Below the pieces are notes generated by a model. That model was not told where the DNA came from. It saw only the letters and a program-made list of their open reading frames with translations, and ran no database searches. From the NCBI RefSeq assembly GCF_988242995.1, contig NZ_OZ547043.1: a DNA stretch of 64,000 nt. One strand, given 5' to 3'. The position numbers were made by a program, and so were the translations under genes. Shown one piece after another: positions 1-64,000 of the stretch; the first letter of the stretch is position 1; every line of letters begins with the position of its first letter.

Positions 1-390
1 CGGTATAACCGTATCGCGCTTGATACCAATACGATGGGGAATTCCATCGATGTTGAAAAAAATATTAGCAGTGTTGTGCCGACGCAAGGCGCGTTGGTTC
101 GTGCCAATTTTGATACCCGCATAGGCGTGCGGGCGCTCATTACCGTTACCCAGGGCGGAAAACCGGTGCCGTTTGGATCACTGGTACGGGAAAACAGTAC
201 CGGAATAACCAGTATGGTGGGTGATGACGGGCAAGTTTATTTAAGCGGTGCGCCATTGTCTGGTGAATTACTGGTTCAGTGGGGAGACGGTGCAAACTCA
301 CGCTGCATTGCGCACTATGTATTGCCGAAGCAAAGCTTACAGCAAGCCGTCACTGTTATTTCGGCAGTTTGCACACATCCTGGCTCATAA
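1..390 (+). CDS. sfmD: Fimbrial usher protein, C-terminal end (partial; gene starts upstream of window)
   Basis: Open frame runs from position 1 to the stop at 388-390; genomic context is sfmH-sfmF-fimZ-argU as in the E. coli sfm operon. Confidence 0.7.
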
Positions 391-402
391 AGGAAATTAT
401 CA

Positions 403-1410
403 ATGAAGATAATCTGCAGATTATTATTGGCAATGGCATGTTTGTGTCTGGCAAACATATCCTGGGCTACTGTTTGTGCAAATAGTACTGGCGTAGCAGA
501 AGATGAACACTATGATCTCTCAAATGTCTTTAATAGCACCAATAACCAGCCAGGCCAGATTGTTGTTTTACCGGAAAAATCCGGCTGGGTAGGTGTGTCA
601 GCAATTTGTCCACCCGGCACGCTGGTGAATTATACATACCGTAGTTATGTCACTAACTTTATTGTTCAGGAAACTATCGATAATTATAAATATATGCAAT
701 TAAATGATTATCTATTAGGTGCGATGAGTCTGGTTGATAGCGTGATGGATATTCAATTCCCTCCGCAAAATTATATTCGTATGGGAACAGATCCTAACGT
801 TTCGCAAAACCTTCCGTTCGGGGTGATGGATTCTCGTTTGATATTTCGTTTAAAGGTTATTCGTCCCTTTATTAACATGGTGGAGATCCCCAGACAGGTG
901 ATGTTTACCGTGTATGTGACATCAACGCCTAACGATCCGTTGGTTACACCTGTTTATACCATTAGTTTTGGTGGCCGGGTTGAAGTACCGCAAAACTGCG
1001 AATTAAATGCCGGGCAAATTGTTGAATTTGATTTTGGTGATATCGGCGCATCGTTATTTAGTGCGGCAGGGCCGGGGAATCGACCAGCTGGTGTCATGCC
1101 GCAAACCAAGAGCATTGCGATCAAATGTACGAATGTTGCTGCGCAGGCTTATTTAACAATGCGTCTGGAAGCCAGTGCCGTTTCTGGTCAGGCGATGGTG
1201 TCGGACAATCAGGATTTAGGTTTTATTGTGGCCGATCAGAACGATACGCCGATCACGCCTAACGATCTCAATAGCGTTATTCCTTTCCGTCTGGATGCAG
1301 CTGCGGCAGCCAATGTCACACTTCGCGCCTGGCCTATCAGTATTACCGGTCAAAAACCGACCGAAGGGCCGTTTAGCGCGCTGGGGTATTTACGCGTCGA
1401 TTATCAATGA
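403..1410 (+). CDS. sfmH: Fimbrial adhesin-like protein SfmH
   Basis: 335-aa ORF with signal peptide, ATG at 403 preceded by AAGGAAA; sits between usher and sfmF. Confidence 0.8.
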   Translation: MKIICRLLLAMACLCLANISWATVCANSTGVAEDEHYDLSNVFNSTNNQPGQIVVLPEKSGWVGVSAICPPGTLVNYTYRSYVTNFIVQETIDNYKYMQLNDYLLGAMSLVDSVMDIQFPPQNYIRMGTDPNVSQNLPFGVMDSRLIFRLKVIRPFINMVEIPRQVMFTVYVTSTPNDPLVTPVYTISFGGRVEVPQNCELNAGQIVEFDFGDIGASLFSAAGPGNRPAGVMPQTKSIAIKCTNVAAQAYLTMRLEASAVSGQAMVSDNQDLGFIVADQNDTPITPNDLNSVIPFRLDAAAAANVTLRAWPISITGQKPTEGPFSALGYLRVDYQ

Positions 1411-1420
1411 GGTACGGAGA

Positions 1421-1936
1421 ATGAGAAGAGTACTCTTTAGCTGTTTCTGCGGGCTACTGTGGAGTTCCAGTGGATGGGCAGTTGACCCTTTAGGAACGAT
1501 TAATATCAATTTGCACGGTAACGTTGTTGATTTCTCCTGTACCGTAAACACAGCGGATAAGGATAAGACGGTAGATTTAGGCAGATGGCCTACGACACAA
1601 TTACTGAGCGCTGGCGATACCACGGCACTCGTCCCTTTTAGCCTGCGGCTGGAGGGATGTCCTCCGGGTTCAGTTGCGATTTTATTTACGGGAACGCCGG
1701 CATCTGATGCCAACCTGCTGGCTCTGGATGATCCCGCAATGGCACAAACCGTCGCCATCGAATTACGTAATAGCGATCGCTCCCGGCTCGCACTGGGGGA
1801 GGCGAGCCCGACTGAGGAAGTAGATGCAAATGGCAATGTCACACTAAACTTTTTTGCCAATTATCGAGCGTTAGCCAGCGGTGTTCAGCCAGGTGTGGCG
1901 AAAGCGGATGCGATATTTATGATCAATTATAATTAA
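1421..1936 (+). CDS. sfmF: Fimbrial subunit SfmF
   Basis: ATG at 1421 with GGAG upstream gives a 171-aa secreted fimbrial-type protein; the ORF-track start at 1226 overlaps sfmH and is likely not used. Confidence 0.8.
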   Translation: MRRVLFSCFCGLLWSSSGWAVDPLGTININLHGNVVDFSCTVNTADKDKTVDLGRWPTTQLLSAGDTTALVPFSLRLEGCPPGSVAILFTGTPASDANLLALDDPAMAQTVAIELRNSDRSRLALGEASPTEEVDANGNVTLNFFANYRALASGVQPGVAKADAIFMINYN

Positions 1937-1938
1937 TA

Positions 1939-2571
1939 TTATATTAATTCATATAATTTGGCGTAGTCGATAAGCTCTACAATTGAATGCAAACCTAGCT
2001 TCCCATAAATATTAGATTTATGCGCACTAACTGTTTTATTGCTAAGTAATAACTTATCGGCAATTTCTTTATTGGATAATCCGCTAACCAGATAACGTAA
2101 TATGGTCACTTCACGATTAGATAGCACCGTGACCGTTGAACTATTCGTACTGCATTTATTGCTTTTTATATAGTTGAGCGTTTCGCTGGGGAAAAAAGTG
2201 TATCCGGAGAGGATCATCTGAACGGCGTGAAAAATATCATTCTGATCATTGCATTTACTGACAAAACCGTTAGCACCAGCTTGTATCGCTCTGCCAGCAT
2301 AAAAGCATTCTGATTTCGATGATAAAAATAATACTTTCACTGTGCTCTGGATTTGTTTGATCCTTTTCAGGAAGGTAAAACCGTCTGTTCCGGGCAAGTC
2401 TATATCCATAATAATTAAATCAACAGGACGGGTTCGGAGATAATCGATGGTTATGCGATAATCATCCGTTTTCAGGACAATTTGCAATTCATTGTTTTTT
2501 TGCAACAGAACTTCAATAGACATTCTGATGATAGGATGAGTATCCATAATGATCACCGACGTTGGTTTCAT
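1939..2571 (-). CDS. fimZ: LuxR-family two-component response regulator FimZ
   Basis: 210 aa from MKPTSVIIMDTHPIIR... with receiver domain and C-terminal LuxR HTH; internal Met of the 231-aa ORF matches the known FimZ start; adjacent to argU. Confidence 0.85.
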   Translation of the reverse strand: MKPTSVIIMDTHPIIRMSIEVLLQKNNELQIVLKTDDYRITIDYLRTRPVDLIIMDIDLPGTDGFTFLKRIKQIQSTVKVLFLSSKSECFYAGRAIQAGANGFVSKCNDQNDIFHAVQMILSGYTFFPSETLNYIKSNKCSTNSSTVTVLSNREVTILRYLVSGLSNKEIADKLLLSNKTVSAHKSNIYGKLGLHSIVELIDYAKLYELI

Positions 2572-2754
2572 AGTTACCAGTCTCATAGGATCGGACAATT
2601 TTCCGTTAGGGCGGGAAATTGTACTTTGATACATGAAAATACGGGTTTTCTTGATTCAGACGCGCAGCGGTGTACGTTTGTTTGCCGCTATAGCGAAATA
2701 AATCAGAAAATCAGACGCGGTCGTTCACTTGTTCAGCAACCAGATCAAAAGCCA

Positions 2755-2782
2755 TTGACTCAGCAAGGGTTGACCGTATAAT
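2755..2782 (+). promoter_or_regulatory. Putative argU promoter (TTGACT-16 nt-TATAAT)
   Basis: TTGACT at 2755-2760 and TATAAT at 2777-2782, about 30 nt upstream of the mature tRNA 5' end. Confidence 0.4.
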
Positions 2783-2813
2783 TCACGCGATTACACCGCA
2801 TTGCGGTATCAAC

Positions 2814-2890
2814 GCGCCCTTAGCTCAGTTGGATAGAGCAACGACCTTCTAAGTCGTGGGCCGCAGGTTCGAATCCTGCAGGGCGCGCCA
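2814..2890 (+). tRNA. argU: tRNA-Arg (anticodon UCU)
   Basis: 77-nt cloverleaf parsed by hand: acceptor GCGCCCT/AGGGCGC, anticodon stem ACGAC/GTCGT, loop CTTCTAA (anticodon TCT), T-loop TTCGAAT, 3' CCA. Confidence 0.95.
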
Positions 2891-2892
2891 TT
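2846..2892. repeat. attL core (3' 45 nt of argU plus TT)
   Basis: Identical 47-bp sequence recurs at 61065-61111. Confidence 0.85.
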
Positions 2893-2905
2893 ACAATTCA
2901 ATCAG

Positions 2906-4069
2906 TTACGCCTTCTTTATATCCTCCATAATTCCAGAGTGGGACATATTTGGGACATTATCACCAAAAATGTCGTCTATTTTCCTCGCATGCTCTGTCA
3001 AATGATTAGGCGCAAGGTGAGCATACCTACGAACCATTTCTATGGACTCCCATCCGCCCATTTCCTGAAGCACTGATAATGGGACGCCTGACTGAATCAG
3101 CCAGCTTGCCCAGGTGTGTCTGAGGTCATGGAAACGGAAATCTTCAATTCCTGCACGACGACAAGCTGATAGCCATGATGTCTTGCTGTCGATGCGCATC
3201 TTCCTGACCGCAGGCGTTGATGTTCCATCTGCTCGCTTAGCCGCCTTGGTATGTACAAACACCCATTTGTGATGCTTGCCTATTTGATCACGCAACACTT
3301 TACAGGCGGTATCGTTCAGCGCCACACCAATGGCGCGGTTTGATTTGCTCTCTTCTGGATTCACCCAGGCAACTCGTCGCTGCATGTCGATTTGTTGCCA
3401 TTCCAGATTTATGATGTTCGACTTTCTCAGACCAGTTGCCAGCGCAAACTTGACGACAGATTTCAGTGGTTCGGGGCACTCATCAATAAGGCGTTTTGCT
3501 TCCTCCTTTTCCAGCCATCTGACTCGCTTGTTTCTGACCGCTGGTATCTTGATGACAGGCGCTTTTTCCAGCCACTTCCAGTCGCGTTCTGCAGCACGGA
3601 GAATGGCCTTTATCATGGCAAGATGCTTTGCCTTTGTCTGAGTTGATACTGGCTTTGGTTCATAAACAGGCAGTTCTTTACCTTTCCTGATGGCGGCCTG
3701 AACTTTCTGTTTCCATATTTCTTTCGTCTTTCTGTTATGCATTCTGCTTACAGCAGAGTAAATCTTTGCCTCCGAGATATCTTTAAGCCTTATACCCTCA
3801 AAATGTTCAAGCCAGAACTCAATCCGGCTTTTATCTGAATCGAGAGATTTTTTATCAGCTTTTTCCTCAAGCCATCTTAGGCAGGCCTCTTCAAAAGTGA
3901 CATCAGGTAAATCCCCTAGCTTTTCTACTCGCCAGAGTTCTGCTTTTCGCTTGTCGTGCAACTCCTGAGCTTGCCGCTTGTCCTTTGTGCCAAGAGATTC
4001 CTTAATTCGTTTCCCGCCCGGGAGCGAATACGAGGCGTACCATATTTCATTTCTGCGGAAGAGTGACAT
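2906..4069 (-). CDS. intD: Tyrosine integrase
   Basis: 387-aa ORF with H-x-x-R and C-terminal Tyr region ([10 protein letters not shown]...VRRYAHL); directly beside tRNA attL as for DLP12 IntD. Confidence 0.9.
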
Positions 4070-4296
4070 TTTCTTTCCTCTGTTATGCCATCACCCGCGC
4101 TCACTTGGACAGTATGCAGCGGAGACTGAAGCGCCGCAATGCAGGCTTGCCGTGTTGTGAGGTAAGGAGATTTTGGCTTGGTTGGATCTTTACGTGTTGC
4201 CTGTAGGCGGCCTGTTCGTATCCAGTTGGTGGCGGTTGGTCTGGATATCTTAAGAAACTGACAGGCCTCATCGAGTGTGAGGCTGTATGATTCCAT
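3925..4296 (-). CDS. Putative excisionase (AlpA/Xis-like HTH), 3' end overlaps int in another frame
   Basis: [34 protein letters not shown] immediately upstream of int; the long C-terminal extension may reflect decay. Confidence 0.45.
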
Positions 4297-4546
4297 GGTT
4301 ACCTCTGCTTTTTGAACGCATGTCACGTAACTTCTTAATGTGTTCTGCCGTTTCGATCTCTTCTGCTATCCGATCTGCATCAGCTTTATTCACAGGTTCA
4401 AAGTCATGATTAAAGCGGAACATGCTGGCGATACATGTTCTGCCTTTTCGGATGTAGTGAACTTTGTTGTGGGTAGAACGCAGGATTTTGCAGGGAGTGC
4501 CGTGGTGGTCGACGTACCAGGTGTTAGGAAAAATGATTCTGAACAT
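4268..4546 (-). CDS. Hypothetical early-left-operon protein
   Basis: 92-aa ORF co-oriented with int/exo; no recognisable motif. Confidence 0.3.
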   Translation of the reverse strand: MFRIIFPNTWYVDHHGTPCKILRSTHNKVHYIRKGRTCIASMFRFNHDFEPVNKADADRIAEEIETAEHIKKLRDMRSKSRGNHGIIQPHTR

Positions 4547-4593
4547 TTTTACACCTCAGTTGGACGATGTTGAAATTTGCTGCTTTGAGGCCA

Positions 4594-4812
4594 TCACAGT
4601 CCCCATTGTTTGTTCTTAAGTTCGATCTCCTCCTGGCAACTTGCACAAGTCCGACAACCCTGAACAGCCAGGCGTCTTCGCTCATCTATCGGATCGCCAC
4701 ACTCACAACAATGAGTTGCGGATACAGTCTGGTAGTTCAGACGACGCATTTTTATTGCTGTATTGCGCTGTAATTCTTCGATTTCTGATGCTGAATCAAT
4801 GATGTCTGCCAT
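4594..4812 (-). CDS. TraR/DksA-family C4 zinc-finger protein
   Basis: 72-aa ORF with CxxC...CxxC (CCECGDPI...CRTCASC), common in lambdoid early regions. Confidence 0.55.
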   Translation of the reverse strand: MADIIDSASEIEELQRNTAIKMRRLNYQTVSATHCCECGDPIDERRRLAVQGCRTCASCQEEIELKNKQWGL

Positions 4813-4910
4813 CTTTCATTAATCCCTGAATTGTTGGTTAATACGCTTGAGGGTAAATGCGAATAATAAAAAAGGAGCCTGTAGCTCCCTGATGATTTTG
4901 CTTTTCATGT

Positions 4911-5192
4911 TCACCGTTCCTTAAAGACGCCGTTCAACATGCCGATCGCCAGGCTTAAATGAGTCGGTGTGAATCCCATCAGCGTTACCGTTTCGCGGTG
5001 CTTCTTTAGTACGCTACGGCAAATGTCATCGACGTTTTTATCCGGAAAATGCTGTCTGGCTTTTTTGATTTCAGAATTAGCCAGACGGGCAATGCTGCGA
5101 AGGGCGTTTTCTTGCTGAGGTGTCATTGAACAAGCCCCATGTCGGCAAGCATAAGCACACAGAATATGAAGCCCGCTGCCAGAAAAATGCAT
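4911..5192 (-). CDS. Hypothetical protein
   Basis: 93-aa ORF in the early-left operon; start uncertain. Confidence 0.3.
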   Translation of the reverse strand: MHFSGSGLHILCAYACRHGACSMTPQQENALRSIARLANSEIKKARQHFPDKNVDDICRSVLKKHRETVTLMGFTPTHLSLAIGMLNGVFKER

Positions 5193-5545
5193 TCAGTGGT
5201 TGTCATACCTGGTCTCTCTCATCTGCTTCTGCTTTCGCCACCATCATTTCCAGCTTTTGTGAAAGGGATGTGGCTAACGTATGAAATTCTTCGTCTGTTT
5301 CTACTGGTATTGGCACAAACCTGACTCCAATTTGAGCAAGGCTATGTGCCATCTCAATACTCGTTCTTAACTCAACAGGAGATGCTTTGTGCATACCGCC
5401 TCCCGTTTATTATTTATCTTCTCAGCCAGCCGCTGTGCTTTCAGTGGATTTCTGATAACAGAAAGGCCGGGAAATACCCAGCCTCGCTTTGTAACGGAGT
5501 AGACGAAAGTGATCGCGCCTACCCGGATATTATCGTGAGGATGCG

Positions 5546-6226
5546 TCATCGCCATTGCTCCCCAAATACAAAACCAATTTCAGCCAGTGCCTCGTCCATT
5601 TTTTCGATGAACTCCGGCACCATCTCGTCAAAACTCGCCATGTACTTTTCATTCCGCTCAATCACGACATAATGCAGGCCTTCACGCTTCATGCGCGGGT
5701 CATAGTTGGCAAAGTACCAGGCATCTTTTCGCGTCACCCACATGCTGTACTGCACCTGGGCCATGTAAGCCGATTTTATTGCCTCGAAACCACCGAGCCG
5801 GAATTTCATGAAATCCCGGGAGGTAAACGGGCATTTCAGTTCAAGGCCGTTGCCGTCACTGCATAAACCATCGGGAGAGCAGGCGGTGCGCATACTTTCG
5901 TCGCGATAGATGATCGGGGATTCAGTAATATTCACGCCGGAAGTGAATTCAAACAGGGTTCTGGCGTCGTTCTCGTACTGTTTTCCCCAGGCCAGCGCCT
6001 TAGCATTAACTTCCGGAGCCACACCGGTGCAAACCTCAGCCAGCAGGGTGTGGAAGTAGGACATTTTCATGTCAGGCCACTTCTTTCCTGAGCGGGGCTT
6101 TGCTATCACGTTGTGAACTTCTGAAGCGGTGATGACGCCGAGCCGTAATTTGTGCCATGCATCATCCCCCTGTTCGACAGCTCTCACGTCGATCCCGGTA
6201 CGCTGCAGGATAATGTCCGGTATCAT
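5546..6226 (-). CDS. exo: Lambda-type exonuclease (Red alpha)
   Basis: 226-aa ORF near-identical to lambda Exo ([40 protein letters not shown]...). Confidence 0.95.
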
Positions 6227-7008
6227 GCTGCCACCTTCTGCTCAGTGGCTTTCTGTTTCAGGAATCCAAGAGCTTTCACTGCTTCGGCCTGTGTCAGTTC
6301 TGACGATGCGCGAATGTCGCGGCGAAATATCTGGGAACAGAGCGGCAATAAGTCGTCATCCCATGTTTTATCCAGGGCGATCAGCAGAGTGTTAATCTCC
6401 TGCATGGTTTCATCGTTAACCGGAGTGATGTCGCGTTCTGGCTGACGTTCTGCAGTGTATGCAGTATTTTCGACAATGCGCTCGGCTTCATCCTTGTCAT
6501 AGATACCAGCAAATCCGAAGGCCAGACGGGCACACTGAATCATGGCTTTATGCCGTAACATCCGTTTGGGATGCGACTGCCACGGCCCCGTGATTTCTCT
6601 GCCTTCGCGGGTTTTGAATGGTTCGCGGCGGCATTCATCCATCCATTCGGTAACGCAGATCGGATGATTACGGTCCTTGCGGTAAATCCGGCATGTACAG
6701 GATTCATTGTCCTGCTCAAAGTCCATGCCATCAAACTGCTGGTTTTCATTGATGATGCGGGACCAGCCATCAACGCCCACCACCGGAACAATGCCGTTCT
6801 GCTTATCAGGGAAGGCGTAAATTTCTTTCGTCCACGGATTAAGGCCGTACTGGTTGGCGACGATCAGCAATGCGATGAACTGCGCATCGCTGGCATCACC
6901 TTTAAATGCCGTCTGGCGAAGAGTGGTGATCAGTTCCTGTGGGTCGACAGAATCCATGCCGACACGTTCAGCCAGCTTCCCTGCCAGCGTTGCGAGTGCT
7001 GTACTCAT
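6223..7008 (-). CDS. bet: Recombination protein Bet (Red beta)
   Basis: 261-aa ORF matching lambda Bet; stop overlaps the exo start. Confidence 0.95.
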
Positions 7009-7013
7009 CCGTT

Positions 7014-7310
7014 TTATACCTCTGAATCAATATCAACCTGGTGGTGAGCAATGGTTTCAACCATGTACCGGATGTGTTCTGCCATGCGCTCCTGAAACTC
7101 AACATCGTCATCAAACGCACGGGTAATGGCTTTTTTGCTGGCCCCGTGGCGTTGCAAATGATCGATGCATAGCGATTCAAACAGGTGCTGGGGCAGGCCT
7201 TTTTCCATGTCGTCTGCCAGTTCTGCCTCTTTCTCTTCACGGGCGATCTGCTGGTAGTAACGCGCCCAGCTCTGAGCCTCAAGACGATCCTGAATGTAAT
7301 AAGCGTTCAT
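7014..7310 (-). CDS. gam: Host RecBCD inhibitor Gam (short form)
   Basis: 98-aa [42 protein letters not shown]... matching lambda Gam. Confidence 0.9.
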
Positions 7311-7385
7311 GGCTGAACTCCTGAAAATGGCTGTGAAAATATCGCCCGCGAAATGCCAGGCTGATTAGGAAAACAGGAAAGGGGA

Positions 7386-7796
7386 TTAGCGATTCAGGCC
7401 GTTAGCGCGTCCGTCGAGAAAAACTTCCACGAGCAAATCACGGGTATAAGTGCGCTCGATGCCGCGATGCAGATAAAGCCGTCCGCGTAAATTACCTGAT
7501 GCAGTCCAGGTACCATCTTTGTGTTTGACCAGCATTCCTGGCATGATCGCACCTCGATTAACGGTCTGCGTTCCGTAATGTTGATGAACCATAAAAACTC
7601 CTGCCCGTAAGCTGGGCTGCTGAACATATAGAGACTTCTGCGCGTATTCAGGCGGTGGATGGCCGCCGGTTGTCATAACTAAGTCGCCTCGTTGAAGCGA
7701 CTGAGGTATGAAGTGTTGAGTTGATTTCAGCTGGTCACACCGACGTTCACGCGTCCGTTTCACCCCTCGCACTCCCCGAAGCCTGCTGAAATTCAA
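7386..7796 (-). CDS. Hypothetical protein at the kil/N position; Arg-rich N-terminus
   Basis: 136-aa ORF downstream of gam; N-terminus [15 protein letters not shown]; true start uncertain. Confidence 0.3.
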
Positions 7797-8035
7797 ACTG
7801 CGGATCTAAGCGGTCATCGCAACGGTGAATCAGGTAGTTGCCGTATCGTTGTGTTGTTGCGATGAACTTATTTAAAACTATAGTTGTTTTATCGTCAACA
7901 ACAAAAGTTGTTTTATTGGTTGTTTTAGATATAACTGGTTGTATTTAGGATGGATTTATTTTGTGACTTGAATCGCATAGCGATAACTGAAGCGAGGTTA
8001 TGGTGGTTTTTTTAACGGTGTGTGTGATGAGGGGA

Positions 8036-8068
8036 GGGCAAAAGAAAACCCGGCACGGTGACCGGGAT
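8036..8068 (-). terminator. Candidate rho-independent terminator on the minus strand, downstream of cI
   Basis: Reverse strand gives hairpin CCCGGTCACCGTGCCGGG followed by TTTTCTTTT. Confidence 0.4.
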
Positions 8069-8187
8069 TCTTACGCCGTTAGGTAAAGATATTATTGCGG
8101 TGGCTTAATATTACTACCTAGAGCAAAGATAGGAATTAGTTCTTTACTGAATGAGCACAATGCCCAGTTGATAATTTTTAATTGGTA

Positions 8188-8877
8188 CTACCCATGCTTC
8201 CTATATGTCTGCGGCATGCTCCCAATAACCTTACCGAAGATGAACACCCGGTTCATCTCGTCTTTCTCGATCGGGTCCCACGGTGAGTAGCTTTTGTTAT
8301 CAGAGATGACCAGCAGCTTATCCTTCATCATTTGCAGGCGCTTTACATGGGCTGTGTCGTCGTACAGAAACGCATAGATACCATCACCGTCGAAAGATTT
8401 AACTGTGATATCAACGAACAGCAGATCACCTGGTTCGATCGTTCCTGACATGCTGTCACCACGCACGTTAATGATGCGGATATTTTCCGCCTTCCTACCA
8501 TCGAACATGTGACGAGCATCGTCAAACGAGTACTCAACCGAGCGTAGAACTTCTACAAACTCACGGTTGATGACTCCCGGCCCAGCACTGACTTCTATAT
8601 CAAGAACGTCAATCTTGAAGTATTTGGAATGGCTGACAGTTGATTGTATTGGTTGCACTGTACTGTCTGACATATTTCCAACGCCAGAAGATAACCATTC
8701 TGCGCGCACACCCAAAGCGTTCGCGATCTCCACGATTTTAGTTGTTTGATTAGCTTTCCCTGTTTCGATTTTCTGAATAGCAGCCTGGCTAACCCCGACC
8801 AAATCCCCAAGCGCCTTTTGTGTAAGGCCTCGCGCTAATCTGGCTTCTTTAAGTCTTTCTGAGAGTGTTGTTTTCAT
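8188..8877 (-). CDS. cI: CI-type repressor (XRE HTH plus LexA-like S24 peptidase domain)
   Basis: 229 aa from MKTTLSERLKEARLARGLTQKALGDLVGVSQAAIQKIE with C-terminal autocleavage-type domain; divergent from cro. Confidence 0.85.
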   Translation of the reverse strand: MKTTLSERLKEARLARGLTQKALGDLVGVSQAAIQKIETGKANQTTKIVEIANALGVRAEWLSSGVGNMSDSTVQPIQSTVSHSKYFKIDVLDIEVSAGPGVINREFVEVLRSVEYSFDDARHMFDGRKAENIRIINVRGDSMSGTIEPGDLLFVDITVKSFDGDGIYAFLYDDTAHVKRLQMMKDKLLVISDNKSYSPWDPIEKDEMNRVFIFGKVIGSMPQTYRKHG

Positions 8878-8981
8878 AGTCCAAATGTACAACCAAGGTT
8901 TTATTCCATCAAACGAAAATGGTTGTTGACTAAAAACAACCATAGTTTTAATCTTGATTCAAATTAACCACGGAGGTTGTT
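8878..8981. promoter_or_regulatory. cI-cro intergenic operator/promoter region (OR-like)
   Basis: Inverted repeat GGTTGTT-N7-AACAACC (8911-8931); similar TTGTT/AACAA motifs recur left of cI at about 7860-7915. Confidence 0.5.
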
Positions 8982-9212
8982 ATGAACCCAGCTATCAAAA
9001 CAGCGATCAATATCGTTGGTTCACAAAAGAAACTGGGCGCTGCTTGCGAAGTTTCACAGCAGGCCGTCTATAAGTGGCTTCACAACAAAGCAAAGGTATC
9101 CCCTGAACATGTCGGCAGCATTGTTACGGCTACTGGTGGAGTAGTGAAGGCATACCAGATTCGCCCGGATCTTCCGAAGTTGTTTCCACACACCGAAAAG
9201 AACGCAGCTTAA
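8982..9212 (+). CDS. cro: Cro/YdaS-like HTH regulator
   Basis: 76-aa HTH ORF with GGAGG RBS, divergent from cI. Confidence 0.7.
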   Translation: MNPAIKTAINIVGSQKKLGAACEVSQQAVYKWLHNKAKVSPEHVGSIVTATGGVVKAYQIRPDLPKLFPHTEKNAA

Positions 9213-9281
9213 ATTTCCATTTCACGCTCTTTAACAATAAGCAATCAACTTAACAGTCAATTCAAACTAAAGGAGTCAATT

Positions 9282-9821
9282 ATGCAACCACTTACATACC
9301 AACAGACTAGCGGATTTAGCCCGACTGCGGTGATAAATCGTTCTCAAACAAAACAGGTGCCAGGCCACGAAAAAATCCGTGATGCCGTCCGCGCCTGGTC
9401 GGCTGTAGATAATCAGGATGTCGTTGCCACACTCATTGTGAATGAGTATCGGGAGCAGGGCGGCGGCACCATCGATTTCCCTGATGATGTCAGCCGTGCA
9501 CGCCAGAAGCTGTTCCGCTTCCTCGATAACAAATTCGATTCTGAAAAATACCGAAATAACGTGCGTGAACTGACCCCGGCAATTCTGGCGGTACTACCGC
9601 TGGAATATCGCGGTTACCTGGTTGAGCAGGATAGCTTCATGGCTAGGTTGGCTGAAATGGAAAAGGAACTCAGTGAGGCAAAACAGGCTGTCATTCTCAA
9701 CGCACCACGCCACCAGAAACTGAAGGAAATTAGTGAAGGTATTGTGTCGATGTTTCGTGTGGACCCAGATCTGGCTGGTCCATTGATGGCGATGGTTACT
9801 ACCATGCTGGGGGCGATATGA
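9282..9821 (+). CDS. YdaT-like protein at the cII position
   Basis: 179-aa ORF following the Cro-like gene; motif TPAILAVLPLEYRGYL recalls the YdaT family as I remember it. Confidence 0.5.
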   Translation: MQPLTYQQTSGFSPTAVINRSQTKQVPGHEKIRDAVRAWSAVDNQDVVATLIVNEYREQGGGTIDFPDDVSRARQKLFRFLDNKFDSEKYRNNVRELTPAILAVLPLEYRGYLVEQDSFMARLAEMEKELSEAKQAVILNAPRHQKLKEISEGIVSMFRVDPDLAGPLMAMVTTMLGAI

Positions 9822-10837
9822 CAGGTTCAGAAATGGCGAAAGCCGGTCTGCTGGAACAGAACCGACTTTCAGGTGCAAATCGTAACACACTCATTGCGGG
9901 AGGAATTATGGCAAACACTGCTGAGATATTCAATTTTCCAGTGCCGGATGCGGCACAAAAGGAGCCGCGCGTGGCAGATCTCGATGATGGTTATACGCGC
10001 ATTGCAAATGAGTTGCTGGAAGCTGTGATGCTGGCCGGATTAACACAGCACCAGCTTCTGGTCTTTCTGGCTGTCATGCGCAAAACATATGGCTTTAATA
10101 AAAAACTGGATTGGGTTAGCAACGAGCAACTTTCCGAATTAACCGGGATATTGCCGCACAAGTGTTCTGCTGCAAAAAGTGTTCTGGTAAAGCGTGGGAT
10201 TTTTATTCAGAGCGGGCGGAATACCGGCATTAATAATGTGGTCAGTGAATGGTCAACATTACCCGAATCAGGTAAGAGAAATAAAGTTTACCTGAAAGAG
10301 GTAAATTTACCTGAATCAGGTAAAAAAAGTTTACCCAAATCAGGTAAAGGCGTTTACCCGAATCAGGTAAACACAAAAGACAAACTAACAAAAGACAATA
10401 TAAAACCTTTTTCGTCCGAGAATTCTGGCGAATCCTCTGACCAACCAGAAAACGATCTTCCTGTGGTGAAACCGGATGCTGCAATTCAGAGCGGCAGCAA
10501 GTGGGGGACAGCAGAAGACCTGACCGCCGCAGAGTGGATGTTTGACATGGTGAAGACCATCGCGCCATCAGCCAGAAAACCGAATTTTGCAGGGTGGGCT
10601 AACGATATCCGCCTGATGCGTGAACGTGACGGACGTAACCACCGCGACATGTGCGTGCTGTTCCGCTGGGCATGCCAGGACAACTTCTGGTCCGGTAACG
10701 TGCTAAGTCCGGCCAAACTCCGCGACAAGTGGACCCAGCTCGAAATCAACCGAAACAAGCAACAGGCTGGCGTGACAGCCGGCAAACCAAAACTCGACCT
10801 GACGAACACTGACTGGATTTACGGGGTGGAGCTATGA
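9818..10837 (+). CDS. O: Replication initiator O (alternative start ATG 9908)
   Basis: Lambda O-like protein whose coding sequence contains the ori iterons; stop overlaps the P start. Confidence 0.8.
   Translation: MTGSEMAKAGLLEQNRLSGANRNTLIAGGIMANTAEIFNFPVPDAAQKEPRVADLDDGYTRIANELLEAVMLAGLTQHQLLVFLAVMRKTYGFNKKLDWVSNEQLSELTGILPHKCSAAKSVLVKRGIFIQSGRNTGINNVVSEWSTLPESGKRNKVYLKEVNLPESGKKSLPKSGKGVYPNQVNTKDKLTKDNIKPFSSENSGESSDQPENDLPVVKPDAAIQSGSKWGTAEDLTAAEWMFDMVKTIAPSARKPNFAGWANDIRLMRERDGRNHRDMCVLFRWACQDNFWSGNVLSPAKLRDKWTQLEINRNKQQAGVTAGKPKLDLTNTDWIYGVEL
10256..10370. repeat. Phage origin iterons inside O (5 copies of TTTACC(C/T)GAATCAGGTAA-like repeat)
   Basis: Directly repeated about 18-bp units at about 20-bp spacing within the O reading frame, as in lambda ori. 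Confidence 0.7.
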
Positions 10838-11535
10838 AAAACATCGCCGCACAGATGGTTAACTTTGACTGTGAGCAGATGCGCCGGATCGCCAACAACA
10901 TGCCGGAACAGTACGACGAAAAGCCACAGGTACAGCAGGTAGCGCAGATCATCAACGGTGTGTTCAGCCAGTTACTGGCAACTTTCCCGGCGAGCCTGGC
11001 TAACCGTGACCAGAATGAACTGAACGAAATCCGCCGCCAGTGGGTTCTGGCTTTCCGGGAAAACGGGATCACCACAATGGAACAGGTTAACGCTGGAATG
11101 CGCGTAGCCCGTCGGCAGAATCGACCATTCCTGCCATCACCCGGGCAGTTTGTCGCCTGGTGCCGGGAAGAAGCATCTGTTAACGCCGGGCTGCCAAACG
11201 TCAGCGAGCTGGTTGATATGGTTTACGAGTATTGCCGGAAGCGTGGCCTGTATCCGGATGCAGAGTCTTATCCGTGGAAATCGAACGCGCATTACTGGTT
11301 GGTTACCAACTTGTACCAGAACATGCGGGCCAATGCGCTGACTGACGCGGAATTACGGCGCAAGGCTGCCGATGAACTGACCTGTATGACAGCGCGAATT
11401 AACCGTGGTGAGACGATACCTGAACCAGTAAAACAACTTCCTGTTATGGGCGGTAGACCTCTAAATCGTGCACAGGCTCTGGCGAAGATCGCAGAAATTA
11501 AAGCTAAGTTTGGACTGAAAGGATCGATGAAATAG
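10834..11535 (+). CDS. P: Replication protein P (DnaB loader)
   Basis: 233-aa ORF near-identical to lambda P (MKNIAAQMVNFD...). Confidence 0.95.
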   Translation: MKNIAAQMVNFDCEQMRRIANNMPEQYDEKPQVQQVAQIINGVFSQLLATFPASLANRDQNELNEIRRQWVLAFRENGITTMEQVNAGMRVARRQNRPFLPSPGQFVAWCREEASVNAGLPNVSELVDMVYEYCRKRGLYPDAESYPWKSNAHYWLVTNLYQNMRANALTDAELRRKAADELTCMTARINRGETIPEPVKQLPVMGGRPLNRAQALAKIAEIKAKFGLKGSMK

Positions 11536-11774
11536 AGCTAAAATATTAGCTTTAAAATAAAGTATATCTAGCGAATATAATCCAGGACTGGTTGTAATGC
11601 CCGCAATAATTGATTGCGTGAGTAATAAAATTTTTCTTCCATTGTAATCATTTAACCATAAAGTTTATGAGGATATTTTATTTGTGTGTTGATTTTTTTG
11701 TAACGTTCTGTATATTTCGCACCTCTTGTCATACCAGTTATTTTTTTCATTATATTCATAACGTTGATTGAACT

Positions 11775-14700
11775 ATGACCACTGTGAATAAAAAGTTAAA
11801 AAAAACTGCATCTGGCGCGATTACATGGTCAGTAATTGTTACCCAGATATTATCTCCAGTTTCTCTTTCTTTGATTCCGGCAAACAGTTTTGCATCGTCT
11901 GATAATAAAGATGTTACGCAAATTTATGCTAGCGATGAGCGTGCAAATAAAGTGGCCTCATTTGCAGTAAGTGCAGGTCAGAGTCTGGCGAATAATAATG
12001 CAAGTAGTTTTGCTGTAAATACTTTATCAACTCAGGCGACAAAAGAGGTCGTCGATTGGTTGCAACAATATGGCAATGCGCGCATCAAGCTTAATGTCGA
12101 TGATTCTTTTTCCTTGAAGGATTCATCATTCGACTTTTTATATCCATGGCTGGATACTCAGGATTATGTGCTATTCAGTCAGACATCACTACATCGTACT
12201 GATGACCGTAATCAGACCAATATTGGTTTGGGGATTCGTCATTTCACTCCTGATAATGCAATGTTGGGTGCGAATGTTTTCTACGATTATGATTTAAGTC
12301 GCAGCCACTCTCGCGCAGGTTTTGGGGTTGAGTACTGGAGAGATTATTTCAGGTTTGGTGTAAATACCTATTTTGGTTTATCTGACTGGAAGGACAGTCG
12401 GGATATTGATGATTATCTGGAAAGACCCGCAAATGGCTGGGATTTTTCTGCTGAAGGATGGCTACCTGCTTATCCGCAATTAGGGGCATCTATTCAGTTT
12501 GAAAAATATTATGGTAAAAATGTCGGATTATTTGGAAGCGATAATCTGCAGGAAAACCCTTACGCAGTTACTGGGGGAATTTCTTATACACCAGTTCCTC
12601 TGATTAAGTTTTCTGCACAGCATAAGCAAGGACAGAGCAACGTTCACGATACAACCTTTGGTGTTGAGTTTAATTACCGCCCAGGCGTTTCCCTTGCTGA
12701 ACAGCTTAGCAGTGACAATGTTGCAGTTATGCGAGAAGTCCAGAACCGGCGTTATGATTTTGTTGAACGAAATAACAACATTGTTCTGGAGTACAAGAAG
12801 AAGCATGCACTGAAAATCAGCTTACCAGAGTCTGTTCAGGGGGATGGCGAATCAATCATCCCTGTAACACTGACAATCAACAATGCCAGTGGTGGTATCA
12901 AGTCTGTACAGTGGAATGATAGTGTATTCACTGCGGCTGGCGGTAAGATCAGTGGAAATGGCACATCATGGCAGGTCACTTTACCGGCTTATAAAAGCGA
13001 AGGTGTAAATTCGTGGAATGTTGGAGCCACGGTCCAGGATAATAGAGGCAACGTTTCCAACTATGCGGTGATGAATATTAGCGTTATTAATAGTGGTGTC
13101 TCGACAGCGGATTCTTCTTTTATGTTGGATGGAGATTCATCTCCGACGATCTCTGCTGATGGTCAATCCACTCATCCAATAGTATTAAGCCTGAAAGACA
13201 GTAACGGTAAGGCATTAACCGGACTGGCTGATGACATTGAAATGTCAGTGGAATTTACTGCGGATAGCAATAGTGCTCGACAGCGTGAAACGGTAACTGC
13301 CCCGTCATTAGGCGCGGTAGAGGAAATCTCTGCTGGTGTATATCGCTCTGTTCTGACTGCTGGTTCGCAGGCTGGCACAGTACGTGTAACAGCAAAAGTT
13401 CAGGGAAAAACCTTTACTTTGAATATTAAGCAGGCAGCCGTTATTGATAGTGATGTCTCGACAGCGGATTCTTCTTTTACGTTGGATGGTGATTCGTCTC
13501 CGACGATCTCTGCTGATGGTCAATCCACTCATCCAATAGTATTAAGCCTGAAAGACAGTAACGGTAAGGCATTAACCGGACTGGCTGATGACATTGAAAT
13601 GTCAGTGGAATTTACTGCGGATAGCAATAATGCTCGACAGCGTGAAACGGTAACTGCCCCGTCATTAGGCGCGGTAGAGGAAATCTCTGCTGGTGTATAT
13701 CGCTCTGTTCTGACTGCTGGTTCGCAGGCTGGTACGGTACGTGTAACTGCAAAAGTAATGGATAAAACATTTACTCTCAGTATTAAGCAAACAGCAGCAA
13801 CAGAACCTGATTCTGAGGTCAGTGCTGTTTTAACCGCTGCACCAGCAGAACAGGTAGTTGGTTACAATATCAATCTACAACTGGCAGTGAAGGATTCACA
13901 AGGAAATGCAATCACTGGTGATAACACTCTGAGCTTTTATGCTCTTAACCAGGCAGAAGGAGTCGAGTTTGGGGCAGTAACGGAAAAAGACGGTGTCTAT
14001 AGCGCGACAGTAACTTCAAAACGAGCTGGTAAGATTCGGATCGGTGTTAAATCGGGTAGTCACAATTTCTCAGGTATTGAGAAAGAAATCTCCTTTATTG
14101 AAGATCGAACACAGTTCGCATTCTCTCGTATTGAAGCCAGTAAAAATAATGCATTGGCTGACGGCAAACAAAAGAATACGGTGACTGTAAGCCTTGCAGA
14201 TCGTTTCGGCAATGTTGTGCCCGGTTATGCTGTTACGCTGTCCTTACCTGCGGGGGTAACTCAAGTTGGTGGTGAACATGCTGTGTCAACTGACGAAAAC
14301 GGTAATGCTGTTTTTGCGTTAATAAGCTCCACTCCGGGTTCTTACGTGATTAAAGCTCATGCTGGTTCTCAGATGTCTACTGAGTTAACAGTAACCTTTG
14401 CATCAAATATGATCGGAGCTTCACTGTCACTGACGCCTGGAAACAGTAGCTTAATTTCCAATATTCCTGCTAATGGTAAGGATGCTGCGGTATTGAATGT
14501 GCAACTGACAAATACGAATGCGTCGGTCAATGGACAGAAGATTCAGCTCATCACCTCATCTGAAGGATTGTCTGTACCGACAAATATCGTGACTGATTCA
14601 ACAGGGCATGTTTCCGTACCACTTACAACGGTGAGAGCTGGTGAGTATACGGTGGCTGCACGAGTGACTGACGGTTCCCATAGTGTGGAGTCTGGCAGCG

Positions 14701-15683
14701 TTAAGTTAACTTTTGTACCAGATGCTGCTTCCGCAGAACTTACTATGAGTACATCAAAACAGCAGATTGTGGCCGATGGTAGTGAAAGTGCAACAGTGGA
14801 CATTCAGTTGGTTGATGCCAATAACAATGCGTTTACAGGCGATGTGGATTTAACGGTTACACCATCGACGGGAGCATCATTGACCAGTAGTAAACTGCAG
14901 TTGGATGCTCATGGACAGGCAACAACGCAGTTCACAGCATCGAAATCAGGCCAGTACACAATTCAGGCTGAGTATGTTCTAGATGGGAAACGTATAACCG
15001 CAAGCAAAAATATTGATGCCGTGACGGATGTGAAGGAGGCTGTGTTGGAGATCACATCATCTGCATCTTCGGCTGTAGTGAGCGATACCAACAATCTGAT
15101 ATTTACGTTACTGTTGAAAAGTACGTCAGGCGAAGTATTAAGTGGTCGAGTATTGAATATCAAGGCATCTGGGCCGTCCAAATATGGTGCGTTGGTGGTT
15201 GATAAAACCACTGTAACGACTGATGAGTATGGTCTGGCTACGGTAAGCGTACATGGTCGAACGGCTGGTTCGTATAAATTAACGGCGACCTTAGATGAAC
15301 TTGGCAGTGATGTTAGTGAGGTGAAGTCATTCTCTCTGTATGCTGATGAGGCAAATGGAGTATTGACACTGCATAAAGATGGAGGCTATGACACAGATGA
15401 TGGTACTCCAGTGGGGGTTTATGCCCGATTTGTTGACCATTTCGGCAATCCGTTATCTGGTACGGTTGAGTTTTCTGCTGGTAGTGAAGATAGTCCAAAC
15501 TCTCAACTGGTTAAAATGGAGCCTGCTACAGTAACGTTACACTGGACAGGTAATGCAGCCTCGGAGTTCAGCACCTATGAAAGCGGTTATCACTGGATTA
15601 AGGCCAAAATAACGAACAGCAAAAATACATATGAGAAAACAATAAGGACTTATGTTGTAAAGCTCCCTGAAAAGGATAGTTAA
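11775..15683 (+). CDS. Inverse-autotransporter (intimin/invasin-family) adhesin with repeated Ig-like domains
   Basis: 1302-aa ORF: long signal peptide, beta-barrel-like N-terminal region, then many Big-type repeats; AT-rich upstream region. Confidence 0.75.
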   Translation: MTTVNKKLKKTASGAITWSVIVTQILSPVSLSLIPANSFASSDNKDVTQIYASDERANKVASFAVSAGQSLANNNASSFAVNTLSTQATKEVVDWLQQYGNARIKLNVDDSFSLKDSSFDFLYPWLDTQDYVLFSQTSLHRTDDRNQTNIGLGIRHFTPDNAMLGANVFYDYDLSRSHSRAGFGVEYWRDYFRFGVNTYFGLSDWKDSRDIDDYLERPANGWDFSAEGWLPAYPQLGASIQFEKYYGKNVGLFGSDNLQENPYAVTGGISYTPVPLIKFSAQHKQGQSNVHDTTFGVEFNYRPGVSLAEQLSSDNVAVMREVQNRRYDFVERNNNIVLEYKKKHALKISLPESVQGDGESIIPVTLTINNASGGIKSVQWNDSVFTAAGGKISGNGTSWQVTLPAYKSEGVNSWNVGATVQDNRGNVSNYAVMNISVINSGVSTADSSFMLDGDSSPTISADGQSTHPIVLSLKDSNGKALTGLADDIEMSVEFTADSNSARQRETVTAPSLGAVEEISAGVYRSVLTAGSQAGTVRVTAKVQGKTFTLNIKQAAVIDSDVSTADSSFTLDGDSSPTISADGQSTHPIVLSLKDSNGKALTGLADDIEMSVEFTADSNNARQRETVTAPSLGAVEEISAGVYRSVLTAGSQAGTVRVTAKVMDKTFTLSIKQTAATEPDSEVSAVLTAAPAEQVVGYNINLQLAVKDSQGNAITGDNTLSFYALNQAEGVEFGAVTEKDGVYSATVTSKRAGKIRIGVKSGSHNFSGIEKEISFIEDRTQFAFSRIEASKNNALADGKQKNTVTVSLADRFGNVVPGYAVTLSLPAGVTQVGGEHAVSTDENGNAVFALISSTPGSYVIKAHAGSQMSTELTVTFASNMIGASLSLTPGNSSLISNIPANGKDAAVLNVQLTNTNASVNGQKIQLITSSEGLSVPTNIVTDSTGHVSVPLTTVRAGEYTVAARVTDGSHSVESGSVKLTFVPDAASAELTMSTSKQQIVADGSESATVDIQLVDANNNAFTGDVDLTVTPSTGASLTSSKLQLDAHGQATTQFTASKSGQYTIQAEYVLDGKRITASKNIDAVTDVKEAVLEITSSASSAVVSDTNNLIFTLLLKSTSGEVLSGRVLNIKASGPSKYGALVVDKTTVTTDEYGLATVSVHGRTAGSYKLTATLDELGSDVSEVKSFSLYADEANGVLTLHKDGGYDTDDGTPVGVYARFVDHFGNPLSGTVEFSAGSEDSPNSQLVKMEPATVTLHWTGNAASEFSTYESGYHWIKAKITNSKNTYEKTIRTYVVKLPEKDS
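13083..13796. repeat. Near-perfect tandem duplication (2 x 357 bp) inside the adhesin gene
   Basis: 13083-13439 and 13440-13796 differ at only a few positions; each encodes one 119-aa Ig-like repeat. Confidence 0.9.
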
Positions 15684-15694
15684 CAAAACAGAAT

Positions 15695-15722
15695 AGGGAG
15701 GGCTAAGCCCTCCCACTTTTTA
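15695..15722 (+). terminator. Rho-independent terminator after the adhesin gene
   Basis: GGGAGGGCT-AA-GCCCTCCC hairpin followed by a T-run. Confidence 0.6.
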
Positions 15723-15981
15723 ATTGAGACGGACTGTTTCTTAAATTCACTTACGTTAGATATGAACTGGTTATTTTTTATAACAATAAAAGACTTTTGA
15801 TTTTTGAATATCAGTAAGTAATAATGATTTACGTCGACAGACTGAACATCTGTTGGTGACTTCTGCGCTAAACGGGGACGTTTATGCGCACATACAATCT
15901 AAACTCTCTTCTCTCTTCACAGATGCAGAAATGCACCTGCGATTCTTTGCATCCAACGTTTGACCTCTGCGGAGGTGAAGC

Positions 15982-16437
15982 GTGAACCTCCCACAAGATG
16001 GCATCAAATTACATCGCGGTAACTTCACCGCTATCGGTCGGCAGATCCAGCCTTATCTGGAGGACGGCAAATGCTTTCGCATGGTGCTTAAACCGTGGCG
16101 CGAGAGACGCAGTCTTTCCCAGAATGCACTCAGCCACATGTGGTACAGCGAAATCAGTGAATACCTCATCAGCAGGGGTAAAACGTTCGCCACTCCAGCT
16201 TGGGTAAAAGATGCTCTCAAACACACATATCTCGGTTATGAAACCAAAGACCTGGTTGATGTCGTAACCGGTGATATCACCACTATCCAGTCGTTACGCC
16301 ATACCTCCGACCTTGATACCGGAGAGATGTATGTCTTCCTGTGTAAGGTTGAAGCCTGGGCGATGAATATTGGCTGCCACCTGACTATTCCGCAGAGCTG
16401 CGAGTTCCAGCTGCTGCGTGATAAGCAGGAGGCGTAA
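15982..16437 (+). CDS. ybcN: DLP12-type YbcN protein (GTG start)
   Basis: 151-aa [30 protein letters not shown]... in the nin-region position; GGAGG upstream of GTG. Confidence 0.8.
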
Positions 16438-16607
16438 TGGCTACACCGCTTATTCGTGTCATGAACGGACACATCTACAAAGTACCAAATCGTCGTAAGC
16501 GTAAGCCTGAGCTGAAACCATCCGAAATACCAACACTGCTCGGATATACCGCCAGCCTGGTTGATAAAAAATGGTTGCGACTGGCAGCAAGGAGGAATCA
16601 TGGCTGA
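16437..16607 (+). CDS. ninE: NinE
   Basis: 56-aa [30 protein letters not shown]...; start overlaps the ybcN stop (TAATG). Confidence 0.75.
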   Translation: MATPLIRVMNGHIYKVPNRRKRKPELKPSEIPTLLGYTASLVDKKWLRLAARRNHG

Positions 16608-16890
16608 TTTGAGAAAAGCAGCGCGTGGTCGGGAATGCCAGGTAAGAATCCCTGGCGTATGTAATGGCAATCCTGAAACGTCTGTACTGGCACATATCCG
16701 GCTGGCTGGATTGTGCGGTACCGGTATCAAACCGCCAGACCTGATTGCCACCATTGCATGTTCTGCCTGTCACGACGAGATCGACCGTCGCACGCATTTT
16801 GTTGACGCTGGATATGCAAAAGAATGCGCGCTGGAAGGTATGGCGAGAACGCAGGTTATCTGGCTGAAAGAGGGGGTAATTAAGGCGTGA
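16600..16890 (+). CDS. ybcO: YbcO-type nin-region protein (Cys-rich)
   Basis: 96 aa from [28 protein letters not shown]...; overlaps the ninE end. Confidence 0.75.
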
Positions 16891-17249
16891 ATACCTACAA
16901 TATCACATTACCCTGGCCGCCGAGCAATAATCGCTATTACCGCCATAATCGCGGGCGCACGCACATCAGCGCAGAGGGGCAGGCATACCGCGAAAACGTC
17001 GCCCGAATCATTAAAAACGCAATGCTGGATATCGGCCTGGCTATGCCTGTGAAAATCCGCATTGAGTGTCACATGCCGGATCGCCGTCGCCGTGACCTGG
17101 ATAATCTACAAAAGGCCGCTTTTGACCCACTCACCAAAGCAGGTTTCTGGTTGGATGATGCTCAGGTCGTTGATTACCGCGTTGTGAAGATGCCGGTTGT
17201 CAAAGGTGGAAAGCTGGAACTGACCATCACTGAACAGGGAGATGAATGA
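16887..17249 (+). CDS. rusA: Holliday-junction resolvase RusA
   Basis: 120-aa ORF matching RusA ([23 protein letters not shown]...). Confidence 0.9.
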
Positions 17250-17386
17250 TGTTTGAGTTTTATATGGCAGAACTTCTTCGCCACCGCTGGATGCGCCTGC
17301 GCTTATATCGTTTCCCCGGTTCTGTTTTGACCGATTACCGAATACTGAAGAATTACGCCAAAACACTGACAGGAGCAGGAGTATGA
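17246..17386 (+). CDS. ylcG: YlcG small protein
   Basis: 46-aa [18 protein letters not shown]... between rusA and quuD. Confidence 0.55.
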
Positions 17387-17471
17387 AGTCAGAGATAACA
17401 ATCAACTAATGCTGTTTTGTTGATTTTTGCTTGTAATTGGCGTTCTGGTCTGAGTTTTGTGGAGTAAGTTG

Positions 17472-17849
17472 ATGCGTGATATTCAGATGGTTCTTGAGCG
17501 TTGGGGAGCGTGGGCGGCTAATAATCATGAAGATGTGACCTGGTCGTCCATTGCCGCCGGTTTTAAGGGATTAATTCCTTCAAAAGTAAAATCTCGCCCA
17601 CAATGTTGTGACGATGACGCGATGATCATTTGCGGGTGCATGGCCCGTCTGAAAAAGAACAACAGCGATTTGCATGATTTATTGGTGGACTATTATGTCG
17701 GCGGCATGACTTTTATGGCGCTTGCACGTAAGCATGGGCGATCTGATTGTTGGGTTGGCAGGATGCTCCAGAAAGCTGAGGGCGTAGTGGAGGGTATGCT
17801 GATGGTATTGGATCTCCGATTGGAGATGGATGCTGATTGTTCGAAATAA
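17472..17849 (+). CDS. quuD: Late-gene antiterminator Q
   Basis: ATG at 17472 with [33 protein letters not shown]... matches DLP12 QuuD. Confidence 0.85.
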
Positions 17850-17947
17850 TTAAAGGAAAAGTTGCTGTCTGATTCTCATTAGTCTAACATTTTAAATGTT
17901 GGAATCGCAACGTAGTTATTATCATATAACAGCTTGTTTCCTGATTT

Positions 17948-17977
17948 AGCCAGCCTCCCCAAAGGCTGGTTTTTTTC
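17948..17977 (+). terminator. Candidate tR'-like terminator downstream of Q
   Basis: GCCAGCCT-CCCCAA-AGGCTGG hairpin followed by TTTTTTT. Confidence 0.5.
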
Positions 17978-18004
17978 TAATAAGTATTATATCGGGTAGG
18001 GATT

Positions 18005-18529
18005 TTATTGTTTAACCCATAATAATTCATTGACATTGAATCCCAACTTTTGAGCGGTTCGCACATAGTCTGCTTTTACTTTATCTGGAATAGTTGGGGT
18101 CCTTGCCAGAATCCATAGGTATTCTCTGTTCGGACCACTGACAAGAGCATACTTATACTCATCATCCAGTTTGATTACATTATAGCCACCATAGAAGGGG
18201 CCAAAAAACGAAACCTTCAACGCTGCAGTTTTAGTATCTCCAGTAAAGTATGCTTTACCTTCGCTCTCGCTCCATTTATTTTTCGTTGGATCGTATCCAC
18301 GGTTAAGTACACGAATCCCTCCGTCGTTCCGTTTTCCATAAGTAGCGCTGACCTGTTCCAGACCACGTTCGAACCGGTTCTCGAGGCGAGCTATTTCATA
18401 CCACTTTCCGAGGTAGCGGTTGGCGTCAAAATTTGTAATCGGCTGCACACCTTTAGGTGGTGTCGGGGCCTTACATGCTATAAGAGTGAAAGAGAGTGCA
18501 ATGCCAGTCAACACAGGCCATAACTTCAT
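18005..18529 (-). CDS. Blc-like outer-membrane lipocalin lipoprotein
   Basis: 174-aa ORF with lipobox (LIAC) and lipocalin motifs (NFDANRYLGKWYEIARL, KVSFFGPFYGGYNVI) closely resembling E. coli Blc. Confidence 0.8.
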   Translation of the reverse strand: MKLWPVLTGIALSFTLIACKAPTPPKGVQPITNFDANRYLGKWYEIARLENRFERGLEQVSATYGKRNDGGIRVLNRGYDPTKNKWSESEGKAYFTGDTKTAALKVSFFGPFYGGYNVIKLDDEYKYALVSGPNREYLWILARTPTIPDKVKADYVRTAQKLGFNVNELLWVKQ

Positions 18530-18721
18530 AATAAATCCTGTACTTTTGATAGTTGAGAGTAAGTATGAAAGATAGATGATTACGACCGATCACTTAAAGA
18601 ACTTTCATACTATATTAGGAATAGTCCATAACAGAAAAATTGTCAGTGATGACGCCAGAAAGGCAATTTATTCCGTGCACTACACAGTTTATGTGTTAAT
18701 GAATTAGTCAAGGGGGAGGAT

Positions 18722-19681
18722 ATGATAAAAAAACCTGTGATTGGAATCAGCGGTTGTCTGGCCGGTTCTGCTGTTCGTTTTGATGGTGGTCACAAAAGAG
18801 CTGACTTTTTAATGGACAAATTAGTGGAATGGGTAACATTCAGACCAGTATGTCCGGAAATGGCTATAGGGCTGCCAGTTCCGCGTCCTGCTCTACGTCT
18901 TGTGCGCTCGACGCAAGGAAATATACGGATGTGTTTCAGCCACGACCAGAATGAGGATGTGACAGAGAGAATGACAGAGTTTAGTCGTTCTTATATGGAC
19001 AAATTAAAGGATGTATCGGGGTTTGTGGTTTGTGCTAAATCTCCCAGCTGTGGCATGGAGCGCGTGCGTGTCTATGATGAAAATGGTAATCGAGGTCGTA
19101 AAGATGGAGTGGGACTATTTACGAGCACTTTGATGGAAAAGTTTTCCTGGCTACCGGTTGAAGAGGATGGGCGATTACATGATCCAGTGCTTCGTGAGAA
19201 TTTTGTTGAAAGAGTTTTTGCTTTGCATGAGCTCAATCACCTTTACAAGGAGAAATTATCAAGAAGAGAGTTATTAGCTTTTCATAGTCGTTATAAGCTT
19301 CAGTTGTTGGCGCATAGTCAGGCAGGCTATAAAGATATGGGACCATTTGTGGCTGCAATACACGAGTGGGCGGACCTTGAATCATACTTTGAGGTGTATC
19401 GTGATAAGCTGATGGCGATTCTCAGAAAACCTGCATCACGTAAAAATCACACGAATGTGCTGATGCATATACAGGGGTATTTTAGTAACTACTTAAGTAC
19501 ACGCCAGCGTAAAGAGTTGAGCGAGGTTATACTTAACTATCGTTCTGGCACATTACCTCTTCTTGCGCCGTTGACTCTGCTGAAGCATTATCTGGGTGAG
19601 TATCCTAATGATTACTTGCTTACACAGAATTACTTCGATCCCTATCCGGACGAACTGGCTCTAAGACTGATGGTAAATTAA
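18722..19681 (+). CDS. DUF523 (Cys-rich) / DUF1722 (YbgA-like) fusion protein
   Basis: 319-aa ORF with strong RBS AGGGGGAGGA; Cys-rich N-terminal half and YbgA-like C-terminal half (domain assignment from memory). Confidence 0.65.
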   Translation: MIKKPVIGISGCLAGSAVRFDGGHKRADFLMDKLVEWVTFRPVCPEMAIGLPVPRPALRLVRSTQGNIRMCFSHDQNEDVTERMTEFSRSYMDKLKDVSGFVVCAKSPSCGMERVRVYDENGNRGRKDGVGLFTSTLMEKFSWLPVEEDGRLHDPVLRENFVERVFALHELNHLYKEKLSRRELLAFHSRYKLQLLAHSQAGYKDMGPFVAAIHEWADLESYFEVYRDKLMAILRKPASRKNHTNVLMHIQGYFSNYLSTRQRKELSEVILNYRSGTLPLLAPLTLLKHYLGEYPNDYLLTQNYFDPYPDELALRLMVN

Positions 19682-20032
19682 TTGTATGCGATATCATCCA
19701 AAAGGATGAGTTCCTGCATGCAGGATATTTACAATCGTAAAAACTACACTATGATACCCAGAGTGTCAGTTTGTATAAAAACTCTGTTTACGCTGAAGAA
19801 ACCATTGAGATGCAACTTAAAGTTGGTAAACATGCCAGTCAAAATATATAATATTATGATTCCACGCAGCTATATATAATATAACAGATTGGTTTAATAA
19901 TTTGTCTTTGTGAGTTAAATACATAATTTTATACTTGTGATGCAATGAGATTTTCCTTATTGTTGAACTGGCGAATATTGATTTTCCACCTATACTTACC
20001 TGGTGTAACCCCAATGATATCAGGTGGATAAT

Positions 20033-20764
20033 ATGCCATACATATGTTCTATCATTTTGGTGTTGAACTCGTTTGATGTCCGAATTGGTAAAGAAGATAT
20101 TTTATTTAAAAAAGGAAGTGCTGTTCTCATTGATTACAATTTAAAAGATTTTTTTTCATCAAATATAGATCATGCAATGATCGTAGATGTTGAAGAGAAA
20201 ACAGTTAATGATTTCTTTAAAAGCAACACACTCTCACCTTTTTCTGTAAGAAGGTTTTATCCGGCATACTTGATGGTGGAATGTGAAGATTTTTCATTGT
20301 TAAAGAACTTGATTGCATGCTTGAATTGTGATGGCAGAACTGTGGATTTTGTTAGAAATCAAATATCACTTGCATGTCTTGCTATCTTATCTTCAGAGAA
20401 AATAGTGCAAAGTTTTTTATTTGGATGTCTTAATAGTTTAGGAAGTAAAGTTAAGGCTATTATTCACACGGATATATCTGCAGCATGGAGACTTTGTGAT
20501 ATATCTTCAAGACTGTATCTGAGTGAAAGTCTGTTAAAAAGAAAATTAAAGCACGAAGGCTTATCATTTAGTAAGTTAATTCTTGAAGAGCGAATGGTGA
20601 TGGCGGAAAGGTTATTAAGCTACAATTTATATTCTGTTGGAAAAGTTGCTGAGATATGCGGTTATGAAAACACGTCATATTTTGTAAGTGTTTTCAGAAG
20701 ATATTTTGGTGTTCCTCCCCATCAATATTCATCAAGACTTTTTTTAGAAAAAGACATGATGTAA
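20033..20764 (+). CDS. AraC/XylS-family transcriptional regulator (AppY-like)
   Basis: C-terminal AraC HTH (VAEICGYENTSYFVSVFRRYFGVPP); N-terminus parallels AppY; ORF-track start at 20024 is GTG, ATG at 20033 preferred. Confidence 0.75.
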   Translation: MPYICSIILVLNSFDVRIGKEDILFKKGSAVLIDYNLKDFFSSNIDHAMIVDVEEKTVNDFFKSNTLSPFSVRRFYPAYLMVECEDFSLLKNLIACLNCDGRTVDFVRNQISLACLAILSSEKIVQSFLFGCLNSLGSKVKAIIHTDISAAWRLCDISSRLYLSESLLKRKLKHEGLSFSKLILEERMVMAERLLSYNLYSVGKVAEICGYENTSYFVSVFRRYFGVPPHQYSSRLFLEKDMM

Positions 20765-20825
20765 CGTGATGCGTTTTAATGATTTTGTAATTTTCGTATT
20801 TGATAATTGTATGATGCTTTCAGCT

Positions 20826-20857
20826 ACGCCAGAATAATCGCTGGCGTTTTTCTTTTT
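20826..20857 (+). terminator. Rho-independent terminator after the AraC-like gene
   Basis: ACGCCAG-AATAATCG-CTGGCGT hairpin followed by TTTTTCTTTTT. Confidence 0.5.
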
Positions 20858-20952
20858 GAATAGATGTTCAAGCCTTACGCTAATGTAACTTCTATACCTT
20901 TCCTCTTCGTTCCGAACCGTGTACACCATCCGTTATTTGCGGAGGTGAGGCT

Positions 20953-21168
20953 ATGAAATCCATGGATAAGTTAACAACGGGCATTGCCTACGGCACCTCC
21001 GCAGGCAGTGCTGGCTACTGGTTTTTACAGCTGCTCGATAAAGTCACGCCCTCACAGTGGGCAGCAATAGGTGTGCTGGGTAGCTTGGTATTTGGCTTGC
21101 TGACGTACCTGACAAACCTTTATTTCAAGATTAAAGAAGATAAGCGCAAGGCTGCGAGAGGTGAATAA
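20953..21168 (+). CDS. essD: Holin
   Basis: 71-aa membrane protein at the head of the lysis cassette. Confidence 0.8.
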
Positions 21169-21665
21169 TGCCTCCATCATTACGAAAAGCCGTTGCTGCT
21201 GCTATTGGTGGCGGAGCAATTGCTATAGCATCAGTGTTAATCACTGGCCCAAGTGGTAACGATGGTCTGGAAGGTGTCAGCTACATACCATACAAAGATA
21301 TTGTTGGTGTATGGACTGTATGTCACGGGCATACAGGAAAAGACATCATGCTCGGTAAAACGTATACCAAAGCAGAATGCAAAGCCCTCCTGAATAAAGA
21401 CCTTGCCACGGTCGCCAGACAAATTAACCCGTACATAAAAGTTGATATACCGGAAACAACGCGCGGCGCTCTTTACTCGTTCGTTTACAACGTGGGCGCT
21501 GGCAATTTCAGAACATCGACGCTTCTTCGCAAAATAAACCAGGGCGATATCAAAGGCGCATGTGATCAGTTACGTCGCTGGACATATGCTGGCGGTAAGC
21601 AATGGAAAGGTCTCATGACTCGTCGTGAGATTGAGCGTGAAATCTGTTTGTGGGGTCAGCAATGA
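21168..21665 (+). CDS. rrrD: Phage lysozyme (endolysin)
   Basis: 165-aa ORF with lysozyme-like features following the holin; matches DLP12 RrrD. Confidence 0.9.
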
Positions 21666-22123
21666 ACAGAGTAACCGCGATTATCTCCGCTCTGGTTATC
21701 TGCATCATCGTCTGCCTGTCATGGGCTGTTAATCATTACCGTGATAACGCCATTACCTACAAAGCCCAGCGCGACAAAAATGCCAGAGAACTGAAGCTGG
21801 CGAACGCGGCAATTACTGACATGCAGATGCGTCAGCGTGATGTTGCTGCGCTCGATGCAAAATACACGAAGGAGTTAGCTGATGCGAAAGCTGAAAATGA
21901 TGCTCTGCGTGATGATGTTGCCGCTGGTCGTCGTCGGTTGCACATCAAAGCAGTCTGTCAGTCAGTGCGTGAAGCCACCACCGCCTCCGGCGTGGATAAT
22001 GCAGCCTCCCCCCGACTGGCAGACACCGCTGAACGGGATTATTTCACCCTCAGAGAGAGGCTGATCACGATGCAAAAACAACTGGAAGGAACCCAGAAGT
22101 ATATTAATGAGCAGTGCAGATAG
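21662..22123 (+). CDS. rzpD: Spanin inner-membrane subunit Rz
   Basis: ATG at 21662 overlapping the lysozyme stop (ATGA); N-terminal TM helix then coiled coil. Confidence 0.85.
21882..22064 (+). CDS. rzoD: Spanin outer-membrane lipoprotein Rz1 (embedded in Rz, +1 frame)
   Basis: 60-aa ORF with lipobox (VVGCTS) and Pro-rich region, nested in Rz. Confidence 0.75.
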
Positions 22124-22154
22124 AGCTGCCCATATCGATGGGCAACTCATGCAA

Positions 22155-22448
22155 TTATTGTGAGCAATAGACACGCGCTTCCAGCGGAGTATAAATGCCT
22201 AAAGTAATAAAACCGAGCAATCCATTTACGAATGTTTGCTGGGTTTCTGTTTTAACAACATTTTCTGCGCCGCCACAAATTTTGGCTGCATCAACAGTTT
22301 TCTCCTGTCCAATTCCCGAAACGAAGAAATGATGGGTGATGGTTTCCTTTGGTGTTACTGCTGTCGGTTTGTTTCCAACAGTAAACGTCTGTTGAGCACA
22401 TCCTGTAATAAGCATTGCCAGAGCGGCAGAAAACAACATTTTTTTCAT
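22155..22448 (-). CDS. borD: Bor lipoprotein (serum-resistance type)
   Basis: 97 aa from MKKMLFSAALAMLITGCA...; internal start of the 113-aa ORF. Confidence 0.85.
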   Translation of the reverse strand: MKKMLFSAALAMLITGCAQQTFTVGNKPTAVTPKETITHHFFVSGIGQEKTVDAAKICGGAENVVKTETQQTFVNGLLGFITLGIYTPLEARVYCSQ

Positions 22449-22895
22449 CTTATTATCCTGCATTGTTAAAAACGGCAGAATCCTATGTGACAACAATTAA
22501 ACGATAGTTAAATGGATTGATGAAAATTAAAACTATATAGGTGTGCGCTCAGACTATTGGAGGAAGTTGGGGACACTCAGAATCCTGTGGAATGAAATAA
22601 ACCGGTCTATCCGTCTATTACCCTTTTAGCTGCGCTGTATCGTCGCCGTATTCCCGCATTAACCATGACCGTAGCCCGACGGGGAATTCCTTCTGCGTGA
22701 GTGTGCGGGAATAATCAAAAACGATGCACACCGGGTTTTTACCGCGTTTATGGTTAGCGGGGGTGTCCCTCATGCTCGCCAGTCCTGTGCGGGGGTGGAA
22801 GAAACAGGACGTGTATTCAGGTCTGTGTGACTGTGGTCGCAAGACTTTTGTCGTTCAGCTATTAAATCCCATTACGAAGTAGACCAGAACGGCCA

Positions 22896-23110
22896 ACGGG
22901 TCCTTTCCGGCGATCCGACAGGTTACGGGGCGGCGACCTCGCGGGTTTTCGCTATTTATGAAAATTTTCCGGTTTAAGGCGTTTCCGTTCTTCTTCGTCA
23001 TAACTTAATGTTTTTATTTAAAATACCCCCTGAAAAGAAAGGAAACGACAGGTGCTGAAAACGAGCTTTTGGGCCTTTGTCGTTTCCTTTCTCTGTTTTT
23101 GGCCGTGGAA
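22896..23110. promoter_or_regulatory. Phage cos site (cosQ-cosN-cosB); cosN GGGCGGCGACCT at 22928-22939
   Basis: Matches the lambda cohesive-end 12-mer and downstream Nu1-binding repeat region, immediately upstream of nu1. Confidence 0.85.
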
Positions 23111-23116
23111 TGAACA

Positions 23117-23636
23117 ATGGAAGTCAACAAAAAGCAGCTGGCTGACATTTTCGGTGCGAGTATCCGTACCATTCAGAACTGGCAGGAACAGGGAATGCCC
23201 GTTCTGCGAGGCGGTGGCAAGGGTAATGAGGTGCTTTATGACTCTGCCGCCGTCATAAAATGGTATGCCGAAAGGGATGCTGAAATTGAGAACGAAAAGC
23301 TGCGCCGGGAGGTTGAAGAACTGCGGCAGGCCAGCGAGGCAGATCTCCAGCCAGGGACTATTGAGTACGAACGCCATCGACTTACGCGTGCGCAGGCCGA
23401 CGCACAGGAACTGAAGAATGCCAGAGACTCCGCTGAAGTGGTGGAAACCGCATTCTGTACTTTCGTGTTGTCGCGGATCGCAGGTGAAATTGCCAGTATT
23501 CTCGACGGGATCCCCCTGTCGGTGCAGCGGCGTTTTCCGGAACTGGAAAACCGACATGTTGATTTCCTGAAACGGGATATCATCAAAGCCATGAACAAAG
23601 CAGCCGCGCTGGATGAACTGATACCGGGGTTGCTGA

Positions 23637-23662
<26 letters not shown>
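23117..23662 (+). CDS. nu1: Terminase small subunit
   Basis: 181-aa ORF near-identical to lambda Nu1. Confidence 0.95.
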
Positions 23663-27343
<3,681 letters not shown>

Positions 27344-27363
<20 letters not shown>

Positions 27364-28663
27364 TCTCCCGCATATTTCCAGCATGGCCTTTAATGAGCCG
27401 CTGATGCTTGAACCCGCCTATGCGCGGGTTTTCTTTTGTGCGCTTGCAGGCCAGCTTGGGATCAGCCGCCTGACGGATGCGGTGTCCGGCGACAGCCTGA
27501 CTGCCCAGGAGGCACCCGCGACGCTGGCATTATCCGGTGATGATGACGGACCACGACAGGCCCGCAGTTATCAGGTCATGAACGGCATCGCCGTGCTGCC
27601 GGTGTCCGGCACGCTGGTCAGCCGGACGCGGGCGCTGCAGCCGTACTCGGGGATGACCGGTTACAACGGCATTATCGCCCGTCTGCAACAGGCTGCCAGC
27701 GACCCGATGGTGGACGGCATTCTGCTCGATATGGACACGCCAGGCGGAATGGTGGCGGGGGCATTTGACTGCGCTGACATCATCGCCCGTGTGCGTGACA
27801 TAAAACCGGTATGGGCGCTGGCCAACGACATGAACTGCAGTGCAGGTCAGCTGCTTGCCAGTGCCGCCTCCCGGCGTCTGGTCACGCAGACCGCCCGGAC
27901 AGGCTCCATCGGCGTCATGATGGCTCACAGTAATTACGGTGCTGCCCTGGAGAAACAGGGCGTGGAAATCACGCTGATTTACAGCGGCAGCCATAAGGTG
28001 GATGGCAATCCTTACAGCCATCTTCCGGATGACGTCCGGGAGACACTGCAGTCCCGGATGGACGCAACCCGCCGGATGTTTGCGCAGAAGGTGTCGGCAT
28101 ATACCGGCCTGTCTGTGCAGGCTGTGCTGGATACCGAGGCTGCAGTGTACAGCGGTCAGGAGGCCATTGATGCCGGACTGGCTGATGAACTTGTTAACAG
28201 CACCGATGCGATCACCGTCATGCGTGATGCACTGGATGCACATAAATCCCGTCTCTCAGGAGGGCGAATGACCAAAGAGACTCAATCAACAACTGTTTCA
28301 GCCACCGCTTCGCAGGCTGACGTTACTGAGGTGGTGCCAGCGACGGAGGGCGAAAACGCCAGCGCGGCGCAGCCGGACGTGAACGCGCAGATCACCGCAG
28401 CGGTTGCGGCAGAAAACAGCCGCATTATGGGGATCCTCAACTGTGAGGAGGCTCACGGACGCGAAGAACAGGCGCGCGTTCTGGCAGAAACCCCCGGTAT
28501 GACCGTGGAAACGGCCCGCCGCATTCTGGCCGCAGCACCACAGAGTGCACAGGCGCGCAGTGACACTGCGCTGGATCGTCTGATGCAGGGGGCACCGGCA
28601 CCGCTGGCTGCAGGTAACCCGGCATCTGATGCCGTTAACGATTTGCTGAACACACCAGTGTAA
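27344..28663 (+). CDS. C: Head protease/scaffold C (GTG start; Nu3 nested in frame)
   Basis: 439 aa from (V)TAELRNLPHISSMAF..., GGAGGAGG RBS; matches lambda gpC. Confidence 0.9.
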
Positions 28664-28672
28664 GGGATGTTT

Positions 28673-29005
28673 ATGACGAGCAAAGAAACCTTTACCCATT
28701 ACCAGCCGCTGGGCAACAGTGACCCGGCTCATACCGCAACCGCGCCCGGCGGATTGAGTGCGAAAGCGCCTGCAATGACCCCGCTGATGCTGGACACCTC
28801 CACCCGTAAGCTGGTTGCGTGGGATGGCACCACCGACGGTGCTGCCGTTGGCATTCTGGCGGTTGCTGCTGACCAGACCAGCACCACGCTGACGTTCTAC
28901 AAGTCCGGCACGTTCCGTTATGAGGATGTGCTCTGGCCGGAGGCTGCCAGCGACGAGACGAAAAAACGGACCGCGTTTGCCGGAACGGCAATCAGCATCG
29001 TTTAA
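28673..29005 (+). CDS. D: Head decoration protein D
   Basis: 110 aa [27 protein letters not shown]... matches lambda gpD. Confidence 0.95.
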
Positions 29006-29025
29006 CCTTACCCTTCATCACTAAA

Positions 29026-29048
29026 GGCCGCCTGTGCGGCTTTTTTTA
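29026..29048 (+). terminator. Hairpin plus T-run between D and E
   Basis: GGCCGC-CTGT-GCGGCC followed by TTTTTTT. Confidence 0.4.
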
Positions 29049-29060
29049 CGGGATTTTTTT

Positions 29061-29315
29061 ATGTCGATGTACACAACCGCCCAGCTGCTGGCGGCAAATG
29101 AGCAGAAATTTAAGTTTGATCCGCTGTTTCTGCGTCTCTTTTTCCGTGAGAGCTATCCCTTCACCACGGAGAAAGTCTATCTCTCACAAATTCCGGGGCT
29201 GGTAAACATGGCGCTGTACGTTTCGCCGATTGTTTCCGGTGAGGTTATCCGCTCCCGTGGCGGCTCCACCTCTGAATTTACGCCGGGATATGTCAAGCCG
29301 AAGCACTTAGCATGA
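29061..29315 (+). pseudogene. E: Major capsid gene E, 5' fragment (codons 1-84) truncated by the satellite insertion
   Basis: MSMYTTAQLLAANEQKFKFDPLF...GYVKPKH then two foreign codons and stop; the rest of E resumes at 40394. Confidence 0.9.
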
Positions 29316-29468
29316 CTTTCTGAGGCTTTCGTGTAGTTGCTGGTTTTTACACTTAATCTTTTGATAATAAAGAATAAGTTTATCTGGTGCTTTCACTGAA
29401 TTTTCCTCGTTATCTGTGTGTTGCAATCATCTCTGTATTGCAGCTTGTATTGCTTTTTGGGGCTAAAA

Positions 29469-30704
29469 ATGGCTGGCGAGAACAAACTGAGCGACAAAGC
29501 GCTTAAAGGATATCTGGGGAAACCCAGAGAAAAGCAGATCACCATTGCTGATGGAAAGGGGCTTTCTATTCGTGTGAGTACTAAAGGGGCTGTGAGCTTT
29601 GTTTTCTTCTACAGGTTAGCAGGTGGCCGGGCTGCTCCGGTCTGGCTAACGTTGGGTAAATATCCTGATATGTCACTCAAACAGGCAAGGGAAAAGCGCG
29701 ACGAGTGCCGTGGTTGGTTGGCTGACAAACGTGATCCGCGTATCCAGATTAAGATTCAGGCTGAAGAACGCTTAAAGCCGGTTACAGTGGAGGATGCACT
29801 AAATTACTGGTATGAAAATTACTGTAAGGTGCGTCGTAAAACTCATGCTGTAACGCTTGGCAGATTTCGAAAGCATATCTTTCCCTATATCGGTCATTTG
29901 CCCGTAAATGACACTCACCTATATGAATGGCTGGACTGTTTTGACCGAATTAAACGTAATGCACCAGTTATGGCGGCGTATGTTTTTTCTGACACTAAAT
30001 TAGCTCTTCGTTTTTGTCGGGTACGCCAGTACGCGACGTGTGATGCTTTAAAGGATTTGCGCATGAGTGATGTGGGGCAGATTGCAGGTAAGCGGGATCG
30101 GGTTCTGGATGAAGCCGAACTCGGCCAGCTCTGGAAGGCAATTTTTGTCGAGCCTGATTTAAAACTAATGTCTGAATACACGCGAAAAATGTTTGTGCTT
30201 TGTACAGTATTTGGATGTCGAATGAGTGAAGCCCGATTATCAGAATGGAGCGAATGGGATCTCGAAAGTTGGGTTTGGACTGTACCAAAAGATCACTCAA
30301 AAACTGGTGTTGAAATCGTCAGACCAGTACCTGAAATTCTACGACAGTGGGTAACGGATGTTCACGAAGAGACAAAACATACTGGTTATGTGCTGGGAAG
30401 TCTGCGAATTAGAGAAAGCGTAAGCAAGATTGGGGGGAAAATCGGTAAACGTTTGGGCCATGAAAAACAATGGTCACTACACGACCTTAGAAGAACGCTA
30501 TCTACTCATCTAAGTGATCTCGGTGTTGAATTTTATGTAGTAGAACAACTGTTAGGCCATGCGCTACCTGGCGTGGCAGGTGTTTACAACCGGAGTAAGT
30601 TTATGGCTAAAAAACTGGATGCTCTGGAACTCTGGACTACATATCTCAATAGCATCGCAGCTGCTGATTCAAAAGTGACAATCCTCAAACAAAAGGTTGG
30701 TTAA
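29469..30704 (+). CDS. Satellite tyrosine integrase (P4-type)
   Basis: From MAGENKLSDKALKGYLG...; catalytic region HDLRRT...LLGH...VYNRS; located at the element's left end. Confidence 0.85.
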   Translation: MAGENKLSDKALKGYLGKPREKQITIADGKGLSIRVSTKGAVSFVFFYRLAGGRAAPVWLTLGKYPDMSLKQAREKRDECRGWLADKRDPRIQIKIQAEERLKPVTVEDALNYWYENYCKVRRKTHAVTLGRFRKHIFPYIGHLPVNDTHLYEWLDCFDRIKRNAPVMAAYVFSDTKLALRFCRVRQYATCDALKDLRMSDVGQIAGKRDRVLDEAELGQLWKAIFVEPDLKLMSEYTRKMFVLCTVFGCRMSEARLSEWSEWDLESWVWTVPKDHSKTGVEIVRPVPEILRQWVTDVHEETKHTGYVLGSLRIRESVSKIGGKIGKRLGHEKQWSLHDLRRTLSTHLSDLGVEFYVVEQLLGHALPGVAGVYNRSKFMAKKLDALELWTTYLNSIAAADSKVTILKQKVG

Positions 30705-30705
30705 C

Positions 30706-30933
30706 ATGAAAAAAATGGCAATTGTTGATAAAAAGGGTCTGGAGTACATTCCTAACATTGACCGAATGATCCGTGAGAAAGAATGTCGGGAGCTAACCAC
30801 TCTTGCGAACAGCACACGCTGGAAGCTGGAGAAGGAAGGAAAATTTCCTAAGCGGATCAAGATTGGTTCCACTGCTGTTGCATATCGTCTTTCAGAAGTG
30901 CAGGCATGGATTCGAGGTGAGTGGGTAGTTTAA
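30706..30933 (+). CDS. alpA: AlpA-family HTH regulator/excisionase
   Basis: 75-aa ORF directly after int; the ORF-track start at 30697 is TTG, ATG at 30706 preferred. Confidence 0.7.
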   Translation: MKKMAIVDKKGLEYIPNIDRMIREKECRELTTLANSTRWKLEKEGKFPKRIKIGSTAVAYRLSEVQAWIRGEWVV

Positions 30934-31002
30934 ATTATCTCAGAATAAAATATTATGAATTACTGATTTGAGAATTTGTACTCAAATCAGTAATAACATT
31001 CT

Positions 31003-31539
31003 TTATAAGAGATTAAATCCAAATAAAGAGTAATCATATACCGGGGTGCATTGCATCCCACTGAATATGCTGATGTTTTTTTCTGTTTCTATCCTTTTTT
31101 CAATAAGTTGTTGTATATTTTTACAGTACAATTTGTGTGTGATGTTATTATCGTAAGCCTGATATAGCAACGTCAATGTTGATGCTATGAAACATGCAGA
31201 AAGAAAATGAACTAGTACATGTGAGCGTTTTTTGGTTGTCCATGATGCATTCGCTTGTGAAATATAAATCATTCTGAGAATGATAATGATGATAGACAGT
31301 AACAGACCACTCAATAAAATAAGTATTGGGTTTGCGTATTTAATTAATGGTTGAGAGCAAAAAACTATTATAGCTCCTGTGACTGCGTATGAGAAAAAGG
31401 AGTAATTAAACTTCTTACTCCTTCTCTCAAGTATTTTAATTTCATCTTGTGTGGGGGTTTTAGATGCCTCTAATATAAGTTTATTAAATGTTTCTGTTAT
31501 CTTGTTTTTTGTGTTTGTGGCTATTTTTTTTAGATTCAT
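31003..31539 (-). CDS. Hypothetical AT-rich membrane protein (2-3 predicted TM helices)
   Basis: 178-aa ORF with hydrophobic segments AVTGAIIVFCSQPLI and ILILLSGLLLSIIIIIL; convergent with alpA. Confidence 0.5.
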   Translation of the reverse strand: MNLKKIATNTKNKITETFNKLILEASKTPTQDEIKILERRSKKFNYSFFSYAVTGAIIVFCSQPLIKYANPILILLSGLLLSIIIIILRMIYISQANASWTTKKRSHVLVHFLSACFIASTLTLLYQAYDNNITHKLYCKNIQQLIEKRIETEKNISIFSGMQCTPVYDYSLFGFNLL

Positions 31540-31889
31540 AGCATTCTAACTCCCTTAACTTATTTATTACTTTCTCTTTATGATAAGAGAGGGGAATGAC
31601 TTGGTAAAGTGATTTGTCATTAATAATGATAATCCTTGCGATAAATATTTCTGCAAGTTATTTACCTGTTTGTTGCTATCTTGTTAAGCGTTGGGTGTGG
31701 TTTATGTTTGGAGCGACTTTATTTAATCGTGATTTTATGGATTTATATTTATATCCTGTAAGATAAGCGCATGTTAGTTCAGGAGTAGTGTCAGATAAAA
31801 TTATTCGGAGTAGAACTACCTTTTCTGTTTATTGCCAGTATTTACATAGCAATGCGCCGTAGTTACTCACATCACGGCGCTGATACTAA

Positions 31890-32195
31890 TTATTCAGATT
31901 CTTTGGCTTTACGCCGCTGGAGTTCTTCACGAGCGACGGCTACGAGTTGCCCGATTTCCTCCGCTGCCTTGATACCGATTTGTTCGACCTTAGCTAAGGC
32001 ATCCAGTGAAGACACGAGGGGATTTTCTCCGCTTCCTTCTGCCTGGCGGCGGGCGATTTCACCGCGCATGGCGGTTACGATAAATCCGGCATTGCTTTCA
32101 CCGTCCAGCTTAACGGATTCCATCCCTTGCATAACATCTAGTGGGACTCTGACAGTTGTCAGTTGTGATTTTGCGTTTTTGTTAGCCGTTGCCAT
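31890..32195 (-). CDS. Putative ribbon-helix-helix regulator (candidate satellite repressor)
   Basis: 101-aa ORF; TVRVPLDVMQGMESVKLDGESNAGFIVTAMRGEIARR fits a beta-strand/helix/G-x-S/helix RHH pattern; divergent from the primase operon. Confidence 0.4.
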   Translation of the reverse strand: MATANKNAKSQLTTVRVPLDVMQGMESVKLDGESNAGFIVTAMRGEIARRQAEGSGENPLVSSLDALAKVEQIGIKAAEEIGQLVAVAREELQRRKAKESE

Positions 32196-32256
32196 TTCTG
32201 AAACTCCTAATCATCGGTGTGTTTCAGTATACACAAAAAAAGAAATACAAAAAGCC

Positions 32257-32292
32257 TTGACGTGTGTTTCATGCGCTCATAACATGAAACAC
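32257..32292 (+). promoter_or_regulatory. Promoter (TTGACG-17 nt-TAACAT) overlapped by a palindromic operator
   Basis: Inverted repeat GTGTTTCATG (32264-32273) / CATGAAACAC (32283-32292) straddles the -10 element. Confidence 0.5.
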
Positions 32293-32385
32293 ACCGAAAG
32301 GATTGTTGAAATACAAAGAGCAACGCCCCGCAGTGCTGGGAACACATACGGGGCGTCTAACCAACAACGTAAACTAGGAGCCGTT

Positions 32386-32583
32386 ATGGTTGCTGTAAAT
32401 CATATACCACACCTTGTACACACACAAACGGCCTTTGTGTGGCGTTTTCTGGCACTGAGTGCCGGAGAATCTCAAATCATCCACGTAACCGCCTGGACGG
32501 AACGCGAAGCGCGTAGCCGTTGCCCGTCCGGTTGTGTTGCTGTATTCGCTGCAAAAATCCGCCAGGGAGTGAGTCATGCTTAA
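32386..32583 (+). CDS. Small hypothetical protein, first gene of the satellite rightward operon
   Basis: 65-aa ORF with AGGAG RBS 5 nt upstream of ATG 32386; the longer ORF-track frame from 31852 is rejected. Confidence 0.45.
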   Translation: MVAVNHIPHLVHTQTAFVWRFLALSAGESQIIHVTAWTEREARSRCPSGCVAVFAAKIRQGVSHA

Positions 32584-32761
32584 AACCTTCCGTGTATTTG
32601 CCCGAGCTGTTAACCCAATAGGCCACACAATTGGTATCGCTCAGAATGTGAAGGCTGTTAATGTTCAGACGGCTATTGCTGCGGTGAGAAGCGAATCATC
32701 AGAATATGGCTTATCACAAGTCATTATTTCAGCAGTGTATGAATTAAAAGAGGTGCATTAA
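32576..32761 (+). CDS. Small hypothetical protein
   Basis: 61-aa ORF; start overlaps the preceding stop (ATGCTTAA). Confidence 0.35.
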   Translation: MLKTFRVFARAVNPIGHTIGIAQNVKAVNVQTAIAAVRSESSEYGLSQVIISAVYELKEVH

Positions 32762-32952
32762 TGCAGGAAATCACATTACACGAAGCCGCTGAACGTGCGC
32801 ACCAGACAGAAATTATTTGCCGCCTTCTTGAGGTATATCCGAACAAAATTACAGATGCTGATATATCCGCGCTGGCGAGCCTACTGGCGCGCCTTTCGGG
32901 AAGTGTCGCTAGTTTCCTCATTGAGGAAGAAAGTAAGCTGGTGGGGGATTAA
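32761..32952 (+). CDS. Small hypothetical protein
   Basis: 63-aa ORF translationally coupled to neighbours. Confidence 0.35.
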   Translation: MQEITLHEAAERAHQTEIICRLLEVYPNKITDADISALASLLARLSGSVASFLIEEESKLVGD

Positions 32953-33174
32953 ATGAATACAGAACGGGAAGTCTTTTTTAAATTGTTAGCATGTGCAGAA
33001 AGTTCATTAACTTTAAATAATTCAGCAAAAGCAATATTAAATATGTGGCTTGATTGCATAAATGACAATGAAGATGCAAATATTGCTTATGGCCTGTTGT
33101 CACTTATTGATGAATCAGCAGAAAAACTCAATGACGCAATAAATAGTGCCCTGCTATCAAATAAGTCGAGTTAA
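32953..33174 (+). CDS. Small hypothetical protein
   Basis: 73-aa ORF, AT-rich. Confidence 0.35.
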   Translation: MNTEREVFFKLLACAESSLTLNNSAKAILNMWLDCINDNEDANIAYGLLSLIDESAEKLNDAINSALLSNKSS

Positions 33175-33191
33175 GTCGAGGAATAAATAAT

Positions 33192-33491
33192 ATGGAAATG
33201 AAAAATTCTGGCTTTATTGCCAGCGGCCCCGCTCGGCCTGAATTTATGAACGGCGATATTTACCGCGATAAATACGGCGGCACGGTAACGATTAAAGGCG
33301 TGGCAGAACGGCGCATCACTTACCGCCGTGAGGGGTATAGCTATGACTGCGTGATGCCTGTTTATCAGTTCCGGCGTGATTTTTCCCTGGTATATGCCGC
33401 ACCCCGCAGTAAGCCCATCAGCAGGGAAAAAGCGCGGGGAAACATCCAGAAAATGAAAAGCATGATTAACGCATTCAGGGGCAAAAAATGA
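33192..33491 (+). CDS. Hypothetical protein
   Basis: 99-aa ORF ending at the primase start. Confidence 0.4.
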   Translation: MEMKNSGFIASGPARPEFMNGDIYRDKYGGTVTIKGVAERRITYRREGYSYDCVMPVYQFRRDFSLVYAAPRSKPISREKARGNIQKMKSMINAFRGKK

Positions 33492-35239
33492 AACTGGCAC
33501 CGAACTTAAAAAAACAGCCACGCGACAGACTGACAGAGGTAATCATCTTTGCAGGTAGTGATGCGTGGAGCCATGCGAAAGAGTGGCGGGAATGGGCGGG
33601 TAAACATATTGCCGCCGACGATGTGCCGCCTGTCGTGCTGGCTGATGAGCAACTGAAAAATATCACCGATTACCGGATCATTGATGAAGATCGTCAGTGT
33701 GTGCGTGTTTACCGCGCAGGACATATCACAGAGCACAGCATGACGCAGATTGTTACGTTACTGGCTGTGGCTGGAGTGAAGACCGTACACGAATACGCGG
33801 GGATTACTGACACCAGCCCAGTGGATTTATCCGAGCAGTTGCCGCGACTCAAAGAGGAATGCGAGCGTGGGGAAAGTCTGGTGCTTAATCTTCCGACGAA
33901 GCAAAAGGCGCAACTTTCACAGATGGCAGACAGTGAACGTGCACAACTACTTGCCGATCGCTTTGATGGTGTGTGTGTTCATGCAGAAAGTGAAATCGTC
34001 CACGTATGGCGCGGCGGGGTATGGTGTCCGGTCAGCACAATGGAGCTGAGCCGCGAAATGGTGGCGATCTATTCAGAGCACAGGGCCACGTTCAGCAAAC
34101 GTGTAATCAATAACGCCGTGGAAGCGTTAAAAGTTATTGCCGACCCCATGGGGGAGCCGTCCGGTGATTTGCTACCGTTCACTAATGGTGTGCTTAACCT
34201 GAAAACGGGGGAATTTTCTCCGCACTCGCCGGAGCACTGGAGCACCACGCACAATGGCATTGAGTACACGCCACCAGTAGCAGGGGAAAACATCCGCGAT
34301 AATGCGCCAAATTTCCATAAATGGCTTGAACATGCTGCAAGAAAAGACCCGCGCAAGATGATGCGTATATGTGCCGCGTTATACATGATTATGGCGAACC
34401 GCTACGACTGGCAGATGTTCATTGAGGCCACCGGAGACGGGGGAAGCGGTAAGAGTACATTTACCCATATTGCCACCCTGCTTGCTGGCAAACAGAACAC
34501 CGTAAGCGCGGAGATGACATCACTCGATGATGCAGGAGGGCGCGCGCAGGTTGTCGGGAGTCGTCTTATCGTCCTTGCCGATCAGCCGAAATATACGGGG
34601 GAAGGCACGGGCATCAAGAAAATCACGGGAGGCGATCCCGTTGAAATTAACCCGAAATATGAGAAGCGATTCACGACGATAATAAGGGCGGTGGTACTGG
34701 CAACCAATAACGACCCGATGATCTTTACCGAACGGGCCGGAGGTGTGTCACGCCGTCGGGTGATTTTCCGGTTCGACAACATTGTAAGGGAGGACGAAAA
34801 AGACAAGGAATTACCGGAAAAGATAGCGGCAGAAATCCCCGTAATTATCCGCCGCTTGCTGGCTAATTTTGCTGACCCTGAAAAGGCACGGGCTTTATTA
34901 CTGGAACAGCGTGACGGTGATGAAGCTCTGGCAATAAAGCAGCAAACGGATCCGGTTGTTGAGCTTTGCGCGGCGCTGGAGTTTCTGGAGGAAGCTCGTG
35001 GGCTAATGATGGGCGGTGGTGGTGACACCGTGAAGTACACGACCAGAAACAGCCTTTACCGTGTCTATATGGCCTTCATGGCATACACAGGAAAGGGGAA
35101 ATGTTTGAGCGTGAATGAGTTCGGAAAGGCTATGAGGTCAGCGGCGAAAGTTTACGGATATGAATATATTACGCGAAAAGTTAAGGGAGTCACGCAGACC
35201 AACGCAACGACTACTGATGATTGCGATGCGTTTTTATAA
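33488..35239 (+). CDS. Primase/SF3-helicase replication protein
   Basis: 583-aa ORF with Walker A (TGDGGSGKST) in the C-terminal half and primase-like N-terminal half; followed by iterons. Confidence 0.8.
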   Translation: MKLAPNLKKQPRDRLTEVIIFAGSDAWSHAKEWREWAGKHIAADDVPPVVLADEQLKNITDYRIIDEDRQCVRVYRAGHITEHSMTQIVTLLAVAGVKTVHEYAGITDTSPVDLSEQLPRLKEECERGESLVLNLPTKQKAQLSQMADSERAQLLADRFDGVCVHAESEIVHVWRGGVWCPVSTMELSREMVAIYSEHRATFSKRVINNAVEALKVIADPMGEPSGDLLPFTNGVLNLKTGEFSPHSPEHWSTTHNGIEYTPPVAGENIRDNAPNFHKWLEHAARKDPRKMMRICAALYMIMANRYDWQMFIEATGDGGSGKSTFTHIATLLAGKQNTVSAEMTSLDDAGGRAQVVGSRLIVLADQPKYTGEGTGIKKITGGDPVEINPKYEKRFTTIIRAVVLATNNDPMIFTERAGGVSRRRVIFRFDNIVREDEKDKELPEKIAAEIPVIIRRLLANFADPEKARALLLEQRDGDEALAIKQQTDPVVELCAALEFLEEARGLMMGGGGDTVKYTTRNSLYRVYMAFMAYTGKGKCLSVNEFGKAMRSAAKVYGYEYITRKVKGVTQTNATTTDDCDAFL

Positions 35240-35252
35240 AAAATGGCAATGG

Positions 35253-35482
35253 TTATCTACCTTGTCTACCTGACTGAAAGAAAATACTTTTATTTCAATG
35301 TATTAATGCAGGTAGATAACTATTTTTCACTGTCTACCTGTTATCTACCTTATCTACCCATTTTTGTAGACAGGTAAGGAGACGGGTAGAGATGAGGTAG
35401 ACAGCTATTTGGGGCTGTCTACCTCCCTGAAACCCGCGCCATTACTGGCCTGATAACTAATCAGGTAGACAAGGTAGACAAG
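35253..35482. repeat. Satellite replication origin iterons (at least 10 copies of GGTAGACA/TGTCTACC in both orientations)
   Basis: Dense cluster of the 8-bp core in a 230-bp non-coding stretch just 3' of the primase gene. Confidence 0.75.
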
Positions 35483-35528
35483 GTGGTGGTGCACAAAAAA
35501 CTTTTTAAACGAGGGGGTAAAAATAAAA

Positions 35529-35786
35529 ATGCACACATCAGGAAAACTGAACAAACATATAAAGCCACATTACCGCGCCCTTGATATGGCTGAACACTGG
35601 CTAAGGGTGGCGATTAAGGCAATAGACCGCAACGCCGGGGAAGGATACGCGAAAGCACATCCCGAACTGATAAGCGCATTCATGACAACGGCGGCTGCAA
35701 ACTTTGCCACGCTGACCGAACGGGAGATTGCTGAAGCGGAGGAAGTGACAACAATCAATATTAAGTCCGGAGAGCAGGCAGCATGA
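35529..35786 (+). CDS. Hypothetical protein
   Basis: 85-aa ORF upstream of and coupled to ssb. Confidence 0.4.
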   Translation: MHTSGKLNKHIKPHYRALDMAEHWLRVAIKAIDRNAGEGYAKAHPELISAFMTTAAANFATLTEREIAEAEEVTTINIKSGEQAA

Positions 35787-36232
35787 CGGCGCAAATATCA
35801 GTTTACGGGCGGTTGGTGGACGACCCGCAGACAAAACAGACCAGCAAGGGCACCCCCATGACGCTGGCGCGTATGGCGGTATCACTGCCCTGCAGTCAGT
35901 CGGATGACGGTCTGGCGACGTTGTGGTTATCTGTCCTGGCGTTTGGCAGACAAGCCGACGCGCTGGCAAAGCATCACAAAGGCGAACTCCTGAGCGTGGC
36001 GGGTAACATGCAGATGAGCCAGTGGACTGGACAGAACGGCGAAACGCGGCAGGGCTGGCAGGTTATCGCAGACAGCGTAATCAGTGCGCGATCGGTGCGA
36101 CCGGGCGGCAAAAAAGGCCAACAGGGGCAGGCTACTGACGCACTGAACAGAGCAAAACAACAGGCAGATCAGCAAGGAAGCCAGCCACCAGAGGGAGATA
36201 ATGAGCAATGGGGAGATGATATCCCGTTTTAA
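35783..36232 (+). CDS. ssb: Single-stranded DNA-binding protein
   Basis: 149-aa ORF with Gly/Gln-rich linker and acidic C-terminal tail ending DDIPF. Confidence 0.8.
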   Translation: MTAQISVYGRLVDDPQTKQTSKGTPMTLARMAVSLPCSQSDDGLATLWLSVLAFGRQADALAKHHKGELLSVAGNMQMSQWTGQNGETRQGWQVIADSVISARSVRPGGKKGQQGQATDALNRAKQQADQQGSQPPEGDNEQWGDDIPF

Positions 36233-36448
36233 ATATTGCCAATAAAAAAAGCCGGAAAAAATAAATTTTCCGGCATGCTACATAAATCCCGACCAAAGGG
36301 AGTGAAGATATTAACACTAATTGTCCGCACTGAAGTTGTCACCCCAAAACTTTATACAACATTGCACTCGGTTGCATGTGTTCGCATGACAAATATCGGT
36401 GATAGCATATATCCACAATTATTTTTAATGAATGCAAAGAGGATGCGT

Positions 36449-37489
36449 ATGGTTGATTTATATTCGCCTACTCAGCTTGTACAGGTAGTTAATGCTGTAG
36501 ATGTACAAAAACAACTAAATGCGTTATTTACCAGTTTGTTTTTTACTCGCTCGGTAATGTTTGAATCGCGCGATATTATTCTTGATACAATCGACGATCC
36601 AAATATCCCAATTGCAGCGTTTTGTTCTCCTATGGTGGGTAGTAAAGTTTCACGTGACGAAGGGTACGAATCAAAAACAATTCGTCCAGGCTATATGAAG
36701 CCGAAAAGCAGCATTGATCCAAATAAGTTAGCTGTGCGCCCTGCTGGTGTGTCACCTGAGCAATACAATGCTTTTGGGGCGCGTAATATTAAAGTTAAAC
36801 AGGCGATTGTAAATCAGGCTAAAGCTATTCGTGCACGTATTGAATGGCTTGCTGTTCAGGCAATCACAACGGGGAAAAATATCATTGAGGGCGATGGTAT
36901 TGAACGTTATGAGCTGGACTGGAATATAAAACCACAAAATATCATCACTCAGTCTGGCGGTACTGAGTGGTCAGGTAAGGATAAAGAAACTTTTGATCCA
37001 AATGATGATATTGAGAGCTACGCAGAATTTAGTGAGGGCGTCACTAATATCATCATTATGGGTGGTAATGTATGGAAGAAATACCGTTCATTCAGAGCGA
37101 TAAAAGAGGCTTTGGATACCCGTCGTGGTTCTAATTCCGAACTGGAAACGGCCCTTAAAGACCTTGGTGATTCGGTGAGTTTTAAAGGGTATATGGGCGA
37201 TGTTGCGATTGTTGTTTACAGCGGGCGTTATACCGACGAGGACGGAACAGAAAAACATTTCCTTGATCCTGATTTGATGGTGCTTGGCAATACGGCTCTT
37301 CAGGGGATTGTCGCCTATGGCGGTATTCAGGATCCGGAGCTAATCCGAATGGGGCTGACTAAAGCCGAACTTGCACCGAAAAACTATATTGTGCCTGGTG
37401 ATCCGGCTATTGAATATGTGCAGACACATTCAGCACCACAGCCAATACCGGCCCGCATCAATCGTTTTGTTACCGTTCGCATTGGCTAA
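36449..37489 (+). CDS. Satellite-encoded major capsid protein homologue (lambda E-like)
   Basis: 346 aa; aligns with lambda E along its length (e.g. IITQSGGTEWSGKDKETFDPNDDIESYA vs NITQSGGTEWSKRDKSTYDPTDDIEAYA; DTRRGSNSELETALKDLG; GDVAIVVYSG). Confidence 0.8.
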   Translation: MVDLYSPTQLVQVVNAVDVQKQLNALFTSLFFTRSVMFESRDIILDTIDDPNIPIAAFCSPMVGSKVSRDEGYESKTIRPGYMKPKSSIDPNKLAVRPAGVSPEQYNAFGARNIKVKQAIVNQAKAIRARIEWLAVQAITTGKNIIEGDGIERYELDWNIKPQNIITQSGGTEWSGKDKETFDPNDDIESYAEFSEGVTNIIIMGGNVWKKYRSFRAIKEALDTRRGSNSELETALKDLGDSVSFKGYMGDVAIVVYSGRYTDEDGTEKHFLDPDLMVLGNTALQGIVAYGGIQDPELIRMGLTKAELAPKNYIVPGDPAIEYVQTHSAPQPIPARINRFVTVRIG

Positions 37490-37498
37490 GGGGGAGCA

Positions 37499-37840
37499 AT
37501 GGCTACTCATTACACTGAACTCATGGCTGGCACTGAAGCACTGGTGACTACGCTGGGGATATTTTCAGCTAATAAAGGGGTAATTCCTGCATTTACGCCA
37601 CTGATGCAGGAAGATGCAACAGGTGCACTGGTGGTATGGGATGGTTCGAGCGTAGGTAAAGCGGTTTATGTTTCCGCTGTACAAATCGACACCGCGAAAA
37701 AAACACAGGCTCAGGTCTATAAGACAGGTGTCTTAAATGTTGATGCTCTGAACTGGCCTGAGTCTGTTAAAGAACTGTCAGTAAAGGTTGCAGCGTTTGT
37801 TGGCTCAGGTATTTCTGTTCAGCCGCTGGCTCGTGTGTAA
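37499..37840 (+). CDS. Satellite-encoded head decoration protein homologue (lambda D-like)
   Basis: 113-aa ORF; TPLMQEDATGALVVWDGSSVGKAV...VYKTG parallels lambda [22 protein letters not shown]...FYKSG. Confidence 0.7.
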   Translation: MATHYTELMAGTEALVTTLGIFSANKGVIPAFTPLMQEDATGALVVWDGSSVGKAVYVSAVQIDTAKKTQAQVYKTGVLNVDALNWPESVKELSVKVAAFVGSGISVQPLARV

Positions 37841-37851
37841 AGGGGGATACA

Positions 37852-38235
37852 ATGCAGAATGATTACAATGACCTTAAGCCAATTGCCGAAATGATGTACC
37901 CGAATCCAGCTGTAGAGGAATTAAAAGCTATCGCTGACAAAATGTGTTTAAGCGAGCGCCTTGTTGATATGAATCAGGTGATGGAAATTACAACCCTGAG
38001 TCGTCGTACACTGCTAAACCTTGAGGCTAGTGGAGAGTTCCCGGAGCGTGTGCAGGTTACGGAAGGGCGTAAGGCCTGGTATTTAAGTGAAGTGATCGAC
38101 TGGATAAATAATATTCCTCGCGCTTCTGAATATTGCCGCGTACCTGTCCCAAAAAAGCCAGATGCGGCGCTATGCCTCAAGATTGAGCGTGTACGCCGCA
38201 ATGCACGGGATGGTCGCTATAAGCTGATTGGTTGA
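37852..38235 (+). CDS. Winged-HTH (AlpA/MerR-excisionase-like) protein adjacent to satellite cos
   Basis: 127-aa ORF; C-terminal MEITTLSRRTLLNLEASGEFPERVQVTEGRKAWYLSEVIDWINN HTH; strong RBS; ends 20 bp before the cos-homologous region. Confidence 0.6.
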   Translation: MQNDYNDLKPIAEMMYPNPAVEELKAIADKMCLSERLVDMNQVMEITTLSRRTLLNLEASGEFPERVQVTEGRKAWYLSEVIDWINNIPRASEYCRVPVPKKPDAALCLKIERVRRNARDGRYKLIG

Positions 38236-38257
38236 TGAAATTAGGGCCCGCTCTGGC

Positions 38258-38465
38258 TGGCGGGTCCTTTCCGGTGATCCAGAACGTTACGGGGCGTCAG
38301 GCGCGCAGATTCTTGCTATTTATGACAATTTTCTGCGATTTGCCGTTTCCGTTCTTCTTCCTCGTAACTTAGTGTTTTTACTAGAAATACCCTCTAAAAA
38401 GAAAGGAAATGACAGGTGCTGAAAACAGGCTTTTGGGTCTCCGTCATTTCCTTTCTCATTTTTAT
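38258..38465. promoter_or_regulatory. Satellite cos site homologous to the prophage cos (variant cosN GGGCGTCAGGCG at 38292-38303)
   Basis: About 210 bp alignable with 22896-23110; flanking and downstream repeat segments conserved, 12-mer differs at 5 positions. Confidence 0.75.
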
Positions 38466-38718
38466 CTAAAAGTAAGCATCGAGGCCACCCCAAATGCTTA
38501 TAGAGGTTATTGTGTCACTATGCGTACTGTTCAGGATTTAAAGTAGCAAGACATCTAGTTGCTTGCAGTTTTGGCGAATGATGTGAGGTTCTCTATAACA
38601 GATAATGTAACAAGTTACTGATATATTCTGTTATGGTTGACTTTAAATTTTGTTGCTCCTTCAATGAATTATTGAGGGGTAAAAATTAGGCGTGATAAGA
38701 ATCGATCACGCCTATTGT

Positions 38719-40035
38719 TTATCTTGAAGAAATTTTAGGCAGGCTTTTTAAAAATAAATCTTTATTTCTACTTGCATCAGTTAAAAGTGTTAGGAATATT
38801 TTATCTGTAGGAGTGCATGTGCTCTTGTTTAACAGTAATTCACCAAGTTTCTGTAATCGAGAGAATTGCCCATCCTCTTGGATTCTGTGACGAAGTGTAC
38901 TATCATTTTTAATAACATCAACAAATGCAGAAACCATGTTAATATCAAAGTGTTCAAACATTTCCAATATTAAAGGTGCAGCCCCATTTGAATAAAAATT
39001 CTTCCTTCCATACTGATAGCTGAAACCACGATGGCCAACATAAGTTTTTGTAATGGCTGAAACAAATTCAACAATATTATCTTCAGGGACGAAACTCGAG
39101 AATGGTAATAATTGGGTTACGATTTTTTCCTCTTCTGACCAATTATCTAAAGACTCGGTGAGTTTATTAATGAGAGGCTCAATAATAACTTTTCGGGATG
39201 CAGGGCTAATATACATCAGTCCATCTACCAATAGTATGAATTGTTGTGCCTTCTCTATCTTATTGTTGTTTCCTGAAACTAAATACTTGTCAAATTGTTG
39301 GCCGACTTTACGTCGGTCGTCTTTTGAAAGTAATGTCCATAAAATAGGTGCGCAAAATTCAATGTTGTTTCTGAGTTCACTTGATATATTGGATGAGCAG
39401 TATGTGCCAAAAAAACGAGAGGATAATTCACTGATATAAATTGCAGGTAGATCTGAAAAGGCTTGCTTAACTGCCAGACTATTTTTATTAAATGTTGCCG
39501 AATCCATTTCTGAAAGATATGTAGTTATATCTATGATGGCTGGTGGAAACTCTTTAGAAAGAACGTATTTATTACAATCATTAATCAGGTTCACTACTTT
39601 GATTAAATCAGGGTCGCTACTTTGTGGATGTCCACCAAATAGATTCCTGGTTTCTCTAGCTTGTTGTAATAGTTTCTGACCTTCTCGATCGATAACTCCT
39701 ATTTTAAATGCTCCATCTATTAAATCAAAGTCGCTCACATAATCCTGAAAATCTTCATACGTTTTAATTTCTTTTTTTTGTTTACACTCTTTGTTGAATA
39801 GATCTAGGCTACGATGAATTATCTTTTGACGTAAATCATCAACTACAGCATTCCAGTAAGCAGTGATGGCACTTCTATAACCTTTTACAGGAAGAACTCT
39901 TATTGCTTCTGAAATATATGGGCAGTCAACTACATCATGCCTCACAGTTGAGAGCGCAGTTTGTAACAATGTAACTTCTGTAGAGTCTAGTGGAGTTGGC
40001 TGCACTAAATGAGAACTTATCTCTGTACCCTTCAT
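38719..40035 (-). CDS. AT-rich 438-aa protein with HEPN-like R-x5-H motif (candidate anti-phage/abortive-infection protein)
   Basis: Single long ORF in the satellite's variable end; RNLFGGH at residues 130-136; no ATPase motifs; own AT-rich promoter region 40036-40150. Confidence 0.6.
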   Translation of the reverse strand: MKGTEISSHLVQPTPLDSTEVTLLQTALSTVRHDVVDCPYISEAIRVLPVKGYRSAITAYWNAVVDDLRQKIIHRSLDLFNKECKQKKEIKTYEDFQDYVSDFDLIDGAFKIGVIDREGQKLLQQARETRNLFGGHPQSSDPDLIKVVNLINDCNKYVLSKEFPPAIIDITTYLSEMDSATFNKNSLAVKQAFSDLPAIYISELSSRFFGTYCSSNISSELRNNIEFCAPILWTLLSKDDRRKVGQQFDKYLVSGNNNKIEKAQQFILLVDGLMYISPASRKVIIEPLINKLTESLDNWSEEEKIVTQLLPFSSFVPEDNIVEFVSAITKTYVGHRGFSYQYGRKNFYSNGAAPLILEMFEHFDINMVSAFVDVIKNDSTLRHRIQEDGQFSRLQKLGELLLNKSTCTPTDKIFLTLLTDASRNKDLFLKSLPKISSR

Positions 40036-40393
40036 TTCAGGATTTTCCTATTCTTTTCCATTTTTCTACTCTATTGAATTTGAAAAAGATATCAAGTTCG
40101 TTCTTGCCAGTTTTAAGTGGAAAATTTGATGTTACCTTATTGAGATAAGGCAGTTCTCTATAACCTATTGTTATTAATTATTTTTATTTTTTTCCAATTC
40201 AGATGTTTAGGGCTAAGAAGTTAAGTGAGAGTTCACAGCAAAACTGCTTCTAGTTCCTCACCGAGGAGCAAAAGGTTAAGACAGCGTACTTTGTATTGCA
40301 CAATGTATTGCAGAACCTTCTTTCGAAAGCTACAACAATCAATTTTATATTGAAAATTCAATCATATCCTTTCGATATTGACTCATATAACCC

Positions 40394-41179
40394 AAGCATG
40401 AGGTGAATCCGCAGATGACCCTGCGTCGCCTGCCGGATGAAGATCCGCAGAATCTGGCGGACCCGGCTTACCGCCGCCGTCGCATCATTATGCAGAACAT
40501 GCGTGACGAAGAGCTGGCCATTGCCCAGGTCGAAGAGATGCAGGCAGTTTCTGCCGTGCTTAAGGGCAAATACACCATGACCGGTGAAGCTTTCGATCCG
40601 GTTGAGGTGGATATGGGCCGCAGTGCGGCCAACAACATCACGCAGTCCGGCGGCACGGAGTGGAGCAAGCGTGACAAGTCCACGTATGACCCGACCGACG
40701 ATATCGAAGCCTACGCGCTGAACGCCAGCGGAGTGGTGAATATCATCGTGTTTGATCCGAAAGGCTGGGTGCTGTTCCGTTCCTTCAAAGCCGTCAAGGA
40801 GAAGCTGGATACTCGTCGCGGCTCTCATTCCGAGCTGGAGACAGCGGTGAAAGACCTGGGCAAAGCGGTGTCCTACAAGGGGATGTATGGCGATGTGGCC
40901 ATCGTCGTGTATTCCGGACAGTACGTGGAAAACGGCGTCAAAAAGAACTTCCTGCCGGACAACACGATGGTGCTGGGGAACACTCAGGCACGCGGTCTGC
41001 GCACCTATGGCTGCATTCAGGATGCGGACGCACAGCGCGAAGGCATTAACGCCTCTGCCCGTTACCCGAAAAACTGGGTGACCACCGGCGATCCGGCGCG
41101 TGAGTTCACCATGATTCAGTCAGCACCGCTGATGCTGCTGGCTGATCCTGATGAGTTCGTGTCTGTACAACTGGCGTAA
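40394..41179 (+). pseudogene. E: Major capsid gene E, 3' fragment (codons 83-341)
   Basis: From KHEVNPQMTLRRLPDEDPQ... to ...DEFVSVQLA, matching lambda E downstream of the break. Confidence 0.9.
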
Positions 41180-41181
41180 TC

Positions 41182-41208
41182 ATGGCCCTTCGGGGCCATT
41201 TTCTCTCT
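41182..41208 (+). terminator. Hairpin plus T-rich tract after E
   Basis: ATGGCCC-TTCG-GGGCCAT followed by TTTCTCTCT. Confidence 0.4.
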
Positions 41209-41220
41209 GTGGAGGAGTTC

Positions 41221-41619
41221 ATGACGAAAGATGAGCTGATTGCCCGTCTTCAGGAGCTGGGTGAGCAACTGAACCGCGATGTCAGTTTGACGGGAACGAA
41301 AGAAGAACTGGCGCTTCGTGTGGCAGAGCTGGAAGAAGAGCTTGATGACACGGATGAAACTGCCGGTCAGGACACCCCTCTCAGCCGGGAAAATGTGCTG
41401 ACCGGGCATGAAAATGAGGTGGTATCAGCGCAGCCGGATACCGTGATTCAGGATACGGCTGAACTGGTCACGGTCGTGGCACTGGTGACGCTGCATACTG
41501 ATGCGCTTCACGCCACGCGGGATAAACCTGTGGCATTTGTGCTGCCGGGAACGGCGTTTCGTGTCTCTGCCGGTGTGGCAGCCGAAATGACAGAACGTGG
41601 CCTGGCCAGAATGCAATAA
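41221..41619 (+). CDS. FI: DNA-packaging protein FI
   Basis: 132 aa from MTKDELIARLQELGEQL..., matches lambda FI; GGAGG RBS. Confidence 0.9.
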   Translation: MTKDELIARLQELGEQLNRDVSLTGTKEELALRVAELEEELDDTDETAGQDTPLSRENVLTGHENEVVSAQPDTVIQDTAELVTVVALVTLHTDALHATRDKPVAFVLPGTAFRVSAGVAAEMTERGLARMQ

Positions 41620-41630
41620 CGGGAGGCGCT

Positions 41631-41984
41631 GTGGCTGATTTCGATAACCTGTTCGATGCTGCCATTGCCCGCGCTGATGAAACGATACGCGGGTACATGG
41701 GAACGTCAGCCACCCTGACATCCGGTGAGCAGTCCGGTGCTGTGATACGTGGTGTTTTTGATGACCCTGAAAATATCAGCTATGCCGGACAGGGCGTGCG
41801 CGTTGAAGGCTCCAGCCCGTCCCTGTTTGTCCGGACTGATGAGGTGCGGCAGCTGCGGCGTGGAGACACGCTGACCATCGGTGAGGAAAACTTCTGGATA
41901 GACCGGGTTTCGCCGGATGATGGCGGAAGCTGTCATCTCTGGCTTGGGCGTGGCGTGCCGCCTGCCGTTAACCGTCGCCGCTGA
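41631..41984 (+). CDS. FII: Head-tail connector FII
   Basis: 117-aa ORF matching lambda FII. Confidence 0.9.
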   Translation: MADFDNLFDAAIARADETIRGYMGTSATLTSGEQSGAVIRGVFDDPENISYAGQGVRVEGSSPSLFVRTDEVRQLRRGDTLTIGEENFWIDRVSPDDGGSCHLWLGRGVPPAVNRRR

Positions 41985-41995
41985 AGGGGGGATGT

Positions 41996-42574
41996 ATGGC
42001 CATAAAAGGTCTTGAGCAGGCCATTGAAAACCTCAGCCGTATCAGCAGAACGGCGGTGCCTGGTGCCGCCGCAATGGCCATTAACCGCGTTGCTTCATCC
42101 GCGATATCGCAGTCGGCGTCACAGGTTGCCCGTGAGACAAAGGTACGCCGGAAACTGGTAAAGGAAAGGGCCAGGCTGAAAAGGGCCACGGTCAAAAATC
42201 CGCAGGCCAGAATCAGGGTTAACCGGGGGGATTTGCCCGTAATCAGGCTGGGTAACGCGCGGGTTGTCCTTTCGCGCCGCAGGCGTCGTAAAAAGGGGCA
42301 GCGTTCATCCCTGAAAGGTGGCGGCAGCGTGCTTGTGGTGGGTAACCGTCGTATTCCCGGCGCGTTTATTCAGCAACTGAAAAATGGCCGGTGGCATGTC
42401 ATGCAGCGTGTGGCCGGGAAAAACCGTTACCCCATTGATGTGGTGAAAATCCCGATGGCGGTGCCGCTGACCACGGCGTTTAAACAAAATATTGAGCGGA
42501 TACGGCGTGAACGTCTTCCGAAAGAGCTGGGCTATGCGCTGCAGCATCAACTGAGGATGGTAATAAAGCGATGA
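41996..42574 (+). CDS. Z: Tail completion protein Z
   Basis: 192-aa ORF matching lambda Z. Confidence 0.9.
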   Translation: MAIKGLEQAIENLSRISRTAVPGAAAMAINRVASSAISQSASQVARETKVRRKLVKERARLKRATVKNPQARIRVNRGDLPVIRLGNARVVLSRRRRRKKGQRSSLKGGGSVLVVGNRRIPGAFIQQLKNGRWHVMQRVAGKNRYPIDVVKIPMAVPLTTAFKQNIERIRRERLPKELGYALQHQLRMVIKR

Positions 42575-42660
42575 AACATACTGAACTCCGTGCAGCCGTA
42601 CTGGATGCACTGGAGAAGCATGACACCGGGGCGACGTTTTTTGATGGTCGCCCCGCTGTT

Positions 42661-43371
42661 TGTGCACAGAAAACCCCCAGCTAGGCTGGGGGTTCCGGAA
42701 AGCTTTCAGCTTTGAGCCAGTTATTAAAACCCCTTTTGATTTGTTAAAACACCTTGCGGTCTGGCAACTGCAAGTGTCAAACAAGAAATCAAAAGGGGGT
42801 CCCAATGGGGAACGAAAAGAGCTTAGCGCACACCCGATGGAACTGTAAATATCACATAGTTTTTGCGCCAAAATACCGAAGACAGGTGTTCTACAGAGAG
42901 AAGCGTAGAGCAATAGGCAGTATTTTGAGAAAGCTGTGTGAGTGGAAAAGCGTACGGATTCTGGAAGCTGAATGCTGTGCAGATCATATCCATATGCTTG
43001 TGGAGATCCCGCCCAAAATGAGCGTATCCGGGTTTATGGGATATCTGAAAGGGAAAAGCAGTCTGATGCTTTACGAGCAGTTTGGTGATTTGAAATTCAA
43101 ATACAGGAACAGGGAGTTCTGGTGCAGAGGGTACTACGTCGATACAGTGGGTAAGAACACGGCGAAGATACAGGATTACATAAAGCACCAGCTTGAAGAG
43201 GATAAAATGGGAGAGCAGTTATCGATTCCCTATCCGGGCAGCCCGTTTACGGGCCGTAAGTAACGAAGTTGGATGCAAATGTCAGATCGTGTGCGCCTGT
43301 TAGGGCGCGGCTGGTAAGAGAGCCTTATAGGCGCATTTGAAAAACCTCCGGCTATGCCGGAGGATATTTAT
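42661..43371 (+). mobile_element. IS200-family insertion sequence (about 711 bp)
   Basis: Left-end hairpin AAACCCCCAGCTAGGCTGGGGGTT, Y1-type transposase gene, right-end hairpin CCTCCGGC-TAT-GCCGGAGG; interrupts U. Confidence 0.85.
42805..43263 (+). CDS. tnpA: IS200 transposase TnpA (Y1 HUH)
   Basis: 152 aa from MGNEKSLAHTRWNCKYHIVFAPKYRRQ... with HxH (HIHML) motif. Confidence 0.9.
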   Translation: MGNEKSLAHTRWNCKYHIVFAPKYRRQVFYREKRRAIGSILRKLCEWKSVRILEAECCADHIHMLVEIPPKMSVSGFMGYLKGKSSLMLYEQFGDLKFKYRNREFWCRGYYVDTVGKNTAKIQDYIKHQLEEDKMGEQLSIPYPGSPFTGRK

Positions 43372-43684
43372 TTTGATGAGGCGGATTTTCCGGCAGTTGC
43401 CGTTTATCTCACCGGCGCTGAATACACGGGCGAAGAGCTGGACAGCGATACCTGGCAGGCGGAGCTGCATATCGAAGTTTTCCTGCCTGCTCAGGTGCCG
43501 GATTCAGAGCTGGATGCGTGGATGGAGTCCCGGATTTATCCGGTGATGAGCGATATCCCGGCACTGTCAGATTTGATCACCAGTATGGTGGCCAGCGGCT
43601 ATGACTACCGGCGCGACGATGATGCGGGCCTGTGGAGTTCAGCCGATCTGACTTATGTCATTACCTATGAAATGTGAGGACGCT

Positions 43685-44425
43685 ATGCCTGTACCAAATC
43701 CTACAATGCCGGTGAAAGGTGCCGGGACCACACTGTGGGTTTATAAGGGGAACGGTGACCCTTATGCGAACCCGCTTTCAGACGTGGACTGGTCGCGTCT
43801 GGCAAAAGTTAAAGACCTGACGCCCGGCGAACTGACCGCTGAGTCCTATGACGACAGCTATCTCGATGATGAAGATGCGGACTGGACTGCGACCGGGCAG
43901 GGGCAGAAATCAGCCGGAGATACCAGCTTCACGCTGGCGTGGATGCCCGGAGAGCAGGGGCAGCAGGCGCTGCTGGCGTGGTTTAATGAAGGTGATACCC
44001 GTGCCTATAAAATCCGCTTCCCGAACGGCACGGTCGATGTGTTCCGTGGCTGGGTCAGCAGTATCGGTAAAGCGGTGACGGCGAAGGAAGTGATCACCCG
44101 CACGGTGAAGGTCACCAATGTGGGACGCCCGTCGATGGCAGAAGATCGCAGCACGGTCACAGCGGCAACCGGCATGACCGTGACGCCTGCCAGCACCTCG
44201 GTGGTGAAAGGGCAGAGCACGACGCTGACCGTGGCATTCCAGCCGGAAGGCGCAACCGACAAGAGCTTCCGTGCGGTGTCTGCGGATAAAACAAAAGCCA
44301 CCGTGTCGGTCAGTGGTATGACCATCACCGTGAAAGGTGTTGCTGCAGGCAAGGTCAACATTCCGGTCGTATCCGGTAATGGTGAACTTGCTGCGGTTGC
44401 AGAAATCAACGTTACCGCCAGTTAA
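43685..44425 (+). CDS. V: Major tail protein V
   Basis: 246 aa from [22 protein letters not shown]..., matches lambda V. Confidence 0.9.
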
Positions 44426-44440
44426 TCCGGAGAGTCAGCG

Positions 44441-44863
44441 ATGTTCCTGAAAACCGAATCATTTGAACATAACGGTGTGACCGTCACGCTTTCTGAACTG
44501 TCAGCCCTGCAGCGTATTGAGCATCTCGCCCTGATGAAACGACAGGCAGAACAGGCGGAGTCAGACAGCAACCGGAAGTTTACTGTGGAAGACGCCATCA
44601 GAACCGGCGCTTTTGTGGTGGCGATGTCCCTGTGGCATAACCATCCGCAGAAGACAAAGCTGCCTTCCATGAATGAAGCCGTTAAACAGATTGAGCAGGA
44701 AGTGCTTACCACCTGGCCCACGGAGGCAATTTCTCATGCTGAAAACGTGGTGTACCGGCTGTCTGGTATGTATGAGTTTGTGGTGAATAATGCCCCTGAA
44801 CAGACAGAGGACGCCGGGCCCGCAGAGCCTGTTTCTGCGGGAAAGTGTTCGACGGTGAGCTGA
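44441..44863 (+). CDS. G: Tail assembly chaperone G
   Basis: 140-aa ORF matching lambda G. Confidence 0.9.
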   Translation: MFLKTESFEHNGVTVTLSELSALQRIEHLALMKRQAEQAESDSNRKFTVEDAIRTGAFVVAMSLWHNHPQKTKLPSMNEAVKQIEQEVLTTWPTEAISHAENVVYRLSGMYEFVVNNAPEQTEDAGPAEPVSAGKCSTVS

Positions 44864-45279
44864 GTTTTGCCCTGAAACTGGCGCGTGAGATGGGGCGACC
44901 CGACTGGCGTGCCATGCTTGCCGGGATGTCATCCACGGAGTATGCCGACTGGCACCGCTTTTACAGTACCCATTATTTTCATGATGTTCTGCTGGATATG
45001 CACTTTTCCGGGCTGACGTACACCGTGCTCAGCCTGTTTTTCAGCGATCCGGATATGCATCCGCTGGATTTCAGTCTGCTGAACCGGCGCGAGGCTGACG
45101 AAGAGCCTGAAGATGATGTGCTGATGCAGAAAGCGGCAGGGCTTGCCGGAGGTGTCCGCTTTGGCCCGGACGGGAATGAAGTTATCCCCGCTTCCCCGGA
45201 TGTGGCGGACATGACGGAGGATGACGTAATGCTGATGACAGTATCAGAAGGGATCGCAGGAGGAGTCCGGTATGGCTGA
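44441..45279 (+). CDS. T: Tail assembly chaperone G-T fusion via -1 frameshift at slippery heptamer GGGAAAG (44839-44845)
   Basis: T-frame ORF 44845-45279 overlaps the G 3' end in the -1 frame; the slippery sequence is the classic lambda G-T site. Confidence 0.8.
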
Positions 45280-47833
45280 ACCGGTAGGCGATCTGGTCGT
45301 TGATTTGAGTCTGGATGCGGCCAGATTTGACGAGCAGATGGCCAGAGTCAGGCGTCATTTTTCCGGTACGGAAAGTGATGCGAAAAAAACAGCGGCAGTC
45401 GTTGAACAGTCGCTGAGCCGACAGGCGCTGGCTGCACAGAAAGCGGGGATTTCCGTCGGGCAGTATAAAGCCGCCATGCGTATGCTGCCTGCACAGTTCA
45501 CCGACGTGGCCACGCAGCTTGCAGGCGGGCAAAGTCCGTGGCTGATCCTGCTGCAACAGGGGGGGCAGGTGAAGGACTCCTTCGGCGGGATGATCCCCAT
45601 GTTCAGGGGGCTTGCCGGTGCGATCACCCTGCCGATGGTGGGGGCCACCTCGCTGGCGGTGGCGACCGGTGCGCTGGCGTATGCCTGGTATCAGGGCAAC
45701 TCAACCCTGTCCGATTTCAACAAAACGCTGGTCCTTTCCGGCAATCAGGCGGGACTGACGGCAGATCGTATGCTGGTCCTGTCCAGAGCCGGGCAGGCGG
45801 CAGGGCTGACGTTTAACCAGACCAGCGAGTCACTCAGCGCACTGGTTAAGGCGGGGGTAAGCGGTGAGGCTCAGATTGCGTCCATCAGCCAGAGTGTGGC
45901 GCGTTTCTCCTCTGCATCCGGCGTGGAGGTGGACAAGGTCGCTGAAGCCTTCGGGAAGCTGACCACAGACCCGACGTCTGGGCTGACGGCGATGGCACGC
46001 CAGTTCCATAACGTGACGGCGGAGCAGATTGCGTATGTTGCTCAGTTGCAGCGTTCCGGCGATGAAGCCGGGGCATTGCAGGCGGCGAACGAGGCCGCAA
46101 CGAAAGGGTTTGATGACCAGACCCGCCGCCTGAAAGAGAACATGGGCACGCTGGAGACCTGGGCAGACAGGACTGCGCGGGCATTCAAATCCATGTGGGA
46201 TGCGGTGCTGGATATTGGTCGTCCTGATACCGCGCAGGAGATGCTGATTAAGGCAGAGGCTGCGTTTAAGAAAGCAGACGACATCTGGAATCTGCGCAAG
46301 GATGATTATTTTGTTAACGATGAAGCGCGGGCGCGTTACTGGGATGATCGTGAAAAGGCCCGTCTTGCGCTTGAAGCCGCCCGAAAGAAGGCTGAGCAGC
46401 AGACTCAACAGGACAAAAATGCGCAGCAGCAGAGCGATACCGAAGCGTCACGGCTGAAATATACCGAAGAGGCGCAGAAGGCTTACGAACGGCTGCAGAC
46501 GCCGCTGGAGAAATATACCGCCCGTCAGGAAGAACTGAACAAGGCACTGAAAGACGGGAAAATCCTGCAGGCGGATTACAACACGCTGATGGCGGCGGCG
46601 AAAAAGGATTATGAAGCGACGCTGAAAAAGCCGAAACAGTCCGGCGTGAAGGTGTCTGCGGGCGATCGTCAGGAAGACAGTGCTCATGCTGCCCTGCTGA
46701 CGCTTCAGGCAGAACTCCGGACGCTGGAGAAGCATGCCGGAGCAAATGAGAAAATCAGCCAGCAGCGCCGGGATTTGTGGAAGGCGGAGAGTCAGTTCGC
46801 GGTACTGGAGGAGGCGGCGCAACGTCGCCAGCTGTCTGCACAGGAGAAATCCCTGCTGGCGCATAAAGATGAGACGCTGGAGTACAAACGCCAGCTGGCT
46901 GCACTTGGCGACAAGGTTACGTATCAGGAGCGCCTGAACGCGCTGGCGCAGCAGGCGGATAAATTCGCACAGCAGCAACGGGCAAAACGGGCCGCCATTG
47001 ATGCGAAAAGCCGGGGGCTGACTGACCGGCAGGCAGAACGGGAAGCCACGGAACAGCGCCTGAAGGAACAGTATGGCGATAATCCGCTGGCGCTGAATAA
47101 CGTCATGTCAGAGCAGAAAAAGACCTGGGCGGCTGAAGACCAGCTTCGCGGGAACTGGATGGCAGGCCTGAAGTCCGGCTGGAGTGAGTGGGAAGAGAGC
47201 GCCACGGACAGTATGTCGCAGGTAAAAAGTGCAGCCACGCAGACCTTTGATGGTATTGCACAGAATATGGCGGCGATGCTGACCGGCAGTGAGCAGAACT
47301 GGCGCAGCTTCACCCGTTCCGTGCTGTCCATGATGACAGAAATTCTGCTTAAGCAGGCAATGGTGGGGATTGTCGGGAGTATCGGCAGCGCCATTGGCGG
47401 GGCTGTTGGTGGCGGCGCATCCGCGTCAGGCGGTACAGCCATTCAGGCCGCTGCGGCGAAATTCCATTTTGCAACCGGAGGATTCACAGGAACCGGCGGC
47501 AAATATGAGCCAGCGGGGATTGTTCACCGTGGTGAATTTGTCTTCACGAAGGAGGCAACCAGCCGGATTGGCGTGGGGAATCTCTACCGGCTGATGCGCG
47601 GCTATGCCACCGGTGGTTATGTCGGTACACCGGGCAGTCTGGCTGACAGCCGGTCGCAGGCGTCCGGGACGTTTGAGCAGAATAACCATGTGGTGATTAA
47701 CAACGACGGCACGAACGGGCAGATAGGTCCGGCTGCTCTGAAGGCGGTGTATGACATGGCCCGCAAGGGTGCCCGTGATGAAATTCAGACACAGATGCGT
47801 GATGGTGGCCTGTTCTCCGGAGGTGGACGATGA
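45272..47833 (+). CDS. H: Tape measure protein H
   Basis: 853-aa ORF matching lambda H. Confidence 0.95.
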   Translation: MAEPVGDLVVDLSLDAARFDEQMARVRRHFSGTESDAKKTAAVVEQSLSRQALAAQKAGISVGQYKAAMRMLPAQFTDVATQLAGGQSPWLILLQQGGQVKDSFGGMIPMFRGLAGAITLPMVGATSLAVATGALAYAWYQGNSTLSDFNKTLVLSGNQAGLTADRMLVLSRAGQAAGLTFNQTSESLSALVKAGVSGEAQIASISQSVARFSSASGVEVDKVAEAFGKLTTDPTSGLTAMARQFHNVTAEQIAYVAQLQRSGDEAGALQAANEAATKGFDDQTRRLKENMGTLETWADRTARAFKSMWDAVLDIGRPDTAQEMLIKAEAAFKKADDIWNLRKDDYFVNDEARARYWDDREKARLALEAARKKAEQQTQQDKNAQQQSDTEASRLKYTEEAQKAYERLQTPLEKYTARQEELNKALKDGKILQADYNTLMAAAKKDYEATLKKPKQSGVKVSAGDRQEDSAHAALLTLQAELRTLEKHAGANEKISQQRRDLWKAESQFAVLEEAAQRRQLSAQEKSLLAHKDETLEYKRQLAALGDKVTYQERLNALAQQADKFAQQQRAKRAAIDAKSRGLTDRQAEREATEQRLKEQYGDNPLALNNVMSEQKKTWAAEDQLRGNWMAGLKSGWSEWEESATDSMSQVKSAATQTFDGIAQNMAAMLTGSEQNWRSFTRSVLSMMTEILLKQAMVGIVGSIGSAIGGAVGGGASASGGTAIQAAAAKFHFATGGFTGTGGKYEPAGIVHRGEFVFTKEATSRIGVGNLYRLMRGYATGGYVGTPGSLADSRSQASGTFEQNNHVVINNDGTNGQIGPAALKAVYDMARKGARDEIQTQMRDGGLFSGGGR

Positions 47834-48159
47834 AAACCTTCCGCTGGAAAGTGAAACCCGGTATGGATGTGGCTTCGGCCCCTTCTGTAAGAAAGGTGCG
47901 CTTTGGTGATGGCTATTCCCAGCGAGCGCCTGCCGGGCTGAATGCCAACCTGAAAACGTACAGCGTGACGCTTTCTGTCCCCCGTGAGGAGGCCACGGTA
48001 CTGGAGTCGTTTCTGGCTGAGCACGGGGGCTGGAAGGCCTTTCTGTGGACGCCGCCTTATGGCTACCGGCAGATAAAGGTGACCTGCGCAAAATGGTCGT
48101 CGCGGGTCAGTATGTTGCGTGTTGAGTTCAGCGCAGAGTTTGAACAGGTGGTGAACTGA
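47830..48159 (+). CDS. M: Minor tail protein M
   Basis: 109-aa ORF matching lambda M. Confidence 0.9.
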   Translation: MKTFRWKVKPGMDVASAPSVRKVRFGDGYSQRAPAGLNANLKTYSVTLSVPREEATVLESFLAEHGGWKAFLWTPPYGYRQIKVTCAKWSSRVSMLRVEFSAEFEQVVN

Positions 48160-48857
48160 TGCAGGATATCCGACAGGAAACACTGAATGAATGCACCCGT
48201 GCGGAGCAGTCGGCCAGCGTGGTGCTCTGGGAAATCGACCTGACAGAGGTCGGTGGAGAACGTTATTTTTTCTGTAATGAGCAGAACGAAAAAGGTGAGC
48301 CGGTCACCTGGCAGGGGCGACAGTATCAGCCGTATCCCATTCAGGGGAGCGGTTTTGAACTGAATGGCAAAGGCACCAGTACGCGCCCCACGCTGACGGT
48401 TTCTAACCTGTACGGTATGGTCACCGGGATGGCGGAAGATCTGCAGAGTCTGGTCGGCGGAACGGTGGTCAGGCGTAAGGTTTATGCCCGTTTTCTGGAT
48501 GCGGTGAACTTCGTCAACGGAAACAGAGACGCCGATCCGGAGCAGGAGGTGATCAGCCGCTGGCGCATTGAGCAGTGCAGCGAACTGAGCGCGGTGAGTG
48601 CCTCTTTTGTACTGTCCACGCCGACGGAAACGGACGGCGCTGTTTTTCCGGGACGTATCATGCTGGCCAACACCTGCACCTGGACCTATCGCGGCGATGA
48701 GTGCGGTTATCACGGTCCGGCGGTCGCGGATGAATATGACCAGCCAACGTCCGATATCACGAAGGATAAATGCAGCAAATGCCTGAGCGGTTGTAAGTTC
48801 CGCAATAACGTCGGCAACTTTGGCGGCTTCCTTTCCATTAACAAACTTTCGCAGTAA
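48159..48857 (+). CDS. L: Minor tail protein L
   Basis: 232-aa ORF matching lambda L. Confidence 0.9.
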   Translation: MQDIRQETLNECTRAEQSASVVLWEIDLTEVGGERYFFCNEQNEKGEPVTWQGRQYQPYPIQGSGFELNGKGTSTRPTLTVSNLYGMVTGMAEDLQSLVGGTVVRRKVYARFLDAVNFVNGNRDADPEQEVISRWRIEQCSELSAVSASFVLSTPTETDGAVFPGRIMLANTCTWTYRGDECGYHGPAVADEYDQPTSDITKDKCSKCLSGCKFRNNVGNFGGFLSINKLSQ

Positions 48858-48861
48858 TCCC

Positions 48862-49605
48862 ATGACAGAGACAGAATCAGCGATTCTGGCGCACGCCCGG
48901 CGATGTGCGCCAGCGGAGTCGTGCGGCTTCGTGGTAAGCACGCCGGAGGGGGAAAGATATTTCCCCTGCGTGAATATCTCCGGTGAGCCGGAGGCGTATT
49001 TCCGTATGTCGCCGGAAGACTGGCTGCAGGCAGAAATGCAGGGTGAGATTGTGGCGCTGGTCCACAGCCACCCCGGTGGTCTGCCCTGGCTGAGTGAGGC
49101 CGACCGGCGGCTGCAGGTGCAGAGTGATTTGCCGTGGTGGCTGGTCTGCCGGGGGGCGATTCATAAGTTCCGCTGTGTGCCGCATCTCACCGGGCGGCGC
49201 TTTGAGCACGGGGTGACGGACTGTTACACGCTGTTCCGGGATGCTTATCATCTGGCGGGGATTGAGATGCCGGATTTTCATCGCGAGGATGACTGGTGGC
49301 GTCACGGTCAGAATCTCTATCTGGATAATCTGGAGGCCACAGGGCTGTATCAGGTGCCGTTGTCATCAGCACAACCGGGCGATGTGCTGCTGTGCTGTTT
49401 TGGTTCATCGGTGCCGAATCATGCCGCCATTTACTGTGGTGATGGCGAGCTGCTGCACCATATTCCTGAACAACTGAGCAAACGAGAGAGGTATACCGAC
49501 AAATGGCAGCGACGCACACACTCCCTCTGGCGTCACCGGGCATGGCGCGCATCTGCCTTTACGGGGATTTACAACGATTTGGTCGCCGCATCGACCTTCG
49601 TGTGA
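48862..49605 (+). CDS. K: Tail tip assembly protein K
   Basis: From MTETESAILAHARRCAPAESCGF...; HSHPGG motif; matches lambda K. Confidence 0.85.
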   Translation: MTETESAILAHARRCAPAESCGFVVSTPEGERYFPCVNISGEPEAYFRMSPEDWLQAEMQGEIVALVHSHPGGLPWLSEADRRLQVQSDLPWWLVCRGAIHKFRCVPHLTGRRFEHGVTDCYTLFRDAYHLAGIEMPDFHREDDWWRHGQNLYLDNLEATGLYQVPLSSAQPGDVLLCCFGSSVPNHAAIYCGDGELLHHIPEQLSKRERYTDKWQRRTHSLWRHRAWRASAFTGIYNDLVAASTFV

Positions 49606-50144
49606 AAACGGGGGCTGAAGCCATCCGGGCGCTGGCCACACAGCTCCCGGCGTTTCGTCAGAAACTGAGCGACGGCTGGTATCAGGTACGGATTGCCGGG
49701 CGTGATACAGGTGAAACGGAATTATCAGCCCGTCTTAATGAACCGCTGGCAAATGGTGCTGTGATCCATATCGTGCCGCGTCTGGCAGGAGCCAAAAGTG
49801 GCGGTGTGTTTCAGGCTGTGCTGGGGGCGGCTGTTATGGCGGTTGCTATATGGATGCCGGGGGTAGGAATTATGGCGAGTAATCTGCTGTTTTCTCTCGG
49901 TGCCAGTATGACGCTTGGCGGTGTTGCACAGATGCTGGCCCCTAAACCCAAAACCCCCCGCACACAGACAACGGATAACGGCAAACAGAACACCTATTTT
50001 TCTTCACTGGATAATATGGTTGCCCAGGGCAATGTTCTGCCCGTTCTGTACGGTGAAATGCGCGTGGGATCACGTGTGGTATCTCAGGAGATCAGCACAG
50101 CAGATGAAGGTGATGGTGGTCAGGTTGTGGTGATTGGTCGCTGA
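49503..50144 (+). CDS. I: Tail assembly protein I
   Basis: 213-aa ORF matching lambda I; overlaps the K 3' end. Confidence 0.85.
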   Translation: MAATHTLPLASPGMARICLYGDLQRFGRRIDLRVKTGAEAIRALATQLPAFRQKLSDGWYQVRIAGRDTGETELSARLNEPLANGAVIHIVPRLAGAKSGGVFQAVLGAAVMAVAIWMPGVGIMASNLLFSLGASMTLGGVAQMLAPKPKTPRTQTTDNGKQNTYFSSLDNMVAQGNVLPVLYGEMRVGSRVVSQEISTADEGDGGQVVVIGR

Positions 50145-50204
50145 TGAAAAACGTTTTATGTGAAACCGCCTCCGGGCGGTTTTATCGTTTATGGAGCATG
50201 ACGA

Positions 50205-53200
50205 ATGGGTAAAGGCAGCAGTAAGGGGCATACCCCGCGCGAAGCGAAGGACAACCTGAAGTCCACGCAGCTGCTGAGTGTGATCGATGCCATCAGCGAA
50301 GGGCCGGTTGAAGGTCCGGTGGATGGATTAAAAAGCGTGCTGCTGAACAGTACGCCGGTGCTGGACAGTGAGGGGAATACCAATATATCCGGCGTCACGG
50401 TGGTGTTCCGGGCCGGTGAGCAGGAGCAGACTCCGCCGGAGGGATTTGAATCCTCCGGTTCCGAGACGGTGCTGGGTACGGAAGTGAAATATGACACGCC
50501 GATCACCCGCACCATCACGTCGGCAAACATCGACCGTCTGCGCTTTACCTTCGGTGTGCAGGCACTGGTGGAAACCACCTCAAAGGGGGACAGGAATCCA
50601 TCGGAAGTCCGCCTGCTGGTTCAGATACAACGTAACGGTGGCTGGGTGACGGAAAAAGACATCACCATTAAGGGTAAAACCACCTCGCAGTATCTGGCCT
50701 CAGTGGTGGTGGATAACCTGCCGCCGCGCCCGTTTAATATCCGGATGCGCAGGATGACGCCGGACAGCACCACAGACCAGCTGCAGAACAAAACGCTCTG
50801 GTCGTCATACACCGAAATCATCGATGTGAAACAGTGCTACCCGAACACGGCACTGGTCGGCGTGCAGGTGGACTCGGAGCAGTTCGGCAGCCAGCAGGTG
50901 AGCCGTAATTATCATCTGCGCGGGCGTATTCTGCAGGTGCCGTCGAACTATAACCCGCAGACGCGGCAATACAGCGGTATCTGGGACGGGACGTTTAAAC
51001 CGGCATACAGCAACAACATGGCCTGGTGTCTGTGGGATATGCTGACCCATCCGCGCTACGGCATGGGGAAGCGTCTCGGTGCGGCGGATGTGGACAAATG
51101 GGCGCTGTATGTCATCGGCCAGAATTGCGACCAGTCGGTGCCGGATGGCTTTGGTGGCACGGAGCCGCGCATCACCTGTAATGCCTGGCTGACCACGCAG
51201 CGCAAGGCGTGGGATGTGCTCAGTGATTTCTGCTCGGCGATGCGCTGTATGCCGGTATGGAACGGGCAGACGCTGACGTTCGTGCAGGACCGGCCATCGG
51301 ATAAGGTGTGGACCTATAACCGCAGTAATGTGGTGATGCCGGATGATGGCGCGCCGTTCCGCTACAGCTTCAGCGCCCTGAAGGACCGTCATAATGCCGT
51401 TGAGGTGAACTGGATTGACCCGGATAACGGCTGGGAGACGGCGACAGAGCTTGTGGAGGACACGCAGGCCATTGCCCGTTACGGTCGTAACGTCACGAAG
51501 ATGGATGCCTTTGGCTGTACCAGCCGGGGGCAGGCACACCGCGCCGGGCTGTGGCTGATTAAAACAGAACTGCTGGAAACGCAGACCGTGGATTTCAGCG
51601 TCGGCGCAGAAGGGCTTCGCCATGTACCGGGTGATGTTATTGAAATCTGCGATGATGACTATGCGGGGATCAGCATTGGCGGGCGCGTGCTGGCGGTGAA
51701 CAGCCAGACCCGGACGCTGACGCTCGACCGTGAAATCACGCTGCCATCCTCCGGTACCACGCTGATAAGCCTGGTTGACGGGCAGGGGAGTCCGGTCAGC
51801 GTGGAGGTTCAGTCCGTCACCGACGGCGTGAAGGTGAAAGTGAGTCGGGTTCCTGACGGCGTTGCCGAATACAGCGTGTGGGGGCTGAAGCTGCCGACGC
51901 TGCGCCAGCGCCTGTTCCGCTGTGTGAGTATCCGTGAGAACGATGACGGCACGTATGCCATCACCGCCGTGCAGCATGTACCGGAAAAAGAAGCCATCGT
52001 GGATAACGGGGCGCACTTTGACGGCGACCAGAGCGGCACGGTGAATGGTGTCACGCCGCCAGCGGTGCAGCACCTGACCGCCGAAGTCACCGCAGACAGC
52101 GGGGAATATCAGGTGCTGGCGCGATGGGACACGCCGAAGGTGGTGAAGGGCGTGAGCTTCCTGCTTCGCCTTACCGTGGCAGCGGACGACGGCAGTGAGC
52201 GGCTGGTCAGCATGGCCCGGACGACGGAAACCACATACCGCTTCAGGCAACTGGCGCTGGGGAACTACAGGCTGACAGTCCGGGCGGTAAATGCGTGGGG
52301 GCAGCAGGGCGATCCGGCGTCGGTATCGTTCCGGATTGCCGCACCGGCAGCACCGTCGAGGATTGAGCTGACGCCGGGCTATTTTCAGATAACCGCCACG
52401 CCGCATCTTGCCGTTTATGACCCGACGGTACAGTTTGAGTTCTGGTTCTCGGAAAATCGGATTGCGGATATCAGGCAGGTTGAAACCAGCGCGCGTTATC
52501 TTGGCACGGCGCTGTACTGGATAGCCGCCAGTATCAATATCAAACCGGGCCATGATTATTATTTTTACGTTCGCAGTGTGAACACCGTCGGCAAATCGAC
52601 ATTCGTGGAGGCTGTCGGTCGGGTGAGCGATGATGCGGAAGGTTACCTGGATTTTTTCAAAGGCAAGATAACCGAATCCCATCTCGGCAAGGAGCTGCTG
52701 GAAAAAGTCGAGCTGACGGAGGATAACGCCAGCAGACTGGAGGAGTTTTCGAAAGAGTGGAAGGACGCCAACGATAAGTGGAATGCCATGTGGGCTGTCA
52801 AAATTGAGCAGACCAAAGACGGCAAACATTATGTCGCGGGTATTGGCCTCAGCATGGAGGACACGGAGGAAGGCAAACTGAGCCAGTTCCTGGTTGCCGC
52901 TAACCGTATCGCATTTATTGACCCGGCAAACGGGAATGAAACGCCGATGTTTGTGGCGCAGGGCAATCAGATATTCATGAACGAAGTGTTCCTGAAATAT
53001 CTGACGGCTCCCACCATTACCAGCGGCGGTAATCCTCCGGCATTTTCCCTGACACCGGACGGGCGGCTGACGGCGAAAAATGCCGATATCAGCGGTAACG
53101 TGAATGCGAACTCCGGGACGCTCAACAACGTCACGATTAACGAGAACTGCCGGGTTCTGGGAAAACTGTCCGCGAACCAGATTGAAGGCGATCTCGTTAA

Positions 53201-53600
53201 AACAGTGGGCAAAGCTTTCCCCCGTGACTCCCGGGCACCGGAGCGGTGGCCATCAGGGACCATTACCGTCAGGGTTTATGACGATCAGCCGTTTGACCGG
53301 CAAATTGTTATTCCGGCGGTGGCATTCAGTGGCGCTAAGCATGAGAGAGAGCATACTGATATTTACTCCTCATGCCGTCTGATAGTGCGGAAAAACGGTG
53401 CTGAAATTTATAACCGTACCGCGCTGGATAATACGCTGATTTACAGTGGCGTTATTGATATGCCTGCCGGTCACGGTCACATGACACTGGAGTTTTCGGT
53501 GTCAGCATGGCTGGTAAATGGCTGGTATCCCACAGCAAGTATCAGCGATTTGCTGGTTGTTGTGATGAAGAAAGCCACTGCAGGCATCACGATTAGCTGA
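50205..53600 (+). CDS. J: Tail tip / host-specificity protein J
   Basis: 1131-aa ORF matching lambda J. Confidence 0.95.
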
Positions 53601-53618
53601 ATTTTATAACCCAGATAC

Positions 53619-53645
53619 GGGCACCAGAAATGGTGCCTTTTTTAT
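53619..53645 (+). terminator. Rho-independent terminator after J
   Basis: GGGCACC-AGAAAT-GGTGCC hairpin followed by TTTTTTT. Confidence 0.55.
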
Positions 53646-53667
53646 TGCAGAAAAGCGAGAGGTAATT

Positions 53668-54267
53668 ATGCGTAAATTATGTGCTGTTATTCTGTCCGCA
53701 GTAGTCTGGCTGGTTGCCGCTGGTACGCCAGCGAGCGCAGCAGAGCATCAGTCCACACTAAGCGCCGGGTATCTTCAGACCCATACTGATATGCCAGGCA
53801 GTGATGACCTGAAGGGCATTAACGTGAAATACCGTTATGAATTTACGGACATGCTGGGGCTGGTGACGTCATTCAGTTATGCCAATGCCAAAGATGAGCA
53901 AAGAACGCATTACAGCGATACCCGCTGGCATGAAGATTCAGTGCGTAACCGCTGGTTCAGCATGATGGCGGGGCCATCTGTACGCGTGAATGAATGGTTC
54001 AGTGCTTATGCGATGGCAGGTGTGGCTTACAGCCGTGTTTCGACGTTCTCCGGGGATTATCTCCGCGTAACTGACAACAAGGGGAAAACGCACGATGTGC
54101 TGACCGGAAGTGATGACGATCGCCACAGCAACACGTCTCTGGCGTGGGGAGCTGGCGTGCAGTTTAACCCGACCGAATCCGTGGCCATTGATATTGCTTA
54201 TGAAGGCTCCGGCAGTGGCGACTGGCGCACTGACGGTTTCATCGTGGGTGTCGGTTATAAGTTCTGA
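53668..54267 (+). CDS. lom: Outer-membrane protein Lom
   Basis: 199-aa ORF matching lambda Lom (Ail/Lom family). Confidence 0.9.
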   Translation: MRKLCAVILSAVVWLVAAGTPASAAEHQSTLSAGYLQTHTDMPGSDDLKGINVKYRYEFTDMLGLVTSFSYANAKDEQRTHYSDTRWHEDSVRNRWFSMMAGPSVRVNEWFSAYAMAGVAYSRVSTFSGDYLRVTDNKGKTHDVLTGSDDDRHSNTSLAWGAGVQFNPTESVAIDIAYEGSGSGDWRTDGFIVGVGYKF

Positions 54268-54292
54268 TTAGCCAGGTAACACAGTGTTATGA

Positions 54293-54321
54293 CAGCCCGC
54301 CGGTTCAGGCGGGCTTTTTTG
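54293..54321 (+). terminator. Rho-independent terminator after lom
   Basis: AGCCCGCC-GGTTCA-GGCGGGCT hairpin followed by TTTTTT. Confidence 0.6.
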
Positions 54322-54331
54322 TGGAGTGGAT

Positions 54332-56722
54332 ATGGCAGCAGTAAAAATCTCAGGTGTGCTGAAAGATGGTGCGGGAAAACCAATACAGAACTGCACTATT
54401 CAACTGAAGGCAAAGCGTAACAGCACCACGGTACTGGTGAACACGGTGGCTTCTGAAAATCCGGATGAAGCCGGACGTTACAGCATGGATGTTGAGTATG
54501 GCCAGTACAGCGTCACCCTGCTGGTTGAAGGTTTTCCGCCTTCACATGCCGGGACCATTACCGTCTATGAAGGCTCCAGACCAGGTACGCTGAATGATTT
54601 TCTCGGTGCCATGACGGAAGATGATGTCATGCCGGAGGCATTGCGTCGTTTTGAGGCAATGGTGGAAGAAGCGGCACACAACGCTGAAGCCACCTTTCAG
54701 AGCGCAGCGGCGGCAAAGAAATCCGAAGCTGCTGCGGCATCATCGAAGAACGCGGCGAAAAGCTCAGAAACGAATGCAGCTAACAGCGCACAGGCGGCAG
54801 CGGCCTCACAGACTGCATCGGCAAACTCCGCGACAGCAGCCCAAAAATCAGAAGCCAACGCGAAAAATAGCGAAACAGCCGCAAAGACGAGCGAAACCAA
54901 CGCGAAGTCCAGCCAGACGGCAGCGAAAACCAGCGAAACGAATGCCAAAACCAGTGAAACTGCGGCGAAAAGCAGTCAGGCTGCAGCAGCCGAAAGCGAG
55001 AGTGCTGCAGCCGGTTCTGCGACTTCAGCAGCTGGATCAGCAACTGCTGCGGCTAACAGCCAGAAAGCAGCGAAGACGAGCGAAACTAACGCAAAGTCCA
55101 GCCAGACGGCAGCGAAGACCAGCGAAACGAATGCCAAAGCCAGCGAAACTGCGGCGAAAAACAGTCAGGATGCAGCGGCCCAAAGCGAGAGTGCCGCAGC
55201 TGGTTCTGCAAGTGCGGCGGCTTCTTCTGCCACTGCATCAGCCAACAGTCAAAAAGCTGCAAAAACCAGTGAAACCAACGCAAAGGCGAGCGAGACTGCG
55301 GCGGCGAACTCGGCGCAAGCATCGGCAGCAAGCCAGACAGCAGCTAAAGCAAGTGAAGACGCAGCCAGAGAGTATGCAAGCCAGGCAGCGGAGCCGTATA
55401 AACAAGTTTTGCAGCCGTTGCCCGATGTGTGGATACCGTTTAATGATTCACTGGATATGATTACGGGCTTTTCGCCATCATATAAAAAAATTGTTATTGG
55501 TGACGATGAAATAACGATGCCTGGCGACAAGATTGTTAAGTTTAAACGTGCATCAACGGCTACATATGTCAATAAATCCGGGGAACTGAAAATTGTAGCA
55601 ATCGACGAACCACGATTTGAAAAAGATGGTTTACTGATTGAAGGCCAACGAAGCAATTCATTTGCAGATTCTAATAATCCGTCGTTATGGAATAAAGCCG
55701 CACAATTGAATATAACCAATGGCAAAGATGAATTTGGTTTTACCTATGGTCTTATTAATGTTGTAGCCGAAACAAGCACTACCGGACGCGCTACATTTAT
55801 TTCAACTGGATATCCAAGATCAATGCCAGCAAAGGCAGGGGAATCTCTTACAATATCCTTCCGAGTTAAAAAAGTTGCTGGTGATGGGGTTCTGACAGTA
55901 TATCCGAGGATTGCTTATGTAAATGATGATGGCTCTAGTAATACTCTTTCTTCGAATGCCTATATAAATGCGGAAACGGGCGAAGTTTTAGGAACTCCTG
56001 CAGGCGGAAGCTCGACGAAAGTATATACTAAAATTGAATCCAATGGATGGTTGTTTGTATCTTTGACTTATAAAACCGCAGAAGACAAAACATTTTATGG
56101 TCGAATTGAAGTTGGTGCACATAAACGAGATATACAGATTGGTGATCAGTGGATGATAACGACACCGCAATTTGAAGTTGGTAGCAGTGCTTCTTCTTTT
56201 ATTATTTCTGGATCTGCGACAACGACAAGAGCGAGTGATTTAGTTACAATCCCGATCAAAAACAATATCTACAATTTACCGCTTACTGTAATGTGCGAAA
56301 CTAATCTTAATTGGGAATGGGATTCTCCGCCAAATGCCGCACCTAGAATAATGGATTTTACGGGTCAAAAAGCGGGGCAGGCCATAATTTATGGTCTACG
56401 TGGTGGGACTGCGGTTGATACTGGATCGCCCTATGTTGATATGGGTGATGGCGCTACAAGAATTAATAAGTATGTAAAAACAACAAATCGAAAGTTTATC
56501 TCTGGCTTTAGGTGTAAAGAAAATGGAGATACTCAAGCGTTTTGTAATTCTGTTTTTTCATCGTCTGCAAGGACAGATTATATTCATGTAGCACCAACTG
56601 CAACGATAAGATTTGGTGGGCAAACCAGTACGGGTGAGCGTCATATATTCGGACACATCCGAAATTTCAGGATTTGGCATAAAGCGTTAACTGATGCACA
56701 AATGGGGGAGAGTATTAAATGA
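54332..56722 (+). CDS. stf: Side tail fibre protein with Ala/Ser/Thr-rich repeat shaft
   Basis: N-terminus MAAVKISGVLKDGAGKPIQNCTIQLKA... matches lambda Stf; shaft of SETNAK-type repeats; distinct C-terminal domain. Confidence 0.85.
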   Translation: MAAVKISGVLKDGAGKPIQNCTIQLKAKRNSTTVLVNTVASENPDEAGRYSMDVEYGQYSVTLLVEGFPPSHAGTITVYEGSRPGTLNDFLGAMTEDDVMPEALRRFEAMVEEAAHNAEATFQSAAAAKKSEAAAASSKNAAKSSETNAANSAQAAAASQTASANSATAAQKSEANAKNSETAAKTSETNAKSSQTAAKTSETNAKTSETAAKSSQAAAAESESAAAGSATSAAGSATAAANSQKAAKTSETNAKSSQTAAKTSETNAKASETAAKNSQDAAAQSESAAAGSASAAASSATASANSQKAAKTSETNAKASETAAANSAQASAASQTAAKASEDAAREYASQAAEPYKQVLQPLPDVWIPFNDSLDMITGFSPSYKKIVIGDDEITMPGDKIVKFKRASTATYVNKSGELKIVAIDEPRFEKDGLLIEGQRSNSFADSNNPSLWNKAAQLNITNGKDEFGFTYGLINVVAETSTTGRATFISTGYPRSMPAKAGESLTISFRVKKVAGDGVLTVYPRIAYVNDDGSSNTLSSNAYINAETGEVLGTPAGGSSTKVYTKIESNGWLFVSLTYKTAEDKTFYGRIEVGAHKRDIQIGDQWMITTPQFEVGSSASSFIISGSATTTRASDLVTIPIKNNIYNLPLTVMCETNLNWEWDSPPNAAPRIMDFTGQKAGQAIIYGLRGGTAVDTGSPYVDMGDGATRINKYVKTTNRKFISGFRCKENGDTQAFCNSVFSSSARTDYIHVAPTATIRFGGQTSTGERHIFGHIRNFRIWHKALTDAQMGESIK

Positions 56723-57000
56723 AAGATTTAACACTAAAATTTTCTGACAGGGCCGACTTTTCGGCCTTTATGGATAGCATTGGCTATTATGATGACGAGT
56801 CGATGCAGGATGATATTCTCATTGACGTGATAGGTAACGTGTACAAAGAAACCGGAGAACTGAATGAAGATGGCGAACCGGTATGTGTTAAGGAAGACGG
56901 ATATTTTGTAAACGTGCGCATCATTAATGATGTGAAAACACCGTCAATATTCGATGAATACGTGGTTGCTGTTGAGCATCAACTTCGTGGCTGGATGTGA
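56719..57000 (+). CDS. Hypothetical protein downstream of stf (possible fibre-associated chaperone)
   Basis: 93-aa ORF translationally coupled to the stf stop. Confidence 0.4.
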   Translation: MKDLTLKFSDRADFSAFMDSIGYYDDESMQDDILIDVIGNVYKETGELNEDGEPVCVKEDGYFVNVRIINDVKTPSIFDEYVVAVEHQLRGWM

Positions 57001-57009
57001 GGAAGAAAA

Positions 57010-57699
57010 ATGGCTACATCGACAGTAATTCCGGGAGACATTACCACGCTAAAGGGAGATGTCAGTAAAGCTAAGGAAGATATTTCCTCAATTAACGGAA
57101 AAGTATCAACGCTTCAGACTGATATGACCAGTGCAAAGCAGGATATCAGCACCAGATACACAAAAACTGAAGTTGATAATAAGCTGAAAAACAAAGTGGA
57201 AGTGAACGATCTGGAAAGTGGTCGTTATGGCGGAGATTTTTACCCGCTGACTGGCCGTGAAGCGTTTTATTTATGGGGATTGGGCACAACTACAGCGGCG
57301 GCAAATCTTTATCTTAATCCTGACCCTGCAATTTCGTCTGTGCTGCGGTCAACATCGTCTATCCGCTATAAACATTCAGTAGAGACGATAGATTCAGAGC
57401 ACGCCGATCTCATTTTCAAGATGCGCCCTGTATGGTACAGGTCGCAATGCGAAAATGACAGGCGCGGTTGGGGATTCTATGGATTGATTGCCGAGGAAGT
57501 AGGAGAAATTGCCCCTCAGTTTGTACACTGGCGACCAGCTAACGAGAATGATGCTCCTGAAGCTATTTCCAGCAATGGCCTTGTTGCCGAAGGTGTAATG
57601 TACGAACGTCTGGTTGTTCCACTGATTCACCATATCCAGAAACTGACTGAAAGAGTTGAAGAACTTGAGTCAGAATTAAAGTTGTTATCAACTTCCTGA
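57010..57699 (+). CDS. Short tail-fibre/spike-like protein with C-terminal intramolecular chaperone-like domain
   Basis: 229-aa ORF; C-terminal region (WGFYGLIAEEVGEIAPQFV...LESELKLL) recalls the S74-type auto-processing chaperone domain. Confidence 0.5.
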   Translation: MATSTVIPGDITTLKGDVSKAKEDISSINGKVSTLQTDMTSAKQDISTRYTKTEVDNKLKNKVEVNDLESGRYGGDFYPLTGREAFYLWGLGTTTAAANLYLNPDPAISSVLRSTSSIRYKHSVETIDSEHADLIFKMRPVWYRSQCENDRRGWGFYGLIAEEVGEIAPQFVHWRPANENDAPEAISSNGLVAEGVMYERLVVPLIHHIQKLTERVEELESELKLLSTS

Positions 57700-57706
57700 A
57701 GCGATA

Positions 57707-58018
57707 TTGGATAAAGGAGGAGTAATGGATATAACACCTTTCCTTCACGCGCTTTGTGCTGTGGCTGCGCAGGTACTGGTTGGTCTTTTTACCGGGAACT
57801 GGGCTTACGGGGCGATAGCCGGTTGTACGTTCTTCATTGCGCGTGAACACACCCAGGCAGAATATCGCTGGATTGAAATGTTCGGGCATGGCAAGCGAAT
57901 GAATATGCCGTGGTGGGGCGGTTTTGATCCGCGAGCGTGGGATGTGGCAAGCCTGATGGATTTTGCTGTGCCGGTGGTGGCGTGTCTGCTGGTCTGGCTG
58001 TTGGTTAATCGTGGGTGA
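57707..58018 (+). CDS. Hypothetical membrane protein
   Basis: 103-aa ORF with two hydrophobic segments; RBS AAGGAGG. Confidence 0.4.
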   Translation: MDKGGVMDITPFLHALCAVAAQVLVGLFTGNWAYGAIAGCTFFIAREHTQAEYRWIEMFGHGKRMNMPWWGGFDPRAWDVASLMDFAVPVVACLLVWLLVNRG

Positions 58019-58027
58019 AAAAAGGTG

Positions 58028-58147
58028 AGCTGTATATGCAACGGAGGAAGAAACCCCGTTGCTGGAAGCCTGGAAAAAGTATCGGGTGCTGCTAAACCGT
58101 GTGGACACTTCCGTAGCACCAGATATCGAGTGGCTTATTCAACCATA
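58028..58147 (+). pseudogene. tfaX: Tail fibre assembly gene remnant (3' end only)
   Basis: Frame encodes ...[34 protein letters not shown], the conserved Tfa C-terminus, with no N-terminal part. Confidence 0.65.
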
Positions 58148-58689
58148 ATAAACAGTATGTATATCATAGGTTATTAATTGTGAGTTTTTTCGGTGTGTTA
58201 TTTGTTTGATGTTATGATTTTGCGCCCCAAAAGGTTGTTTAGATGTATTTTATCAATTGATTTTCAATATCGTTTAATAAAGAAAAATTAAGCAAGTTGG
58301 ATGTTGGTTTTTTGTTAATTGAATGGTTCTAATAATGTTTTTTTACTGTTGTTGAATGTGACTTGATAAGAAATGCAAGTAAAAATGATACTCTTTTTAT
58401 TTTAAATTCAAACGGTTGACATATATATAGCAAGAGGTTTCAGGTGCGTTGTAGTGAGTTTATGTTAATAAAAAGCATAGTAAGCGTTGAAAAATGTAAC
58501 TTTGAAATACGTTAGAATAAAAAACAATATACATATAATAATTTAATCTTAAATGAAATTTATTAAAAATTGCAAACTATAATTTTGTGTATAAAAATAT
58601 AAATGCACATCATCCTGATTATGATTGTGTATTTAATTGGTTGTTATTTGACTACTATCAACTTGTTTTAATTTTATGATAGGTGCAAG

Positions 58690-59439
58690 ATGGATTATGT
58701 TTGCTCCGTAGTTTTCATCTGTCAATCATTTGATTTAATTATAAACAGGAGAGTTATCTCGTTCAAAAAAAATTCATTGTTTATTGTAAGCGACAAAATT
58801 AGAAGAGAGTTACCAGTATGCCCCTCTAAACTAAGAATTGTTGATATAGATAAGAAAACATGTTTATCCTTTTTTATCGACGTGAATAATGAGTTGCCTG
58901 GCAAATTTACTCTTGATAAGAATGGCTATATTGCTGAAGAGGAACCTCCATTATCGCTTGTTTTTTCTCTGTTTGAAGGGATTAAAATAGCAGACTCACA
59001 CTCCCTTTGGTTAAAAGAAAGACTATGTATATCCTTACTTGCCATGTTCAAAAAACGCGAAAGTGTAAATTCATTTATACTAACAAATATAAATACATTT
59101 ACCTGTAAAATTACTGGAATAATCAGTTTTAATATTGAGCGGCAATGGCATTTAAAAGATATTGCGGAATTGATTTATACGAGTGAAAGTTTAATAAAAA
59201 AAAGATTAAGGGATGAAGGAACGTCATTTACTGAAATATTGAGAGATACTAGGATGAGGTATGCAAAAAAACTCATAACTTCAAACTCTTATTCTATCAA
59301 TGTCGTAGCCCAGAAATGTGGCTATAACAGTGCTTCATATTTCATATGTGCATTTAAAGATTATTATGGTGTCACGCCATCTCATTATTTTGAGAAAATA
59401 ATCGGCGTCACAGATGGAATAAACAAAACAATTGACTGA
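58690..59439 (+). CDS. appY: AraC-family regulator AppY
   Basis: 249-aa [34 protein letters not shown]... preceded by a 540-bp AT-rich region. Confidence 0.9.
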
Positions 59440-59688
59440 TAATGTTTATTACAAGTTGTCTACATGTTAATTATAATATTATACAGCGTGTTTTTTGATG
59501 TGATATTCTGGAACCATTAATTTGTAATTGGGTTGCTGTCGCCTATTTTATACACACTATAATTGATGGTTTTCTATGTGATTTAGTTAATAACCTTCTG
59601 GGTTTATTTTAAGGGGTAATTGTTACATTGAAATGGCTAGTTATTCCCCGGGGCGATTTTCACCTCGGGGAAATTTTAGTTGGCGTTC

Positions 59689-60642
59689 TTAAAATGTGTA
59701 CTTAAGACCAGCAGTAGTGATGAAGTTATAGTTTTCTATGCCTGCACCATTTTTGCTGTAGTCTGAAGTGTTATCATTGTGATCATAAAGTGAAGTATTA
59801 CCTTTTTTATTCGTAACCCGATTCCATGCGCCTTCAACATAAACTTTTGCGTTAGGTGTTACGTAATAACCTGCATTGACTGCAACAGAATAGTAATTTT
59901 GGTCTTTGACTTTACTGCGATAAGTGATTCTTTTTCCTGGGTCATAGTGCTCATCGTTATCAGATGCTTCCACCCAGCCGCTGTATTTAAATGTGCCACC
60001 TAGCTCAAAATCTTCATAACGATAACTTCCAGTCAAGCCAATGTAGGGCATTTTAAAACGTTGTTTGTAGCCGATTGCTCTTTCTCCATTCGGGAAGGAG
60101 CCGATATCATCTCTGAATCCCTCCTCAGAACTGTAGATATAGGAACCACCTCTGGCTGTAAAGCTATAACGGCTTTCCTGATATCCGGCCATGAGTCCCA
60201 GGCGGTAATTGGGTTCGTTGAGGAGCCAGCCTTTGATATTCAGATCAAATTCGTTGGCATAATTGAGTTGTGTATCAGGGTGCCTACTTTCATCTGTCCA
60301 GGTTCCGGGGTTACTGGAATCCATCCAGTCCTGATCGACCATATTGCCACCTCGGCTGCCGAGAGTAGTCCAGCCCGCAGCCCCAATAGATATCTGGGGC
60401 ATCAAATCCCAATTAATTGCACCTTTAATAATTGCAGCGTTATTGAATTTCCAGTCGAGTTGACTGACTTTTCGGCCTCCTTCTTCAGCTAGATAAACGC
60501 GCTCTTTTGTTTTTCCGCTCAGAGTTCCAAGACTAATGTCCGCATTTATGTTGTCAGGAGTAAACGATATAGTCTCGGTAGAAGCAAAAGAGCTGATCGC
60601 AATAGGGGTTGTCAGGACTATTCCCAGAAGTTTCGCCCGCAT
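59689..60642 (-). CDS. ompT: Outer-membrane protease OmpT (omptin)
   Basis: 317-aa ORF MRAKLLGIVLTTPIAISSFASTETISF... matching OmpT. Confidence 0.95.
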   Translation of the reverse strand: MRAKLLGIVLTTPIAISSFASTETISFTPDNINADISLGTLSGKTKERVYLAEEGGRKVSQLDWKFNNAAIIKGAINWDLMPQISIGAAGWTTLGSRGGNMVDQDWMDSSNPGTWTDESRHPDTQLNYANEFDLNIKGWLLNEPNYRLGLMAGYQESRYSFTARGGSYIYSSEEGFRDDIGSFPNGERAIGYKQRFKMPYIGLTGSYRYEDFELGGTFKYSGWVEASDNDEHYDPGKRITYRSKVKDQNYYSVAVNAGYYVTPNAKVYVEGAWNRVTNKKGNTSLYDHNDNTSDYSKNGAGIENYNFITTAGLKYTF

Positions 60643-61064
60643 AAAAGTTCTCCATTCAATCGTTTTAATGATTGAATATGTATTTTTTATATCTAACTTA
60701 ATGAGTCAATTACATATTGCTCCACTGTTTATATTTTGTTTAGTATTGAATGATTATCACAATGCGCTATCTGTTTTTGGTTTAATTATCTGTTATTGTT
60801 TTATATTGCGGTTTTACTGTGTGGTTTTTTATGCTTTTGTGGTGTTTTTATCTATTTAAGCGCCATGCCTTTAGAGGCATATAAGCGAAAATAGCATGAG
60901 GTTTATCCTCAATTGCTATGTTTTTTAGTACAAAAAAGAGGGACAAAACTGAGACACATAAGGCCTCACAATGGCTTGCAAGGCTTTACATGTTTTGAGG
61001 TAGTGGGACGTGTGAGCGCAGAGATGGCGTGGTAAGTTGTTGACTTAAAATGTCGTTCTAGGAA

Positions 61065-61111
61065 CTTCTAAGTCGTGGGCCGCAGGTTCGAATCCTGCAG
61101 GGCGCGCCATT
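61065..61111. repeat. attR (47-bp copy of the argU 3' end)
   Basis: Identical to 2846-2892; lacks the 5' two-thirds of a tRNA. Confidence 0.85.
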
Positions 61112-61154
61112 TCTTCTTCATTTATCCCCGTCTTATCCGTTTCCGCTTTGCCCT

Positions 61155-61916
61155 TCACCACATCACTTTTTGTCGCTGTTTGGCGAGATAATTCAACGGT
61201 GTCAGGCCGTAAAACGCCTTAAAAACAGAGATAAAGTACGACGTGCTGCTATAGCCACATAATTGCGCTACCTGAGTGATATTTTTGTTATCCATCAATA
61301 ACATCTGTACGGCGTAACGCATACGACACTCTGTGACAATCTGGCTATAGCTGGTATTTTCGTTTTTTAATTTCTTTTTGAGCAGGCTGGGGCTTAAACA
61401 TAGCGAACTGGCGACAATTCGCAGATTCCAGTAATGCTGAATATCGCTTTGAATAATGCGGCAGACGCTGTCGCGGACGCTGCTGCGTAAGATATACATC
61501 AGTAGGGCAATAAACCGCGATTGCTCAAGAAAGTTAGACAATACGGTAAAAAGCAATGCGCGCGTCAACTCCGCTTCGCAGGGTTTGCTGGGTTGCTGCT
61601 TGCTGTGGTTGGCGGCTAGCCGGAACACTTCCGGTGTACGGCTATGACAAGCGATAACCGGGGTAGCCAGCCGCGACCAGGGCTTTACGCAGGTTAAGTT
61701 CTTATTTAAAAACAACAGATAATCGTTGATGATGTTGCGGTTGATGTGGGTGATTAATACGTGATTTAACGTTGAGAGTTCAATGACGTTATTGTTGCAC
61801 GCGAAGGCGGCCAGGTAATTTTTCGGAAGGGTAAACGTGGCATGGTTATTGACGCTTACCTCTACCTCTTTTTCGGTCAGGATCACTACGCAAGGTTCAC
61901 TGCTGCTCAATTGCAT
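61155..61916 (-). CDS. envY: AraC-family regulator EnvY
   Basis: 253-aa ORF with C-terminal AraC HTH; chromosomal flank just outside attR. Confidence 0.85.
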   Translation of the reverse strand: MQLSSSEPCVVILTEKEVEVSVNNHATFTLPKNYLAAFACNNNVIELSTLNHVLITHINRNIINDYLLFLNKNLTCVKPWSRLATPVIACHSRTPEVFRLAANHSKQQPSKPCEAELTRALLFTVLSNFLEQSRFIALLMYILRSSVRDSVCRIIQSDIQHYWNLRIVASSLCLSPSLLKKKLKNENTSYSQIVTECRMRYAVQMLLMDNKNITQVAQLCGYSSTSYFISVFKAFYGLTPLNYLAKQRQKVMW

Positions 61917-62098
61917 TTCGCACTCCTCAGATATCAGAAACTCCGCTCAAAGGATCTATGCTTCCTGCATGAGTGATCGGCCCGTTCGCCGATAACGATC
62001 TTCTTTCTTTAGCACGCTTTTTAGCAATTAATCTTGATGGAATTCTGACGAGAGCGAAAGAGGTAAGCCAGGTCGTACCCGACTTACCTGGAGGGGAT

Positions 62099-62989
62099 TT
62101 AATACTCGAGAATGCCGTGCGCAACGGGCAAATAGCGCAGAGAGAAATAGAGCGTGTCTTTACCGCAAGAGGAACGTTTCGCTAACAGCGAGGCGATCTC
62201 TGCATCCGGTTTCGGTTTCGCTGTAAAGGTTTTACCTTTGCCGGCGACAAACAGTTCATAAACAATGCCGCTGGCAGGGGCGGAACTTTGGCAATCGGCG
62301 CTGGCCTGTAGATAACGTTCACGCTGTTCAACGGTAAGTTTATTCACGCCGCTGCCATCCTGTACCCAGACATTAACGCCGGTTGTTTTAACTTGTTCCA
62401 GCAGTTGGCGATAGCCATCGGGCGACATGTTTCCGGCGAAAAAACTACTGATATAAACCGGTTTTGCTGAAACATCGCTAATCAACCGCTGCGCGTTGTT
62501 TAACCATGTCAGCAACGGTTGACGGGCGGCTTCGCTGCGCCAGTTCAGGTCGTCAATTTCCGCGCTGATGTACCAGCCATCCGGCGTTACGCCAGGCGCG
62601 GCGCTCCATAATCTGGCTTGCTGGAGATCGGCAGCCAGCAGGCGATTAAGATAGCTTTCCAGCGCCGCGGATGACTGTTTCTGGTGCATAAAAAATTCCG
62701 GATCGGCATTCAGCCCGACAATCAGCTTCAGGCCAGCCTGTTGCGCAGCTGCTGCACGCTTAAACAATAACGCGCGCTGTTCTGGCTGGGTGAATGCATC
62801 GCCGTAACGGGTCCATTGCAAAACCAGGGTATCGAAGCCTTGCAAACGTAACTGACTCATCAGCCCCTGCCACTGGGTATCGGTAACCTGACTATCACGG
62901 TTTTGTGGTTGCCAGATAATACCTTTCATCGCAAAGGAAAAAGGGCTGACCAAAAGCAGTGTCAGCAATACGAAAATGAACTTACGCAT
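62099..62989 (-). CDS. ybcH: YbcH (exported protein)
   Basis: 296-aa ORF with signal peptide, immediately downstream of nfrA on the same strand. Confidence 0.75.
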   Translation of the reverse strand: MRKFIFVLLTLLLVSPFSFAMKGIIWQPQNRDSQVTDTQWQGLMSQLRLQGFDTLVLQWTRYGDAFTQPEQRALLFKRAAAAQQAGLKLIVGLNADPEFFMHQKQSSAALESYLNRLLAADLQQARLWSAAPGVTPDGWYISAEIDDLNWRSEAARQPLLTWLNNAQRLISDVSAKPVYISSFFAGNMSPDGYRQLLEQVKTTGVNVWVQDGSGVNKLTVEQRERYLQASADCQSSAPASGIVYELFVAGKGKTFTAKPKPDAEIASLLAKRSSCGKDTLYFSLRYLPVAHGILEY

Positions 62990-64000
62990 TTACCAGTGCA
63001 CTCCAATGGTGAGAAACGCGTTGTTGCGCTCTCCGTTACGTTGATTAATCGCCTTAAAGGTATGTTGATATTCGATGCCGAGACTGACTTTGTGCGGCCA
63101 GGCGTCGTAGTGCGTCTCGCCGGTCCAGATATTCCAGCGGACCCCGACACCGCCAAGCTGCGCGCCCTGAGTGCCTTTATCACGATAACCGTTGTCCTGA
63201 ACGTGAGCGTAAGGCTCAATAGTCTGTCCGTTCGCCACCTTCTGATGCCAGCTTACGCGATAATCTGCCGTCCACGCCTGAATATCCTGGCGGACATATT
63301 GCGCCGCATCGAGGTACAGGTTTTGGGCAAACCAGCCTGAACCGTTCGGGTGCCATTCGTCGCTGTATTTGCCGCCATTAAAGAATGAGGCGCTGGCGCG
63401 CAGCATGGTATCGGATGCGCCATTTTGCCCGTTCAGCGGCAACTGCTGTTCGACTGCGAGGAAAAAGATCTGATCGCGCAGCGGCTTCCAGCGCAGACCG
63501 GTGCCGGACATCGGATTTTTCACCGGCATCATCACCCCGTTTTCTCCGGTATCGGCAAAGACGCGGCTATAAACTGAGAGCAGGTCGCCTTCCAGCAGCA
63601 TATTGCGTCCGATGCGGTACTCGGCTTCCAGTTGCCCGTAGCTACGATAGCTTTTCCCTGGCGCTGCGCCGCCGACATTATTGTTAGCGGTACTCATTGC
63701 GCCGGAACGCAAGCCGATGGAAGAATCGAAACTGAACGTCCAGCGGCGACCGACCTCCTCATGCAGACGGCGGAAATTGAAGCGTTGCTGATTTTGCTCT
63801 GGGGTCAGTGGGGTTATCAGCGCCTGATTATCAATGTCATCAATCACCAGCCGGGCGTAGTGCTGCGTCGCAGGCATGTCATCCAGACGCTGGTTCACGT
63901 AGGCCAGTTGTCGGATAAGTGCCGGATCGTCCGGTAGCCCTTTATGCGCCTGTTCGAGCATTTCCCGCGACTGTGCGATATCACCGCTATCCCACAAGGC
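62990..64000 (-). CDS. nfrA: Phage N4 receptor outer-membrane protein NfrA, C-terminal part (partial; gene continues beyond window end)
   Basis: Open minus-strand frame to the window edge with beta-barrel-like C-terminus; order ybcH-nfrA as in E. coli. Confidence 0.7.
   Translation of the reverse strand, partial: ALWDSGDIAQSREMLEQAHKGLPDDPALIRQLAYVNQRLDDMPATQHYARLVIDDIDNQALITPLTPEQNQQRFNFRRLHEEVGRRWTFSFDSSIGLRSGAMSTANNNVGGAAPGKSYRSYGQLEAEYRIGRNMLLEGDLLSVYSRVFADTGENGVMMPVKNPMSGTGLRWKPLRDQIFFLAVEQQLPLNGQNGASDTMLRASASFFNGGKYSDEWHPNGSGWFAQNLYLDAAQYVRQDIQAWTADYRVSWHQKVANGQTIEPYAHVQDNGYRDKGTQGAQLGGVGVRWNIWTGETHYDAWPHKVSLGIEYQHTFKAINQRNGERNNAFLTIGVHW

What the first reader, a model, noticed from the sequence alone, without database searches (positions are those of the whole stretch)
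54332..58147. Mosaic tail-fibre locus: repeat-shaft Stf, a short protein with chaperone-like C-terminus, and a tfa remnant
The side tail fibre has a lambda-like N-terminus, an imperfect tandem repeat shaft of about 189 bp per unit (about 54870-55330) and a distinct C-terminal domain. It is followed by a 229-aa protein whose C-terminus resembles an intramolecular chaperone domain, a small membrane protein, and only the last ~39 codons of a tail-fibre assembly gene. This indicates repeated recombination at the host-range locus.
Basis: partly seen in the sequence, partly recalled or inferred. Interest (0 to 1): 0.35.

Follow-up and report, generated by a model that had tools for sequence, protein, structure and literature searches.

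The report
Mosaic prophage side tail-fibre locus
This is the host-recognition end of a lambda-like E. coli prophage: a modular three-protein side tail fibre, a small membrane protein and a dead scar of an older assembly gene, which is a well-documented kind of recombination patchwork and is ordinary.

Summary
The window is a lambda-like prophage at argU, the DLP12 site. Its tail-fibre locus holds five parts.

- **Stf (54332-56722):** a lambda-type N-terminal domain, an Ala/Ser shaft with 2.3 copies of a 189-bp unit, and two lectin-like beta-sandwich domains.
- **gp93 (56719-57000):**
- **gp229 (57010-57699):** a 229-aa protein with a genuine S74 self-cleaving intramolecular-chaperone domain.
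- **gp97 (57725-58018):** a conserved 97-aa membrane protein.
- **tfa scar (58027-58148):** the non-coding last 36-39 codons of tfa.

- Stf C-terminus, gp93 and gp229 form a conserved three-gene fibre cassette, not debris. The same cassette occurs in virulent T1-like, T5-like, Nonagvirus and Dhillonvirus phages. gp229 is most likely the short distal subunit.
- The tfa scar travels with the cassette. Here it is a hybrid, with a crossover at 58074-58088 to the resident tfaX remnant upstream of appY.
- Recombination breakpoints can be mapped directly.

The locus is already annotated this way in RefSeq, and gp229 is in 745 of 5426 complete E. coli genomes. Interest is low.

The parts
54332..56722 (+). 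stf: side tail fibre protein. 796 aa from the PGAP start, 798 aa from GTG 54326. All residue numbers in this report count from 54326.
   Evidence: ORF; PGAP annotation of a 99.8%-identical genome; full-length match to PHROG 1419 'tail protein'.
54338..54727 (+). Lambda-type Stf N-terminal domain that docks the fibre on the tail (residues 5-134).
   Evidence: Pfam PF08400, E 7e-65. PDB chain 9e7m_Ta 'Tail fiber protein' matches residues 5-97 at E 9e-49.
54869..55303 (+). Ala/Ser-rich shaft repeat: 2.3 copies of a 189-bp (63-aa) unit built from heptad-like SETNAK motifs. Copy number varies between phages.
   Evidence: TRF score 590, 82% matches, 0 indels, 21/42-bp sub-periods. IdasGreatGrand lacks exactly 189 bp. 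The same motif occurs in the shaft of T5-like IrisVonRoten gp22.
55370..55650 (+). Conserved junction ('AEPYK..LQPLPDVWIPFNDSL..FEKDGLLIEGQR'). It is the left recombination linker of the receptor-binding cassette, and the GC step lies here.
   Evidence: 70-78% nucleotide identity to T1-like, T5-like, Nonagvirus and Dhillonvirus lateral-fibre genes. Nearly invariant columns in alignment A3. GC falls from 52-58% to 37-43%.
55650..56610 (+). Hypervariable receptor-binding core, covering most of two lectin-like beta-sandwich domains.
56719..57000 (+). gp93: small acidic protein translationally coupled to stf (ATGA overlap). Probable fibre assembly factor or connector.
   Evidence: PHROG 1361, E 2e-45. 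Homologues sit directly after a fibre gene in every locus examined, from 179 phage records across six phage groups. dN/dS 0.16-0.38.
57010..57699 (+). gp229: short distal fibre subunit. It has an N-terminal docking motif (MATSTVIPGDITTLK), a coiled coil (about residues 12-60) and a short conserved tip (63-115), followed by the S74 domain.
   Evidence: dN/dS 0.17. Present in 745 of 5426 genomes, 739 of them full length.
57355..57699 (+). S74 intramolecular-chaperone (self-cleaving) domain of gp229, residues 116-229. Predicted cleavage between Thr115 and Ser116, using a Ser116/Lys121 dyad (SSIRYK).
   Evidence: Pfam PF13884 starts at residue 116, which is profile position 1. Lys121 is invariant and Ser116 is at least 90% conserved in 34 sequences. 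Foldseek: MyRF ICA domain 7dc3 at E 1.5e-5, then 3gud and 3gw6.
57725..58018 (+). gp97: conserved small membrane protein of unknown role, found downstream of host-recognition genes in several phage types.
   Evidence: PHROG 1443, E 4e-59. 97% identical to phage 21 gp24, which is annotated 'putative membrane protein'. 80% identical to a gene after the tailspike of P22-like phage JEP4. dN/dS 0.13-0.24. Hydropathy.
58027..58148 (+). Non-coding 3' scar of a tail-fibre assembly gene (tfa). It is a hybrid: 58027-58073 is the type carried by the mobile cassette, 58074-58088 is the crossover interval, and 58089-58148 is the K-12 tfaX type, continuous with the appY upstream region.
   Evidence: Caudo_TAP, E 7.8e-15, profile positions 95-130 of 131. 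31 of 36 residues match TfaD. No start codon and an upstream in-frame stop. Mismatch maps.

Best explanation
The region is the distal end of the late operon of a lambda-like prophage integrated at argU, the DLP12 site. It encodes a modular side tail fibre made of three proteins.

1. **Stf** anchors to the tail through a lambda-type N-terminal domain. It extends through an Ala/Ser-rich heptad shaft whose length changes by gain or loss of 189-bp units. It ends in two lectin-like beta-sandwich domains that probably bind a surface glycan.
2. **gp93** is a small protein translated in coupling with Stf and is always found directly after this kind of fibre gene. It probably helps assemble the fibre tip or connects it to the next subunit.
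3. **gp229** is a short distal subunit. It trimerises with the help of its own C-terminal S74 chaperone domain and cuts that domain off between Thr115 and Ser116. The mature 115-residue stub then docks on the Stf/gp93 end through its conserved N-terminal motif.

gp97 is a conserved membrane protein of undetermined role.

The tfa fragment is a dead scar. It was left when this cassette, which does not use Tfa, replaced a classical stf-tfa pair by recombination between the conserved stf 5' part and the conserved tfa 3' end. The same conserved 3' end later recombined with the resident tfaX remnant (crossover 58074-58088) and joined the phage to appY-ompT-envY.

**Shown:** the domain identities, the conservation, the synteny and the breakpoints.

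**Inferred:** glycan binding, the role of gp93, the self-cleavage and docking of gp229, and the order of events.
For: **Context.**
- tRNA-Arg(tct) lies at 2814-2890 with the integrase at 2906-4069.
- appY, ompT and envY lie downstream.

**Stf domains:**

**The same three-gene syntax occurs in other phage groups.**
- T1-like KarlJaspers shows 44%, 50% and 61% identity for fibre C-terminus, gp93 and gp229. SECphi27 has the same layout.
- T5-like IrisVonRoten gp22/gp23/gp24 shows 42% identity over 755 aa for the proximal fibre. T5-like L6jm has the same syntax.
- Nonagvirus ESCO3 and JenP1 have it too.
- Dhillonvirus KarlBarth has it too.

**Third-gene docking motif.** The N-terminal motif M[AV]TxTxIPxDI[TK]xLK is shared by third-gene products of 98-576 aa whose distal parts differ.

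**Published model.** For IrisVonRoten, an intramolecular-chaperone-bearing distal fibre is modelled attached to the proximal fibre, which carries a galectin-like domain (PMC11990801).

**S74 domain:**

**Purifying selection.** All three small genes are under purifying selection. gp229 is intact in 739 of 745 genomes that carry it.

**Isolated phages carry the module:** IdasGreatGrand and PhiR49_1.

**tfa scar.** The scar travels with the cassette at three chromosomal sites and in phage 21. Its hybrid structure is shown.
Against: - No experiment or complex prediction here shows that gp229 or gp93 is in the virion or that they contact Stf.
- Both AF2 models are monomer predictions of presumably trimeric proteins and have moderate confidence (mean pLDDT 68.7 and 68.6). 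gp229 residues 63-118, the putative tip and cleavage site, are below pLDDT 50.
- Phage 21 and Lambda_2E9 have Stf, gp92 and gp97 without any gp229-like gene, so gp229 is dispensable for this fibre type.
- gp229 lacks the receptor-binding domains of its 351-576-aa counterparts, so what the mature stub would bind is unclear.
- Pfam Laminin_G_3 is not detected in this Stf by hmmscan at E <= 0.1, although it is recorded for homologues.
- The hybrid scar does not say whether it arose by deletion of a ybcY segment or by recombination of an incoming phage with resident DLP12 remnants.
Confidence: 0.7

Rival explanations
1. gp229 is a free-standing chaperone acting in trans. Its S74 domain would template trimerisation of Stf, or of another fibre, instead of folding its own N-terminal part, and gp229 would never enter the virion. 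This is the sense of the GenBank label 'putative lateral tail fiber chaperone' on its T1-like homologues.
For: - The homologues are annotated that way in KarlJaspers and PeterMerian.
- The mature part is very short and carries no recognisable receptor-binding domain.
- The tfa gene, which is the usual chaperone, is missing from the locus.
Against: - The label derives from the Pfam name, not from a test.
- Presence of gp229 does not track the Stf allele. KarlJaspers has gp229 while Lambda_2E9 and phage 21 do not, yet their fibre C-termini are of similar type.
- The feature shared by all third-gene products is the N-terminal motif, not the chaperone domain. KarlBarth gp30 has the motif in a 98-aa protein whose size leaves no room for such a domain.
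- The 50 residues before the cleavage site are among the best conserved in the protein, as expected for a folded mature part.
- Known S74 domains act in cis (established knowledge: endosialidase K1F, T5 pb1).
Confidence: 0.15
2. gp229 is recombination debris: the decaying C-terminal stump of a once longer fibre gene that happens to keep an ORF. This is the reading implied by the first reader.
For: - The whole protein aligns to the last 240 positions of a 1385-position fibre family, PHROG 3299.
- Longer relatives of 351-576 aa occupy the same slot in other phages.
- In this window the gene has lost its last 5 codons to a premature stop compared with the 234-aa form.
Against: - dN/dS is 0.17.
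- It is full length in 739 of 745 E. coli genomes that carry it.
- Full-length homologues at 55-63% identity are kept in compact virulent T1-like genomes.
- It has its own ribosome-binding site and ATG, and an N-terminus shared with other fibre families: PHROGs 4563 and 19752 at positions 1-32.
Confidence: 0.1
3. The tfa fragment is retained because it still does something, for example as a regulatory element or terminator, or as a small peptide, rather than as a neutral scar.
For: - It is carried at 96-100% identity with the cassette in prophages at three chromosomal sites and in phage 21.
- K-12 tfaX is annotated as a protein.
Against: - There is no in-frame start codon, and an in-frame stop lies just upstream.
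- PGAP calls it an incomplete pseudogene.
- No terminator-like or above-background promoter-like site lies in it.
- In phage 21 it is cut at 58093 and replaced by the sit operon.
- Its repeated use as a crossover point explains its persistence.
Confidence: 0.05

Closest known systems
Lateral tail fibre locus of T5-like phage IrisVonRoten (Bas32): gp22 proximal fibre, gp23, and gp24 T-shaped distal fibre (BASEL collection, PMC11990801)
   Same: - The gene order and spacing are the same.
- gp22 is 42% identical to Stf over 755 aa, including the SETNAK shaft and the lectin-like C-terminus.
- gp23 is a gp93 homologue at 39% identity.
[quoted passage not shown]
   Different: - gp24 is 574 aa with two receptor-binding domains. 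gp229 has none and is only 229 aa.
- The proximal fibre anchors through a T5-type N-terminus, not a lambda-type one.
- IrisVonRoten is a virulent 112-kb phage.
Lateral tail fibre locus of T1-like Drexlerviridae, for example KarlJaspers (Bas06) gp37-gp36-gp35 and SECphi27 gp81-gp79
   Same: It has the same three genes with the short third gene: 221-235 aa, 58-64% identical to gp229 over its full length. The fibre C-terminus is 44% identical and the 92-aa protein is 50% identical.
   Different: - The fibre N-terminus and shaft are of Drexlerviridae type.
- There is no gp97 gene and no tfa scar.
- The third gene is labelled 'putative lateral tail fiber chaperone', which is untested.
Side tail fibre locus of phage 21 and the Lambda_2E9 group: Stf, a 92-aa protein, a 97-aa membrane protein, then sitDCBA
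   Same: - The Stf N-terminus is lambda-type.
- The C-terminal architecture is the same (43% identity).
- There is a gp93 homologue (51-53% identity).
- gp97 is 97% identical.
- The first 56 nt or so of the tfa scar are present at 96% identity.
   Different: - There is no gp229 gene.
- The scar is truncated at the position matching window 58093 and is followed by a sit transporter operon instead of tfaX-appY.
Classical lambda Stf/Tfa pair
   Same: The N-terminal tail-docking domain (PF08400) and the Ala/Ser-rich shaft are shared. The locus lies after J and lom.
   Different: - The C-terminal receptor-binding part is unrelated.
- tfa is reduced to its last 36 codons.
- gp93 sits where tfa would be.
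S74 C-terminal intramolecular chaperone domains (endosialidase K1F 3gw6, GA-1 neck appendage 3gud, the PDB L-shaped tail fibre chain 8hqz_d, MyRF ICA 7dc3)
   Same: - The Pfam family matches.
- The S-x-x-R-x-K Ser/Lys motif sits at the start of the domain.
- The predicted fold matches.
- There is a terminal coiled-coil helix.
   Different: The passenger part in front of the domain is only 115 residues, far shorter than in the characterised examples. Cleavage has not been shown.
E. coli K-12 DLP12 right end: tfaD - ybcY (reverse) - tfaX - appY
   Same: From 58074 onward the window is identical to K-12 tfaX and its downstream sequence as far as compared (58200). From 58038 to 58700 it is 98% identical.
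   Different: K-12 has lost the tail genes and keeps two tfa fragments flanking ybcY. The window has a full prophage, one hybrid scar and no ybcY.

Membership tests
Peptidase S74 / intramolecular chaperone auto-processing domain (gp229 C-terminus) | Sequence match to PF13884 above the curated threshold | tested here: met
   26.7 bits against a cut-off of 22, E 6.9e-6, residues 116-172 aligned to profile positions 1-57 of 58. PDB chain 8hqz_d C-terminus matches at E 1.4e-6.
Peptidase S74 / intramolecular chaperone auto-processing domain (gp229 C-terminus) | Ser/Lys catalytic dyad in an S-x-x-R-x-K motif at the start of the domain | tested here: met
   Ser116-Ser-Ile-Arg-Tyr-Lys121. Lys121 is invariant and Ser116/117 are at least 90% conserved in 34 homologues. 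That this motif is the dyad comes from established knowledge of endosialidase K1F and MyRF.
Peptidase S74 / intramolecular chaperone auto-processing domain (gp229 C-terminus) | Characteristic fold | tested here: met
   AF2 model residues 120-229 have pLDDT 75-94. Foldseek top hits are MyRF ICA 7dc3 (E 1.5e-5, probability 1.0), then 3gud and 3gw6. The model is a monomer, so the trimeric packing was not assessed.
Peptidase S74 / intramolecular chaperone auto-processing domain (gp229 C-terminus) | Trimerisation-dependent self-cleavage and release of the domain | not testable with these tools
   This needs protein expression with wild-type and S116A/K121A forms.
Lambda-type side tail fibre (Stf) with Tfa | N-terminal tail-attachment domain PF08400 | tested here: met
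   E 7e-65. PDB 9e7m_Ta matches at E 9e-49.
Lambda-type side tail fibre (Stf) with Tfa | An intact cognate tfa gene directly downstream | tested here: not met
   Only profile positions 95-130 of 131 of Caudo_TAP remain, with no start codon. The gene directly downstream is gp93, which has no Pfam or NCBIfam match.
Tail fibre assembly protein Tfa (PF02413 Caudo_TAP) | Full-length coding sequence covering the profile | tested here: not met
   36 of about 190 codons remain, an in-frame stop lies at 58026-58028, and PGAP marks it 'incomplete; missing N-terminus'.
Three-gene lateral fibre cassette (proximal fibre, ~92-aa protein, distal fibre) as in IrisVonRoten, KarlJaspers and ESCO3 | Proximal fibre with the conserved PLPDVWIPFNDSL junction and a lectin-like C-terminus ending in ..FGHIRNFRIWHK.LTD | tested here: met
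   42-44% identity to IrisVonRoten gp22 and the KarlJaspers lateral fibre, with these motifs aligned. Invariant columns in alignment A3.
Three-gene lateral fibre cassette (proximal fibre, ~92-aa protein, distal fibre) as in IrisVonRoten, KarlJaspers and ESCO3 | A ~92-aa gene overlapping or abutting the fibre stop codon | tested here: met
   gp93 is 39-97% identical to the corresponding genes, with an ATGA overlap.
Three-gene lateral fibre cassette (proximal fibre, ~92-aa protein, distal fibre) as in IrisVonRoten, KarlJaspers and ESCO3 | Third gene about 10 nt downstream whose product starts M[AV]TxTxIPxDI[TK]xLK | tested here: met
   gp229 starts MATSTVIPGDITTLK. The motif is present in all eight other third-gene products compared. 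The junction DNA is 90% identical to ESCO3.
Three-gene lateral fibre cassette (proximal fibre, ~92-aa protein, distal fibre) as in IrisVonRoten, KarlJaspers and ESCO3 | Distal subunit carries receptor-binding domains (the T-shaped dual RBD of IrisVonRoten gp24) | tested here: not met
   gp229 aligns to gp24 only at residues 1-28 and 112-226. The roughly 430 intervening residues of gp24 have no counterpart.
Concanavalin-A-like lectin / LamG / CBM fold (Stf C-terminal domains) | Beta-sandwich jelly-roll fold similar to known glycan-binding modules | tested here: met
Concanavalin-A-like lectin / LamG / CBM fold (Stf C-terminal domains) | Actual glycan binding | not testable with these tools
   This needs binding assays.

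The most novel reading that the evidence does not exclude
gp229-type proteins could be a distinct use of the S74 module: a distal 'fibre' reduced to docking motif, coiled coil and chaperone. After self-cleavage it would leave only a 115-residue cap on the side fibre, occupying or regulating the docking site that longer receptor-binding subunits use in other phages. Alternatively, its chaperone domain could work in trans on Stf. Either would be an undescribed role for an 'intramolecular' chaperone domain, and the gene is present in about 14% of complete E. coli genomes and in many T1-like phages.
Probability: 0.15. Interest if true: 0.45.

Novelty: already known. Interest (0 to 1): 0.2.

Why it matters
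It matters little beyond careful annotation.

- The locus is a clean worked example of how host-range cassettes move between temperate and virulent coliphages through short conserved linkers. Here those linkers are the stf junction, the stf-end/gp93/first 65 nt of the third gene, and the tfa 3' end.
- The mapped linkers and the N-terminal docking motif of the third gene could guide the design of chimeric fibres for host-range engineering.
- The roles of gp93, gp229 and gp97 are still untested, although they occur in hundreds of genomes, including E. coli B- and C-lineage strains.

Tried and rejected
**Searches that returned nothing useful**
- Literature searches for the phage names PhiR49_1 and IdasGreatGrand, for phage 21 side tail fibre plus sitABCD, and for tfaX/ybcY/DLP12 found nothing relevant.
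- The tail-fibre structure atlas preprint says nothing on this family.
- NCBIfam gave no family for gp93, gp229, gp97 or the scar. Pfam gave nothing for gp93 or gp97.
- The promoter and terminator scan of 53500-58800 found no more sites than shuffled sequence. It found terminator-like hairpins only after J and after lom, and none in or after the scar.
- One Pfam call failed because my frame included the stop codon; it was repeated correctly.
- A direct-repeat search for att sites of the element in the capsid gene found nothing convincing. The junction was solved instead by aligning to an intact capsid gene.

**Ideas considered and rejected**
- I considered that the tfa fragment is the remains of an invertible (Pin/Gin-type) segment, because a recombinase gene follows it in strain 631. 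The fragment is in direct orientation, no inverted partner is present in the window, and the other sites lack the recombinase.
- I considered that the split capsid gene makes the prophage dead and the fibre genes irrelevant. The interrupting element is a helper-embedded PICI of a described type, which is reported to excise precisely on induction (PMC10111431).

- I did not use the third large protein search or the representative-library search, because the function of gp97 was peripheral to the finding.

Full report
**Context**

The window starts in the sfm fimbrial genes and fimZ. It then has tRNA-Arg(tct) at 2814-2890 and a phage integrase at 2906-4069 on the minus strand. This is the argU attachment site of the K-12 cryptic prophage DLP12.

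Lambda-type terminase, portal, protease, tail tube, tape measure, J (50205-53600) and lom (53668-54267) follow. To the right lie appY (58690-59439), ompT and envY, as at the right end of DLP12. The finding is therefore the distal end of the late operon of a full-length lambdoid prophage in the DLP12 position.

**Check of the observation**

- **Stf.** The ORF is 54326-56722, and the PGAP start in the 99.8%-identical strain GF131 is 54332. Residues 5-134 match Pfam PF08400 at E 7e-65. Residues 5-97 match the solved 94-residue PDB chain 9e7m_Ta, named 'Tail fiber protein', at E 9e-49.
- **Tandem repeat.** Tandem Repeats Finder reports 54869-55303, period 189, 2.3 copies, 82% matches, no indels, score 590, with 21- and 42-bp sub-periods that correspond to heptad-like SETNAK motifs.
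- **229-aa ORF (57010-57699).** It matches PF13884 Peptidase_S74 above the curated threshold. It also matches the C-terminus of a solved L-shaped tail fibre (8hqz_d) at E 1.4e-6.
- **Membrane protein.** It really starts at ATG 57725 behind an AAAGGAGGAG ribosome-binding site and is 97 aa long.
- **tfa remnant.** It covers 58038-58148, with DNA homology from about 58027. It matches the last 36 positions of Pfam Caudo_TAP at E 7.8e-15 and is 31/36 identical to the end of K-12 TfaD. It has no start codon and sits behind an in-frame stop.

**The Stf C-terminal half**

From about residue 350 the protein has no lambda-Stf homology, and GC content drops from 52-58% to 37-43%. Residues 437-636 match NCBIfam NF048003, 'phage head spike fiber domain', at 57.7 bits against a cut-off of 36.

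An AF2 model of residues 350-798 has mean pLDDT 68.6. The two domain blocks score 75-92, and the first 100 residues are poor, as expected for a trimeric intertwined segment modelled as a monomer. It shows two beta-sandwiches.

- Foldseek agrees.
- Many homologues carry the Pfam Laminin_G_3 label, although hmmscan does not report it for this protein.

A glycan-binding role is an inference from the fold.

**gp229**

Its C-terminal half is a bona fide S74 intramolecular-chaperone domain.

- The Pfam match starts at residue 116, which is profile position 1.
- The motif Ser116-Ser-Ile-Arg-Tyr-Lys121 has the S-x-x-R-x-K spacing of the Ser/Lys dyad known from endosialidase K1F and MyRF. Lys121 is invariant and Ser116 at least 90% conserved in 34 homologues.
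- An AF2 model has mean pLDDT 68.7, with residues 120-229 at 75-94 and residues 63-118 below 50. It hits the MyRF ICA domain (7dc3, E 1.5e-5, probability 1.0) and then the GA-1 (3gud) and endosialidase (3gw6) chaperone structures.

**gp229 is not debris**

- A large protein search finds a family of free-standing 221-269-aa proteins aligned over the full length.
- The gene is in 745 of 5426 complete E. coli genomes, full length in 739, including C41(DE3).
- dN/dS against three lambdoid copies is 0.17.
- Full-length homologues at 55-63% identity occur in about 45 virulent T1-like Drexlerviridae genomes.

**A three-gene cassette shared across phage families**

| Phage (group) | First gene | Second gene | Third gene |
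|---|---|---|---|
| KarlJaspers, Bas06 (T1-like) | lateral tail fibre, C-terminus 44% identical to Stf 350-798 | 92 aa, 50% identical to gp93 | 225-aa annotated CDS (221 aa from the internal ATG), 61% identical to gp229 |
| SECphi27 (T1-like) | same layout | same layout | same layout |
| IrisVonRoten, Bas32 (T5-like) | gp22, 42% identical to Stf over 755 aa, including the shaft motif | gp23, a gp93 homologue | gp24, 574 aa, begins MVTKTVIPTDITKLK and ends in an intramolecular-chaperone domain |
| L6jm (T5-like) | long fibre | ~92 aa | 576 aa |
| ESCO3 and JenP1 (Nonagvirus) | long fibre | ~93 aa | 351 aa |
| KarlBarth (Dhillonvirus) | long fibre | 85 aa | 98 aa |

- All these third-gene products begin with the motif M[AV]TxTxIPxDI[TK]xLK, although their distal parts differ.
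- gp93 homologues occur in 179 phage records, and in every locus I examined they lie directly after a fibre gene.
- The BASEL authors modelled IrisVonRoten gp24 as a T-shaped distal receptor-binding fibre attached to the proximal fibre, which carries a galectin-like domain at its end (PMC11990801).

By homology and synteny, gp229 is the shortest chaperone-bearing allele of that distal subunit. It keeps the docking motif, a coiled coil, a short conserved tip and the chaperone, but has no receptor-binding domains.

The GenBank label 'putative lateral tail fiber chaperone' on its T1-like homologues is an untested reading of the Pfam name. I keep it as a rival at 0.15. I rank it low for two reasons:

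- The presence of gp229 does not track the Stf allele.
- The feature common to the third-gene products is the N-terminal motif, not the chaperone domain.

**gp97**

This protein is 97% identical in phage 21, where it is annotated as a putative membrane protein. It is 80% identical to a gene placed after the tailspike of the P22-like phage JEP4. Its dN/dS is 0.13-0.24. Its function is not determined here.

**Mosaic structure and breakpoints**

- **Phage 21 and the Lambda_2E9 group** carry Stf, gp92, gp97 and the first 56 nt or so of the tfa scar, followed by sitDCBA, with no gp229 gene. gp229 is therefore an optional insert between gp93 and gp97.
- **Flanks without the core.** Isolated phages IdasGreatGrand and PhiR49_1 match the window at 91-93% on both sides of 55650-56610, but not inside it.
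- **A rare core allele.** That core occurs in only 9 of 5426 genomes, always 100% identical.
- **A sharp breakpoint.** Against prophages at the prfC site (strain 631) and the potB site (strain A1_136), the window has 0 mismatches from 55304 to 57009. It has 3.3% mismatches in gp229 and 3.6% in gp97 plus scar, so a breakpoint lies at about 57010. The lom region differs by 0.3% in one strain and 5.5% in the other.
- **Repeat copy number.** IdasGreatGrand lacks exactly one 189-bp shaft unit.
- **Exchange with virulent phages.** The virulent Nonagvirus ESCO3 shares 90.3% nucleotide identity with window 56631-57074, which spans the Stf end, gp93 and the first 65 nt of the third gene.

The conserved stretches 55370-55650 and 56610-57074 therefore behave as linkers between exchangeable cassettes.

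**The tfa scar**

The same 36-codon scar follows gp97 in prophages at three chromosomal sites and in PhiR49_1. It was most simply left when this Tfa-independent cassette replaced a classical stf-tfa pair.

In the window the scar is a hybrid.

- It has no mismatch to the cassette-borne scar from 58000 to 58088, and 12-13 mismatches after that.
- It has 7 mismatches and an indel against K-12 tfaX before 58074, and none from 58074 to 58200, the end of the stretch compared.
- The crossover therefore lies in the 15 bp from 58074 to 58088.

Strain A1_136, PhiR49_1 and K-12 all carry two tfa ends flanking a reversed methyltransferase gene, ybcY. The window lacks ybcY. Either the segment between the two direct repeats was deleted, or an incoming phage recombined with the resident remnant. 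The data do not distinguish these.

**Verdict**

- The Stf C-terminus, gp93 and gp229 form a conserved three-gene cassette.
- gp229 is a maintained gene, not a leftover.
- The tfa scar is a recombinant.

The kind of thing is textbook, and RefSeq already annotates this locus in the same terms. I therefore rate novelty 'already known' and interest 0.2.

**Seen in passing**

The prophage's major capsid gene E is split at 29306/40397 by an element of about 11 kb. The element carries an integrase, AlpA, a primase, SSB, and its own capsid and decoration genes. This matches the described helper-embedded PICI type '11capE' at site E:Phage_cap_E:80 (PMC10111431). The junction is present in 172 of 5426 genomes.

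Noticed in passing
window 29034-41179 (insertion about 29307-40396): The prophage's lambda-type major capsid gene E is split into an N-terminal fragment (29034-29315) and a C-terminal fragment (40403-41179) by an element of about 11.1 kb. The element carries a P4-type integrase (29418-30704), AlpA, a D5_N primase (33488-35239), SSB, its own capsid gene (36236-37489, 48% identical to the prophage's) and a decoration gene. The insertion is precise: the capsid sequence stops after ...AAGCA and resumes at TGAGGTG. It matches the published helper-embedded PICI type '11capE' (PMC10111431). The junction is in 172 of 5426 complete E. coli genomes.
   Followed up: yes
window 11775-15683 (+): A 1302-aa inverse autotransporter of intimin/invasin type (IAT_beta, Big_1 and Invasin_D3 domains) is encoded in the early region of the prophage, apparently as cargo.
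   Followed up: no
window 57697-57699: gp229 ends 5 codons earlier here (…LLSTS*) than the common 234-aa form (…LLSTSQSDIG or …RSDIG). A TGA replaces CAA/CGA. The same 229-aa form is in strain GF131 under a RefSeq protein accession (WP_000235982.1). The lost residues lie at the very end of the part predicted to be cleaved off.
   Followed up: partly
L006 (phage PhiR49_1, PV340568.1), locus 2428-9278: An isolated phage propagated on ECOR13 carries the same Stf, gp93, gp234 and gp97 module followed by the tfa scar, ybcY in reverse, a second tfa fragment and then ompT. In other words, a DLP12-like right end including ompT sits on a phage deposited as a complete genome.
   Followed up: partly
window 56631-57074 versus L014 (Nonagvirus ESCO3) 3414-3855: There is 90.3% nucleotide identity between this temperate prophage and a virulent Queuovirinae phage across the fibre 3' end, gp93 and the first 65 nt of the third gene. 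The sequences diverge completely beyond that, which suggests fairly recent exchange between temperate and virulent phages.
   Followed up: partly
window 57725-58018 (gp97 residues 31-34): gp97 has an invariant lipobox-like I-A-G-C at residues 31-34. It follows a hydrophobic N-terminus that has no positively charged residues. The phage 21 record notes a 29-aa signal sequence. Whether gp97 is a lipoprotein or a polytopic membrane protein is unresolved.
   Followed up: no
window 18722-19681 (+): An ORF inside the prophage combines a 2-thiouracil desulfurase domain with DUF1722, which is unusual cargo for a lambdoid early or late region.
   Followed up: no
L002 (strain 631) 7947-8537; L003 (strain A1_136) 7912-8903: Downstream of the same cassette, other prophages carry different cargo directly after the tfa scar: a Pin-like recombinase with ydfK and dinI-like genes at the prfC site, and ybcY plus a second tfa fragment at the potB site. 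Phage 21 has sitABCD there. The scar marks the boundary of a cargo-exchange site.
   Followed up: partly
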